Origin: Tubulanus polymorphus
Lineage: Eukaryota > Animalia > Nemertea
DNA: 64,000 nucleotides
Direction of reading: 5' to 3'
Assembly: GCF_964204645.1 (NCBI RefSeq)
Contig: NC_134030.1
Coordinates: forward strand, 4,196,778-4,260,777
How positions within the stretch are numbered: the first letter of the stretch is position 1; every line of letters begins with the position of its first letter. This document shows, piece after piece, positions 1 through 64,000 of the stretch. Made by a program: the position numbers and the translations under genes. A model generated the notes under the pieces. The model searched no databases. It was not told where the DNA came from and was given only the letters and a program-made list of their open reading frames with translations.

Positions 1-464
1 CACTCTTAATCATCGTTGGCATTTACTTTGCACGTTACTATGAACAGAAGCAACGTGTTAACAAAATAGTAGTTCTAAAGAGTTAAAGCTTAAAGCGATG
101 GTGGAACTAGATGAATACAGTCAAACTTGGTTAAGGCGCCAATGTGATCACATCTTTAAAAGTAATCAATATTTTCGAGTCCCAAATGTAAGTCGTCATT
201 TGTACAAGTCAACTACATGATGATGATCTCAAGTATGATCACTTTGACTGTATTTTCTCTTAAAGAATATAGTTGCCATGGCTCCAACTTTGGTCCGAAT
301 GTAACTGGAACAATCCTTGATATGAACGTTATGTACTTTATTTACTTAAAATACTAGGGCAGTCCCCTCATTAGTTTTATGGATGCTCTGCTCACCAGAG
401 GAATCTATTTTAAACATTACTAACACTTAAATCGTCACTTCGAGCAAAATAATACATTCCATTT

Positions 465-614
465 ACAGTAGGCTCCGTTCTAATCGGATCTGATCAACTC
501 GGATGATAACATTTAGCTCATGAGATTTCTGATCCTATACATGAATTATGTACAATCCATCTCTGAAAAATGTTCACAGTCTAAAAACATCCAACTCAAG
601 CGGAGTCTACTGTA
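465..614. mobile_element. MITE-like element, Tc1/mariner(pogo)-type ends
   Basis: Terminal inverted repeats TACAGTAGGCTCCG ... CGGAGTCTACTGTA (13/14 match), TA-flanked CAGT/ACTG ends, no coding capacity. Confidence 0.6.
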
Positions 615-3216
615 ATTTATCATTTCCCAGTTTTAAGGTCGCATTTGTGTTTACTGAATATTTATTAAAGTTGAGTTGAAATAGATTTTTATATATTTGT
701 TTAATCTTAATGTTTCATCATATTCTGATTTTAACATCTATTTATTTTATGTTCATCGCTCTTTGCGCAAATTAGTCTTTATTTTATCTGTGAGATTTGT
801 TTACTTTTTCTGCCGCTCTTCTAGATATTTGTGTCCGTGAGACGTTTTCACATTTTAGCATATTAAAAGATGGTTTTATATTTTTATCAAGACCAAAGTG
901 AATGATCAATTTCTATCAAAGTTTAATAGCATGTATGAGGGAACTTCTTGCGCCTTGAAAGTGCCATTAGCTTTTCGAATATAAACAAAACTTTTGTACC
1001 TTATATAAACTTGGTTAGAGGGTCTATTTTATATAGGAAAAATATGAACTAAATGCTATGTATTCACATAACTTAGGAATAAAATCGGCGTGTTATTTCA
1101 CAAAACAAATTTGTTTGACCTTGTTTTATTTTTTCTCTTTCACAGTGTCTCATACGATTGGTTGTTAAGGAATTCATGCACTGTTGTGGTCGCAAGGTGC
1201 TTGCGGTTTCCGGACCCAGATACGGACCAACAGAAGATCACTCTGAATAGATCGGTCCCTACCGGAGATTCAATTTTAATCGACTCTGAGCTCTTGTCGT
1301 TAATGGAAATCTATGACAAACCTCGCAGGGCTGAAACGCGTAGATATAAGATGGTTTAAAAAAGATTGAATGATATGAATTTTTCGTATTTATGGTACAA
1401 TCCAGATCAATTTAATCGGGTATCTACTGCCGTGGATTCGGGGCAAATTTTACGCAACGACATTATTAACAGACGTCACGGTGATCACACGCGGCATATT
1501 GCCTGTCTTAATTGGCGGTCAACCGTTACGTCAGATGTGACGTCACGTGAATAGGGTCTACGTCTGGTTATAAGCTTGGACTCTTTCTTTTAAGACTCCA
1601 TGATATAACTTAACTCATGTGTACTATATATACGACATGCTGCTCAGTATTTACAGCGCAAATTGTGATATTCATTGACTTTCATTTTATTATAAACTGG
1701 CCGCATTAACGTGTAGACTTCGCTTCCACGTAACATAATGTTTAGATAGTAAGGGGCCGCATTTGCCGGTTAGGTTTTATTTTCTTAATTTCGATGATAG
1801 CAAATTCTTTAACTATTTAACGTCATCAACATTTTCCGAAAGATTTCGTCACTAATTCAGTGATTTTTAGACGGAATAAACCTTAGATTACATTTAAAGG
1901 TTTACCGAAAGGTTTTTAGCATGTGAATGATTATGAAATGTCAGCGTTTAATCTGATGTTTTATTTATTGTTGTTGTTTTTTTTTTACGTCGATGTGATT
2001 GTTTTACTTCCAACAAACATAGAGGATAAACATCTAATAACGCCTTACGTGAAAATTAATCAATGACCCTTTTACACGTACAATGTACCGGTATAAATCA
2101 GATCGAAACGTTCTGATCTACTTGTAAGATTGTATGTATATAATACAAATCTTTTTTCTAAAAATTCAAACTTGATCTTGTTTATTTCAAACTCGGCGAG
2201 ATCGCGACGTTGCTGCTGCGCCGGTGATGATCAAACGGAATGAAAACAGTGTTATCTTTTTATCTTTTGACATTTCCACTTTGTTGGCGTATCGATTGAG
2301 AAGCGAATCCCTGGAAATGTGCCATCGGTGAAAAAATTAACCAGATGAAACGATGTCGATTCATGATGGGTTGATAAAAATGGCAGGTTCGAAAGGTAAT
2401 GATGAAAGGACAGCCGCGGTTTCACTCATGAATGTGAATTAACTGGTGACGTCGGTCGGTGCGTAACCTCGACAATCTGTGACGTTAAAGTTACACTGAT
2501 GTTCAGCGTAAATCAACACTGAATATACAAAATTGAATTGTCTCTTCTGAACCCATCGCGCGCTAATGTCGCTGGATCTATGGTTTTCTATTATCGCTAC
2601 GCGGGACACCGGACGATCTATTCATATCAGAAATTAAGATTTTGCTAAGATCTGGTTCTAAAGGCGAGGGAGATACTGTTGAAGCGGTTAACACGTCTTT
2701 TTGTCCATTGATTGATTTGATTGATTGATACCACGAATAAGCACCGGTAGCGAGCCGGCGATTGACTATCCATCAGCGTGGATATGTCCTAATTTGTACA
2801 GACAGTAAGACATGAAGAAATCAATCTCAAGATTGCTTTATCCGATCGATAGAAAAGTTTTCACTACCCTTCATATGGATTACATCAGACTCGTTGCAAA
2901 TCCCATTAAATACCTTTGTTAATTAAGTTGCTTATTAAAAAATTTATCTTGTTCTCATTACATCTACATATATTATATACAAATGTATTTGATTAACCCT
3001 AAACCTTTCATACACAGGCAAGAATACAGCGGTTCGAAGCATCATTGCATTGTGATCGTCGTAAATCGATAAAAAACGTTTCTTTCAATTTTTGATTGAA
3101 CCTTGGCGGAATCGTTCGAAGACGGTTTCACTAGTCTGTACCAGATCCGCCAGGCAGAGTTTAGAGTCATCGCCGACACTTATAATACGTGACTGGATCG
3201 AAGTCGGACTGTATAA

Positions 3217-5521
3217 TTAAAGGGCAACCCTTTCAGTTGTTTGTGTAGACTCGGCGGGTAAACGTCGATAGCAAAAAAATATTTCTTTGCGTAAATCGTC
3301 ATTAGTGCAGTAGTAAACGAATGGATTCACAATTACAATCGATTTGGCGAGAACCGGAGCTAGGATCGACCATTGGCTGTCGTGAATTGAATTGAGTCGG
3401 AACGCGCCTATAAACGACACGACTGCGTACGGAGTCCAGCAAACCAAAAAGGCACACACCATAACAACACTCATCTGAAAAGAAATATCGACACACAATC
3501 GATACGCACACAATTGAAGTGAAGTCAACCTTATTTTCAGAGAGCGGCTGGTGTTAGATAATGATAGCAAATTTGTGTTCTGATTTACTGCATATCAACG
3601 GTACGACTTACGATAGTGATTTTGTTTTCTGAATTTCTGATTTTTTGGGTCCTTTGTGTAGTTTTCGCGAATCGGCAATTACGACGACGAAGCCAAATGA
3701 TGATGGACGAATAGCAGTAAGCCATGACTGTTATGGGTATCAGGAACACGGCCAAAAACATTGAAACTATGAAGGCAACGTTAGCAGGCTTGTCGTTGTG
3801 CCAGTCCACGCTACATAACGTCTACCATGGAAGAAACAATTGAAAACAATCGTCGAAACTAGGACCTATGATTTTTGCCAATGTTGGCCTTTGTTCTTAC
3901 ATCGCCGAACAGTTTATGGTAATGATCATTGCGACATGAATTGATTAAAAGGGAGGAGATAGGCATACTTACTTTCTGCGGTTCGAGTTTGTAAGAGGAC
4001 CACCCGACAAGTGGAAACGTACTCCACATGATGCCATATAACCAAATTACTAAATTCACTATAGCAGCTTTCTGCATTGTATCCAAACAAAATACTGAAA
4101 ACAACGAAAGGACGGAGCATTTACTGCAAGTAAGTAGATATACCACCCACATCGGTGCAGAACAATTTTGGCGGTATAGAGAGTACGGCGGTATAGCGGG
4201 GATGTTTTACTATGTACTTGTATAGAGGTACATTGAGAAAACCTGGCGTAGGCGGGGGTGGCGGTTTATAGGAGGGCGGTATATCGGGGTTGACTGTATA
4301 TGTAATCTCAATCTAAGATGCTGGAGGAAGGAAGTTACCGCTGAATGGAAGTCGAACTCGTAAGTATCTGTCGACACTAATCGCTGTTAGATTGTTAATG
4401 GATATATTTCCCACGAGAAAACACAAGAAGCCGTAAACCTGGCATCCTTCATCGCCGAAATACCACGACACCTGAAAGAAAAAAATAAAAGAGGATCTCA
4501 ATTTTTCTTTCATTATGGCATATTGTTAATCACGTCGGTCTGAAATAGGGATTCAATTTCAAAAGATTAGTTCATTCACCACGGATTTCTAATTAATAGT
4601 AAAACTATTAATCCGGATTAGACCCATCTATGCGATTCATTGATACGTAGAAGTGATCTTCTTACCCTTAATACTTTGGCAAAATAATTAAGAAGTTGCA
4701 ATTGGAAAGCGATCCTACGTAATGATGTAACTGAAAGTGATGATATACACGCTACTACGATCAATGTCCCCGAAAGACAATATACCTTAAGTGAAGATAT
4801 GGCTGTCATTGGAATCGCCACAACGCAAGAGAACAAATCACCGATTGCCAAGTTCGCTAGGAATACATTCGTAGGCGTTCTCAGGGACGGAGTTCGTAAC
4901 CATGTTATCAGAAACAGTCCGTTGAAAACAGTTCCAGCGATACCTTGAAATCATTAAGTAAATTATCTGGAATGCATTTTAGCTCCTCTATCCGAATGAT
5001 ACGTAAATCATTAGATTTTAACATCGGAACTGTCAGAAAATAAACTTTTTCTTCGATCTACTTTGGATTTTTATTTGTTAGCTATACTGAGATTTGTATC
5101 AGTTCACTACAGTCACGAAACTCACGTACACAAATGACAGAAAACCTTTTAAAAATTAATCTTTGCGTAGAGTCAAAAAGGGTTAAAAATTCTTAAATCT
5201 TCCTATCGCTTGAAATTTTGTTTTCTTATCGCTAGAAATCAAGAATTTGCTGCGGATGTAAAAATATAAAGCACTCGTACAGGTATTAGTTATATCCCTT
5301 TTTCAGGGTCCAGAAAATGTGCCAGAACTGAGTGCGTTCAACATTTATTTGTAGCATCTCATTATCGCATATTATTATTGGTTTGAAGCTGATAGTAAAA
5401 TCTTCAATCGACTTAACAGAAACTATGAGATCTTACCTGTTAACACCATATAAATTCCTACAGCAATGCTCAATTCTGTACTCAAATGAACATCAACTAC
5501 TGCAGATGAGTTATTGTACAT
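3217..5521 (-). CDS. Opsin, group-4/tetraopsin (peropsin/Go-opsin-like), 6 exons, 321 aa
   Basis: Exons 5521-5437, 4943-4786, 4471-4339, 4094-3973, 3821-3612, 3474-3217, all GT-AG and phase-consistent (966 nt). Motifs: GxxFN in TM1, LANLAIGD, CQVYG, DRY, GWSSYKLEPQKTLCSVDW (E181-equivalent), CWTPY, retinal-binding Lys in LAKS, NPFVY; N-terminal NNS sequon. Confidence 0.92.
4135..4299. mobile_element. Tc1/mariner-type MITE copy in opsin intron 3
   Basis: Right end GGCGGTATATCGGGGTTGACTGTA; body matches in reverse orientation the element at 41319-41514; left TIR degenerate. Confidence 0.65.
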
Positions 5522-6536
5522 CGCCGACTGAACAGATACTGCTCCCGGGAGACGAGACAGGTCCCCGCTCAATGTCAATTACCGAGAAGTTACGGATTGA
5601 CTTCTATATTACCCGCAGGTGTTCCCGTAGTTGAATGAGTGTTAATGTTTTCGTCATGCTCGGTCTCATCTAGCATCGATAAGATGCGTTCAATTCGTGC
5701 GTTCAGATTGTTGTGGCGTCCCAGTGTGCCGGCTTTGTGCTGTGTCGTCTTTTCTTCAGACACTGCAGATATATGGAAAGCCTACGCAATTTAAGTACGG
5801 TATTCTTCTTACATATTGGAAACTAATCATCACCTCCATATTTATGAAATGCAACGATAATTGAGTATTTACTAGAACTCGAGCTTCACAGCCAAGATTG
5901 GATTACCCTTACCCAAGTCTAAGATCAGTCATAGGTTCACGGTCCCCGCTAGAAGACTTGATTCCACGCGATTTTTCTATTTTCCAAAACCGTTAACCTG
6001 AAAGTATTACTTACATGTACAATAACACTTAACCCAACATGATATATGCGTGTATGTAAAATTTATTCATTTATTTAGACCTTCGTTAAATCAAGAATTA
6101 ATCATTTAGAAGCCATATCAGAATCCGCGAGTAAAACCGAATTCAAAACTAGTCTTTCTCGCGCTATTGGCCTCTGGGTTTGGCCATTGGAGATAACGCC
6201 CTTATATGACCATTTTGTTTGGCCCGATCTTTAAACACATCATTAATAGATACATCATCAAACTAAACCTTCTTACATTCTTACATTTTACGTATCCGAA
6301 TTGACCTTTTGAAAATAAACATTAGATGATTTAGCTGTGAAGTCACGTAGTATTAGATACTAAGTGGCTAGTGGAGAATTTCTTAAATTACAATTACACG
6401 TTTTGGGCTCTAAGTATAAATGAGTGTCGCACGTTCGAGGAAGATTCTTCATGATATCGAAATGACTGCGTGAATTAAGATGGCACATTGACGTGACAGG
6501 GCTATTACTGATGAATACTAACTTACGTAACTCTAG

Positions 6537-7353
6537 TTATTCAATAGTAGTTTCACTCATACTTTCGTTGCCTTTATTATGATCCACATTTGCTGTATCC
6601 TTTTTCGCCGGCTGACTGTAATCGTACACCTTAGTTTTCTTTCTCTTAGATTTCAGAAAATCCCAAGCCTTCCAAGCGCCTACAATAGGCAAACCGATTA
6701 ATCTGTTTCTTGATAATACACCCATAACACAATACATACGATATAATGAATCATCGCTATTACGTTTGATTACAACCATGATGTGGTAAAATAACCAATT
6801 AAGACAAGTGTCCCGGGGTACATAGATTTTTTATTGTTTTCCTGGCTGGCATTTCGTTAAAACACTGACTCCTGATAGGTTAAAAGCACTGATATTTATT
6901 CAAGAATTTTTCATGTTCGTTTCGTAAAAAATAGTGTGGACAACACGCTCTGGTTTTGCACACTCTCTTTATCATGAAAATACAGTTATGATAATACATT
7001 TTTGTAAGTGATTTGATGTTAAACAGGCTAAGCTACGTATATATCATGACCAAGATTTGATAACGAACCTCCATACCCCACAAATGATAGATGATTTTTG
7101 AATATTTATTCAAAAAGATTTACCAAGACGTATATACAAGCTCGAAGTTTAAAAAACAGTTTTAACATTTACCTGTCGTCAATGATTCTCTGTTGTTTTC
7201 TTTATTCGTGATACATTTCACCAAAACACCGATGATTATCAAAATTTTCACTGCTGCTATTCCAAGTATATACAAATACAAGCGATCATTTGCGAGCGAT
7301 TCCGAACCGTCTTCCTCGAGCACAAGCGTCGTATTATTTGTTGGTTTTACCAT
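6537..7353 (-). CDS. Uncharacterised small single-pass membrane protein, 2 exons, 107 aa
   Basis: Exon 7353-7173 (MVKPTNNTT...LYLYILGIAAVKILIIIGVLVKC...LTTG|gtaaat) joins in phase 1 to exon 6679-6537 (ttgtag|...AWKAWDFLKSKRKKTKVYDYSQP...TTIE*); one hydrophobic helix, no signal peptide, N-terminal sequon. Confidence 0.6.
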
Positions 7354-8228
7354 CTCTTGTATCCTTTTAATGAGAAAAGAGCAGTCTCGTCAAAAATAAC
7401 ACTTATCATCACGCAATGTTGTAGCTTGTCTGTGACGCCGGACAGTTATCACGAAAACGGAACACAATTCCTCAGCCTTCAGGAACCTGCGAAACTGTGA
7501 GCGGTCAAATAGTGTCATGAAGTTAGTTTACAGGTGATTACTAGCACAACTGATTACAGGTCAAGAGTATCAGCCTCGAAACGCTCACGCGTCGTAGACT
7601 TGGTACCACCAATATCTGGCATTTTCTTTTCTACGCACCGAATTTCAGAGCAACTGGCGGCCGCTTTATGACACCGTTTTGCAGGACCGATGTAATAAAA
7701 TTAACTCAGCCCTAACTCACCTTGTCAATAGCGAATCTTGTAAGACTGAAGAACATCTTCCGTTTTTCTTACGATTTGATAATTCGTCGAGGAAAGATTA
7801 GGTGATTAAACTCGATCGATCGATTTTCACCGAATTTGCATTATAGTGTACGAAGGGATACGATACGAATTTCCTAATCGGTGATTAGCAGACATATGCT
7901 AGTTATCTTCGCCGCGTCTTGAATCCACGATTGCTTATTTCACCCGGTGTGTCACCTCGACCGAATAAAAGCGGTGAAAAAAATGCGTACCGAATCGTGT
8001 GATAGGCGGTCCCAGTTTTTGTACTGAATTCGGCTATTATATACGCCGAAGAAAGTCGCCTAGCCGGTCTCAAGCAGGGATGTCATTTACAGAAATGACC
8101 TACCATATTCCAGCACAGGTAATTTCTAATTTGCATACGGAATAACAAGTGATTATCACGCATTCATATAAGCAAGTTACTACGTTACTACTGTTGAAGT
8201 TACTACGTATGGTGATTTAAAAGCAATT

Positions 8229-10063
8229 TTATTCCATATAAATAGTATATACAGAACCAACAGCGAACAAGGAATTGTTTTTAAATGTGTAATCTGCACA
8301 TGTATCCACATTGGTGTCCCACATACAGCGACTCCCGATGGTTAAACCCTGGTCTTCCAACTGCCCGATATTGACGAGACAAATAATCTTATACCGCGGG
8401 GCTTTGATATGTTTCACCTTGATCTTGATAGCCTGAAGAAGGTTATAAAAATAAGCATATAACTGATAAAACAAAACAACTACAAAAAAAGAAATCGATT
8501 CGCTCTGACAATGTTCGCTTACGTCTGCTATAGTTTTTGAAAGTTGTTTGCATATTTCGGGATCGTATGGTTCATTTTGTAAATAGTGTTCCATCGTTTC
8601 TCTAATGATCTCCGTTGCGACGGTGTTCGGTACTTTTTTCGTCGGTTCAGTTCGGTAGTTGTTCTCGACGACGCGAACGTTCGACCGCAATCCCGCTTCC
8701 GATGACGGCTCGTCGGCGAACGAAACGGTGCTAACTGACCTGAAAAACAACGTTGTGGAATTTTTTAGAATATTTTCAAATTACATTGATGGTGGAATGT
8801 TCAATGTGAAAGATTTTATCTCACATTTTGCAGAATGCATACAGCCAGGCGCACTTCTTTGTAAGTACGTAGTCTCACAATCTTGAGCTACTGACTTTAT
8901 GCCATATATAAATGTAAAATTATGAAAGTGACCAGAAAAGTTATTACCCCAACTGTTTGATATCCATTGGGTCGAGCATAATGCACATTAGTAGATTTTA
9001 CTTAATCCAATAAAACGTTTGTAAACGTTGCAAAATGCGCTACACAGGAGACCGCAAATGCTATCCATTAACATCAAGAGTGAATCCAGTTTGACCGATG
9101 CTGGTTGCGGCTCTGAACTATTCATGCTAATGTTGTTACGAATTCAAATGAAGCCGTTTGAATTGTCATTAATAGTTTACGCTATAGAAACCGTAACGGA
9201 GGTTAATTTCCCGTTAGCATTCACTCGGTTATTGATGCGACGACGCGGAGGAAAGTGTCGCCATGTGAGGCCATCGCCATAAAATATCGGTATGAATTTT
9301 GTGTACCAGGATTTCGATCGATTGCCTGGTGGTCGCATTGTCGGTTGATAAAGGGACATATTTAATCATTGATGATCGGAATTATCAGACATGATTACAT
9401 GAGACATGAGAGGGTCGTTAGCTAAGATATTTATACCACCTATATTCATCGGTCCAATATAGCAGCGACAATTAGCGTACTGATCAGTACTACTTCTATA
9501 TGACAGGCACCGACGCTTCATTTGGGATAAATTGCAATGCAACGAATGACTGAGCAAACATGTCAAATCTTAATCATTAGAAGAAAGAGTCAACTAGGAA
9601 TAGTTGGTTTTTAACCAATATTATTGATCCCAAACTCACCCACGTTTAGCCGTTTGATGTCGTGGGTGGTGGTTATTATCGCTCGTCTGAGATGACACGT
9701 GACTGTGTCTGCGCCTGCGCAAAAGCATGGCAGCTCGGTCACGTGCCATGACGTCGGAAGTGGAAGTCTTGATAGACGATCGTCTTTCAGCCACTGAAAT
9801 AAAAAGACACGATAAAAGAAAAAGGCGAATGCCTGAAAACTACGAAATGCCTGACGTTTTTCCAACGATTTAGATTTTGTCTTGATAACAAGCATGACCT
9901 AGAATCATGATCTTTCAAAATTATCGACGTTAATTTCAATAGAACCAAAAACAAATGAAAACACGGAAAATATCAGTGCTTATGCATTCATAATTTCTAA
10001 TCATTTTGCTAACTATTACATCACATCACATCACATCACACATGTCGCTGTCTAAAACTTACT
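8229..10063 (-). CDS. TCTEX1D1: Tctex1-domain dynein light chain, TCTEX1D1/DYNLT5-like
   Basis: Exons 9793-9640, 8739-8523, 8432-8229, plus the A of ATG at 10063. ENNYRTEP, YDPEICKQLSKTIAD, PRYKIICLVNIGQ, GSRCMWD and NNSLFAVGSVYTIYME are Tctex-1 domain hallmarks; N-terminal SDVMARDRAAMLLRRRR and SVSTVSFADEP resemble TCTEX1D1. Confidence 0.85.
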
Positions 10064-10158
10064 TTCTGCTCCCGACAGCAAACGATGACGGTTCACTCTT
10101 CTCTGATAATGTCACGACAGCAGTACATATGAAGCTTTGTTTGTAGCTGCTTGGGGGT

Positions 10159-10177
10159 TGTTTACATATTGTAAACA
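10159..10177. promoter_or_regulatory. Inverted pair of forkhead-type sites upstream of the Tctex gene
   Basis: TGTTTACA-TAT-TGTAAACA palindrome containing two GTAAACA forkhead cores about 100 nt 5' of the first donor site. Confidence 0.3.
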
Positions 10178-10903
10178 TCGCTGCAGTAACCTTTATTAGA
10201 GTTTAACAAAGAAAACAAAGGTCTTTATTAGGCGGGTTCGTAGCAGCGTCATAAACAGTAATAGTGCTCGCTACTCGTTTATGGCCTCTGTATATGATAA
10301 AACGAAACAACTATTGTGGCCCTAATGAATTATTGCCGGCCCTGAGCTAATTATTAATAGAGGTGTAACCAAGCAGTTCAGGCGTCATAAGCAGGGTTGA
10401 TTAATGTCCTTTGTTGATACCGATAGTTTGAAATATAATGTTTCTCCGGACGTTAGTCTCTTAGAATACTTTAATACCCAAATACAATCGAAACTTCCGT
10501 AATGTCAGTTATTTCTGGCCTTGCGGTAATAATGATTCGATCCAGTCAGTGCCACTTGAGCGAGAAAGATCTGTCCATCTTTTTTTTCTATTACTTCATT
10601 GGGCTTTTTTTCTAATCTAACTTGCATATTTGCTATGCTATTTTTTATTTGCTTTGAAAAAACATATGACGTTATTATCATTACCTGTTTCTAGTGTGCC
10701 ACGAACCGTAACGTTAAGATATTCTTAGATTTCAATAAGCTGTCGTATCAAAGTAAATCTTAAGCCGTAAACTGACCCCGTTCTATTGACGAAACATGGA
10801 CAATTCCACCAATTCAAAAGAGTTTTAACTTTATCAACGAGGTATAAACATTTACGAGACATTTTCAGTTGAAATTCTACGCTGCGAAGTCTACTCGTTC
10901 ACT

Positions 10904-12527
10904 ATGGTGGGTATACGTAGTTTCGACCAAATATATATTCGCTTAAATTGACACTGAATCAAAACAGACTGAATTACTTTTATTTTGCACTTGCTTAAGG
11001 GGTATTGCTTTGTAAACAACATAATTTCTTTTTTTTACTCATAGGATCCAACACGCATTTTGGTAATTGCTTGCGCCATACGTAAGTATTGGCTGAGTTC
11101 ATGTTAAATTTCAACATGAACATTTTAACATTATTTTATAGATTTTAACATTATTTTATAGATCTGCGCTATATAAGAAAATATATTAGTATTATTATCA
11201 TTATCATTAAATGATGTGAAATTATGAATGCGTATAGAATGAATTGATATTACGTACGGATTCATCGGGTCATACGGAAGCGATAAGAGGCCAACAACGT
11301 GGCGACAATAATTATGCCCACATATCGCGAAATATCGAATCAAGTCAACATTGATGTGTCCACGTTTTGACGACATATTTCGTTTTGTCGGCAAAACCCG
11401 TACATTCACCTCAGCATATTAGCCGTCAAGAAGACCGTCGATAATCTCAGTGCACCAGTTCCGTGCAAACATCAGCCCCCTGAAGAAATTATCTCTTTTT
11501 CCTGCAAGGCTCACAACCCTCAAATGTAAAACCCTAGAGCTGCGTTTATGTTTTCTAGTTGGTATTGGTCTAGCCGCACCGTATGTAACTTCTAACGAAG
11601 AGGAAATCTATCGTCTGCTCGCCGAACAAATTCTGGAAGCTCGCCTGGCTGAGGAGGGTAAGCCTAGATAGTTATTCCTAATGTAGCGATCCGGATATGA
11701 TGGTGAATTATTATGAATTATGATGATGATGATATGAATTTTCTTTTCTAGCCTTTGTGCCACAACTGAGAGATGATAACCCACGTCTTTCTGATTCTGA
11801 AGGTGAGTGAGAATAAAAAGTTAACTCGACTTGTGTTCTAATGCCTGTATTCATATATACGATATGAAGGACCCAATATCTGGGTAAACATAAGTTAGTA
11901 AATCATTGACAATGAAATTCTCTTTTTCACAAGTTGAGGCTGCCCTTGCTGATAGTTTCGAAGGTACGTACAATCTTGGAGTAATCATTTGATAACGATT
12001 ACTCCAAGGTACGACGACGCTAAAAAAATACGAACAAAATTACGATGAATATTCAACTGCGGTTCTTATTTCGGTCCGTAAATATTATATTCATGAATCC
12101 TCTTTTTTCAAGAACTTTGAATTATGTTTTACTTTGTATTTCTAGATGATGAATCGATCTCTCGAAGGGAAACCTTCAGTAAGCTTAATTTTTTTTCTAT
12201 CCCATGATGCACCGCATTCAAATTCAAATATGCGACGGACTTAACGTGTAGCGTTTAAAAGGTTGAATCAATGTTTTGCATAAATCTTATTTCGTTCGTT
12301 TTATAGAATGCGGGTTTGCGGATAAGGGAACTATGAGTGGCTCATCTCAGCTGATCAACATCAATGGCTCGGGTGCTAATGTCTGTCAGCTTAGGTGTCG
12401 TAGAGGTAGCCACGCCGCCGGTTGCAAGGGAATGATGTTCAAGGATGATAAATGTTACCTATTTACGGAGATCACTGATATCACGCCGGTTGAGACTTCA
12501 GAGGCTACCATATACAAGAAATGTTAA
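10904..12527 (+). CDS. Secreted prepropeptide with C-terminal six-Cys PAN/apple-like domain, 7 exons, 157 aa
   Basis: Exons 10904-10906 (ATG|gtgggt), 11045-11081, 11559-11657, 11752-11802, 11934-11963, 12146-12178, 12307-12527; all GT-AG, phases consistent (474 nt). Signal MDPTRILVIACAILGIGLA, acidic pro-region, RR, mature ETFKC...CQLRC...GCKGMMFKDDKCYLF...YKKC. TATAAA at 10843 and TCAGTT at 10865 upstream. Confidence 0.8.
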
Positions 12528-12867
12528 ATACCTGTTTAATACCAAAGTATATATGTATAACTCCTGGCACCTTTCGATGCTGCAAACTTCACTTATTTTC
12601 CATATCGTGAATTGTGAGTCTACGTTCTTTGATTTGAATATACATATATGATTGAAGTTACAGATGTTTATGTATTCCAGACAGTGATGTATCAGTAACT
12701 GAAGTAAAATATGCAGAATATATCATTGCTTCGTTGATATAACATACGTTTTCTTTTCTTATGGATTTTATTTTCGTTGACTAACAATTGCAAGGGATAT
12801 AACATGTTAATTCACGTTAAGTTGTGCCGGTAGAAGGATGATGCTTATGTTTCAAGTTGAATTATTC

Positions 12868-15015
12868 TCAACTTTCCGTCCAGTCAGTCTTATCATCGTT
12901 TTTTACGTTATTTGGTGTCTCCGGTAAAGCTGTAGTATTCGTTTCGATTGGACGATCACTCACCGGCGAATTCTCCGCCGAATTGCACGGTGCGGATTGC
13001 TGCCTTTTTTGTCTTCCTGTTACCATAGCGAACACGTCGTTTTTACACGTGAACGCAACTAATATGAAAAATCCCTGTGAAGTATTAAAAATCACGTAAA
13101 AATACCAGATGATAATGCTATCGACGGCATTAGCGACGTATACTAAAATCCACGCGGTTCCCATCAGTAATGTCAGCGTGAAATACATGCAAATCTCAAT
13201 TCTGCCGTTTTTCGCAAATGTCTCATTTGAGTGCTTGTGTTCCGAACAGATTCTGTAAACGCAAAGACCGAAACAACTAATATTTATGAACAGAATAAAT
13301 CCCACAGGAATCATGAATAGAAATACATGTCCCATCGCGTTGGCCATCCAACAAACGTGTCCATTACCATATGAGGGACTGAAATGTGTTACCGTGGCTT
13401 CGTAATAATCTAACAAAACGCCTAAACTGACTAAAGCTGCCGGAGTAAGCCAGGCGTACGCGTTGTATTTCAAAAATACGCTCAGATTTTTTGTCGGCGA
13501 TGGCGCAACGCGATGTTTGAAAGCACGCGTAGCGTTCACGGGCAAGCAGCTCAACCAGAAAAACGCCGCTAAGAAGAAATAGTGGGTAAGTATCGCGAAT
13601 ATCTTACAAGTCAATCGTTGTCGAGTCCAACCGATACCGACGATTAACAATATTTGGGCTGTGAATAAAGACGCGTCGAGACACATCAGACATTGCCCTC
13701 GTAGATTCCGTAACGTCGGAAAACAGGTGTACATGATGAAATTAACTAGCAACGCTACCACGGATATTACACTGCAGATATTCCATAGCAGCGTCTGCCG
13801 CGGATCTTCGCTGGAGAATGTGAACTTTTCAAAAATCGTCTTCGCTCGTCCGCCGCATAATTTCAACGTACCGTTAACGATCGTATAGTTTTGCGGCGGA
13901 AATATCGCCTCGGTTTTCAGCAGTTTGGCGCTTTTATTCCGCATGACGACGAATTCCGATGCGTTAAACGTCACGAGGGCGCAAGGCGCGTCGTCGTCGC
14001 CATCTATCGGCAAGCACCGTCTGTCCACCAGACGGAAGCCGAAAGGACAAACTAGTGTCCGGCAATTATTTGAGAACGGATCGTATATCTCATCGATGTG
14101 CGAACAGTTGAATCGTTTGCTATTCACGTCGTAGAGAAACGATATAGAAGTTTCATTGTTTGGAGTGTTAAACTGAATATACGCAGATCGCCTGGGATAC
14201 GCGCAAGTGAATCCTGCTGTACGTAATCTGACGAAGTTGCACTTGGCGCAGTAGGCGTTTTTGTAACTCTTATTCGATGTTCTCGACGTCACGATAGCGG
14301 TGCCGTTGTTAGCGCATTTCTGCTTCGAGATAGGCTCCCTCCAACGATCGTGACATTTTTCTATCAAATGATCTCGACGATTCTGGCATTTTAACGGCGT
14401 TATACCGATATTTTCCGTAGAATACATTTGTACGCATTCTGATTCGTTCGCGATGCGTTTAATGGTCGCATTTCCGACCATTTCAGTTTCGACCAAGCTC
14501 ACCACGCATTTTTTATCGATAGTCCAGAATTTGATGTTGTAGTCTTCCCAACACAAAGCGCAGAACATATTTCTATAAGTCACGCCCAACTCGTCACTCA
14601 TTACCGGCCATAACGATAGCCGGAAATCATAGCGTCTTCTCAACACGTTGAACAAATCTCGGTCGTAACTCCCGCTACATAACGAATCAAGCTTTGGGTC
14701 GTTAACGCCAGGGGGACACTGATTCACGACATATTTGCCAGCCTCGCACAACGCGTGTCCTCTATATCTGAGTAGCCGAATATTTTCAGGTTTGTAGTCG
14801 CGGCAACATGTTCCCTCGATCAGGCAAGAGTCGACGCAAGAGCAGGTTTCCCTATTCGCCATCGAGTTGTCGCCGCAACGCGCGATTTTTTCGCATCTGC
14901 TGCCCAGCAGTTCGAAGGTCCTGCGTCCGTCACAGAAACCGTACATACCAAACGTTATTAGCAACATGAGTAAAATTCCACCCGAAAAAACGCCAATGAA
15001 CTTGATACCTTCCAT
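12868..15015 (-). CDS. Intronless class-B (secretin/adhesion/Methuselah-like) GPCR with SMB-like and Cys-rich ectodomain, 715 aa
   Basis: Single long ORF. N-terminal hydrophobic segment, somatomedin-B-like CSCVDSCLIEGTCCRDY, repeated Y(R/K)NxxCAxC modules, 7TM with LRNLRG, CKIFAILTHYFFLAAFFW, YAWLTP, CWM, FNTSQGFFILVAFT; no obvious GPS motif. Confidence 0.88.
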   Translation of the reverse strand: MEGIKFIGVFSGGILLMLLITFGMYGFCDGRRTFELLGSRCEKIARCGDNSMANRETCSCVDSCLIEGTCCRDYKPENIRLLRYRGHALCEAGKYVVNQCPPGVNDPKLDSLCSGSYDRDLFNVLRRRYDFRLSLWPVMSDELGVTYRNMFCALCWEDYNIKFWTIDKKCVVSLVETEMVGNATIKRIANESECVQMYSTENIGITPLKCQNRRDHLIEKCHDRWREPISKQKCANNGTAIVTSRTSNKSYKNAYCAKCNFVRLRTAGFTCAYPRRSAYIQFNTPNNETSISFLYDVNSKRFNCSHIDEIYDPFSNNCRTLVCPFGFRLVDRRCLPIDGDDDAPCALVTFNASEFVVMRNKSAKLLKTEAIFPPQNYTIVNGTLKLCGGRAKTIFEKFTFSSEDPRQTLLWNICSVISVVALLVNFIMYTCFPTLRNLRGQCLMCLDASLFTAQILLIVGIGWTRQRLTCKIFAILTHYFFLAAFFWLSCLPVNATRAFKHRVAPSPTKNLSVFLKYNAYAWLTPAALVSLGVLLDYYEATVTHFSPSYGNGHVCWMANAMGHVFLFMIPVGFILFINISCFGLCVYRICSEHKHSNETFAKNGRIEICMYFTLTLLMGTAWILVYVANAVDSIIIWYFYVIFNTSQGFFILVAFTCKNDVFAMVTGRQKRQQSAPCNSAENSPVSDRPIETNTTALPETPNNVKNDDKTDWTES

Positions 15016-15734
15016 CGTTTAGTATGCCAGTGTTTAGCTGGTTTCAGAGCGTTCATCAGTAGCAGTTTGTGTATTCACTTTTCAAACAACGATATAACCC
15101 ACTTTCCTGACGATGGTGAATTCGAAGAGAGATGTTTAGATATATCTATACTCCCCTTCCATCGGTAGTGGCGAGTTTTCCCCGGTCGACTGGTTTGAAT
15201 GAGATGCTATACACAGTAAAAGCGCATCGTCTACGTACATCGAGATACCAAAAAAACAGTAAAACAAAATCCGAGATAAACTTGAGCAGCAAATAAACGG
15301 CGGAGCAGGCCTTTATTGCGCATGCAGCGCCTCTGTAGCCTGGTTATTAGGCATGTTTAGATGTATAGGCCTCTGCTGATGTGGGTAATTGGCCGCGTAA
15401 TGAGGGGGGCAAAATACAGAGTATTTGGGCCATTAAAACAACACCGCTTTTGATTCATTGTAATTATCCCCGTGGCTCCACGCTGTGCGATAATATTTCA
15501 TCGAACGTCGACTGCAACGCAGACTAGTTAAGTGTTTCGCCGGATAATTTGATAATATTCGTGCCATCTATTTCCACGCGGCGACCCATTTTCGCGTCAA
15601 CCGGGTCGCCGTGTTTATATTACACCGAAATTAGACAGCATTGTGATGAGCGATAATTCATATTCTGAAGCGGTGTTCTATTATGTCACATTCTTTTTTC
15701 ACCAAAATTGTGGTCTTGATACCTTTTGATCCTC

Positions 15735-15955
15735 CGAGGCGTTTTTACGAGCATCCGATTTTTGCGATCGATTTCGTGAACGATTTGCTCCGATCGTACG
15801 ATCGAATCGAACGTTCGTAAATATGGCGACGTTGAGAAAAAAATGTATGAGGCGTTTTTACGAGCATCCGATTTTTGCGATCGATGCTCGTAAAAACGCC
15901 TCGAGCGAGTTGGTCGATTTCAAAAATCGATCGCAAAAATCGGATGCTCGTAAAA
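15735..15955. repeat. Composite direct/inverted repeat (MITE-like palindrome)
   Basis: GAGGCGTTTTTACGAGCATCCGATTTTTGCGATCGAT at ~15736 and ~15849; its reverse complement at ~15884-15903 (partial) and ~15926-15955. Confidence 0.7.
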
Positions 15956-16096
15956 TCTCCTCCGGTGAGAATCGATCGGTCCTTGGGGAACCCAGCTTGC
16001 CGCAGCCAGTGTCATATATTGACTGTCAGGTGCTGCCCCTAAATTAATCGTAGGCGGTGACCATATTTGTGAACTAACCCACTAATACAACATTCT

Positions 16097-16258
16097 GGGC
16101 CAAATTCGGTTTTCGTATCTAATCGACTAGTGGTCGGAACTAATAACCGAATGCGCTTGATTTTCGAACTATTTCCGGAACATAGCTCCGACAAACGGAC
16201 ATTCGGTTTCGTTTAGTTCGACTATAGTCGACTTACTCAGATAACCGAAGGCGGCCCC
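16097..16258. mobile_element. Degenerate palindromic MITE-like element
   Basis: GGGCCAAATTCGGTT ... AACCGAAGGCGGCCCC ends with internal ATTCGGTT/AACCGAA subrepeats. Confidence 0.4.
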
Positions 16259-16847
16259 TTATGTGATGTGCGAGTAATAAGTTAGTTCACATATTTACAG
16301 TCAATAGGGCGCCGCACTTGGCGGTTAAAAATTGTTTACAATTTTCCCTAGGGAATTTGAGTCTAAGCTATCATACTGTATTATCATCTAAAAATAATTT
16401 AAACCCATACTGCAATATAAGAAATCAACCTTTTGTTCTAACAGAAAATTATTTTCGCCGATTGGGCCGAGCCGAGGCAAGTTCCCGTTCGCCTTCGTTC
16501 GCAGCACTGTGGGATAAGGTGAGAAAAATTTTCCGTTCCAAAATATATTTTCTTCAATAGATTAACATAATATAGGAATTCTTACGAGTCTCTTTTATAT
16601 TATTGCCTACTAGAGAACAGGTTGAAAAGAGTGGTAAAATGAAAAGCTAGCGTGACTCAAACAATCCAACCGTACTGAGCGAACTTGCGCTTGTTTCGAC
16701 CCTTTTGGCAACACGCCATGCTTAATACGCTTCACACGTGCCTCGAGAGAAAAATGATCGCTATATCGGAAAGCCTTTTTTGGGGAACCTGTACCACCCC
16801 CCCCCCCTCCCCAACACACACACACACACACACAATTTTGATATTTG

Positions 16848-16928
16848 GTATTTGATAGCCACAACTAACAATTTTCAGCTGCTACGTTCTGGAATTGACG
16901 GATGGTATTGGTAATTTGAGAGGATATA
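16848..16928 (+). pseudogene. Orphan SLC6 intron-3/exon-4 fragment (relic of an extra array copy)
   Basis: tatttgatagccacaactaacaattttcag...acgttctggaattgacggatggtattggtaat closely matches 18240-18306 of SLC6 copy 1, but lies upstream of the copy-1 start codon and is truncated. Confidence 0.8.
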
Positions 16929-17240
16929 AATTTTTTGTATTGAACTGGAAAAATATGTTAATGTTGAAAACAATATAGATTCGTAATCGATTCTCTTTTT
17001 CGTACTGTTTGTTTAACTTGTGCTTAGAAATTACGATATCGAGTTATCAACGAGCTTTGAAAGAAATCAAACGCCGTCCTAAACGTGTTTGATGTGTATT
17101 ATATTCGCCCGAATGAATTCGAGGTGAACTGTACTGAACTAGTTATAGGCGTGCATTCAATCTATACAATTTGGGTTTTCAATACCAGTTCAAGCGTCGC
17201 TTGTCATATCAGTTCTTTAAGTTGTAAATGATCGACGAAC

Positions 17241-20200
17241 ATGGTTGTCAGCAGTTGTTGCGGTAACCGACGAGAAACCGTTTCTAAAAATGTCAACGGT
17301 GCAGCAGCAAAGAAGCTGATGATACAAGAGGAATCATGCGAAGACCAAACAGAGCACAAAAAAGAAAAATGGGGAAGCGACGTGGAGTTTTTTCTCTCTT
17401 GTGTCGGGTATGGAGTCGGTCTTGGAAATATTTGGCGTTTTCCGTATCTGTGTCTACGGAACGGTGGAGGTAAGCAAAAATAATCTCGACGATCTTCTTT
17501 TCGAAACATAACTGGAAAATGATAGAAACGCTCATACAGATTCACTATTCACGCGATCAATTGAAGTTTTATGTTAAACGTTTGTGATATTGTCATATTT
17601 GCAGGTGCGTTTTTGATCGCATATTTCACGTTCATGATCATTGGAGGAATACCGTTATATTTTCTTGAACTCTGTATCGGTCAATATTCCGGTAAAAGTC
17701 CGATAGCAGCTTTTGAAGCGCTATGTCCGATGGCAGCAGGTAATAATAATTTCTATCGTCTCGGCGTTACTTCTGAATAGGATCTAGAAGGCCTTTCATG
17801 TATATTTGTTGATTTTACTGACCTAACCCGAACTTATGCGTGATCTATTTTCTATAATATATAGGTTTAGGATGGGCAATGCTGATACCCTCAGCAATAT
17901 GTTTAATCTACCTGCATACAATTATGAACTGGATCCTGTATTATTTCGGTATGACATTTACAAGCTGGGAACCGGTTTGGGGGCGCTGTGATAATGTTTG
18001 GAATACCCCGAATTGTGTGATTACCGGGAAGCAGTCGGTCAATCAGACAAACCAAACAGCGATGATGAACGAAACAACCACCAACTACTCACCATCAAAT
18101 ATCAGTTTCGTGTTGTCGAATGAATCATCTCTGAAACCGATGTCATCAGGGGAGGAATTCTGGCAGTACGTTTTCGGAATGATACATTATCCCATCTTAC
18201 AATTTGGAGAGTATAGAAATATATATCAGGTGATATTGATATTTGATAGCCACAACCAACAATTTTCAGGTACAACGTTCTGGAATTAACGGATGGTATT
18301 GGTAATATTGGAGGATTTCGTTGGGAGTTGATAGTCTGTCACATAGCCGCTTGGATAATCGTTTATGCGTGTCTGTGCAAAGGAGTGCAATCTTCTGGGA
18401 AGGTAATTATCATAAGGTGAACGACCACTGTTAAACACTGCGGGAATACCAATCAAAGGCATGAAGTATGTACAATTGTATGTGAAAGGGTCAACTTACA
18501 TTATAATTATAGCAACAAAATGCCTTTTGTTATAAGTTCACATCGACTAAAAATCGTATTCAATGTGTTTTATACATTGATATTTGATGATACTCTTTTT
18601 CAAACCTTTAACTGATTATTCTGGTAATTTGTTTTCTTGTCTGCTATTCAGGTAATATATGTGACCGCAACAGCTCCATTTGTTTGCCTAATCGCCTTAT
18701 TAATAAGAGGTGTTACTCTTCCGGGGGCTCTAGATGGAATCATGTATTTTGTCGTACCCGAATGGAGTAAACTTCTCTCCGTTAAGGTAAATCATTTTCA
18801 TCACAAAACCTATGTTGAAACGTATCTGCTGTTGAATATCTTAGATGTTAAAGAAGAGAACTATATTGTATTATCGTAGATCTGGGCTGAAGCTTGTTTG
18901 CAGATATATTACTCAATCGGTCCAGGTTGGGGTGGTCTGATTACAATGGCAAGCTACAATAGATTCAATCAGAATATCTATCGGTGAGTTATTTTTCTGT
19001 CTCTATTTTCTCGTTATTTCCTTTCTTTCGTGCTGTCAATTTGCATTTTTGTCATTTCTCACAGAGACGCTATAGTCGTTCCTGTTATCACGTGTTTTAC
19101 TAGTTTATTCGCCGGATTCGTTACTTTTTCAATCATCGGTAACCTAGCACACCAGGCTGGTGTTACAGTAAGCGAGGCCCTTACCTCCGGTAAGATATGA
19201 CTCCACATTTACTCTAATTCTTTCGGCTGGGGTTGAAACAAAGCATACCTGCGTCGACGGATCAGGAAGTTAGAAGTCATTCGGTTGGATGATATGAGAA
19301 ATTCGGATAAATTCTATCTGTTGTTGTTATAAACTTTTACCTCTAAAGCGCGTACTGCTTATCATTCTTATTCTAAATACGTTTGTTTATACATTAGGTC
19401 CCGGTCTAGCGTTCATCGTTTTCCCGATGGCCCTTGCCAAAATACCAGGAGCGGCGATCTGGTCGGGTTTATTTTTCATCATGCTAATGACCGTTGGACT
19501 CGATACACAGGTACGTATACGTCTTCTGAGCAATAATATCGCTATTCATAAAAGATCCATGAGATCCGAACGTATGAAGCATTTTTTCATGTTAGCATCA
19601 CGTCAACGAACTACGGAACCTAATTTCATAATTGTAGTTTGTTATTATTTTACAATGTATAGTTTGTAACGATGGAAACGTTGGTCACAACGTTGACGGA
19701 TAAGTACCCGATTTTACGGAAGCGAAAGTCGCTGTTTATATTTTGTATCGTGATCGTGTGTTTCCTGCTTGGTCTTCTGTTCTCCAGTCGAGTGAGTATT
19801 CAATATTCCTGTTTTATGCTCTTACGCCTTGCTGAGTCTAGATAGAATATAGGGAGCTCCGGGAGTTACAGGGTGAAAAATGAATATTCTTCTTTTTTTT
19901 CGTTGGATTTCCAGTCGAACGAAATATTCGTTTCTTTACTTATTTTTCACCATGTCACCTCCGGGGCTCCGTAAGAATACGCCGTTAACTACATTTTGAA
20001 AACAGATGATCGCTTCTTTGTAACTTTTCTTTTCTATATACCCGAACGACTTTTTCAAACACATCCGAAATGAATTTTTAGACAAAATACACTTTCAACA
20101 GGCATTTTGCTTGAAGTGCTGCACCCGTAACCTGCATGGAAAATATGTGATTTTTTCTTAGAGCGGAATGTATTGGTTTCAACTATTCGATTGGTATGTG

Positions 20201-21234
20201 GCGATGGTAGCGTTATTACTAGTATCAGCATTGGAATGTATAGTTGTGACTTATATTTACGGTACGCTTCGTTTGGCCATGCGCTCACAATTCGCCTCTT
20301 CACTCGAACTCGCAGAGCCAGGACATGTTTGGATACATATGTCACAAACAACGATGAGAACTACATGTTACTAGAAAAACAACCACGCATAATTCTGAAT
20401 AAGCGATTAGTTAATTCGTTGCGTCATTTTCATTTATACAAATATCTCAGTCAACTATGAATAAATGAATTACTTAACATTTTACGAATTTTTTCACATA
20501 CATATAGTAATACGTACTTTATCTAAAAACAACAGCAAGTATTAAAGATTTCAAATCGGATTGAGCGCTAATTATGGTTAAAGCGTCACTTCGATAGCTA
20601 CGTATACTTGCTGGTTAAGTATTAACGAGTAGATTAATTTAACACTATTGCAGGAATAAGCAGGGTGTATAAAGATATAGAAGCTATGATTGGATACCGT
20701 CCGTCGTGTTTCATGAAGGTATTATGGTGTTCCGTTACTCCTCTCGTTACTGTGGTGAGTGTATTCGTAGATGTCTCCTGCAAATCGTTACTCCACCAAT
20801 GATTCACTTTTGAATATTCATCATGAGATTTTTGTTTTCATTATACAATCCAGGCTATGCTGATCTATGTTATGGTACAGCAGGTTCCACCCTACTATGG
20901 TGACTATTTCTACCCTGATTGGGCTGTTGGTATTGGCTGGTTGATCGCCACAATTTCAACCGTACCCATACCATACTTCATTTGTAGAGAGCTTTATCGC
21001 AATACGGGAACACTGAAAGAGGTAATTTAGGTTTCACACTTTGCGAGATATCTGTCAATGAATGTTCACGTAATTCCTACCAAGACTTCACTTTTACACT
21101 TGGGTATTTTATCTATGTTTTTCAAATAGCGATTCCTGAAAGGGCTCAAATCGACTGAAGATTGGGTACCTGCAAATGAACAGAACAAAGCGGATTCTCA
21201 AATACCGATGGTGAATTTAAAACCCGGAGTATAG
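17241..21234 (+). CDS. SLC6 (NSS) Na+/Cl- dependent transporter, amino-acid subfamily-like, array copy 1, 13 exons
   Basis: [88 protein letters not shown]; GT-AG introns; stop TAG at 21232-21234. Confidence 0.92.
19850..19973. mobile_element. MITE-like element in SLC6 copy 1 intron
   Basis: Imperfect ~30-bp inverted ends TAGGGAGCTCCGGGAGTTACAGGGTGAAAAAT / ATTTTTCACCATGTCACCTCCGGGGCTCCGTA; not seen in the equivalent introns of the other copies. Confidence 0.55.
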
Positions 21235-22943
21235 AGTTCGCTATATCCTGATGCGTATTTTAACATTGATCTTTCGACGAAAGAACTAACTATTCGATAG
21301 CAGAATCGATTTACAAATGATGTATATTACATCAGTAATTTGAAAGACTGAGCTTTGGACTAGCTTTGTGTAATGTTATCAACCTGATAATATCATTATG
21401 CAATATGGATACTGCTGATTTGTGACAGCCTAGATTAAACCATGGACGTGTAATCTCCCGATTCAAACGTCCACGATCTGAAACTGTGGACCCATTTTTC
21501 CGGGTCGAAGCTACACCCCAAGTAACTAGCGCTGATTATTCAACGATTTCTTTTGTGTACGAGAAATGCAGCCTCCGTCCAGCTTCTAGAGATCTCATGT
21601 TATATAGTGAGACTATTTTCATAGTTTTATGTACCTACATCGCATCGTGGGATGAATTTTATTTTGTATTTTATCATTATTATCAATATCAATATTATTA
21701 CAATACCATATCAAATATATTATTTGAGGTTGTTGCATTCGAAAAATATACATTTTGAGCTTTATCATATCATTGGTTCATTTATTGGTGCTATTTATTC
21801 TGATCCTATTCTCGAACAATGGTCAACGTCTGAAATCCGGAACAGATCGAACCAGTAACGATAGAACTATGCGCTCGGAATACCAAAACTGGACTGACTT
21901 CATTTTACACAATTTTACATACATTGGAAACAATACGAGTAGAAACAAGGGAATTGATGTACAAACAAAGGTGATGAGTAATGACACGACAAGAGAGACG
22001 AACAATAATCAACACGCAGAACTGTCTCAAAGGAACATAGAGTAATTACATACAGCCATTTAAAAATTAAGAGAATATGAATATAGATTATACAAGAATT
22101 AGTGAACTTTGGCTTTGCTATACTATATGAGGATCCACTTCGGCGACGTCTATATTATAAGAAGATGTACACATGACACAGACACAAAGAGGGATTCCTT
22201 ATATGATAAATGATTTTATTTTAGAATTTGAGATGATGATTATCATCAGTATTCAAGACCCAGCAGCTTATTCTTTGCGGACTGGGAAGCGAGTGGCCCC
22301 TGGTTCGAAACCACCTTTGGCGTTGACGTTAGCGTTTTAGATATATACGATTTAGATCAGAGTCTTATTGCGTCGTTGACTATCACACCAGACTACCAAT
22401 TGACATGATATTCGAAACCATGAAGTGGTTGCGTATATCGGCGAGCGGGTCGATTTGAAAGATAATTCCCATAGGTGGAATTTATTGGCAAATTATCAGA
22501 TTGGCAAATTATCAGGTCATTTTCAAACAAACTCATCACTTATCATGTGCCATAAGTAAACAAATCCAATAACTTTGATATCATGAAATTTGGTGGAGTA
22601 GATCATATACAATTTTCTGTCGTCACTTATTGATATTAAAGCTACATTAAAAGGTTATCATTACCTAGGTCATCTATATCCTATTCGAAGATTAATTCAC
22701 ATTCTTCAAACTTCTGTCGATAGGTGTTGATTTTGATGATATACGTAAACAACCGCATGTGTCACAGCTTTGGTAAGTAATATATTCACTAATGCTTATT
22801 ATTATAACATGATCATCATATATTCAAATTCCATGCATTTCGATTATGCACAGGTGTTTTGAAACAACTGCGTACACTATAGATATACTCATGTGCATCA
22901 GATGTAGGACCGATGATCGTGTGATTATTGACAAATCAAGATT

Positions 22944-25900
22944 ATGGTTGTCCGTAATTGCTGCGGGGCTCGACCAGATATCGTTGCCGATAATGTCGAC
23001 GAACCAGGAGCGGCAAGTGAGCTAACGATACATAATGACGCATCTAACGAAAAACAAACAGAGCATAAAAAAGAAAAATGGGGAAGCGACGTGGAGTTTT
23101 TTCTCTCTTGTGTCGGGTATGGAGTCGGTCTAGGGAATATTTGGCGTTTTCCGTACCTTTGTCTACGGAACGGCGGAGGTAAGCATTTCAGTAAAATACC
23201 ACATATTATCATCTATTGACATTCAAAACGACATCGAGATAATTCATAGATTACACAATCGTATAGATTACAACAATGTGGGCTGAATAAAAGAGCCATA
23301 AAACAATGAAGTGGCTCAACGTAATTAGGCAGCGGTAGGTTTCATTTTGGTTCTTCCGAATCGCACAAACTATCGGGTTAATTCTAGTATAGAATAGAAT
23401 ATGGCGGCTGATTCGGACCACAAAATCGCCAATTGATTTGAAGTAAATTAAAGTAATCTTCATCATGCCGCTCGTGAAACAACTAGTAGATTTCACCTAA
23501 AACACTGAAATCATCTTTTTAGTCGAGTAACAACTTTTAGGTAATTTCATCAGGGTCTTTAGTCTGGAATATATCTTACTCGGACCAATTTCTTTTTTTT
23601 TGTTTAGTTTAAAGTTGGTTTCTTTATCAAAATTGTTTTAAGGACCTAAAACGTTTGTTTGAGCGTTAGTGTTCCAAATCAGCCGCCATAGTATACAGCC
23701 AGTTCGCATGGAGCACATCGGCTGGTATAGAAATTATGTCCCTCCCGTATCACCCGATGTTAAATTGTGATCAATGATAACATAATATCTTAAGGATCGT
23801 GCAAGGATTCATTTCTATATAAACCTATTCAATTGTATCATTTGCAGGTGCATTTTTGATCGCATATTTCACGTTCATGGTCATAGGAGGAATACCGTTA
23901 TATTTTCTTGAACTCTGCATCGGTCAATATTCCGGTAAAAGTCCGATAGCAGCTTTTGAAGCGTTATGTCCGTTGGCAGCTGGTAAGAATCAGTCGGAAA
24001 AATAGAATCAGCGTTCTTCACTTCTATCTTCATCATAAGTATTATATTATATATTTGTACGCTGTCTCTATGGGAGAAATTGCTACTCACAGAACGTATA
24101 CATTAGAACTTGCCATTACAGGTATAGGATGGGCAATGCTCATACCATCAGTAATATGTCTGATCTACCTCCATACAATTATGAACTGGATCCTGTATTA
24201 TTTTGGTATGACATTTACTAGTTGGGATCCGGTTTGGGGGCGCTGTGATAACGCTTGGAATACCCCGAATTGTGTGGTTACCGGGCAGCAGTCGGTCAAT
24301 CAGACAAACCAAACAGCGATGATGAACGAAACAACCACCAACTACTCACCATCAAATATCAGTTTCGTGTCGTCGAATGAATCATCTCTGAAACCGATGT
24401 CATCAGGGGAGGAATTCTGGCAGTATGTGGTCAGAAAGACTAGTCATTCAAATAGAAAAACTTCTAAAAGATATAGTTTCATTGATGTATTGGACTGCAC
24501 CTTATAATTTTCAGGTACAACGTTCTGGAATTAACTGATGGTATTGGTAATTTTGGTGGATTTCGTTGGGAGCTGATAGTCTGTCACGTGGCTGCTTGGT
24601 TAATTGTTTACCTATGCATGTGCAAAGGAGTAAAATCTTCGGGAAAGGTATGTCTTCCTGTGATATCTGATAAAAATTCGGTCAATAAATCTGAAATGTA
24701 GGCCTAAGGTAAATGTGAAGAGATACGTGTTATATCCACACCGTAACGCTGAGGTTATAGCTTCCAATATCTGCGGTTCAAAATTATGGGAATATTCATA
24801 TGCTTATACTTTTAGAATTGATCAAGTTGTTCCATATCCTCTATTAAGGTAATTTGTTTTCTTGTATTCAGGTAATTTATGTGACGGCAACAGCTCCATT
24901 TGTTTGCCTGATCGCCTTATTAATAAGAGGTGTTACTCTTCCGGGGTCTCTAGATGGAATCTTGTATTTTGTGGTACCCGAATGGAGTAAACTTCTATCT
25001 GTTAAGGTAACTTAATCATTATCGAAACAAATAGAGAAAAATAACTGCTTTTAAATATCTTACATAAGTATATATTGTATTATCGTAGATCTGGGCTGAA
25101 GCTTGTTTGCAGATATATTACTCAATCGGTCCAGGTTGGGGTGGTCTGATTACAATGGCAAGCTACAATAGATTCAATCAGAATATCTATCGGTGAGTTG
25201 TTTTTCAGTCTCTATTTTCTCGTTATTTCCTTTCTTTCGTGCTGTCAATTTGCATTTTTGTCATTTCTCACAGAGACGCTATAGTCGTTCCAGTGATAAC
25301 GTGTTTTACTAGTTTATTCGCCGGATTCGTTACTTTTTCAATCATCGGTAACCTAGCACACCAGGCTGGTGTTACAGTAAGCGAGGCCCTTACCTCCGGT
25401 AAGGTCATTTCGATCTACATTTGATGAACAATTTTGGTATAGGTCATGTAAAAAATTTGCCCATTTGAACACAGGTCCCGGTCTGGCGTTCATCGTTTTT
25501 CCGATGGCCCTTGCCAAAATACCAGGAGCGGCGATCTGGTCGGGTTTATTTTTCATCATGCTGATGACAATTGGTCTCGATACACAGGTACGTCGTATAA
25601 ATACATATGTGGTGAAGAAATAAACGCAAAACAACAATTGGAGATTTGATAATGCTGTAAATCATTATCTATCCAGTGATCACCATAATCAATGCTTTAT
25701 CAAGCCTGATTCCCTTTTTTGATTCCAGTTTGTCACGATGGAAACGTTTATCACAGCTTTGATGGATAAGTACACGATTCTACGGAAGCGAAAGTCATTG
25801 TTCATTTTGTTTAACGTCACTTTCTGTTTTCTATGTGGTTTATTATTCTGTTGTCGGGTATGTACATATGTGATTTCATTGTGCCTCTGTTTATTTTCTT

Positions 25901-27279
25901 GCTTTCTCCTTCGTTTGCTATGGGGTCCTATTATGATTTTTTTACGTCGACAAAAAGTCATAATCATGGCTACGTAAATACTTATATATTTTTCTGTCAA
26001 AAACGTTTCATTTTTCGTTCTTATTATGTAGAGCGGGATGTACTGGTTTCAACTATTTGACTGGTACGTGGCTATAGTTGCATTGCTTCTAGTATCAGCA
26101 CTGGAATGTATAGTAGCGACTTATATTTACGGTTAGTCCTTTAATTCGTCGAAACGCGATATTTTGCAGAGTAAAATTAAAATATCACGGCGTATAATAT
26201 ATACGTAACTTAATGTGTTGCTGCTATAGTTTGATAGCGTTTACTTAACCCGCTGGTAATGCGATATCCTTCCACAGCAGGCATTCGAACCTGATGACAC
26301 CGAAGACACCTGCCACGGCAGCGATGCCATCGGGTTCGACACCCTGATGGGGGAGATTATAATGTGAATTTTCTGATATGATATCTAGGTGTTAACAGAT
26401 TGTATAAAGATATAGAAGCTATGATTGGATATCGTCCGTCGTGTTTCATGAAAGCACTGTGGTGCTCCATCACTCCTATTATCACTACAGTAAGCTGATC
26501 TTGTTCATGATGAATCGATTGATTTGCTTTAAGTCCATCGCACCCGCCATCTATACAAGGCGTCTGAAAAGCCAAGGCTAAAAAATGGATACCTTGTTTC
26601 TCCGCTCTGCTGAGCTTAAAAGTTGACCCGGCTGGCCGCCTAGTATCTCCCCTGTACATTACGTTTTTTTTTTAAATCGTGATAAATTTTACAACAACTG
26701 GCCCGGCAGCCATAGAAATGATTACAAATTGTATTATATTTAACAAAAATGGCCCGGCCGCTGCAGAGAAACAAGGTATCATTTTTGTTTAGCCTAGGCG
26801 GATTTTCAATGTTTCTAGCTAATGAAAGCATTAAGGCATATATTCGTATTTGTCTATTTTAGGTTATGCTTATATATGTTATGGTGCAGCAAGTTCTGCC
26901 TTATTACGGAGACTATTTCTACCCTGATTGGGCTGTTGGTATTGGCTGGTTGATCGCCACAATTTCAGCCGTTCCCATTCCCTACTTCATTTGTAAAGAG
27001 CTTTATTGTAATACTGGAACACTGAAAGAGGTAAACAAGAATTAAGCAGATATTGACTTGTACATAAATATGATTAGATAAATGGTTTGCGCAGTTTTTT
27101 TTACAAGAATTTTTGTATATTTTACGTAGCGATTCAGGAGAAGTTTAAAGCCGACTGAATCTTGGGTGGCTGCAACATTACAGAATAAAGAGGATGCTTT
27201 ACTACCGATGGAGGATTTGAAACCAGGAGCCAATTACATAGTCGAGGCATTTAGTCACGATCAGACTCTTTCATGTTGA
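22944..27279 (+). CDS. SLC6 transporter, array copy 2, 13 exons
   Basis: Same exon series and motifs as copy 1; extended C-terminus ...[22 protein letters not shown] at 27277-27279. Confidence 0.92.
23400..23690. mobile_element. MITE-like element in SLC6 copy 2 intron 1
   Basis: 22-bp inverted ends TATGGCGGCTGATTCGGACCAC / GTGTTCCAAATCAGCCGCCATA (2 mismatches). Confidence 0.6.
26571..26799. mobile_element. MITE-like element in SLC6 copy 2 intron 11
   Basis: ~35-bp inverted ends GCCAAGGCTAAAAAATGGATACCTTGTTTCTC / GAGAAACAAGGTATCATTTTTGTTTAGCCTAGGC; internal CCCGGC subrepeats. Confidence 0.6.
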
Positions 27280-28274
27280 TTCTATGATAAAAACCGGTTC
27301 ATTTGGACTTTTGATTCCCCCTCCTGGAACGGGTATAGAATATAAATTGTCGTCATAAAACCTCATATATACATGACATGTTTAACACTGACGAGAGACA
27401 ATATTATACTGACCCAGACATATAACATGTAATGGAGAAATCTAAATCATTACGGAATGTCGAATAAATCACTACTACTCGTTGATTATGAATATTCAAA
27501 TTAGCAAGGTGGATGTTAGGGGGCTATTTTGTAAGACATAGATTCGTCGGACGAGTTTCAGTTATCAGTTGATATTTCATATCATTTTAGACTGCAGAGG
27601 GTGGTAGTTACACCCGACATATTTCTACTTGTAATCAATGCATTAGTTTAATTATTTGGGTTTTACGTGTTTTCAAATCTAAAGATATACAAGAATTTTA
27701 CTCGTGCTTAAGTAGGATACCCGTCACAAGGAAATGATAATTTTTTTTCAATGATTCATCAGCTAATTGATCGTTATCCTTGTTGTGTTCCCTTGTGCAA
27801 AAGAGGTTTCCATTTTCTATTGTATATAATCACACATTCACGATGCTATTGTATATATATCTTTTTATCTTGAAAATTGGATAATTATTCCCCATTAACT
27901 TTGATTTGATTTGATACTTTGGTGTCTGGGATTTTTTTCACTTTGAAATCGGAAATCGAAGTTATAAGGGCTTATATTGGCCAAAATGGGGATACTGTAT
28001 ATATTAGGACATTTCAACTTTTCACTCATCAGAAGAAAGTGTAGAGACCCGCTAACGAAGCATTTCTGGAACGAAGTACACAGCGTTGAAGATCATGATA
28101 TTATAGGCCTGGATAAAATGAATGGTGGATGGACGTGCAGAAATATGTCGAAAATTTGTGGATAGACAATTAGCTGAAGACATAAGCCTTGGAATAAACA
28201 TATAGATCAAATAACCCAATTAGTGTCCCTAGTTTCCCCTTCAGGATCTTGGCAACTGTTTTGTATTTTGTATC

Positions 28275-28620
28275 CTTAAGCCGGGCGTAGGTCGGCCTTG
28301 CGACGCGACGCGATCGTCGCGTTGCGTCACAAGTGACCGCACAAGTCGGTTGCGATGCGGTTGTCAGCAACTGTGTGCGACTAGTTGCTGCCAGGGCCCG
28401 GTTTCACGAACAGGGATTAAGTCCGTAATTCGAATTAATTCTCTAATTCGAATCAAATGTTAATCCCCGTTCGTGAAACCGGGCCCAGTCGCAACAGCGC
28501 GTAGGTCGGTTGCGACGGTCGCGTCGCGTTGCAGAAAGTAGAACATGTGCGACTCATTGCGACTGGCATCGCTGGCAGTCGCAACCCGTCGCTGGCAGTC
28601 GCTAGGTAGCGTAGGTCGAG
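28275..28620. mobile_element. GC-rich non-autonomous DNA element (TCGC/GCGA-rich) carrying a nested MITE
   Basis: Abrupt GC-rich block of GTCGC/GCGAC and CGTAGGTCG subrepeats between SLC6 copies 2 and 3, interrupted at 28395-28485. Confidence 0.55.
28395..28485. mobile_element. 91-bp palindromic MITE with CAG target-site duplication (PIF/Harbinger-like)
   Basis: Perfect 17-bp TIR GGCCCGGTTTCACGAAC/GTTCGTGAAACCGGGCC (26 bp with one mismatch); CAG at 28392-28394 and 28486-28488. Confidence 0.8.
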
Positions 28621-28636
28621 TTCATAGTGACCTTGA

Positions 28637-28638
<2 letters not shown>

Positions 28639-28673
<35 letters not shown>
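28639..28673. repeat. (AT)n microsatellite
   Basis: About 17 perfect AT units. Confidence 0.95.
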
Positions 28674-28677
<4 letters not shown>

Positions 28678-29069
28678 AATGATCGCACTAATTTGATGAT
28701 ACTTTGTTTAGATCGAAGTACATTTTGGAATTTCGCTTCCGGGTCCGGCAAGCGAGGCCTTTTTCGGCCGCTTATTGGATACATCTAAATTTGGCAATAG
28801 CTATCAGGTTTTAATATCATATGTTGCATATGTTCTAACATTAACAAAGATGTTCTGTCAACAGAAAATTATTTATAAAAAACCAATCGATAAGCTGAAA
28901 AGAATAAAAAAAACCTGTTTGAACAGCTTGAACGAGCTTGTTACATTGATATAGAGCGTATACTCTAGCGTATGTTGTCGTACGCACGACTGACTGCTCC
29001 AGTCAAGTTTTAGTCGATACCACTTCACGTTCATCGAGCCATCCGTAGGTATGTCGTGAAACCGGCGAA

Positions 29070-32000
29070 ATGGTTTTCAGTAATTGTTGCGGAACTCGAC
29101 GAGATGTCGCCTCGAATAATGTCGACGACTCAGCAGCGACAAAGGAGCTAACGATACATAATGATGCATCTGACGAAAAACAAACAGAGCATAAAAAAGA
29201 AAAATGGGGAAGCGACGTGGAGTTTTTTCTCTCTTGTGTCGGGTATGGAGTCGGTCTTGGGAATATTTGGCGTTTTCCGTACCTGTGTCTACGGAACGGT
29301 GGAGGTAAGCATAATAAGCACCTACAAATATACGCTGATGCATCTATATTGCATCATTCAATGACTGATCTGAATGTTTTATTCAATATTGAAAGATTTC
29401 GCAGAAATGATACAAATCTGGTTGATATCTAAAACTCTATTGCTTTAATTTCTGATTACACTGAACTCTGGAATCGAATTCATACGTAGCCTAACTAACT
29501 GCATGCAGAATGTATGGCCACTGTTACGAGAAAAATATCAGGGTTTTTTAGCATCAATTGAGAAATAATAAAATGAGTCATTTTTGCTGAGTAATTACAG
29601 TATGCTCTAATCACCCACATCTGTTGATACTGGTAGATACCAAAACATACCAAGGGGCGTTCGCTTATGTACCAAATGTAGCTTAAACAAAATTCAGTAT
29701 CCCTGTATGATAAATATACAGGGATACTGGGGTTAGTTAGCCAATGATACTGGTTTTGTTCATTCTCAATTGCGACAAATCCCTGTCACAATTGGTGACG
29801 AATTGAATAATGTTTTTGAAAATTTATGTATAATTTGGAGCAATGAGGAATAATCTAATCTAATCCGCATGCATGGATTTTCCACTTGTAGAAATTTACA
29901 TCAGCTAAAAACGGCTGCATGCAAAATAGGCAGCGCAGTCGTAGCCCTTCTCTATCATCGAGCCGACTACTATATGTAGTAACATTTTTTCTTACTCCGG
30001 TTTTTGTCTGGTTTTTGTGTTTGACGAAAATTTTGAAGGCCGTGTAATTTTCCATTGCATTCAATGCAGGTCGTGAATTATTCTAAACGATCGCTTATTC
30101 ATAGTGTAGACACTATTCATAATGAAACGCGACATGTTACCGCACATTAATCATGATCGGAATAATCGTTTTGAATCTGTTTTATGTAAAAAATTACTAA
30201 ACTTTTTTCTAGTTTTGTATGAAGCTCTTTTTGTAAGTGATTTAATTCATTCAATTCCTTCGAATGATCCTTTTTTTCGTGAGCGTTTGCTTAAACTTAA
30301 TAAAAAGAAAAACGACCGATATTTTTGTCATTCATTCATTTTCTCATTCATGAATTCTAGGTGCATTTGTGATCGCCTATTTTACGTTTATGATCATAAG
30401 TGGAATACCGTTATATTTGCTTGAACTATGCGTTGGACAATATTCCGGTAAAAGCCCAATAGCCGCTTTTGAAGCGCTATGTCCAATATCAGCGGGTAAG
30501 ATTTACAGTATATATTATTAACATACAGATTGTAAATTAAACACAAAATGCCAAAACCGTCCAAGCTTTCACCAGGTCTGTATCATTACAGGTTTAGGAT
30601 GGGCAATGTTGATACCCTCAGCATTCTGTCTAGTCTATCTCAACAGCATCATGAACTGGATTCTGTATTATTTTGGTATGACATTCGTTAGTTGGGATCC
30701 GGTTTGGGGGCGCTGTGATAACGCTTGGAATACCCCGAATTGTGTGGTTACCGGGCAGCAGTCGGTCAATCACACAAACCAAACAGCGCTGATGAACGAA
30801 ACAACCACCAACTACTCACCATCAAATATCAGTTTCGTGTCGTCGAATGAATCATCTCTGAAAGCGATGTCATCAGGGGAGGAGTTTTGGCAGTACGTGG
30901 TTAGAATGAAAAAACGTATTGTTTGGATAGAAACACTTCCAAGTGATATCTTCACGGTTCCATAAGTATTTGATAGCAACTACTTATCATTTTCAGGTAC
31001 AACGTTCTGGAATTAACGGATGGAATTGGTAATTTTGGTGGATTTCGTTGGGAGTTGATAGTCTGTCACTTGGCTGCCTGGTTTATTGTTTACGTATGCC
31101 TTTGCAGAGGAGTGAAATCTTCAGGAAAGGTCAATAATATATGGTGAACATTGTAATAACTATTCTCAGCTCAGGAGAACTAATTGAAGATCTGAAATAT
31201 ATATGATGCTTTTAAGATATCAGGGGCTAATTATAATCCATTTAGAACTGCTCACATTCTCGATTATTCAGGTAATATACGTGACGGCGACAGCTCCATA
31301 TGTTTGCCTGGTCGCCTTATTAATAAGAGGTGTTACTCTTCCGGGGGCTGTAGATGGAATCATGTATTACATCGTACCTGACTGGAGTAAACTTCTCTCC
31401 GTCAAGGTAAATCATTATCATTAATTGAAATAGAGCAAATACGTCTGCTGTTAGATATTTAAGAAGAGAACTATATTGTATTATCGTAGATCTGGGCTGA
31501 AGCTTGTTTGCAGATATATTACTCAATCGGTCCAGGTTGGGGTGGTCTGATTACAATGGCAAGCTACAATAGGTTCAACAATAATATATATCGGTGAGTC
31601 TTATTTTTAAACCAAAAACGATGTCTCAAAATCTGACTAATTCATGATGGTTATTTTCAGAGACGCTATAGTTATACCAGTGCTGACATGTTTTACTAGC
31701 TTCTTCGCCGGGTTCGTCACATTTTCTATTATCGGTCATCTAGCACACCAGGCTGGTGTAACGGTTAGTGAGGCCCTTACCTCCGGTAAGACACAAGCTA
31801 CATTACCTTTTACTAACATGCATATTTCATTCCGTACTTAAAATAACTAATTTTACTTACTATTGCAGGTCCCGGCCTGGCATTCATTGTTTTTCCGATG
31901 GCCATCTCCAAAATACCAGGAGCGCCAATTTGGTCGGGTTTATTTTTCTTAATGTTGTTGACAGTCGGGCTTGATACACAGGTAAATGCCAGAATTCTTA

Positions 32001-33751
32001 GAACGTCTTTTACTACTTCAGAATAGAACTAAAAAGTGTTTGAATAAATTCGCTTTCTCGTAAGAATGATAATTAGTTTTCAATATGGGCCGAGGAATGA
32101 AAATCCAGCCCTAAAAAGGTGATGAAGATAAACTTGTTTTATTTGTGGTTGTGGTAGCGTCTATTCACAAAGATCATTGTTATTTAAATATATAGTTCGT
32201 TATGATGGAAACATTGGTCACGGCTTTGATGGATAAGTACACGATTTTACGGAAGCGAAAGTCGTTGTTCATATTGTTTATCGTCGTTGTATGTGTCCTG
32301 GTCGGCCTTTTGTTCTGTTGTCGGGTAAGTGTATAAAGTCAGATATGAAAAGTCCATTTTCTCCTCGACTAACGCGTCGTTAAGTGAAAGACTGTTAGAC
32401 CCAGACCAAGATGACGCAACGTTGGTGGCATAACGTGTGTGTAGCAGTGCTGAAAGCAATTAACGCCAAATAACGACATTTTCCAAATGTATTGTATTGA
32501 AATTTATTGTATTTAAATTCTATGTAATGAAATTTAGGACCATTATGGCCTATTTCAATTAACAAAACTTAGAATTTATACTTTTTCTCTCCCAGGGAGG
32601 CATGTATTGGTTTCAACTATTGGACTGGTATGCTGGCATGTTCACGTTACTGATAGTATCTACTTTAGAGTGTGTAGTTGTATCATATATATACGGTATG
32701 ATATGTATCCGGTGAATTCAATTTTTTTCTAGATATTAGAATTGCACGTACATTTATCAATTAGCATTGGCATGAGTTACGTTATTTATTAGCCTGTGAT
32801 TAGCGCGTTGAACAATTTTAAATCAAAATACACAAAATCAACAGGATTGTAGAGAACCGAATGACAAACTGGCCTATTCTCTAAACCACAGATACAGTAT
32901 TTCCTGGATTATAGATGAATAATCACGCGTCTGTAGTTTCGAGAATATAGGTCTGGCCCTGGTCCTATGTTATGTTGGGTTTGATTATAGCCTACAGAGT
33001 GAAAATGACAACATATTTCACTGGATGCCTGCGAGACAAAACTGTTTCGAAAATTCTAGAAACATGTACAAATGAAAAAGTACGATCTGATCTATAGGAA
33101 TGAACAGAATGTATGACGATATAGAAGCTATGATTGGATATCGTCCTTCATGTTTTATGAAAGCACTGTGGTGTTCGATCACTCCAATTATAACTACAGT
33201 AAGTGCGTTTTGAGTACCGGCTTTCGGACTCTTCTAGCATAACAATTGAAATACATATTGATTCCTAATCCATTCAAATGACATATTTTCACTTGCATCC
33301 GTTGTAGGTTATGCTGGTATATGTTATAGTGCAGCAAGTTCCAGCCTACTATGGTGACTATTTCTACCCGGATTGGGCTGTTGGTATTGGCTGGTTTATC
33401 GCTACAATTTCAACCGTTCCTATTCTGCTCTTCTTTTGTAAAGAACTTTACAACAACACCGGCTCATTGATAGAGGTAAATATTATCTAAATGGAAGGTT
33501 TTTGCTATAAGGGTCCTTGCAACAAAGAATATACATGATTAATACTACTCCCATCCCAACCACCACCCCCCCCCTCACTCCACATCTAAAAACATCCTAT
33601 TCTTAAATGCTCTTAATTTCGTGTTGATTTGATTTATTCTGCGCAGAGATTCAAGAATGGTTTAAAGCCGACTGAAGCTTGGGCAGCAGCAACTCTACAG
33701 AATAAAGAAGAAACTTTACTACCGATGTCGGACTTAAAAATAGGAGTATAA
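29070..33751 (+). CDS. SLC6 transporter, array copy 3, 13 exons
   Basis: Same exon series and motifs; stop TAA at 33749-33751. Confidence 0.92.
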
Positions 33752-34565
33752 CGCTATCTAAACTACCGGTTATCTAGGCTAACAAACTGCTGAACTAATT
33801 GTAATAACTAAAATCAATAGATACATCGAACTACCTTTTGAATAAAATGAATAATTTGATTTTTATGCGAAAAAGAATTTCTTGTGTTCTCTTTTATATT
33901 GGATGAAGGACAATTTAACGAAGACAGAGAAGAAAAAGCTAGCTTTTCCATGATACATTATAACTTCCGCTTACTCTATGACGTGATATGACATTGTGCT
34001 CACGGGTTACAGGGATGTACCACCATATATTATGTACGATTATCAATATTTGACTGAAATTATACTGATTTCGCTGATAGTTTTTTTATATTTAGAAATG
34101 CAGCTGAAGTCCCGTTTAACGGATCAACTTAAAAAAGAAAAATTATGGAAATTAATTGAAATATTTAATCACGTTCTTCTGCCAAAAGGGTAGATTGGGA
34201 GTAGACGGCATTTTATAGTGGGCCCTAAATTGTAATGATTCTTATTGCATTGTATAAAAATAGTTCAATTATACCATTGAAGGAACGTTTCCATTCAAGA
34301 CCTGCTTGGTATATTATCCCTTCATTAAGTCATTATATCCAGTAAGCTAATAACTCGTTTAATTCGAATCGGTATTTTTTATTCACTTAGTATGGACTAG
34401 AAATCCTGTCTACGCTATGTTATTTCTATCCAAATGAGAGAACATAATTCGGATTTCGTTTAATTCGGTAAAAATTTCCCAGTCCCAGGTGATACGAATT
34501 GAGCGAATCTACTGTGCGTGTGTATGATTCTACGAGTCAGTTCATTAAACAGCTGAACAGCGAAT

Positions 34566-37500
34566 ATGGTTGTCAGAAGCTGTTGTGGCGTTCAGCAAGA
34601 AATCGCTTCGGAAAATGTCAACGGTTCAGCAGGAAAGGAGTTGATAGTACAAAATGAATCGTGCGACAGAGGAAAAACAGAGCATAAAAAAGAGAAATGG
34701 GGAAGCGACGTGGAGTTTTTTCTCTCTTGTCTCGGGTATGGAGTCGGTCTTGGGAATATTTGGCGTTTTCCGTACCTGTGTCTACGGAACGGCGGAGGTA
34801 AGCAAAATGAATATATATATAGTTGGCCCCGTTGATTGAAAGATTTTATCTATTTTATTTCTAACATTACTCGGCGAATTTAACCATAAAAATGGTCGGA
34901 TACCGATTTCTTATAAATTTTGATATAGATCGCTGAATTTGGAGTTAACTCATCGTAATTTCATTATAATGTAGGTGCGTTTTTGATCGCATATTTCACG
35001 TTCATGGTCATTGGAGGAATACCGTTATATTTTCTTGAACTATGTATTGGTCAATATTCCGGTAAAGGTCCGATAGCAGCTTTTGAAGCGCTGTGTCCGA
35101 TGGCTGCTGGTAAGAACTGAGTCATATTTAGTGTTTTTTTGGCCATGGTCAGATATTCAATTAGTTCATTATTACAGGTTTAGGATGGGCAATGTTGATA
35201 CCCTCAGCATTCTGTCTAGTTTATCTCAACAGCATCATGAACTGGATTCTGTATTATTTTGGTATGACATTTACTAGCTGGGATCCGGTTTGGGGGCGCT
35301 GTGATAACGTTTGGAATACCCCGAATTGTGTGGTTACCGGGCAGCAGTCGGTCAATCAGACAAACCAAACAGCGATGATGAACGAAACAACCACCAACTA
35401 CTCACCATCAAATATCAGTTTCGTGTCGTCGAATGAATCATCTTCGAAACCGATGTCATCAGGGGAGGAGTTTTGGCAGTACGTTGTCAGAAAATATTCG
35501 CTGTCTCATTTGCAATTTGTAGAATATATGAAACATCTTAAGAGTTTTATCGGTATTTCGTATCCATATCGCACTGGTTTCAGGTACAACGTTCTAGAAT
35601 TAACTGATGGAATTGGTAATTTTGGTGGATTTCGTTGGGAGTTGATCGTCTGTCACGTGGCTGCTTGGTTTATTGTTTATGTGTGCATGTGCAAAGGAGT
35701 AAAATCTTCTGGAAAGGTAATTTGCTTATAAAAATTAGAAGCCTACATTCTAGTTAGTTAAACTATGTAGACGTCACTGTTTGTTGAAGTCAAAATCATT
35801 GAAAAAATGGAAAATCATCACAAAATTACTGCCATATTTTGCCAAAAATGAAATTTCATTACGAGGATTCTTACGAAATGATCAATTTCAGCGATTTTGC
35901 ATGGTTTAGAGTTTTCGATTCAGGTTATTTATGTGACGGCGACCGCTCCATATGTTTGCCTGATCGCCTTATTAATAAGAGGTGTTACTCTTCCGGGGGC
36001 TCTAGATGGAATCATGTATTACATCGTACCTGACTGGAGTAAACTTCTCTCCGTCAAGGTAAATCATTATCATTAATAGAAATAGAGCAAATACGTCTGC
36101 TGTTAAATGTTAAAGAAGAGAACTATATTGTATCGTAGATCTGGGCTGAAGCATGTTTGCAGATATATTACTCAATCGGTCCAGGTTTCGGTGGTCTGAT
36201 TACAATGGCGAGCTACAATAGATTCAATCAGAATATCTATCGGCGAGTAGTTTTTTCTATTTTAATATATTCCCCACATCACTTACATTTTACTAAAATG
36301 TTCGTTACATTTTACAGAGACGCTATAGTTATACCAGTGCTGACTTGTCTAACTAGTTTTTTCGCCGGGTTCGTCACATTTTCTATTATCGGTCATCTAG
36401 CACACCAGGCTGGTGTAACGGTTAGTGAGGCCATTACTTCTGGTAAGTTTTTCTATTATGCATCGTTAAGACGAATGCTTTACTAACTCAGTCGCCGACT
36501 TGCATTTAGCAGAATGCAAATATACGGCTTCTGTTGAATACAATTTAGAGAGCTCTTCAACCAATTGTTTAGATTTCTTCACCGCAAAAATTGTATTGCT
36601 TTTTATGTGGGGCGTATACCGTGCGAAATATGCTTACATGCTTGACATTGTGTTGACATTTTGCTTATACATTAGGTCCCGGTCTGGCGTTCATTGTTTT
36701 CCCGATGGCCATCTCCAAAATACCAGGAGCGGCGATCTGGTCGGGTTTATTTTTCATCATGCTGATAACCGTTGGACTCGATACGCAGGTAGATTGTGTC
36801 CTCGGACTGAGTAGCATGTTTAGAAAAGGAATAACGGATTCGTGATAGCTCTGTCAAAGGCGGCCTTCTCTAGTAAAAGGGGTCTAATAAATCTGCATTT
36901 TTTAAGTCAACGTTTAACAAGACCTACGATATGTTCTAGTATCCATCAATACGCATTCGTTTGATCAGGATTCCAAGACAAAAAAACTTCATCTAAACCA
37001 GAATTTGAACAATAGTGAAATGATTAAAAACACATTTTTTTAAGCCTGTATGCCTGCCATCTGATTAATCAGCTGTTCAACTTTTTCATGTGATATGTTT
37101 GCAATTATTATTTTTCAATATTTAGTTTGTCATTATGGAAACTCTGATCACGGCTTTGACGGACAAGTACAAGATTTTAGGGAAGCGAAAATCGCTGTTT
37201 ATTCTGGTCACCGTCATCGTATGTTTCCTGATCGGTTTTCTATTCTGTTGTCGGGTAGGGATTCTAAGATCTTCATGTATGAGATACTTCATTTAAAGGT
37301 TTAAAAAAGATATTCAGGAAATGTAATATGTCCTTTAATCTGCAACCCGTAGAGCGTTCACCATTCTAGCATGGAGTCTTTTTGAAAGCACATTCATTGA
37401 TTAAAACATCTAATATTTGGTGGTCGTAGTTGATTCCCAGTTATCATCAATGTCCTCTACGATCACAAATTGAGAGAATGACGATGAAGTATTGAATGTC

Positions 37501-38501
37501 TTAATCGAAAAAGATTGGTGCCAAAATTTATAAAGAGATCTATTTCTTTAAATGGGAAAAATGAAAATAAAATTTTTTTTCGCAGTTTGAATATTTTCCA
37601 CACGAAACCATCAAAACATTGCAGAATTCCGGGAGGCGCTTCCGTACGCCAATATATTAAAAAGGACCTTAGTTGACATGCTTCGTAAAATACATATTTT
37701 CTCTTAGGGAGGCATGTATTGGTTTCAATTATTAGATTGGTACACTGGTATGTTCACTTTACTCATTGTATCTGCGGCAGAAAGCATAGTTGTAGCACAT
37801 ATATACGGTAAGCCTGTTTGGCTAACTAGTTATAATTTCCACCGTGATTGGTCAAATTTTGCTCGAACAATTTTGAAATTAGCCTCAAAGGAGAGAATGA
37901 CCGTATATGTAAATCACATTATCTAAAATTGCAGGAATGAACAGGATGTATACAGATATAGAAGCTATGATTGGATACCGTCCGTCGTGTTTCATGAAGG
38001 TATTGTGGTGTTCCGTTACTCCTATTGTTACCGTGGTAAGTTTGAAATTTTCAAAGGGATTTGATGTTTCAACTGCATATGAATGTTTAATTAATATATC
38101 GGCATATATTTTGCTAGGCTGTGCTGGTATATGTTATAGTACAGCAAGTACCAGCCTACTATGGTGACTATTTCTACCCTGATTGGGCTGTTGGTATTGG
38201 CTGGTTTATCGCTACAATTTCAACCGTTCCCATACCATACTTCATTTGTAAAGAGCTTTATCGCAATACCGGAACACTGAAAGAGGTAAGACAGTTTAGA
38301 ATCACAATTAATTTTTGGAATTCCGGACCTTGTCCTCTTTTGGCTCAACTGATATCTCAATATTCTGCATCGTTTTTCCAGAGATTCAAGTATGGGATAA
38401 AACCGACTGAAGCTTGGGTAGCAGCAACTAACCCGATTGAAGACGATACTCTCCATTTATCGATGGTAGAAATGAAAACGATACCGGTTTCGAGCAGCTG
38501 A
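34566..38501 (+). CDS. SLC6 transporter, array copy 4, 13 exons (one GC-AG intron)
   Basis: Same exon series and motifs; intron 6 (36243-36317) starts GCGAGT where paralogues have GTGAGT; stop TGA ends at 38501. Confidence 0.9.
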
Positions 38502-38850
38502 TAAAAAACAGCCGCATCGACGTTTCGTATAAATATATAGATATTTATACATGTTGCTTTATTCAGCAAATGATATAATCATTCAAATAAATTATCTCAA
38601 AGTATTAACAAAAATCATTTAGTCATTTCTACAGAGGTGAGCCTGTCCAAAGATGGATAAAATGTAGCGGCATTCCGACAAAGAAAAGGTTTTTACCTGT
38701 GTACAAAAAGATAATATCGCATGTGCCGTTGGGGACCTCAGTCTTCTTCTTCTTCTTCCGATATCTGTCAACATCAACTGGTTGATGAAACACAGTGTAT
38801 AGGTGTGCGCAAATAAATATATACAAACATTACTAATAAATTTAGTATTA

Positions 38851-39075
<225 letters not shown>

Positions 39076-39411
39076 ACATCTTATAACATCTGGTGACGGG
39101 CGAGTATGAAAATTACATATATATCATTGAAATCGATCATCATAGGAATTTTACGAAAGTTTGTGACGTAGAGACGACTGTAGCATTGAGTAGTCTGTCT
39201 TCAGAGACCCTTAGTGCCTGTGATCACTACCGTGGTCCCTCATTCAAGTGCGTTAGCACGGATTGCCGGATTAGGTGAAGATCTAGGATATTCAACTTGA
39301 AATGTCAGGCAACAATCTTAACAGTTTAGTTGCTATGTGCCCTACTCATATTAGCTCATGTTCCTTACTCCAGACCCACCGACCCGGGTGGCTGATTTTT
39401 TTTCTTTCAGC

Positions 39412-40492
39412 ATGAATATTCTTGCGGATAGCTTCAAAAAAGCTATAAACATATTGTCACTGAAGAGAGACGCGGACGGCTCCTCAATAGAAACAGATTC
39501 CGAATTAAATCCATATAAACGAGATGTGAGACGATATGAAGGCATTCTTCAAGATGAAAATGCATCTTTCAAAGATAAAATTGATGCAATTCGACAAATC
39601 GGACATAACGCCTACACCGGTATTATTCACTATAATGAAATTATGAACTGTTAGATACATTAATTGAAATGATAAAAATGCAGTGCTTAGTGATTATCTA
39701 TATAAACTATTTAACACACAGACCTACTATACTTCATTTTGTAAAAACATATTTAAGGTGGTACGGAAGTGAGCAAGTTCGTTGGGGTGCAGGTTCTGAA
39801 TGATTTGCTGAATATCATGAAAGAAGGTGACCCTCCGCTTGGCAACGGCATCAAAATACAAGTCATCAAATCGCTATCGGAGATTCTTCATCAGTGTAAG
39901 GACAATCAAGAAAAACTTCGCAAGAACGCCGGCGCTTTGGAATGTCTGATCGACGCTGTCGGAGATCGAGGCAATAAGAAAATGTGTCGCTGGGCGTGTT
40001 ACACGTTAGCCACGATAATGGCTGATAACGTTCCGCTGATGAGGGATATCCTGCGTACGTAGAGTTTAGTTCGGTTATTGCCTGATTTATAGGATAAAGT
40101 TATATATCCTGAATTCAGTGATACCGATTTCTTTTGCGCAAATTCATTACTGACTAATTGTATTCGCAGAACTGGAAAATGTGGAATTAAAGTTGCGTAA
40201 TGCGGCACTATTACCAGAAGAAGAATGGGACGGATGGCCGGAAAACTACGCCGAAGTTATGCTACGTCTATTGGGGCTTCCACTACCGACCAAACTGTCA
40301 GCCAGCACTGAAGAACTACTGCGACAAAAAGAAGCCATGATTCGAGAAGTTCGTTCGAATATTCGAGCAGGTCGTAGCGGCGAGGACACTGACGGCAAAG
40401 TCTCTATTCCGAAAACCGCTGCTGAAGCTTCTGCCGGTGCGACCCTGCGCACACTGACACCAACCAAAGGCATGAATCTACTTCATTTGTAA
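39412..40492 (+). CDS. ARMH2: Armadillo-like helical domain protein, ARMH2-like, 3 coding exons
   Basis: Exons 39412-39619, 39758-40054, 40170-40492 (phase 1/1). QIGHNAYTGG, IKIQVIKSL, RWACYTLATIMADN and EEWDGWPENYAEVMLRLLG parallel ARMH2 motifs as I recall them (KIGLLAFTGG, FWTCYVLSVM, ENWSGWTENFAEVL). Confidence 0.72.
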
Positions 40493-40636
40493 AATCATTT
40501 AACACAAAACTGTTGAAAACGTCGCTGCTTCGACTTCGATGTATGAAATGTTGATTTTTTCTAACGTTTAATGTCACTGACGTAAATTATCAAAAGTGTT
40601 ACTTCAATCCTGTTACGCCGCTACGTGCTGTTTATG

Positions 40637-43453
40637 TTAGTAGAGTTCTTCTAAATATAACCCGGTTTTCTTTTCGTTACCTTCTTGTTCGTTTGGCCTT
40701 TCATTCGCAACACCGACGCGCGATGCTGTCCTCGTTTTCACCTTAGTGAACGATTTTACCGCGAAAACAATAATGAACTCCAGTATCTCATAAAGGCTCA
40801 GAATACTGGCTCCTAAACAAAACCCCAGCTGCCCACCAATATCACCTGAAATAGATAAAATAGGATACATCCATGACATAAACATGAAAATCTTAATCGT
40901 ACAATGCAGTAATGATTGAACTTTTTTACCCTAAACTCACTGGGCCCCATTAAGAAAATGTTTGCAGGTTCAATGTTTCATTTGCCCTGCTAAGGAGAAA
41001 GAGAATAAAGCTTCGACTAAGAAACTCTGTCACCACTAGGATTCGAACTCATGAACCCTGGAGAAACCAGCGACCGATGGTTTAAACCACTCTACCACTT
41101 AGAAATCATTCAACCGACTGCTGAGACTAAAGTTAGATTCATTCTTAGAGAGGATCGATATCATACCTATAAGTTGCTGCCATTCGTATTCCGGAACCTG
41201 TCGGATGCTATCGTAATTCAGTTCTTCGAAATATACCCTCATATCAATGAAATTATTCCTAGTTATGAAAATAAGACGTTACATACAAACGGTAAATACA
41301 AAACTAGTAGAAAACGCTGTACATTCAGCCCTCGAGATATACCGCCCTCCCATTTACCGCCAACCTCCCCCCCCCCCGGGCCTACCGCCAGGTTCTTTCA
41401 ATGTACATCTATATACGAATACATAGTTAAACACCCCCGATAAACCGCCATACCCTCTTAACCGCCAAAATCGCTCAGCATCGATGTGGGCGGTATATCG
41501 GGGGCTGGCTGTATATAGTATTTACCTGGCAAAACTTTTTGAGATATTTCTTGTGTCGGAAAAGTACTTCGCAATTCGATTCGAAGGCATGAGAGCTGAG
41601 GAGACTTGAACACGATAGTTGGTCACAGTACACGGTGGGATGCAATATGGATTGCATGCATAATCAGACACTTCTGAAATATTGATGAATGAAATGTCTA
41701 TATCTGCTTCATACGTACATGTATTTCAAATATCAATCTCGCCAACAAGTTCCAACCTGGTTTTGCGATATCTACACAAGTCACAAACTGTTCCATGGTG
41801 CATGGTTTATATTCTGGAACAGAAAAATCGAATTTGATGGAGAAAAAAAACTGTGAAAAAAATCTCATAGATAGTAATATATAAACAATCAAGCAACGAA
41901 AGTATTTCTGACAATAACTTAGGTAAGATGATAACAGTGGCTACCCTTGGCTTATGAATTCAATACACTCATGTACCTATCTGAAAGACAAACAGCGCAT
42001 CGACTATATGCTTACTTGGGTCAGGAACGTTGTAAGAGCAGTTACAAATTTCGAATATTTTCTTGAGGAAACATTCCCGACGACATGAGCTGTGCGAGTA
42101 GTGCTTGAAATATTTCAACGGATTCTTGATAGTCGGATCGGACATATTGCGACACATTCCACCTTCGTAAGGAGCGGGAAGATAGTTTATCTACATCGAA
42201 AAAAATATTTATAGTTGAGCGTTTTTCTCTCTTATCCCACAATACTTACTCATAATTCAGGATTCATTTATCTGAGAGAAATATCAGGTTTGATTTATAC
42301 GAAGAGGAGAAATTAGTTTCACGTGACAGGTTGACAGCGCGCCTAGCGGATCATAAATTGCCACAGTAGCATCCACATTCATACACGCACCTTCTGAGCG
42401 CGAACTGCCGCTAATAGTTCGACACCGGGTTGAACAGCGAACCCAAACTCTCCAATTAATGGTTCTTCTATTTGATTGTGTACCAAAACCTGAAAATGTT
42501 AGACGATCATACATTTCATGAGCCCAAACGTACTCGGTGTTTTTCTTAATGCGCACGGTTTCTAAAATAAGAAACCAAAAAAGAATTTCTTTTGAATTGA
42601 TAGAGATTACCTTGATTCCGGCAGATAGTCCAACGGATGCCGCGTATTCATCTTGTTCTACGAAAACTCTCAACCATAAACCGTGATCGCTACCGGAAGA
42701 TGTCGTTGTTAATAGCTTACCGCCTTTACGAACTCGCTCCAATGAATTAAACGTGTAGCACTTACCGAACGCTGTTAGACGTTCAGTAAAATATTCCGAA
42801 CAATTGATTAATGAGTCTAACCATGAACACCTGTTAAACAGAACATCCATTTTGTGTCCGCCCTTGCGCAGCACATCGTCGTAAGTAAAGTTCCGAAAAT
42901 CCTGCAAGGTGGCGTTGCTGTACGTATATCGAAACCCGGCCGGTGGAAAGTCAGCGATGATTTTGAGGCCCGGCTCGGACATTAAGTAGCTCAAACGTAA
43001 ATAATTTAGGTTACAAACCGTAACAGCAGGGAATTGCAATGGACTTTTGTATTCTAGTGTTACTTTGGTACTTACAGGCCTCCTTTGGAATACTTGTACG
43101 CGCGGATAAATCATGAAACTGCAAAAAAAGATCGACAACAGAATCGCCGTTGCCCAAATAATCCTGAAATAAATCATAAAGAAACATTATGTGAGGATGT
43201 ATCGTACTGGCCTGCTCTATGAAATTTAACATCAAAAAAGATCGAGCAAAGACGTTATATTTTAAATCAAAACAGAAAAATTAACGGATGCATTTCGAAC
43301 GTACTTTCGCAGGCCCGCTATCTGATAGCCACCGATATATTTAACCCCGTGAACCGAGCTTTCCTGACTGTAGTTAGTGAGCGTTTCTTTAATACTCGTA
43401 TCTGAACGCTCATTGTCGTCGGTGATCTTACGACGATCATCGGCATCTTCCAT
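40637..43453 (-). CDS. DEG/ENaC family channel, ASIC-like, 8 exons
   Basis: Approximate exons 43453-43305, 43163-42611, 42489-42391, 42190-42016, 41813-41757, 41673-41526, 41258-41167, 40845-40637 (alternative in-frame ATG at 43489). HG motif (SSVHGVKYI), FPAVTVCNLN, FGKCYTFN, Cys-rich thumb, GDIGGQLGFCLGASIL with GAS filter. Confidence 0.92.
40965..41100 (-). mobile_element. tRNA-derived SINE-like fragment in the last DEG/ENaC intron
   Basis: Minus strand: A-box-like TGGTAGAGTGG (~41097-41087) and B-box GAGTTCGAATCC (41050-41039) with tRNA-like spacing but no full cloverleaf; 3' boundary approximate. Confidence 0.55.
41319..41514. mobile_element. Tc1/mariner-type MITE copy (same family as 4135-4299)
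   Basis: Ends TACATTCAGCCCTCGAGATATACCGCCC / GGGCGGTATATCGGGGGCTGGCTGTA; internal ACCGCC repeats; homologous to the opsin-intron copy. Confidence 0.7.
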
Positions 43454-45537
43454 TATAGAGTACACGAAGTAACCTCTAGAGTAATCCACGATGAAGTTGA
43501 AATCACTTTATATACCAACAGAAATAGATGTAATCTGCAAGATCGTGCCTGATGTGACCCTCGAAATTTCCGTGTCTTTTTTACAAGAAAAGTAAAAACT
43601 ATTTCATCCTCATAAAACTTCCACTTCCATTCGAATTAGTAAATGATATCTAGTGTGCTAACGAATGAATAACAGAGATTTGGAGAAATGAAGTTTACAC
43701 CGACAAGAGCTGTACTGAAATATACACTATCTGTGGTTAATGTCACTTGTACCTCGAATACATATAACATTCGATGCTGAAAATCACACCGTTACAATAG
43801 ACGTGGGTGATTTTTCACGATATGCGCAGAAACATTAAAAGCATGGTAAATAACGTCCATCTATGCGAATAAAACAGAGTTCATGTAGCAGAGGGCAAAA
43901 TACACACCTTATTTTGCGGTTGCTATGCTATGTACAAACAAAGAGGAGGCCCAGTGGATATAGGAGACATTGATGCTAAAATGTTTGAATGAATGATCAC
44001 GGAAAACTCGTGGTAAAACCTTTTAGTTAAACGACAGAAAATACCAGCAATAATTACTGTGGATTTTTACCTTATGTCGACAAACAACCCGAAAACTAGA
44101 ATTGAAGAGTATACCATTTCCTGTCAGGCTCAACGGGATGCTAGAAAATACATCTGGTTCATCGCATACCGTGTCGCTTGTCGGTAATTCAGTAATTACT
44201 AGTTTCTCATGTGTCGACTACAAACAAATATATTGACTGTCCTTCAGTCGTTTCTAACCATATCTCCGACGAATGGGCGGAAAAATTAATGATGCTCTTT
44301 GGCTCGATTATAGGCTCGATTAGTAGACCAGGTCGTTTGCAATATAACGGGTTGCTTCACACGGTGTGAATACCTACAGATGATACTGAAAAAATGCCAT
44401 GAAAGTAAAACAAACTGAACTCTCTCGGTCTGTTTTGTAAGGTGGCCATGCAAGCCACGTTTACAGTCATGAACAACACGCACACACACACGTGTTCGCA
44501 TTGGTATGCAACGAAAATCTTTGTCTTAAAATCATGTTGAAGCAACTCAGATTCGTTCAGAGACCCATTTCACAAATAGATACATATTGTGTGGTTTCGA
44601 TAGAATCGAAAACTAAGTAGGGTTAGCAATTTGTGATAGCTTGAAGATTCTCCGAGTATCGACTACAAAAATTATCAATTTATAAAGCGACGCTTCTGCG
44701 CCACTTGAATTTTCTACTCCATCTCAACTGAACGTGCGTCGTCGATTGCTCTCGGCGAAAAACGGATGGATCTATTTATTTCGAAGTACCATCAAAAAGC
44801 GCGTAAGATGATTCCGAACTCTGAACTACCCTCAGCTCACGAAACAGAATATTTTCTACTGAAGATCAGCGAAGATTCTAAATGCGATGAATGACATAAT
44901 TTGAGTGCGAGCAGATTAAATTCTCGCAAAGCACATTGATGAGTAGACTCTTCTCAAAATGGATATTGGAAAATTTTGCAGAAAATGATGCAACTGTAAA
45001 ATTTAAATAGTTTAGTTTTTAGTTTGCCATAACTTCGATAATTCTATGAATATGAATATGACATTTCAAATTGACAAAAAAAGGAACTTGGTTTCAGTGT
45101 TTTTTGAAAATGATCTGCAGATAACGTGGATCAGCTCCTTTGATATATCATGTATGTCATAGCTATAGAAGAAAAGTTAAAGAAGTATTTAACCAAGTTG
45201 CCGATAATAAACTCTTGATTATTCGAAGTACGTGATATGATGCGTGAGTAGATTATTTACGGCACCCGATCCGATGTAATAAATAATGTAACGGTTTTTA
45301 TCGTTAATTTGAATATTGGATTTCACTTTTCGTTAAGGGTTTCGAGTCGGTAGTTAATGCATTTTTGTCGTTTAAGTATCGGATATTACTGAGCGATGAT
45401 ATTCTATGTGAGAGCATCGTTAAACGCATTTTGTCCGTTCTGAGAAATGGGTAATGGTTAACACAGCCGATCGATTTTGCTGAAATAATGCTGGCTAATG
45501 GAAAGACATACAAACAAATTCAGAAATATGTACAATA

Positions 45538-45707
45538 TGCACAAGGTTCCAGCGCCTATTTCTATGTACAGCATGTTGGCTTGCGCTGGATGCCTCGTAA
45601 CCGTATTAGAATAAGCGAATAATAATTTATTTTCGTAAACCGGTTATGAGGTATCCAGTGCAAGCCAACAGGCTGTACATAAAATTAAGGCGCTGGAACC
45701 TTGTGCA
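45538..45707. repeat. Long inverted repeat (~66-bp arms, ~36-nt AT-rich loop)
   Basis: TGCACAAGGTTCCAGCGCCT...GCCTCGTAACCG pairs with CGGTTATGAGGT...AGGCGCTGGAACCTTGTGCA. Confidence 0.85.
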
Positions 45708-48700
45708 GAGTGCAGGGGAATGTGCAGTGATACTTATAAATAATGCTATTAATAATCTTAATTATAATCTTAATCTTAATTATTATGTAATTTATTAAAA
45801 AGTATTAACTGTTCATGTGATTGTTTGCATTATGGTTCACGAAAATAAATCATCATTATTAATTCGTTATCTACGCCCTAGGTTATGGCGTAAGGGTCAG
45901 TCGTTGAAATTTGATATCTCGTGACTGGCAGTCCATTCAGATCATACCCACAGATGTTTTGTGGTTAATACTAATCCCATTAACGTTAAGACCTATCAAT
46001 GAAACGTTTCCCCGAAAGCAATTACCGGCGTAGAAATGTCTGGAGAGTTCTGCTCGTCGGTCCGCATTGTAAATTACTGTTGTAGTCGGTTCGCTTCGCA
46101 GATTAGCATCATAGTTGCCGTATTCAATTTATTTCCGGGCTCGATCATCGATCGTATCATCGCTTCGGTTCACTCGGGATAATTCATCGGCCAGTTGGTC
46201 AGACGTGACACGCACGCACTCATTCGACTTCACCCCAAAAAGCGAAAAGACTAATTAGATTAATTAAGGACTCAACTGCGTAGTCGCGTTTTTAAGTCCA
46301 ATGAAAAATGAAGTAGAATGGATGTGGTTTCAACTGGCCATAAACGCCTCGACCGTCCAACTGGCCATAGAGTATCCAATAGAATCAATCTCCAAGTCAT
46401 CGTTAACGCGTCTCAGTAGAATAAATGTCGATTCTTTGTGAGTAGTACGGTATCGAGCTGATATCATTCTATTTAAATGGATTGGAGTTGACGCTCAATT
46501 GTAATGCAGTGTCTCTAAGCGCCTTTTAGCCGAGTTGATGATATACTCGTGGAGCACGCAACTAACCCGTACTGATATTTTTAAGACGGTAAACATAACT
46601 CAATCAGACAATATTTGATGTACGAAACGACTTTCTTATTTTCGTTCACGTGAGGTGGATCTTTTCACTATGATAATAAACAGTACCGCCGTGTGAAGCA
46701 ATATATCCATAAAATATCAGCAACATTACGTAAAACACTGATAGAACGCGGTGCATTTCACTCAGGAACATTATACCGCAAACAAATCAGTTGACCGTTA
46801 ATATAAATGTCCTGACCTTGACCATAGATCCTACGACACCTCGTTAAAAAAGCGCGCTATAGAGCAACGCGCAATTAGGGATCAAGTTGTAAAACTACGG
46901 TGAATTAGTATTCGAAGCAGAAAATCGCTTTCTCCGCTGCGGCGCTAAGATGCTTTACCGGAAATATTGACCACGAAAAGATCTGATGATTAATCACGAA
47001 AACTGCGTTCCCTCTGCACTAGAACCACCGATAACCTTGAAATATATATGTATGTGTGTCTTTTAGGTAGTTAGATATATACATAGCAAAGGTCGGAGGT
47101 AAACTTTTCGTAAAGAAACTTTTTCTACTGGAATTCGACGTTTCATCTCGGTGATAATTGCACCTTTTTGATACTGTAATTACGATCGAATGGTTCTGGT
47201 GCTTCTAGCAAGTATCGAGTACTTTGTGTGTAGCCGAAATAACAAACACTGTGCGTGCATTTGCGCTCTCGCGAAATCGATGAAAAACCCTGGAAATGTC
47301 AGTTCCACTGGTCGGCCAATCAATCAGGATTGAATACATCAATAATCTATCAGATGTTGTATATGTCGTAATGCTGAAAAAATACGTGAGAAAAAAGCAC
47401 AAACACGACACCACTAGCCGACGAGAACGCGCGTACATAAATAACACTCAATACGTAGAGAAATGAATTGATGCACAGCAAAAACTGCAATTGTTTCCTC
47501 AAGATCTGTACTAATTGAAGTTTTATGTTAAGATAAGTGGACGCAAAGAAGTGTATATGAAATGACCTGTGGAATGGTAACCCCTACCAAAACGCGACTG
47601 GTGATATTGTTAGTGTGGTGGCTGACGGTGTAGTGGGTGTACACCTCTTTAGTTCCAGGAGGGCAATAATTTATTTCGAGAATAATCTTACGCCGTTTTC
47701 TTAATATTATTCACCACTGATGAGGTGAAATATAAATGGATAGTAATAAACTACCTGTAATTTTAGCAGATGTAGGTATGCCTATTAAAGTCGTGTTTGA
47801 AAGTGGTGTTTTTGTTGTTTTTGGTCCATCCTGTTGTGGACAACGCCGAAACCAATACCTTTTCCCAAAGAAATAGACAAAGAAATGGTTTTTCCGTGTT
47901 ACTGCCTTTCAGATCATTTCAGTACAAATGTCAGGTGCTCCAACCTGTTTTCCATATTGCCCTATTCAGTCCCGTTTCGGTTGCAACAGCCGTCGAAGAC
48001 ACAACATCGCGCGCTGTGCGAGCGTGCCAGCGTTTCAGCCGTTACGCCAGTATCTGCCTCTGTTTCTATCTGTATCAACGAGCGAGCCGGATCGGTCGCT
48101 GTTTCAGTTCACTGATCCTTTAAGACGTGATTTCGAACGATGTGGAAATTATGTAATCCTGAATCACACGAAAAGCTTCATTGAAAGGGTATGTACAATA
48201 TTTACTTTTTATTCTTATTTCTCTAAACCTATGAAAATGGTTTTCACCTTTTTATTGAAAAACGTTGTTTCGATTGTTCCTTCGTTATAGCGTATAACGC
48301 ATGTATTTAGCAGTATTGGAATCTATGATCGATTCTCGACGAGAATTTCAATCTGTGCACGTTCGGTCGTTCCCGCCTGACTCTTCCGTGGTCCCCAGAA
48401 GCGAGAGAAATCGTGCTGGTTCACCGGGTCATTTTGTTGTACGCGAGTTGTCTAAATGTCATTTTTCTCCGCCCGATGTTATCGTCAGTATATTGATGCG
48501 GAAATAATTTTCCGGATGATTTTCAAATGGCGCTGATAATTTTCAAATACGAGTTCGTTGAATATTCAACGGTGTTCCAGCTTTAAGTCGTTGGAGCGTT
48601 TTAGTATTGGTTGATTTTTCGTATTTGGTGCATAAAAGCTTTTCGCATTTCATTCAGTACATCGCGCAAGACCACGATCGATCGATCGTTGCCCTAAAGA

Positions 48701-51700
48701 AATAGTTAGAAAAACAGTTCATGACTAATTCATATTTTGCTACAGGTTACGTTTCATAATATACGTATCACGGGCGGCGCGATGTTTCTCGTGAATAAAA
48801 TATTCAATATTTCAGTCTGGAATAGCGAGTTGCAGCTGTATATGCCACCGCATAAATACAATAGATCGAAAGAATGAATGAATTGCACATTCGTTGAATA
48901 GGTCTAAACCTCTTGATGAATTCCCGACCAACGCCGCGCATATAGCGGCTGAATTGATAATTTTCTCTGTGTACATAAAAAATCAACGAAGTTAGGCGCA
49001 CATATACACGTACATACAGATCTATCACTCGATGAAACATGTCGAATAGATCGAATATTAATCATTTCTTCTGAAAGATTTTCACTCTCTTAAAGACTCG
49101 ACGAACCGAGAATTTCTGAATAAGATGTACGATTTCGCGATACGCTGCCGATGATAAAACGCGAATCATATTTTCCCAAGACTTCAAAAGGACATAATGA
49201 GTGGAAACTATAGGCTTTTAAGCGAAAAACCCTCAACAAAATTCAAAAGCTGGAAAAGTCTAACTTTTCGACTCAGATTTCTTATAATGGCTTATAGAAT
49301 TGAGTCGAAACAGATTCACTTCTATTTTTCTTTTTTCATTTTATTGTGTGTTTTTCGCTTTATTGATAGGCCTACCAGGCAGTCACTTATCCATGGATAC
49401 CAACTATACAGGGCTTAGCTATCGCGGTATAAACATTTTATAGTGTGCTCCTCTGAACTTGGTGATGGAAGAATTATATCCGCAGGATGTTGTCGTATAA
49501 GAGGGTTAAAGTCGGTTGTAAATTGTTCATTGGGCATAAAATTTCCTCACAGATTTTTAATGTGTATCCGCCTGCTCTGCCAGGCTTTAATAAGAGGTAT
49601 TACGTGATGGAACTGATGGAAAAGACGGGTTTCATGTCGTGAAATTCTACCCCGGAGACTGCTCGGATAATTTGCTTTCATGCCTGGTTTGATTTCGAAT
49701 CGTTTGATGTGAAATCACGTTCCTCGCGCGATGATCATAGTTTTATTCATATGCAGCTAGAAGGAAAAAGGATATTCGCTATCTACGAACAAGCCCCCAG
49801 CGAGGAAAAAGGGGCTCTGATCTTTTTGATCTCGATAGCCGGATCGCTTTTAGGGAAAGGAAAGATGATGCGTTGAAATTTGATATCTCGACATGGTTGG
49901 AAAAATATCGCAACCAATTCGCGCCCGTCATTACGTACGAAATTCAAGCAAAAATCTGAGGGTTTTATGGTTGATTCCTATTTCTACTGAAAACCTTTAT
50001 ATTTCATGCGATTACTAATCTTTCTAGTGTCTCTATAAAGGTTATGTACGTCACGCGGATTTGTTCACATATAACCACGTCATCATCGCTCTTATGAACT
50101 GTTGGACTTCTAACTTCAGTTAAGCCGCCTGTGAATGCGATGACGTCATCGTATGTTTACCTTGTTTACGTGACTCTATCGGATGAGAATCATGGCATTT
50201 AGATTTTAGAGCTATATTTATACACGAAGAACCTTAGAAAACGACGAATTAACCAGACAGCGACGTGAGGGGAAATGACTGTAAGATAGTAATACGGACG
50301 AAGAAACTACTGGATTCAGTCATATTGATCTTTAAAAAGGTTTTGAAATCGGAAATCGAAGTACAGATATAGTTGCGTGACTGAACCGGCAAACGGCCCG
50401 ATATGGTGCCGTCATGTGAAAAAGATTTGATTCCTATAGAAATAGCTCAGTAAAAATCCCGTGTTAGCGCGTGAGTAGTTCCTAAAACTATTCGTGTTCG
50501 CTGAGACGTTGGTTAACTCGCTTTTTCCTTGGAACATTAATTTCGAAGCGATAAATAATTTTCCGTCAGTAGCGCGCCGCTCCAACCATAAACGTCTTCG
50601 ACAAGGCGGTTTTATTTACCTCGTCTCTCGTTTGTTTCCTTATTGACTTTCAATTCTCTCGATAATTGCTGACAACAAATGTCGCAAGTCGACGTCAAAC
50701 AGTCGTCTGACAAATATACAGAGCAGCGGTCGTGCGTTGAATTTGACGTGCATTCTATGCATATATATGCATGTGCATATATATTTTTAGCAGACTCTAC
50801 GAAAGGACCATTGCCACGCGGATATTTTTTTTTTCATGGAAAAAATTTCCAAATCTCGCCTGCCTTGTTAGGAAATACAACCCAACTTTCTTTTCTCGAC
50901 ACTCGTGGGATCTGAAAGACAGGAATGTGTCACCTATATTTTCGACACCTTCCGATATTTCAAATTCAGAAGAAGCCGTACGAATAAGTCAATCATTTGC
51001 ATACACGTACACGCTTCATTTTATCCTATTTTCGATGTTGTCTGGAGCAGTGTTTTATCCAGTTTGCCGATTAATCGGTTTACTCGTCAGTAGACACCTG
51101 ACGTCGGCATCAGCTTAGGCAAGAAAACGATTTATCGGATGTTCATCAAGATGAGATCTTTAGCAACATATGTAGCTAACTACCCCGTTTATGTTGAGCA
51201 AGAGCCAGGCAAAGAGTTGACTATTGCTGAACTGAATGACAATGTGACTCGACTATTAATATCACTCTGTGTACTTCTTGCTGAAAACTGATACATCGGC
51301 AAAGCGATGTTTCATGGAGACAATGCTATTATAAAAGCTGACATTAACGATATTAACGATGTATGATATCAATAGCATAATAGTTCTTGTATCTTAATAC
51401 TACTTTATTCATAATGGACATGGCTGAATATAATAGATGTGAATTGGTTTCCGATGTATGAATGTCATATTAGTAGGAGATTCCATCCGAAAATATTGTT
51501 GTATTGTTGTTAGTAAGTAAAATGTTTGAAATCATTCCATTCTATTATATCCAAAAATTTCGCGAATGTAGACCTACAAATTCAAGTTAGTTTTAAACTC
51601 GACGATCGGTTCATCGGTTCACCTGTTTAACCTTGCAAAAATATTTCACGGTAGCTTTCGCACTCACAAAAATGACGGTCGTATCGATTATCGCATAAAA

Positions 51701-54059
51701 CATTGACGGTATATCCTATAGCGGAATCCTACTCGTCAAACAAAAGAGGCAGCTGCTTCGAGTCTGCAGGTGAAAGCCCTTAGAGTGGAATTCATAAATA
51801 CTTGATTAAGTAAGATCTACATTGTGCTGATAACGTATCTAATCGACCATCAGACTCCAACTGGGAATAATAAACGCTGACACACAAAACCGTACCTGGC
51901 AGCCATCTTAAAAAGCCGTAACCATCATCAAACACACAGCCTTTAGAGTAATGATATAATTCATTAATCTATTAGAAAATTCATTAATCAATGACTTATT
52001 TATGTTGGATTTCTTCTTTCTTTCGTAACTGCTATATCAACCCATTAACGCCGAAGTTTCAACTTTGATATACATGACAAATTGCGTGTATCATCGGAGC
52101 CGGGCATAGTGATCGAATTACGCGACTAAAGCTTCTGGAAATTGCACGAATTTCATGATTTGGTAAGTTTGTTCCTTTGAAGGGTTTTCGACCAGCAAAA
52201 TGCACCTAATCGTCCATAACTATATGAACGAAATTATCACAAAGCCACGAAATGACGAATTGTTTCTGGACATCGCGACAAATTACGATACAAATTCAAT
52301 CCACGACGTTATTAACTACGTCAGATATTTCTCCGCTGTTGCATCTATCGTTTTTTTTTCATCAAAAGGAAGAAAAAACACGTGCGCAACAACAAAAGTT
52401 TCCCGTAACTTTTACGAATCCATTTATTACGCGTCGGTATTACATAGATTCATAAAATCAGATTTGCGCTGGCAATTCGCCGCAACGAAATCGAATTGCA
52501 TATTAAGCTCGGGTAGAATCGCGCCAATTTGCTCGCCTATTCGTCGGTGCCTTTCGTGCGCTTGATCTCATTTCTAGTTGGCTAAATCTGACATGTTTCA
52601 CGCGGTATCTGCGCGGAATACCGGCAATTTGGGCCCCGATTTGATTTCGCCGTGCGCCTAAGCCACTAATAATCGCCCGTTGATGAGGCACAAAGCGATC
52701 GATTTTCAGTCGTTCACCAGTGACAGATTTTGCCGGCCGGCGTCTCGAGAGTCGCCGTGTTGTGGCATATTTCCCACGTCTAAAAACGGGAAGCGAAATA
52801 ATGTCACCGGTCATGCGCAAATAAAAAATTGACATGTTCTTCGATGTCTTTATCTCTAGTCGATTTTTTTTCTGCCATTCACAAGTCCTGCAGCATTTAC
52901 GATCACTCTACTCAAAGTTACCCGGAGAAATCATGTGAAATTCTCTTCATGTGATATTCCGTCGTAAGGCTAATCGGGCATCTTGTTGTTTTTTGGAGAG
53001 CAAGGAAAAAAGTCGGTGAGTTCTACAACTTTTCCCTTTCAGTTTGTTGTTTCGTTTAATTCATTTTTCTATCTAGGCGAAACTACAGTTCTTATCTGGG
53101 ATTTTGGAAACACGTCTGGCTTCTTCTGAATATTTCCACTTTCGCAGCAGTCATATACGTCCATTCAATCTGTATATATTAGTCATCCGAATTTTAATTA
53201 TTCACGATGTCTTGGTTAAAACCCCCCTGGGGACTTTTCATATCAAGATACGGCGCGCGCGAACGGAATTCTATCAGAGTAAAATGATCAACTAATAATT
53301 ACTGAAACCAGCCCTCGAGCACCAGCTGAAGATTGACGTCAATCAGTATAGTGTCCGTGTTTTAGTGTTTCGATTATTCAAAATGACGTCCGCGAACTTC
53401 GAGTTCAGCTAGAATGAAAATTGTTGACGAGTATTGTTGACGAGTATATTTGACGAGTGTAGACATTCTTACATTAAAGAAACGATGGCACTTTAAGCAC
53501 GCTGAAAAAAATGGCGTATACTTTGAACGATTTCCCGAATCTGGATCACGACAACTGCAGTTGCACGCTTATTGATTAGCCTTGTTTTCAGAAATGCGCT
53601 AATGAGAAAATCCGGTATCTGTTTCGCGCGCCAAGCGATTTTCGCTCGCGCTCTGAATCAATATCATCGACAAGTTCCAATTATAATGTTTCACAATTTT
53701 GAAATGTCTGATTGATGAAATTTCTTCGTAAGAAAGCCCTGAGCGCTCCTCGCTCGGTGCGATCATTCAAAATTGAATATCTTTTTGATGTCTCCGAAAT
53801 TGACTCGGGCGTACAAATAAACTGAACAAATTAAGTTGCTTAGTACCGAATCAAAATCGTAATAAAATAAATTCTTATAATTTTTCGAATAAAACCAGCG
53901 CTTTATCGCTGTGCGCTGAAGCATACACATAAGATTTAACCCCTATACCCGATTCTACAGCCAGGCGTGTCCTTTAAAACTGGCTCTTGATTTCGCTGAA
54001 ATCATTTTAGTATAATGCACGTCGGTTTCAGTTTCTACATTTAGCCTACCAGTTTCTGG

Positions 54060-54230
54060 TATGCAGTCCAAACCGCATAATTCGGATCGGCTTAATCCGG
54101 ATCTTAGGTATAATCCGTATAATTTTGCAGTCCTTTTTGAAATTTGATACAAGAAAATGACTTTTGATTTGGATAAACCGGATGGATTTTGTTGGTCCCA
54201 AATGATCCGAATTAAGCGGATTCTACTATA
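54060..54230. mobile_element. Degenerate Tc1/mariner-type MITE (related in style to 465-614 and ~34350-34515)
   Basis: CAGTCCAAACCGCATAATTCGGATC ... GATCCGAATTAAGCGGATTCTACTATA inverted ends; GGTCCC before the right TIR, cf. AGTCCC at 34481. Confidence 0.5.
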
Positions 54231-57200
54231 TACATATTGCCCTTCACTATCTGACTGGAAATGGTCGTTCGTACTGTGGAGCTATATATAATTATGTATA
54301 GCCTCCACCGCTGTAGATGCCGTCAGGAACACTTCTTAGTTAGATATGTAAACATAATACGTATATTCGCGAGTCTTCAGAATTCCGATTATTATACTTG
54401 AAAGAGGCTTTAAGACAATATACCAACCAGCTTTGCGTATTCGTCTTCATGTACCTAGAACAACAACAACAACGGCAACACAAACAATGATGGAAGATAT
54501 TTGGTCTCTATTTTTTGCGAAATTCTAAATTGCAGCATCTTTTAGAAAAATTATTTCAGCGGGATTTTAATGTTCGTGCGTTTTGATTGGTTCGCCGTTA
54601 CAACGTCAATCTGTATTAGGACAATGGCGGATTAGAGGATGTTGATAAATGTCATACGTGGCTGACATTTATCTTCTGTCTACAAGTTTTTCATACGATA
54701 ACAATTCTCAACGGCCGTAAATAATTCGTTAGCCCCGAGACGCTGACAAAACGACCGTGAAATCGTCCAAAATAGAAAATAACCAACGACCTTTTGTATC
54801 GCGTAATAAATTGCCCGATTTCTCCATGCCGATTATCGGTAACTATAAACGCATCGGACAGATCATTATCTACACGAATAATGATGACCCGAACAGTCTG
54901 TTGAAGCGAATGTTGTACGGATGGTTAGACCAACGATTCATAAACAACCGATCAGCTATATTCTCTTAATGAATGCCTCATTAAGCTTCCCCGAGAGCTG
55001 TATCGAGAAACTATCATCCCGAGTAGCGAGATATATGGCTGCAATGATTAGTCCAGTAAAAGAATCTGTAATTGCCAATTTTGTACATACGTTTCCATCT
55101 ATACACTATAACCACGAAACAGAAATACGTACGTAACACCTACATAGTATCGATAAAGCGAGAGCTAACTAATTAGTCAATTAAATGGCATATTGTATCC
55201 TTACATAAATGCAGTAGAAAGCTGGCTTCGTTTCTATTGCTGCTGAAATGGCGTACGAAATATGGGATATAGTTGCATATATTCACTCATACTCACACAA
55301 ATAAACCTCACTAGAGGGGACTTGTTGTTTATATTTTCACTTTTTTATTAAAGCTTATAAGAAATGTTATCTCATGTTATAAGAATCTCCACAATTGGCC
55401 GCGGGCTGATAATAGCTTGCAACACGTGTATAACATGGAATTGCTTCTTTGATTGACGAGATTCTTCCATTTCCAATAAAAACTATCTCGCGCGCACTAC
55501 AACGATCAGATCCATTAGAGAATGAAGCAGTAGTAAAGAGTAGCCATAAATATCGGACGGTCAGTTCACGCAGCGCCGGGTCAAAGTGCGATATTAGTCA
55601 ATGAATATAACACACATTTTTATTTCACTCATTCTCGACGATTTTATCGTTCGCCGCGTAAACTGGGTCGTAAAAATCGTTACCGTTGACAGTAAATTGA
55701 TGTCGTATTATGATCTGCGAGACGCTGAAATCCCGTCATAAATCCACGCAATCATCGTAATAATTCTTCGTTCTCGTCAGAAATGTCGCAGAATTAACGA
55801 TAACTTGTCACCATCGCGTTATTCCAGCAACGAAAATTGACTAAAACGTAAAACAAACACTAAATTAAGAATGTTCTGTGTTCAAAGACACATAAATGGA
55901 ATTCTTAATGACGAATATAATTTGTATGGCTTATCATAACCGAGTAGTGAAAATTATTGTTAGGACGTCAGTGTTAAACCGTAGTTCTGTTTGTTTCATT
56001 GAATCTCAGATTTCGAATAGTTTGACGTGGGCCACGTTCCGTAATCTCATCAGTTCTCATTTCAGTAAAAGATCGGTTCTCATTTCAGTTTGAGATCGGT
56101 GTTACCCGTCGACTCGTCGTCATCGATCGAAGTTACATGTTAATAGAATTAGAACTGACTCTCTACCTCCATACCTCATCTTTCAGACAGGAGCTTGCTC
56201 ACTCTCGGTGCTCATCTCTTTAATAGTTTTTCCGTGTTTACCGTATTCTTAATACGACAGATATGCGCAGCTTAAATCTCTATCAATCCGGTTGTGGATT
56301 ATAAAAAGCAACTGCAATCTTTTCCCAGCAGAGATTACGAAAGAAATGACGAACAAACAAACTGGACCAGTTCTAAATATTTTTGGATTCAAAATCTAAA
56401 GAATACACCGGAGCAATATTGGATTATTTAAGATGTTCACATGCTATAAAACATCTTCAATCTATAATGATATAACGTGGGTGGTTTAGAAATTTTTTGT
56501 CAGTTCAGTGAAGTCGTTGTACTCGTTTGATGTTCGGTACAACGTCTGAGCAGACGGTGATTATATGAACGATCATTTGCGGATTCCGCAGAGAGATAGG
56601 CAGTAGGGGGATTGTCAATCACTCGCTCCACTCAATAATAATCCACAGACATCAGATCAAACAGACGACATCTCCGGACAGTAAGTAGTGGAGAGAGAGA
56701 GAGAGAGAGATGGAAGCCAGCAGATTATCTAATATAAGTGAAGTATAGAGAAACCTCTGAAGAACGTGCAAGGCGAAGAAGGCTTTCAGCTTCGCTGCTT
56801 AAGGGTCTTAGCGTAAGATTGTCTTAAATTTGAGCGTATAAGTAGATCGGATTATCAGGCTATTAAAAGTAACATATATCGGTGTCGTGTCACATTTCAT
56901 TTTATCTCGCATGAACAAAACTCAATTAGTTTTGATGTATAAAACCACTGGCGATATAGTCCATTATTTCATCAGATCTGACAGATTTTTAATTTCCGGT
57001 TCGCCTTTCCATGAACATATCTAACTCACGTTACATCTACCGCATTTTCCAACAACAGGACAAAAATATTCGCCCAACAATGATTACATCTCGCTCCCGA
57101 GATGCTCGAACGTTGCTTAATGTCAAACTATGTTAACGGTAGCAACTCCAATTATGTTGCATGAATTTCGTTTGAATAAAACGATTTCGGAAGCTGGTTC

Positions 57201-58278
57201 CGCGGGTTTCAAGTTGAATACATGAAAATGAATGACTTCAACTGTATCTACCCAGTGAACTATTGTACCATATCCATGATCTGCCAGCCTAATATAATGT
57301 GATTCTTGGTACAACTACGCGTAATCGCTCATAATCCGATGGTAATTTCAATTACCCCATAGCTAACGGAATTTGATTTAGCACAGCCACAGTAGGTTGG
57401 CAGATGATCGATATTGATTTGATTATAGAGAAAATTAGATATATCTTATTATTGAAAGTCCACCACTGTACGTTGCTTATTGAATGTATAATCGTTTGAT
57501 ATATACATCCATTCGAATAACCAACTCTGTATAGGGTATTTTTGTAATTTTAATATTGTTAGCAAAATGTATCTAATTAGTCTCAGTAGTACATCAGTCT
57601 TATCAGTGCGCCTTTATCAAGAGGTATCGAGAAATCTGAGGTAAACCTTCCTCAGTACTGAGAACTCATGTATATAGGATGGCCCCTCGCCAAGTCGTTT
57701 GGCATTTGTACAAAGTTCGATTCTATAGATGTATTATAACAGGTTTCGAGAATTGATTTCACCAATAATACGAACGACAAAGCCGAATAGTATGTTCTAC
57801 TGCCCACGCCGTATCGAACATTGCGAGGAACATCATTAATTGATAATTCGCAGAAAGGGATAGCTGATTGACAGGTTGACTTCAACGGTCTTATATATAT
57901 ACTGCATTGGAATATTGAGGAGAATTATCGACTTCATCAATTGTACATGCTCGATCGAATGCAACAAGTGGATCCTATACTTGCTCTTGACTGGAACCGT
58001 CTTACTCACCCCATCGATCTGTTTAATTGAACATGTTTACCGACTTGTAAATTATCTTAATACGAAATCGACACGGCTGTGTTCATCGCTTTTCGCCACG
58101 CGGAGTGCAGATGATATGCAATTTCCAACGAGAGCAACGAAAGTCCACTCTATATCGACTAGTTCGATGTTTGTTTGGAGGATGGTAGCGACTAGTCGGG
58201 CCTAAGCGTAGAATCCGGTTAAGTAGTTCCAGAGCGAATCACATATTTATATTCATCCGCACTACTAATATGCACAGC

Positions 58279-58560
58279 TGACTGGTTGGATGACTGGGCG
58301 ACTGGATGACTTGCCGACTGGTTGACTTGCCGACTGGATGACCTGATGACTGGGCGATTGGATGACTTGCCGACTGGTTGACTTGCCGATTGGTTGATTT
58401 GCCGACTGGTTGACTTGCCGACTGGATGACCTGATGACTGGGCGATTGGATGACTGAACAACTGGTTGACTGGCGGATTGGATGACTGTCGATAGTCATC
58501 TATTCATCCAGTCGTCCAATCGTCCAGTCGTCCAGTTAACCTGTCATCCATTCGCCCAGT
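58279..58560. repeat. Minisatellite (16-bp unit GACTGGWTGACTTGCC) with inverted degenerate continuation
   Basis: About 13 units at 58279-58487, then reverse-complement-like CAGTC/CATCC units at 58495-58560. Confidence 0.85.
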
Positions 58561-61500
58561 ATACTGTTGCTGCTGAAGATCCTTTCATGATATATGATGA
58601 TTATTCAAAGAATTCTGCTTCTGGTTTCTACAATCCGACATGCAAACCCTGTTACCTTCAAATAGTACGGCCTTTAGTGAATTCTACACAGAAAGTTCAC
58701 TCGTGGCAGCTATATCTTACCGTGCCCTGTCTAGTATAAATTAATCACCCAATGACGAAGAAAATGAGTTCTATGATTAAAGTAAATAAAGTTTTAGACT
58801 ATGGAAGCGTTAAATCGTGTTCGAGGTGATTCGACTACCGACGTTAAAAGGTTTTTCTTTGAGTTCTTGATTATGGGTTCGTGGATTGTAAAATAAGACG
58901 CCGACCAATTTTCCGCTTAAGTTTAACAACTCCTATTCACGGCACATATTGCCATCGATTATGCGTCAGACTTTTATGTTTTGAATGGTTAAGAGCAGAG
59001 TTCATTCGAAAATACTCGAATTTAGAGTCTATACGAGACGTCAATGCATTAGGCGAAGTCCGGAAAATGAGCAAAATATTGAAAATTCGTTGGTCAGTGG
59101 CCAACGATAGAAACAGTATATACGAGTGTACAATTTGTAGTTCAGATATTGCATGTTTTTCCTCCGGTTCTGAAGGTTGTGGATTTCCGATATATCGTTA
59201 ATTTGGATGTCGTTAAAATGTCACACTGTATTTTATCAACGACACTCTACGCGTGTACGGTCGTGTCGACTTCGGAATCCAAGCTACGCACAACTCGATG
59301 TCAACGAATGATATTGGATAGTTGGATATTGGTTATTGGATATCGGACAGAATAAACACGAATATGATAGGCTTATTTTTCAACTTGACCTACATCCGAA
59401 GAAATGGCAGCATCCCACTGTCGGTCGTTTCGGTATGAAATCCGATATCACTACCCATTATGTGCCGTGTATGCGCAGGACTCCTACGAGGTTTTTTTGG
59501 TCAGGATGGAAACGAGAATATCAAGTGACACGTAGACCACGTCACCGGATGTGAGAAGATCAGTCAACCGAATGCGTTCACAGATTGTGGAAATATCATA
59601 TAATACGAAACACGTGGTAGAGTTAACAATATAGAAAAATTCGAGCCAGAAAAAAAACAATAGTACACATAGGGCGCTGGGTTTAGAAAGGATGAGGTTG
59701 ATCGGAACTAGAATTAAAACAGAATCGATTGGGGCCGAAAACGTATTCTTGAGAAGATACCCGATACGGTTTCTAGTGCTGAAAAGAAATTCTGCAAAGG
59801 AATCTGACATCAGGTCGTAACGTATCCGTACGATCGGCGCCATTTTCTTTTTCTTCATGATACGTCTCATCCGGTTACCTCGTAAAATCTCAATAGACAA
59901 AACGATTCTGCGCAACACACCGGGTCGATGCGCGACGTTCATGACAACTTCCGACAAAAATCAATGAATCTCCTGTGTTATTCTAGTCCCCAGTTTTATT
60001 TTCTATTCAGACGCGTAACGTATCAAGTTGATGAATCCGTATTGATCCGCGAAACTGCGACGATTCGTATATATAACCTACTTGTTTTTCTAAAACCGAA
60101 TCTAGTTAAATACGGCCCGTATTCTCAATTCAGAGCTCAAAACCCTAAAGCCATCTCTCCAGCAGGCGAGCCAAATACATTATCTAAAGATGAGGCAGAG
60201 AACAGCCGGGTCCAGTGCACAATAAAGTGTTCTCCATTTTATACAAGTTGCCGACAACTGGGTTTACAGGGTTTATTCAGTTGAGAAGAAAATACGTTTC
60301 CCACAAATCACCCTGTATATTTATAATACTGGCAACTGTTATGATGATAGAAAGTGGCAATGGGTTTGCGATAATGTTTTCAGGACTATACAATAAACAT
60401 CCAGCTACCAAAATGACTCGGCACAATTGCTACTCGCGTTTGCTTGCTCAAGAAACAAGAAACAAATATCGCCGGCGGCCACAACTCACACAACTCACAT
60501 GAAAAAAGGGAACGCTTTAGTTATTACTGCTTGCTGAACGTGAATGGAAGAAAACCAACCGTCCGTAAACAAAACGCGCTGGAAAAATGGCCATTTGCTA
60601 CATTACCATATCCGCCATTAGAGCCCCTGTAACAGTGATTACGATTAACGTTAGTTTGCAGTGTGTGACGATGGTAATGGCTTCATCAATCCTGACGGAT
60701 GTCTAGTGTATTTCCCACTTTTCCGACACGCGCTGCAAACACGGGGAAAGAGAATCAAACGTTAAACGGTGTACGAGGCGTCAAATGTCGAAGTTTAAGC
60801 CAATTTGATGAATAAACTCTCGAAATCAAATCATATTCTCGAACGAATTGAAGTTTTTTGACAAGTTAATCGAAATGTAGCGTCGTTTCGTACGATACGA
60901 TACGACATAACGCTATTAGAAGTCTGCGTATAAAGCGCCCGCGACCAGAAAGTGCGGGCTTTTCATAATGAAATGTTTTTCCGCAGAGAAACAAGACCGT
61001 GAGACATCGACGAATGTTTCAACGGAGCCTCTCACCGCTTTTGGCTATAAGAAAAAATCATCGGTTATTACTTCTCCAAAGCGACGTAATGTTGACAGTC
61101 TATCGGAACATATTGATGATTTTTCGTGGCGAAAAAACTTTGAATTTGTCCACGGAACTTAACGGGAGTTGTAGGGGTGTGGCTATTGAGGAAACCCGAA
61201 ATTAGTTGTTTTGCCAATCATTGGAATTCGGTAGAAGTTTTTGGTAAAATCGATGACGATCTTTTTAGAAGAATGATTCTTATTCTAATACGATGGCTTA
61301 TCCTATACCAACATGCTTATAGCTTATGAAATATAACGGTGAAACTAACATCTCAAAAATTATGTTTTTCCTCTCATTTCAGGTGGTGTTGGTTTCTATT
61401 TTCTGACTTATTACAGTACCGTGCACTCGTAACAGCTGCGAAAACACAACCGAGCCGTAATACTATACTCTGCGGAGGCGCTGGACCTACTGCAAATATG

Positions 61501-61670
61501 AATTGTTAAATACAGTAAAATTGATAACTAATTGCATAGAAAAAACTCGTGATAGTAGAAAAATCGAAAGCTAATTATAACACTTTGCGACGATACGTTT
61601 GTTTACACTTGTCGATCTCGGTGCCTATGTTGCATCATAAATAATTCAAAACTCGAATTCGCGTTTAAGT

Positions 61671-61759
<89 letters not shown>
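61671..61759 (+). repeat. (CAG)~29 trinucleotide tract in the probable 5' UTR of the LRRN-like gene
   Basis: 89 nt of perfect CAG repeat ending 65 nt before the ATG, downstream of a candidate acceptor ctctcatttcag at 61382. Confidence 0.95.
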
Positions 61760-61763
<4 letters not shown>

Positions 61764-61824
61764 TATCTATCATTATTATGGGTTTGCCGTCTGAAATGCG
61801 GGAATTCTTACGCGTCTCGTGAAC

Positions 61825-63936
61825 ATGGATAAAGAACTGTTGACCTGCGCGCTATTGCCGATATTTATCGTGATCGGGCTGTCAGAAGGCTGGAAATGTA
61901 TGCACGACTGTTCGTGTCGTCTGAAATGGTACCCGAGCATCAACCGAACGTTGGACACTTTGGACTGTTATAACGTCGATCTGCATTCGATACCGCGTTT
62001 GACCGACGATGCCCGTATCACGGGCTGCCTCCTGAGAGGCGATGATTTCTCTTCGCCTGACAGTCTCGCCGCTCTGGGGACTTATAAACATGTCATCGCA
62101 CTTGTGCTAACGCATAATAAAATCAACTCGATGCACAAATGGCCTCTGGTCGGAGACCGCATGCGCCTGTTGCGCCTAGACGGCAATCTGTTCGATTACC
62201 TGCCGCGTAACGCGTTCAAAGACGTGCCCAACTTATCCGTTTTGTCTTTATCGCATAATTCGATAGAATCTGTGCACCAGGATGCATACGTCGGTCTTAC
62301 CAATCTGCGACATTTGAATATATCGTCTAATCGTCTGACATGCGTGAACGGAGCGGCTTTGCGCTCTTTGACTCAGTTAGAAGTCTTGGATCTGACCGGA
62401 AACCTAATAAAAGACTTAGCCGGTGGCCAATTCCGCACTTTGGGTAAACTGACGCACATTTACTTAGGCGGCAACGATATTCATTATGTATACGAAGGTG
62501 CATTTGCGGGGCTTCATCGGCTGGAGGTGCTCAATCTGGAGAAAAACCACATCAAGATCGTGCCGACCAGAGCCTTGCAGATATTCCAACTGTTGTCCGA
62601 AATTCGATTGAGCGCTAATCATCTATCTCGCTTTCGCCCGGGTGCATTCGAACGGATAAACGTAACGAATTTATTCGTCGACAAGCTGGACGATTTGGTT
62701 CTTGTTGACAAAGGTGCGTTCGTCAACATGCCGCATCTGCAGTCGTTAGCTTTACACGGCAATAAACGACTCGGTTACGTCGACGTCGATGCATTCAGCA
62801 GGACTCCTAGATTGGAATCGCTGACTCTTCACGGCAACAATCTGAAAGCCATCGAATATAAAATGATCAGACATTTGCCGAATCTGAGTTTCATCAGTTT
62901 TCACAGCAATCCGTTGCGTTGTGACTGCTCGATTTTCTGGATCGTCAACGATATTTTCAAGAAACGTCGCTTCACATTTTCACGTTTAGAAGATGCCGTT
63001 TGTTCGTCACCGAAAAGCGCCAAAGGCAGTTTGGTCTATCGACACAATCCACAATTCATTCAACGACAATGCAGCCCCACGATAGTCCCACTATTCGAAA
63101 AACGAATAAGCGTTTTAGTGGGCGACAACTTCACGATGGATTGCCGTGCTGTCGGTGTACCCAATGCCCAGTTGACCTGGATAGACCCGTCCGGCAAAGT
63201 ATATAGAAATATGACCCACTTCGAGAATAAAGCCGTTTCCCCTTCCGGGACATTGATGTTTGATCGCATACGCGCTAGCGATCAGGGTATCTATACTTGC
63301 GCCGCCGACAACGGGATAGGGGACGATAGACGAAGGGTTCTCGTTATCACGAACAAAATCCACGCTAGCCTACTGGTCCTCGGTATCCAGGCGACGTCTA
63401 TTACCGTCACGTGGAACGGTACAACGCCGTTGCTTAGTTACGTGATAATTGTAGAACGTGGGATGAAATCGGAGAAATCGCAACGAATTCACATCCGTCC
63501 TTATATGCGTGAATATACGCTCAGTAATTTGCTGCCGCTACACCAGTATCGAATCTGTATCGCCGTCCTTGAAAAGTCCGTAGCAGCGCGCTATCGTCGA
63601 TGCATTCAAATAACAACTAAATCTATCAGCTATCTTACATCGGGTGTGTTTAATTTCCGAAAATACGTTCTGGGCGGCGTGTTCGGGGTGCTGGTCGTGG
63701 CCGTTCTGGTCGTCATATCTGGATTTTTCGCCTATCGTAAATATCAAAGGAGGCAACGACTTCTGAAAGAACTGTACGGCGATAACTTGTCGCAGTTGTT
63801 TTTCTCGAGTGTCGACAGCTCGTCGGGAATGACCACGCCAGTGACGTACGAGAACGTCACCGCGCAGGCGTACCAAGACGAGGAGGAAGACAGCGCAGAC
63901 GACATAGCCAGCACGTCGAACTTACAGCTGTCCTGA
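61825..63936 (+). CDS. Leucine-rich repeat neuronal protein-like (LRR-LRRCT-Ig-FN3-TM), intronless CDS, 703 aa
   Basis: ATG at 61825 (the ORF track starts at an upstream GTG). Signal peptide, LRRNT CMHDCSC, ~10-11 LxxLxLxxN repeats, NPLRCDC LRRCT, Ig (CRAVGVP...W...DQGIYTCAADN), FN3 (ITVTW...YTLSNLLPLHQYRICI), TM helix, acidic tail. Confidence 0.92.
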   Translation: MDKELLTCALLPIFIVIGLSEGWKCMHDCSCRLKWYPSINRTLDTLDCYNVDLHSIPRLTDDARITGCLLRGDDFSSPDSLAALGTYKHVIALVLTHNKINSMHKWPLVGDRMRLLRLDGNLFDYLPRNAFKDVPNLSVLSLSHNSIESVHQDAYVGLTNLRHLNISSNRLTCVNGAALRSLTQLEVLDLTGNLIKDLAGGQFRTLGKLTHIYLGGNDIHYVYEGAFAGLHRLEVLNLEKNHIKIVPTRALQIFQLLSEIRLSANHLSRFRPGAFERINVTNLFVDKLDDLVLVDKGAFVNMPHLQSLALHGNKRLGYVDVDAFSRTPRLESLTLHGNNLKAIEYKMIRHLPNLSFISFHSNPLRCDCSIFWIVNDIFKKRRFTFSRLEDAVCSSPKSAKGSLVYRHNPQFIQRQCSPTIVPLFEKRISVLVGDNFTMDCRAVGVPNAQLTWIDPSGKVYRNMTHFENKAVSPSGTLMFDRIRASDQGIYTCAADNGIGDDRRRVLVITNKIHASLLVLGIQATSITVTWNGTTPLLSYVIIVERGMKSEKSQRIHIRPYMREYTLSNLLPLHQYRICIAVLEKSVAARYRRCIQITTKSISYLTSGVFNFRKYVLGGVFGVLVVAVLVVISGFFAYRKYQRRQRLLKELYGDNLSQLFFSSVDSSSGMTTPVTYENVTAQAYQDEEEDSADDIASTSNLQLS

Positions 63937-64000
63937 TGATGACGTCATGCACGAAGTTGCAGGCAATGAAATAACCATCGAGGCGTATGAGTTGTCACCG

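Follow-up and report, generated by a model that had tools for sequence, protein, structure and literature searches.

Four tandem glycine-transporter-like SLC6 genes of the nemertean Tubulanus polymorphus lack the TM3 tyrosine and the TM7 Na1 asparagine

The tyrosine of TM3 and the Na1-site asparagine of TM7 are central to the models in which neurotransmitter:sodium symporters (the NSS or SLC6 family) link the binding of ions and substrate to closing of the gate. This tyrosine is Tyr108 in LeuT, Tyr140 in GAT1 and Tyr176 in SERT, and Phe252 is among the residues of the LeuT leucine site (PMC2194793). Closure of the gate is driven by a network of Tyr108, carboxylate and Na1, and both LeuT Y108F and SERT Y176L abolish transport while binding is kept (10.1101/283176). 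Mutations of LeuT Ala22 and Asn286 shift the affinity for Na+ and K+, and LeuT N286Q does not transport (PMC10945697). In KAAT1/CAATCH1 the position of Asn286 is naturally occupied by Asp, which is linked to K+ use and a weak dependence on Cl-, and the D338G and D338C mutants of KAAT1 are non-functional (PMC8310414). Literature searches turned up no publication about SLC6 genes of nemerteans or about a TM3 tyrosine lost in nature.

The window analysed here, 64,000 nucleotides of contig NC_134030.1 from the nemertean T. polymorphus, contains four tandem SLC6 genes between positions 17241 and 38501. Their extents and the codons discussed below are as follows:

17241..21234, forward strand: SLC6 copy 1, 13 exons, 625 aa; exons placed by homology to copy 3
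22944..27279, forward strand: SLC6 copy 2, 13 exons, 642 aa; corresponds to P0270:622-1261
29070..33751, forward strand: SLC6 copy 3, 13 exons, 627 aa; matched exactly by P0151 (XP_074653462)
34566..38501, forward strand: SLC6 copy 4, 13 exons, 631 aa; mapped by homology
17412-17414, forward strand: codon for the Gly that replaces LeuT Ala22, a backbone ligand of Na1, copy 1, by alignment
23121-23123, 29247-29249 and 34740-34742, forward strand: Gly codons at the same position, copies 2-4
17912-17914, forward strand: Leu codon CTG at the LeuT Tyr108/GAT1 Tyr140/SERT Tyr176 position, copy 1, by HMMER alignments
24169-24171, 30639-30641 and 35225-35227, forward strand: Leu codons CTC at the same TM3 position, copies 2-4
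18907-18909, forward strand: Tyr codon at the LeuT Phe252 position, copy 1, by alignment
25116-25118, 31517-31519 and 36166-36168, forward strand: Tyr codons at the same position, copies 2-4
19090-19092, forward strand: Thr codon ACG at the LeuT Asn286 (Na1) position, copy 1, by HMMER alignments
25299-25301 (ACG), 31686-31688 (ACA) and 36343-36345 (ACT), forward strand: Thr codons at the same position, copies 2-4
21232-21234, 27277-27279, 33749-33751 and 38499-38501, forward strand: stop codons, copies 1-4

On the basis of sequence, the four genes belong to the glycine-transporter-like group of the SLC6 family. Every exon tested matches the Pfam SNF profile (PF00209): eight exon open reading frames give matches that run collinearly along profile positions 1-521, five of which exceed the 27-bit cut-off, and the same domain is precomputed on the stored proteins P0001 and P0151. 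The top solved-structure matches of P0001 are GlyT1 (5.6e-122, 411 bits) and GlyT2 (6.3e-118, 398 bits), covering approximately TM1-TM9. The TM1 motif G.GN.WRFPY that marks SLC6/NSS proteins is present with its gate Arg, and the gate Asp of TM10 lies within LLDWY or LFDWY in all four copies. The pocket is small and GlyT-like: all four copies have Gly at LeuT S256, and at F259 copies 1-3 have Trp and copy 4 has Phe. Trees place the window genes in nemertean-specific expansions, the rows of these trees being without vertebrate GlyTs.

The searches used single exons or the stored proteins P0001, P0151 and P0270 as queries. At copy 3, P0151 matches the genome exactly as a protein, with GT-AG introns. 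Two further NCBI models are imperfect: P0270 fuses copies 1 and 2, the copy 1 protein being residues 1-619 of P0270 plus six C-terminal residues, and P0001 (470 aa) is copy 4 truncated after exon 9. The reading frames are intact, as a first-pass annotation of the window had judged them to be: there is no in-frame stop in any of the 4 x 13 exons and no frameshift, and exon borders are AG/GT in all four genes except for one GC donor (copy 4 intron 6, 36243-36244). The four copies are under purifying selection, with some gene conversion; pairwise dN/dS, summed exon by exon, is 0.14-0.17 at a dS of 0.33-0.58, and dS reaches approximately 1 in exons 9-11. Moreover, the Leu codon is either CTG or CTC and the Thr codon ACG, ACA or ACT, such that the residues are identical and the codons synonymously different, which together with the low dN/dS indicates that the genes are maintained and not decaying. 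It was considered that the copies might be assembly duplicates, which was rejected because they differ at this level of dS, or pseudogenes, which was rejected given the intact exons, the purifying selection and the synonymous variation at the variant codons.

The motifs that the first-pass annotation had read in TM1, TM3, TM6 and TM7 were all recovered from the sequence, coordinates included. TM3 reads IYLHTIMNW in copy 1 (17906-17932) and copy 2 (24163-24189) and VYLNSIMNW in copy 3 (30633-30659) and copy 4 (35219-35245), TM7 reads VITCFTS in copy 1 (19084-19104) and copy 2 (25293-25313), VLTCFTS in copy 3 (31680-31700) and VLTCLTS in copy 4 (36337-36357), and GYGVGLGN in TM1 and QIYYS in TM6 are common to all four. 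Residues were placed by HMMER alignment to the solved chains of human GlyT1 and GlyT2, without gaps through TM3, and in these alignments the Leu falls opposite the second Tyr of YYN while the invariant Trp is still found six residues downstream. Given the gap-free alignment and the preserved spacing to the Trp, the tyrosine that remains in TM3 is the equivalent of LeuT Tyr107 and not of Tyr108, and the earlier placement of Leu at the Tyr108 position is borne out. A shift of register that would return the remaining tyrosine to the Tyr108 position was rejected on the same two grounds and because exon 3 is 301 nt long in all four copies.

In the same alignments the TM7 Asn is matched by Thr and the TM1 Ala by Gly, and QIYYS falls where GlyT1 has QIFYS. 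As for the side-chain ligands of Na1, N27 and the Ser equivalent to T254 are kept and N286 is Thr in all four copies. Among the relatives tabulated, no protein other than the window copies has Gly at LeuT Ala22, and among 152 relatives none other has Tyr at LeuT Phe252. The suggestion that QIYYS is unusual is therefore correct for its first tyrosine, at F252, and incorrect for its second, which as QIFYS is the state of GlyT1 and of 129 of the 152 relatives; given that this tyrosine is normal in GlyT-like proteins, the gate aromatic at LeuT F253 is not unusual. Alignments and relatives agree with the proposed retention of the TM1 Arg/TM10 Asp gate, the GLDT of the Na2 region, the TM2 Tyr, the TM6 Gln and the TM7 Ser. 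GLDT is present in TM8 of all four copies, its Asp and Thr/Ser being the majority states in relatives at the level of sequence, and Lys replaces the N-terminal gate Arg (LeuT R5) in every copy. Positions lining the pocket differ between copies (the Leu is followed by His or Asn, the F259 position holds Trp or Phe and the I359 position Thr/Thr/Met/Ile), which suggests that substrate specificity has diversified between them, and a cargo that is very small, of the size of glycine, is predicted from the Gly at S256 together with the Trp that copies 1-3 have at F259.

Together with P0152, P0153 and P0154 the window copies form a seven-gene Tubulanus clade (support 99), whose sisters P0156, P0159 and P0161 are canonical, and the window subclade sits on a stem of length 0.83. 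P0152-P0154, compared through their stored proteins, form a tandem array on another chromosome (C7:18.555-18.590 Mb) and are the nearest relatives at 59-62% identity; they have the TM7 Thr in common with the window copies but retain Ala in TM1 and Phe252 in TM6 and never have Leu in TM3, where P0152 and P0153 have Thr and P0154 has Tyr. The change from Asn to Thr maps to the stem of the seven-gene clade and predates the four window copies. On the window stem, only seven of the positions with a conservation of 85% or more among relatives have changed, including Tyr to Leu (position 140) and Phe to Tyr (position 323), and the tyrosine is kept in 23 of 23 other sampled SLC6 genes of the genome. 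The order of events is that the TM7 Na1 ligand changed from Asn to Thr in the ancestor of the seven genes, that TM3 Tyr to Leu, TM1 Ala to Gly and the TM6 Phe252 equivalent to Tyr followed along the long window stem, and that the four copies subsequently diverged under purifying selection and some gene conversion.

Parsimony on a quick tree of 152 GlyT-like relatives counts at least seven losses of the TM7 Asn and at least six of the TM3 Tyr. Branches without the Asn account for 24% of the tree length and for five of the six Tyr losses (binomial tail 0.004), and in three of these five both residues go on one and the same branch. The near-absence of Tyr loss from lineages that keep the Asn fits the published latch between Tyr108, the carboxylate and Na1, and is independent comparative support for it. 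The loss of the Asn, which the first-pass annotation reported, is real in the four copies; nevertheless, it is also found in P0152-P0154 and recurs at least seven times in spiralian GlyT-like proteins, which indicates that the Asn is near-invariant among characterised members only.

The reading that is favoured, with somewhat more confidence than doubt, is that the window copies are working carriers whose Na1/carboxylate site has been remodelled and whose Na2 site and gates are intact, in which ion coupling or cargo has probably changed. The earlier proposal of an expanded SLC6 clade with a rebuilt Na1/substrate-carboxylate region is upheld, with the purifying selection on it now computed; a non-standard substrate, altered coupling, or a role as channel or transceptor, all suggested at the same time, are inferences. 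In sequence, the Na2 site, the Arg-Asp gate on the extracellular side, the Cl-site residues and most of the intracellular gate are intact, and the proteins would be alternating-access carriers still driven via Na2. The latch between Tyr108, the substrate carboxylate and Na1 would have been given up or re-engineered, from which an altered cation affinity or stoichiometry and an altered grip on the acidic end of the substrate should follow. The hydroxyl of the Thr could still ligate Na1, and Na1 may persist.

It is possible, though a good deal less likely, that the proteins are compensated canonical transporters, in which Thr coordinates Na1, the TM6 Tyr replaces the lost TM3 hydroxyl, a glycine-like cargo is carried with ordinary Na+/Cl- coupling and the re-wiring is neutral. 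The change of Phe252 to Tyr is unique to exactly the clade without the TM3 Tyr and affects a residue of the LeuT leucine site (PMC2194793), every other residue of the ion sites and gates is retained along with the Gly/Trp pocket of GlyT type, and purifying selection is strong. Nevertheless, in P0152 and P0153 the Tyr gave way to Thr with no change in TM6, and elsewhere Tyr loss tracks Asn loss without any TM6 change. A more radical reading, on which about as much doubt must rest, is that the window genes and the other spiralian lineages losing the TM7 Asn and then the TM3 Tyr have a Na1-independent, latch-free coupling that may use Na2 alone, a different cation or a carboxylate-free cargo; if true, the NSS fold would repeatedly have evolved a second way of closing the outer gate.

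Given that SERT Y176L is transport-dead, the Leu in TM3 may mean no transport as opposed to altered transport, and this raises the prospect of derivatives that do not transport (a leak or channel gated by substrate, a sensor or transceptor, or a binding protein) and that have kept the fold and lost coupled transport. Such a fate is improbable for two reasons: in four copies purifying selection acts on the Na2 site, on both gates and on the hinge motifs of TM6 and TM8, as expected of a working alternating-access cycle, and the pocket lining has diversified between copies, as in substrate-specialised carriers. It would nonetheless agree with the change of Arg to Lys in the cytoplasmic gate, with SERT Y176L and LeuT Y108F, which bind ligand without transport (10.1101/283176), with the absence of transport in LeuT N286Q (PMC10945697) and with the non-functional KAAT1 D338G and D338C (PMC8310414). 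Least probable is that the genes are duplicates that died recently or were never expressed, with relaxed constraint as the source of their odd residues. A word search with P0151:100-260 for transcript fragments or orthologues of 88-280 aa spanning exon junctions gave no match and the NCBI models have the faults described above; yet the stop-free and frameshift-free exons, the conserved splice sites, a dN/dS this low at a dS of up to 0.58 overall and approximately 1 in exons 9-11, and variant residues that are the same in all copies despite synonymous changes are all contrary to such decay.

The paralogue series, running in TM7/TM3 from Asn/Tyr through Thr/Tyr and Thr/Thr to Thr/Leu, can be used to test the requirement for each residue, and the Asn/Tyr pattern predicts which uncharacterised invertebrate SLC6 proteins have a non-standard stoichiometry. 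Compared with known systems, the window copies have in common with vertebrate GlyT1 (SLC6A9) and GlyT2 (SLC6A5) the TM1 G.GN.WRFPY, the TM6 QI.YS, the TM7 C.TS, the Arg/Asp gate, the Gly at LeuT S256 and, in copies 1-3, the Trp at F259, and differ from both in the four substitutions of TM3 (Tyr to Leu), TM7 (Asn to Thr), TM1 (Ala to Gly) and TM6 (Phe252 to Tyr); in TM8 they have GLDT where GlyT1 has GLGT. A spiralian GlyT-like clade of uncharacterised annelid, flatworm and mollusc proteins (among them P0247, P0203, P0230, P0250 and P0267) has at LeuT N286 a Cys, Ser, Asp, Gly or Val, and in some of these proteins (P0169, P0175 and P0236) the TM3 Tyr is also gone. This clade is separate from the window genes and its loss independent, and it has no Leu in TM3, no Gly in TM1 and no Tyr at F252. 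One of its subgroups is also without the TM1 Asn27.

The lepidopteran KAAT1/CAATCH1 are the only characterised SLC6 proteins found with natural substitutions at N286 (Asp338) and A22 (Ser68), both of which are tied to altered cation selectivity, namely K+ use, and weak Cl- dependence (PMC8310414). They differ from the window genes in belonging to another subfamily, in having Asp rather than Thr and in keeping the TM3 Tyr. A KAAT1 Y147F mutant has reportedly been studied, which is taken as a sign of the TM3 Tyr in KAAT1, Tyr147 presumably being the equivalent of LeuT Tyr108. The engineered LeuT Y108F, SERT Y176L and LeuT N286Q affect the same positions as the natural variants of the window; however, a single mutation at either the TM3 Tyr or the Na1 Asn kills transport in these constructs, whereas the four natural genes carry Leu and Thr together, among several co-occurring changes, and are kept by selection.

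Four copies of an intron-containing SLC6 gene lie head-to-tail on the plus strand at 17241-38501, as indicated by the ORF listing and motif scans of the window (C6:4196778-4260777 of the palaeonemertean ribbon worm Tubulanus polymorphus), and the matches of their exon ORFs to Pfam SNF (PF00209) are collinear over profile positions 1-521. Copies 1, 2 and 4 have 13 exons as in copy 3, each of exons 2-12 being equal in length across the copies, and their exon borders are AG/GT with one exception in copy 4. The copies carry no in-frame stops and encode products of 625, 642, 627 and 631 aa (copies 1-4). The NCBI models at 17241-27279 and 34566-38501 are faulty: copies 1 and 2 are run together by read-through in P0270 (XP_074652896, 1261 aa, 'uncharacterized protein'), and P0001 (XP_074652897, 470 aa) is a copy 4 model that stops after exon 9. 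Searches were conducted with exon references or with the stored proteins P0001, P0151 and P0270 as queries; a word search with residues 100-260 of P0151 against targets of 88-280 aa found no transcript fragments. Features of the array and its flanks are as follows.

8229-8750, minus strand: flanking ORF, Tctex-1 match
12868-15015, minus strand: flanking ORF, secretin-family 7TM receptor match
29070-33751, plus strand: copy 3, 13 exons with GT-AG introns, reproduced exactly by the stored NCBI protein P0151 (627 aa)
36243-36244, plus strand: GC donor of intron 6 of copy 4, all remaining introns of the four genes being GT-AG
38849-38967: (TAA)40 microsatellite just downstream of copy 4, which causes a spurious minus-strand poly-Ile ORF
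39769-40062, plus strand: flanking ORF, ataxin-10-like domain match below its Pfam cut-off
42284-43177, minus strand: flanking ORF, ASC/DEG-ENaC channel match
61819-63936, plus strand: flanking ORF, LRR-Ig-FN3 protein match

Within the window, no functional link between the five flanking ORFs and the SLC6 array is evident.

The first-pass annotation had claimed that all four paralogues lack the TM3 Tyr and the TM7 Na1 Asn, and its motifs and codon coordinates were all reproduced by motif scan and codon readout. In gap-free HMMER alignments to the solved GlyT2 and GlyT1 chains, Leu stands opposite the second Tyr of YYN, and the invariant Trp follows six residues downstream in each copy. Given this alignment and spacing, the remaining TM3 Tyr corresponds to LeuT Tyr107 and not to Tyr108, which removes the annotation's own reservation that it might align at Tyr108. 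HMMER alignment to GlyT1 likewise places Thr at the TM7 Asn, Gly at the TM1 Ala and QIYYS at QIFYS (residue equivalences between LeuT, GAT1, SERT and DAT from PMC2194793). The gate Arg (TM1) and Asp (TM10), TM2 Tyr, TM6 Gln, TM7 Ser and TM8 GLDT are kept in all copies, as annotated, together with TM1 Asn27 and TM6 Ser.

The rarity of these residues was assessed in two overlapping sets of 152 relatives each (at least 400 aa; 540-830 aa), drawn from exhaustive and word searches. At the Tyr108 position, Tyr accounts for 126 of 142 aligned residues in the former and 142 of 151 in the latter, and Leu occurs there only in copies 1-4 in both sets. Gly at A22, among tabulated relatives, is likewise confined to the window copies. 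The annotation's view of TM6 QIYYS as unusual holds for Tyr at F252, found only in the window copies among 152 relatives, but not for Tyr at F253, which is present in 129 of 152, QIFYS being the norm. The Asn286 position holds Asn in 124 of the relatives tabulated, with Cys, Thr, Asp, Gly, Ser, Met or Val as the alternatives, and is far less invariant among relatives than among characterised transporters. Elsewhere in the T. polymorphus genome, the TM3 Tyr is kept in 23/23 other sampled SLC6 genes, and in two further genes at C1:19.97-19.98 Mb (L016, L027, L034, L035) Cys replaces the TM7 Asn (VVCCCSS). The sole TM3 exon found at that locus, L035, keeps the Tyr.

In trees of 111 and 46 rows, copies 1-4 share a stem of 0.83 substitutions per site and form a clade (support 99) with the T. 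polymorphus paralogues P0152, P0153 and P0154, which are themselves arrayed in tandem at C7:18.555-18.590 Mb. All seven genes of the clade have the TM7 Thr, while the TM3 position is Tyr in P0154 and Thr in P0152 and P0153; the next sisters, P0156, P0159 and P0161, and Lineus longissimus relatives have canonical residues. Given this distribution, Asn to Thr was the earliest change, and the stem of the window copies later acquired Leu for Tyr, Gly for Ala and Tyr for Phe. Of the positions with at least 85% conservation in other relatives, that stem alters just seven, among them the cytoplasmic gate Arg (LeuT R5), now Lys, a Pro adjoining the TM2 Cl-site Tyr, now Ala, and an EL4 Tyr, now Phe. 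Pairwise Nei-Gojobori estimates over exons 2-12, from exon-by-exon sums, give dN/dS of 0.14-0.17 at dS of 0.33-0.58. The variant residues are held through synonymous change: the Leu codon is CTG in copy 1 and CTC in copies 2-4, and the Thr codon is ACG, ACG, ACA and ACT in copies 1-4. Across exons 2-12 (17605-38285), dS is mosaic, being 0 in exon 6 (copies 1 and 2), 0.06-0.3 in exon 3 and about 1 in exons 9-11, which indicates gene conversion across the 5' half of fairly old duplicates, the part that bears the variant residues.

Parsimony on a 152-row tree identified at least seven Asn losses and at least six Tyr losses. Five of six Tyr losses fall on Asn-less branches, which account for 24% of the tree's length (binomial tail 0.004), in a test that is rough, given parsimony and a quick tree. 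In three cases both changes share one branch and cannot be ordered, and the pairs available to an independent-pairs test were too few for significance. The Tyr108 hydroxyl, substrate carboxylate and Na1 form a network closing the outer pathway (10.1101/283176), and Tyr loss on Asn-less branches fits this. Among Logan transcripts, a GlyT-like clade (P0165, P0167, P0169, P0175, P0273) lacks both Na1 side-chain ligands, TM1 Asn27 being replaced by Ala and the TM7 Asn by Cys or Val; in two of its members the TM3 Tyr is replaced as well, by Ser. A further intron-less 616-aa transcript (L051, Logan SRR25726911 contig; P0166) carries Thr in place of the TM7 Asn and reads YYH in TM3. It lies on a long branch near Lineus relatives and may represent either a separate origin or a remote orthologue of the Thr clade.

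Copies 1-4 are thus an intact, selection-maintained, lineage-specific SLC6 subclade, and dead genes are an unlikely explanation. The changes cluster at the corner of the binding site where Na1 and the substrate carboxylate lie, and all else is conserved. The annotation's interpretation is partly supported. An intact expanded subclade with this corner rebuilt stands, with three corrections: Tyr at F253 is normal, Asn286 is not invariant and the Thr is older than the four copies. It is suggested that the copies would still be carriers, driven through Na2, in which Na1 occupancy, cation affinity or the anchoring of the substrate is altered. Their pocket is probably small and GlyT-like, and specificity may be diversifying among copies, which differ in His or Asn after the Leu, in Trp or Phe at F259, and at I359 (Thr, Thr, Met and Ile in copies 1-4). 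That the corner is merely compensated in a canonical transporter is possible but rather doubtful. A non-transporting derivative is improbable, although LeuT Y108F and SERT Y176L bind ligand and do not transport (10.1101/283176). These last two readings are inseparable on sequence alone.

What is new is a natural variant within the known SLC6 family. In LeuT, mutations of A22 and N286 change the affinity for Na+ and K+, and N286Q is without transport (PMC10945697). The only characterised natural substitution at N286 found in the literature is that of KAAT1/CAATCH1, in which Asp338 is linked to the use of K+ and to a weak dependence on Cl- (PMC8310414).
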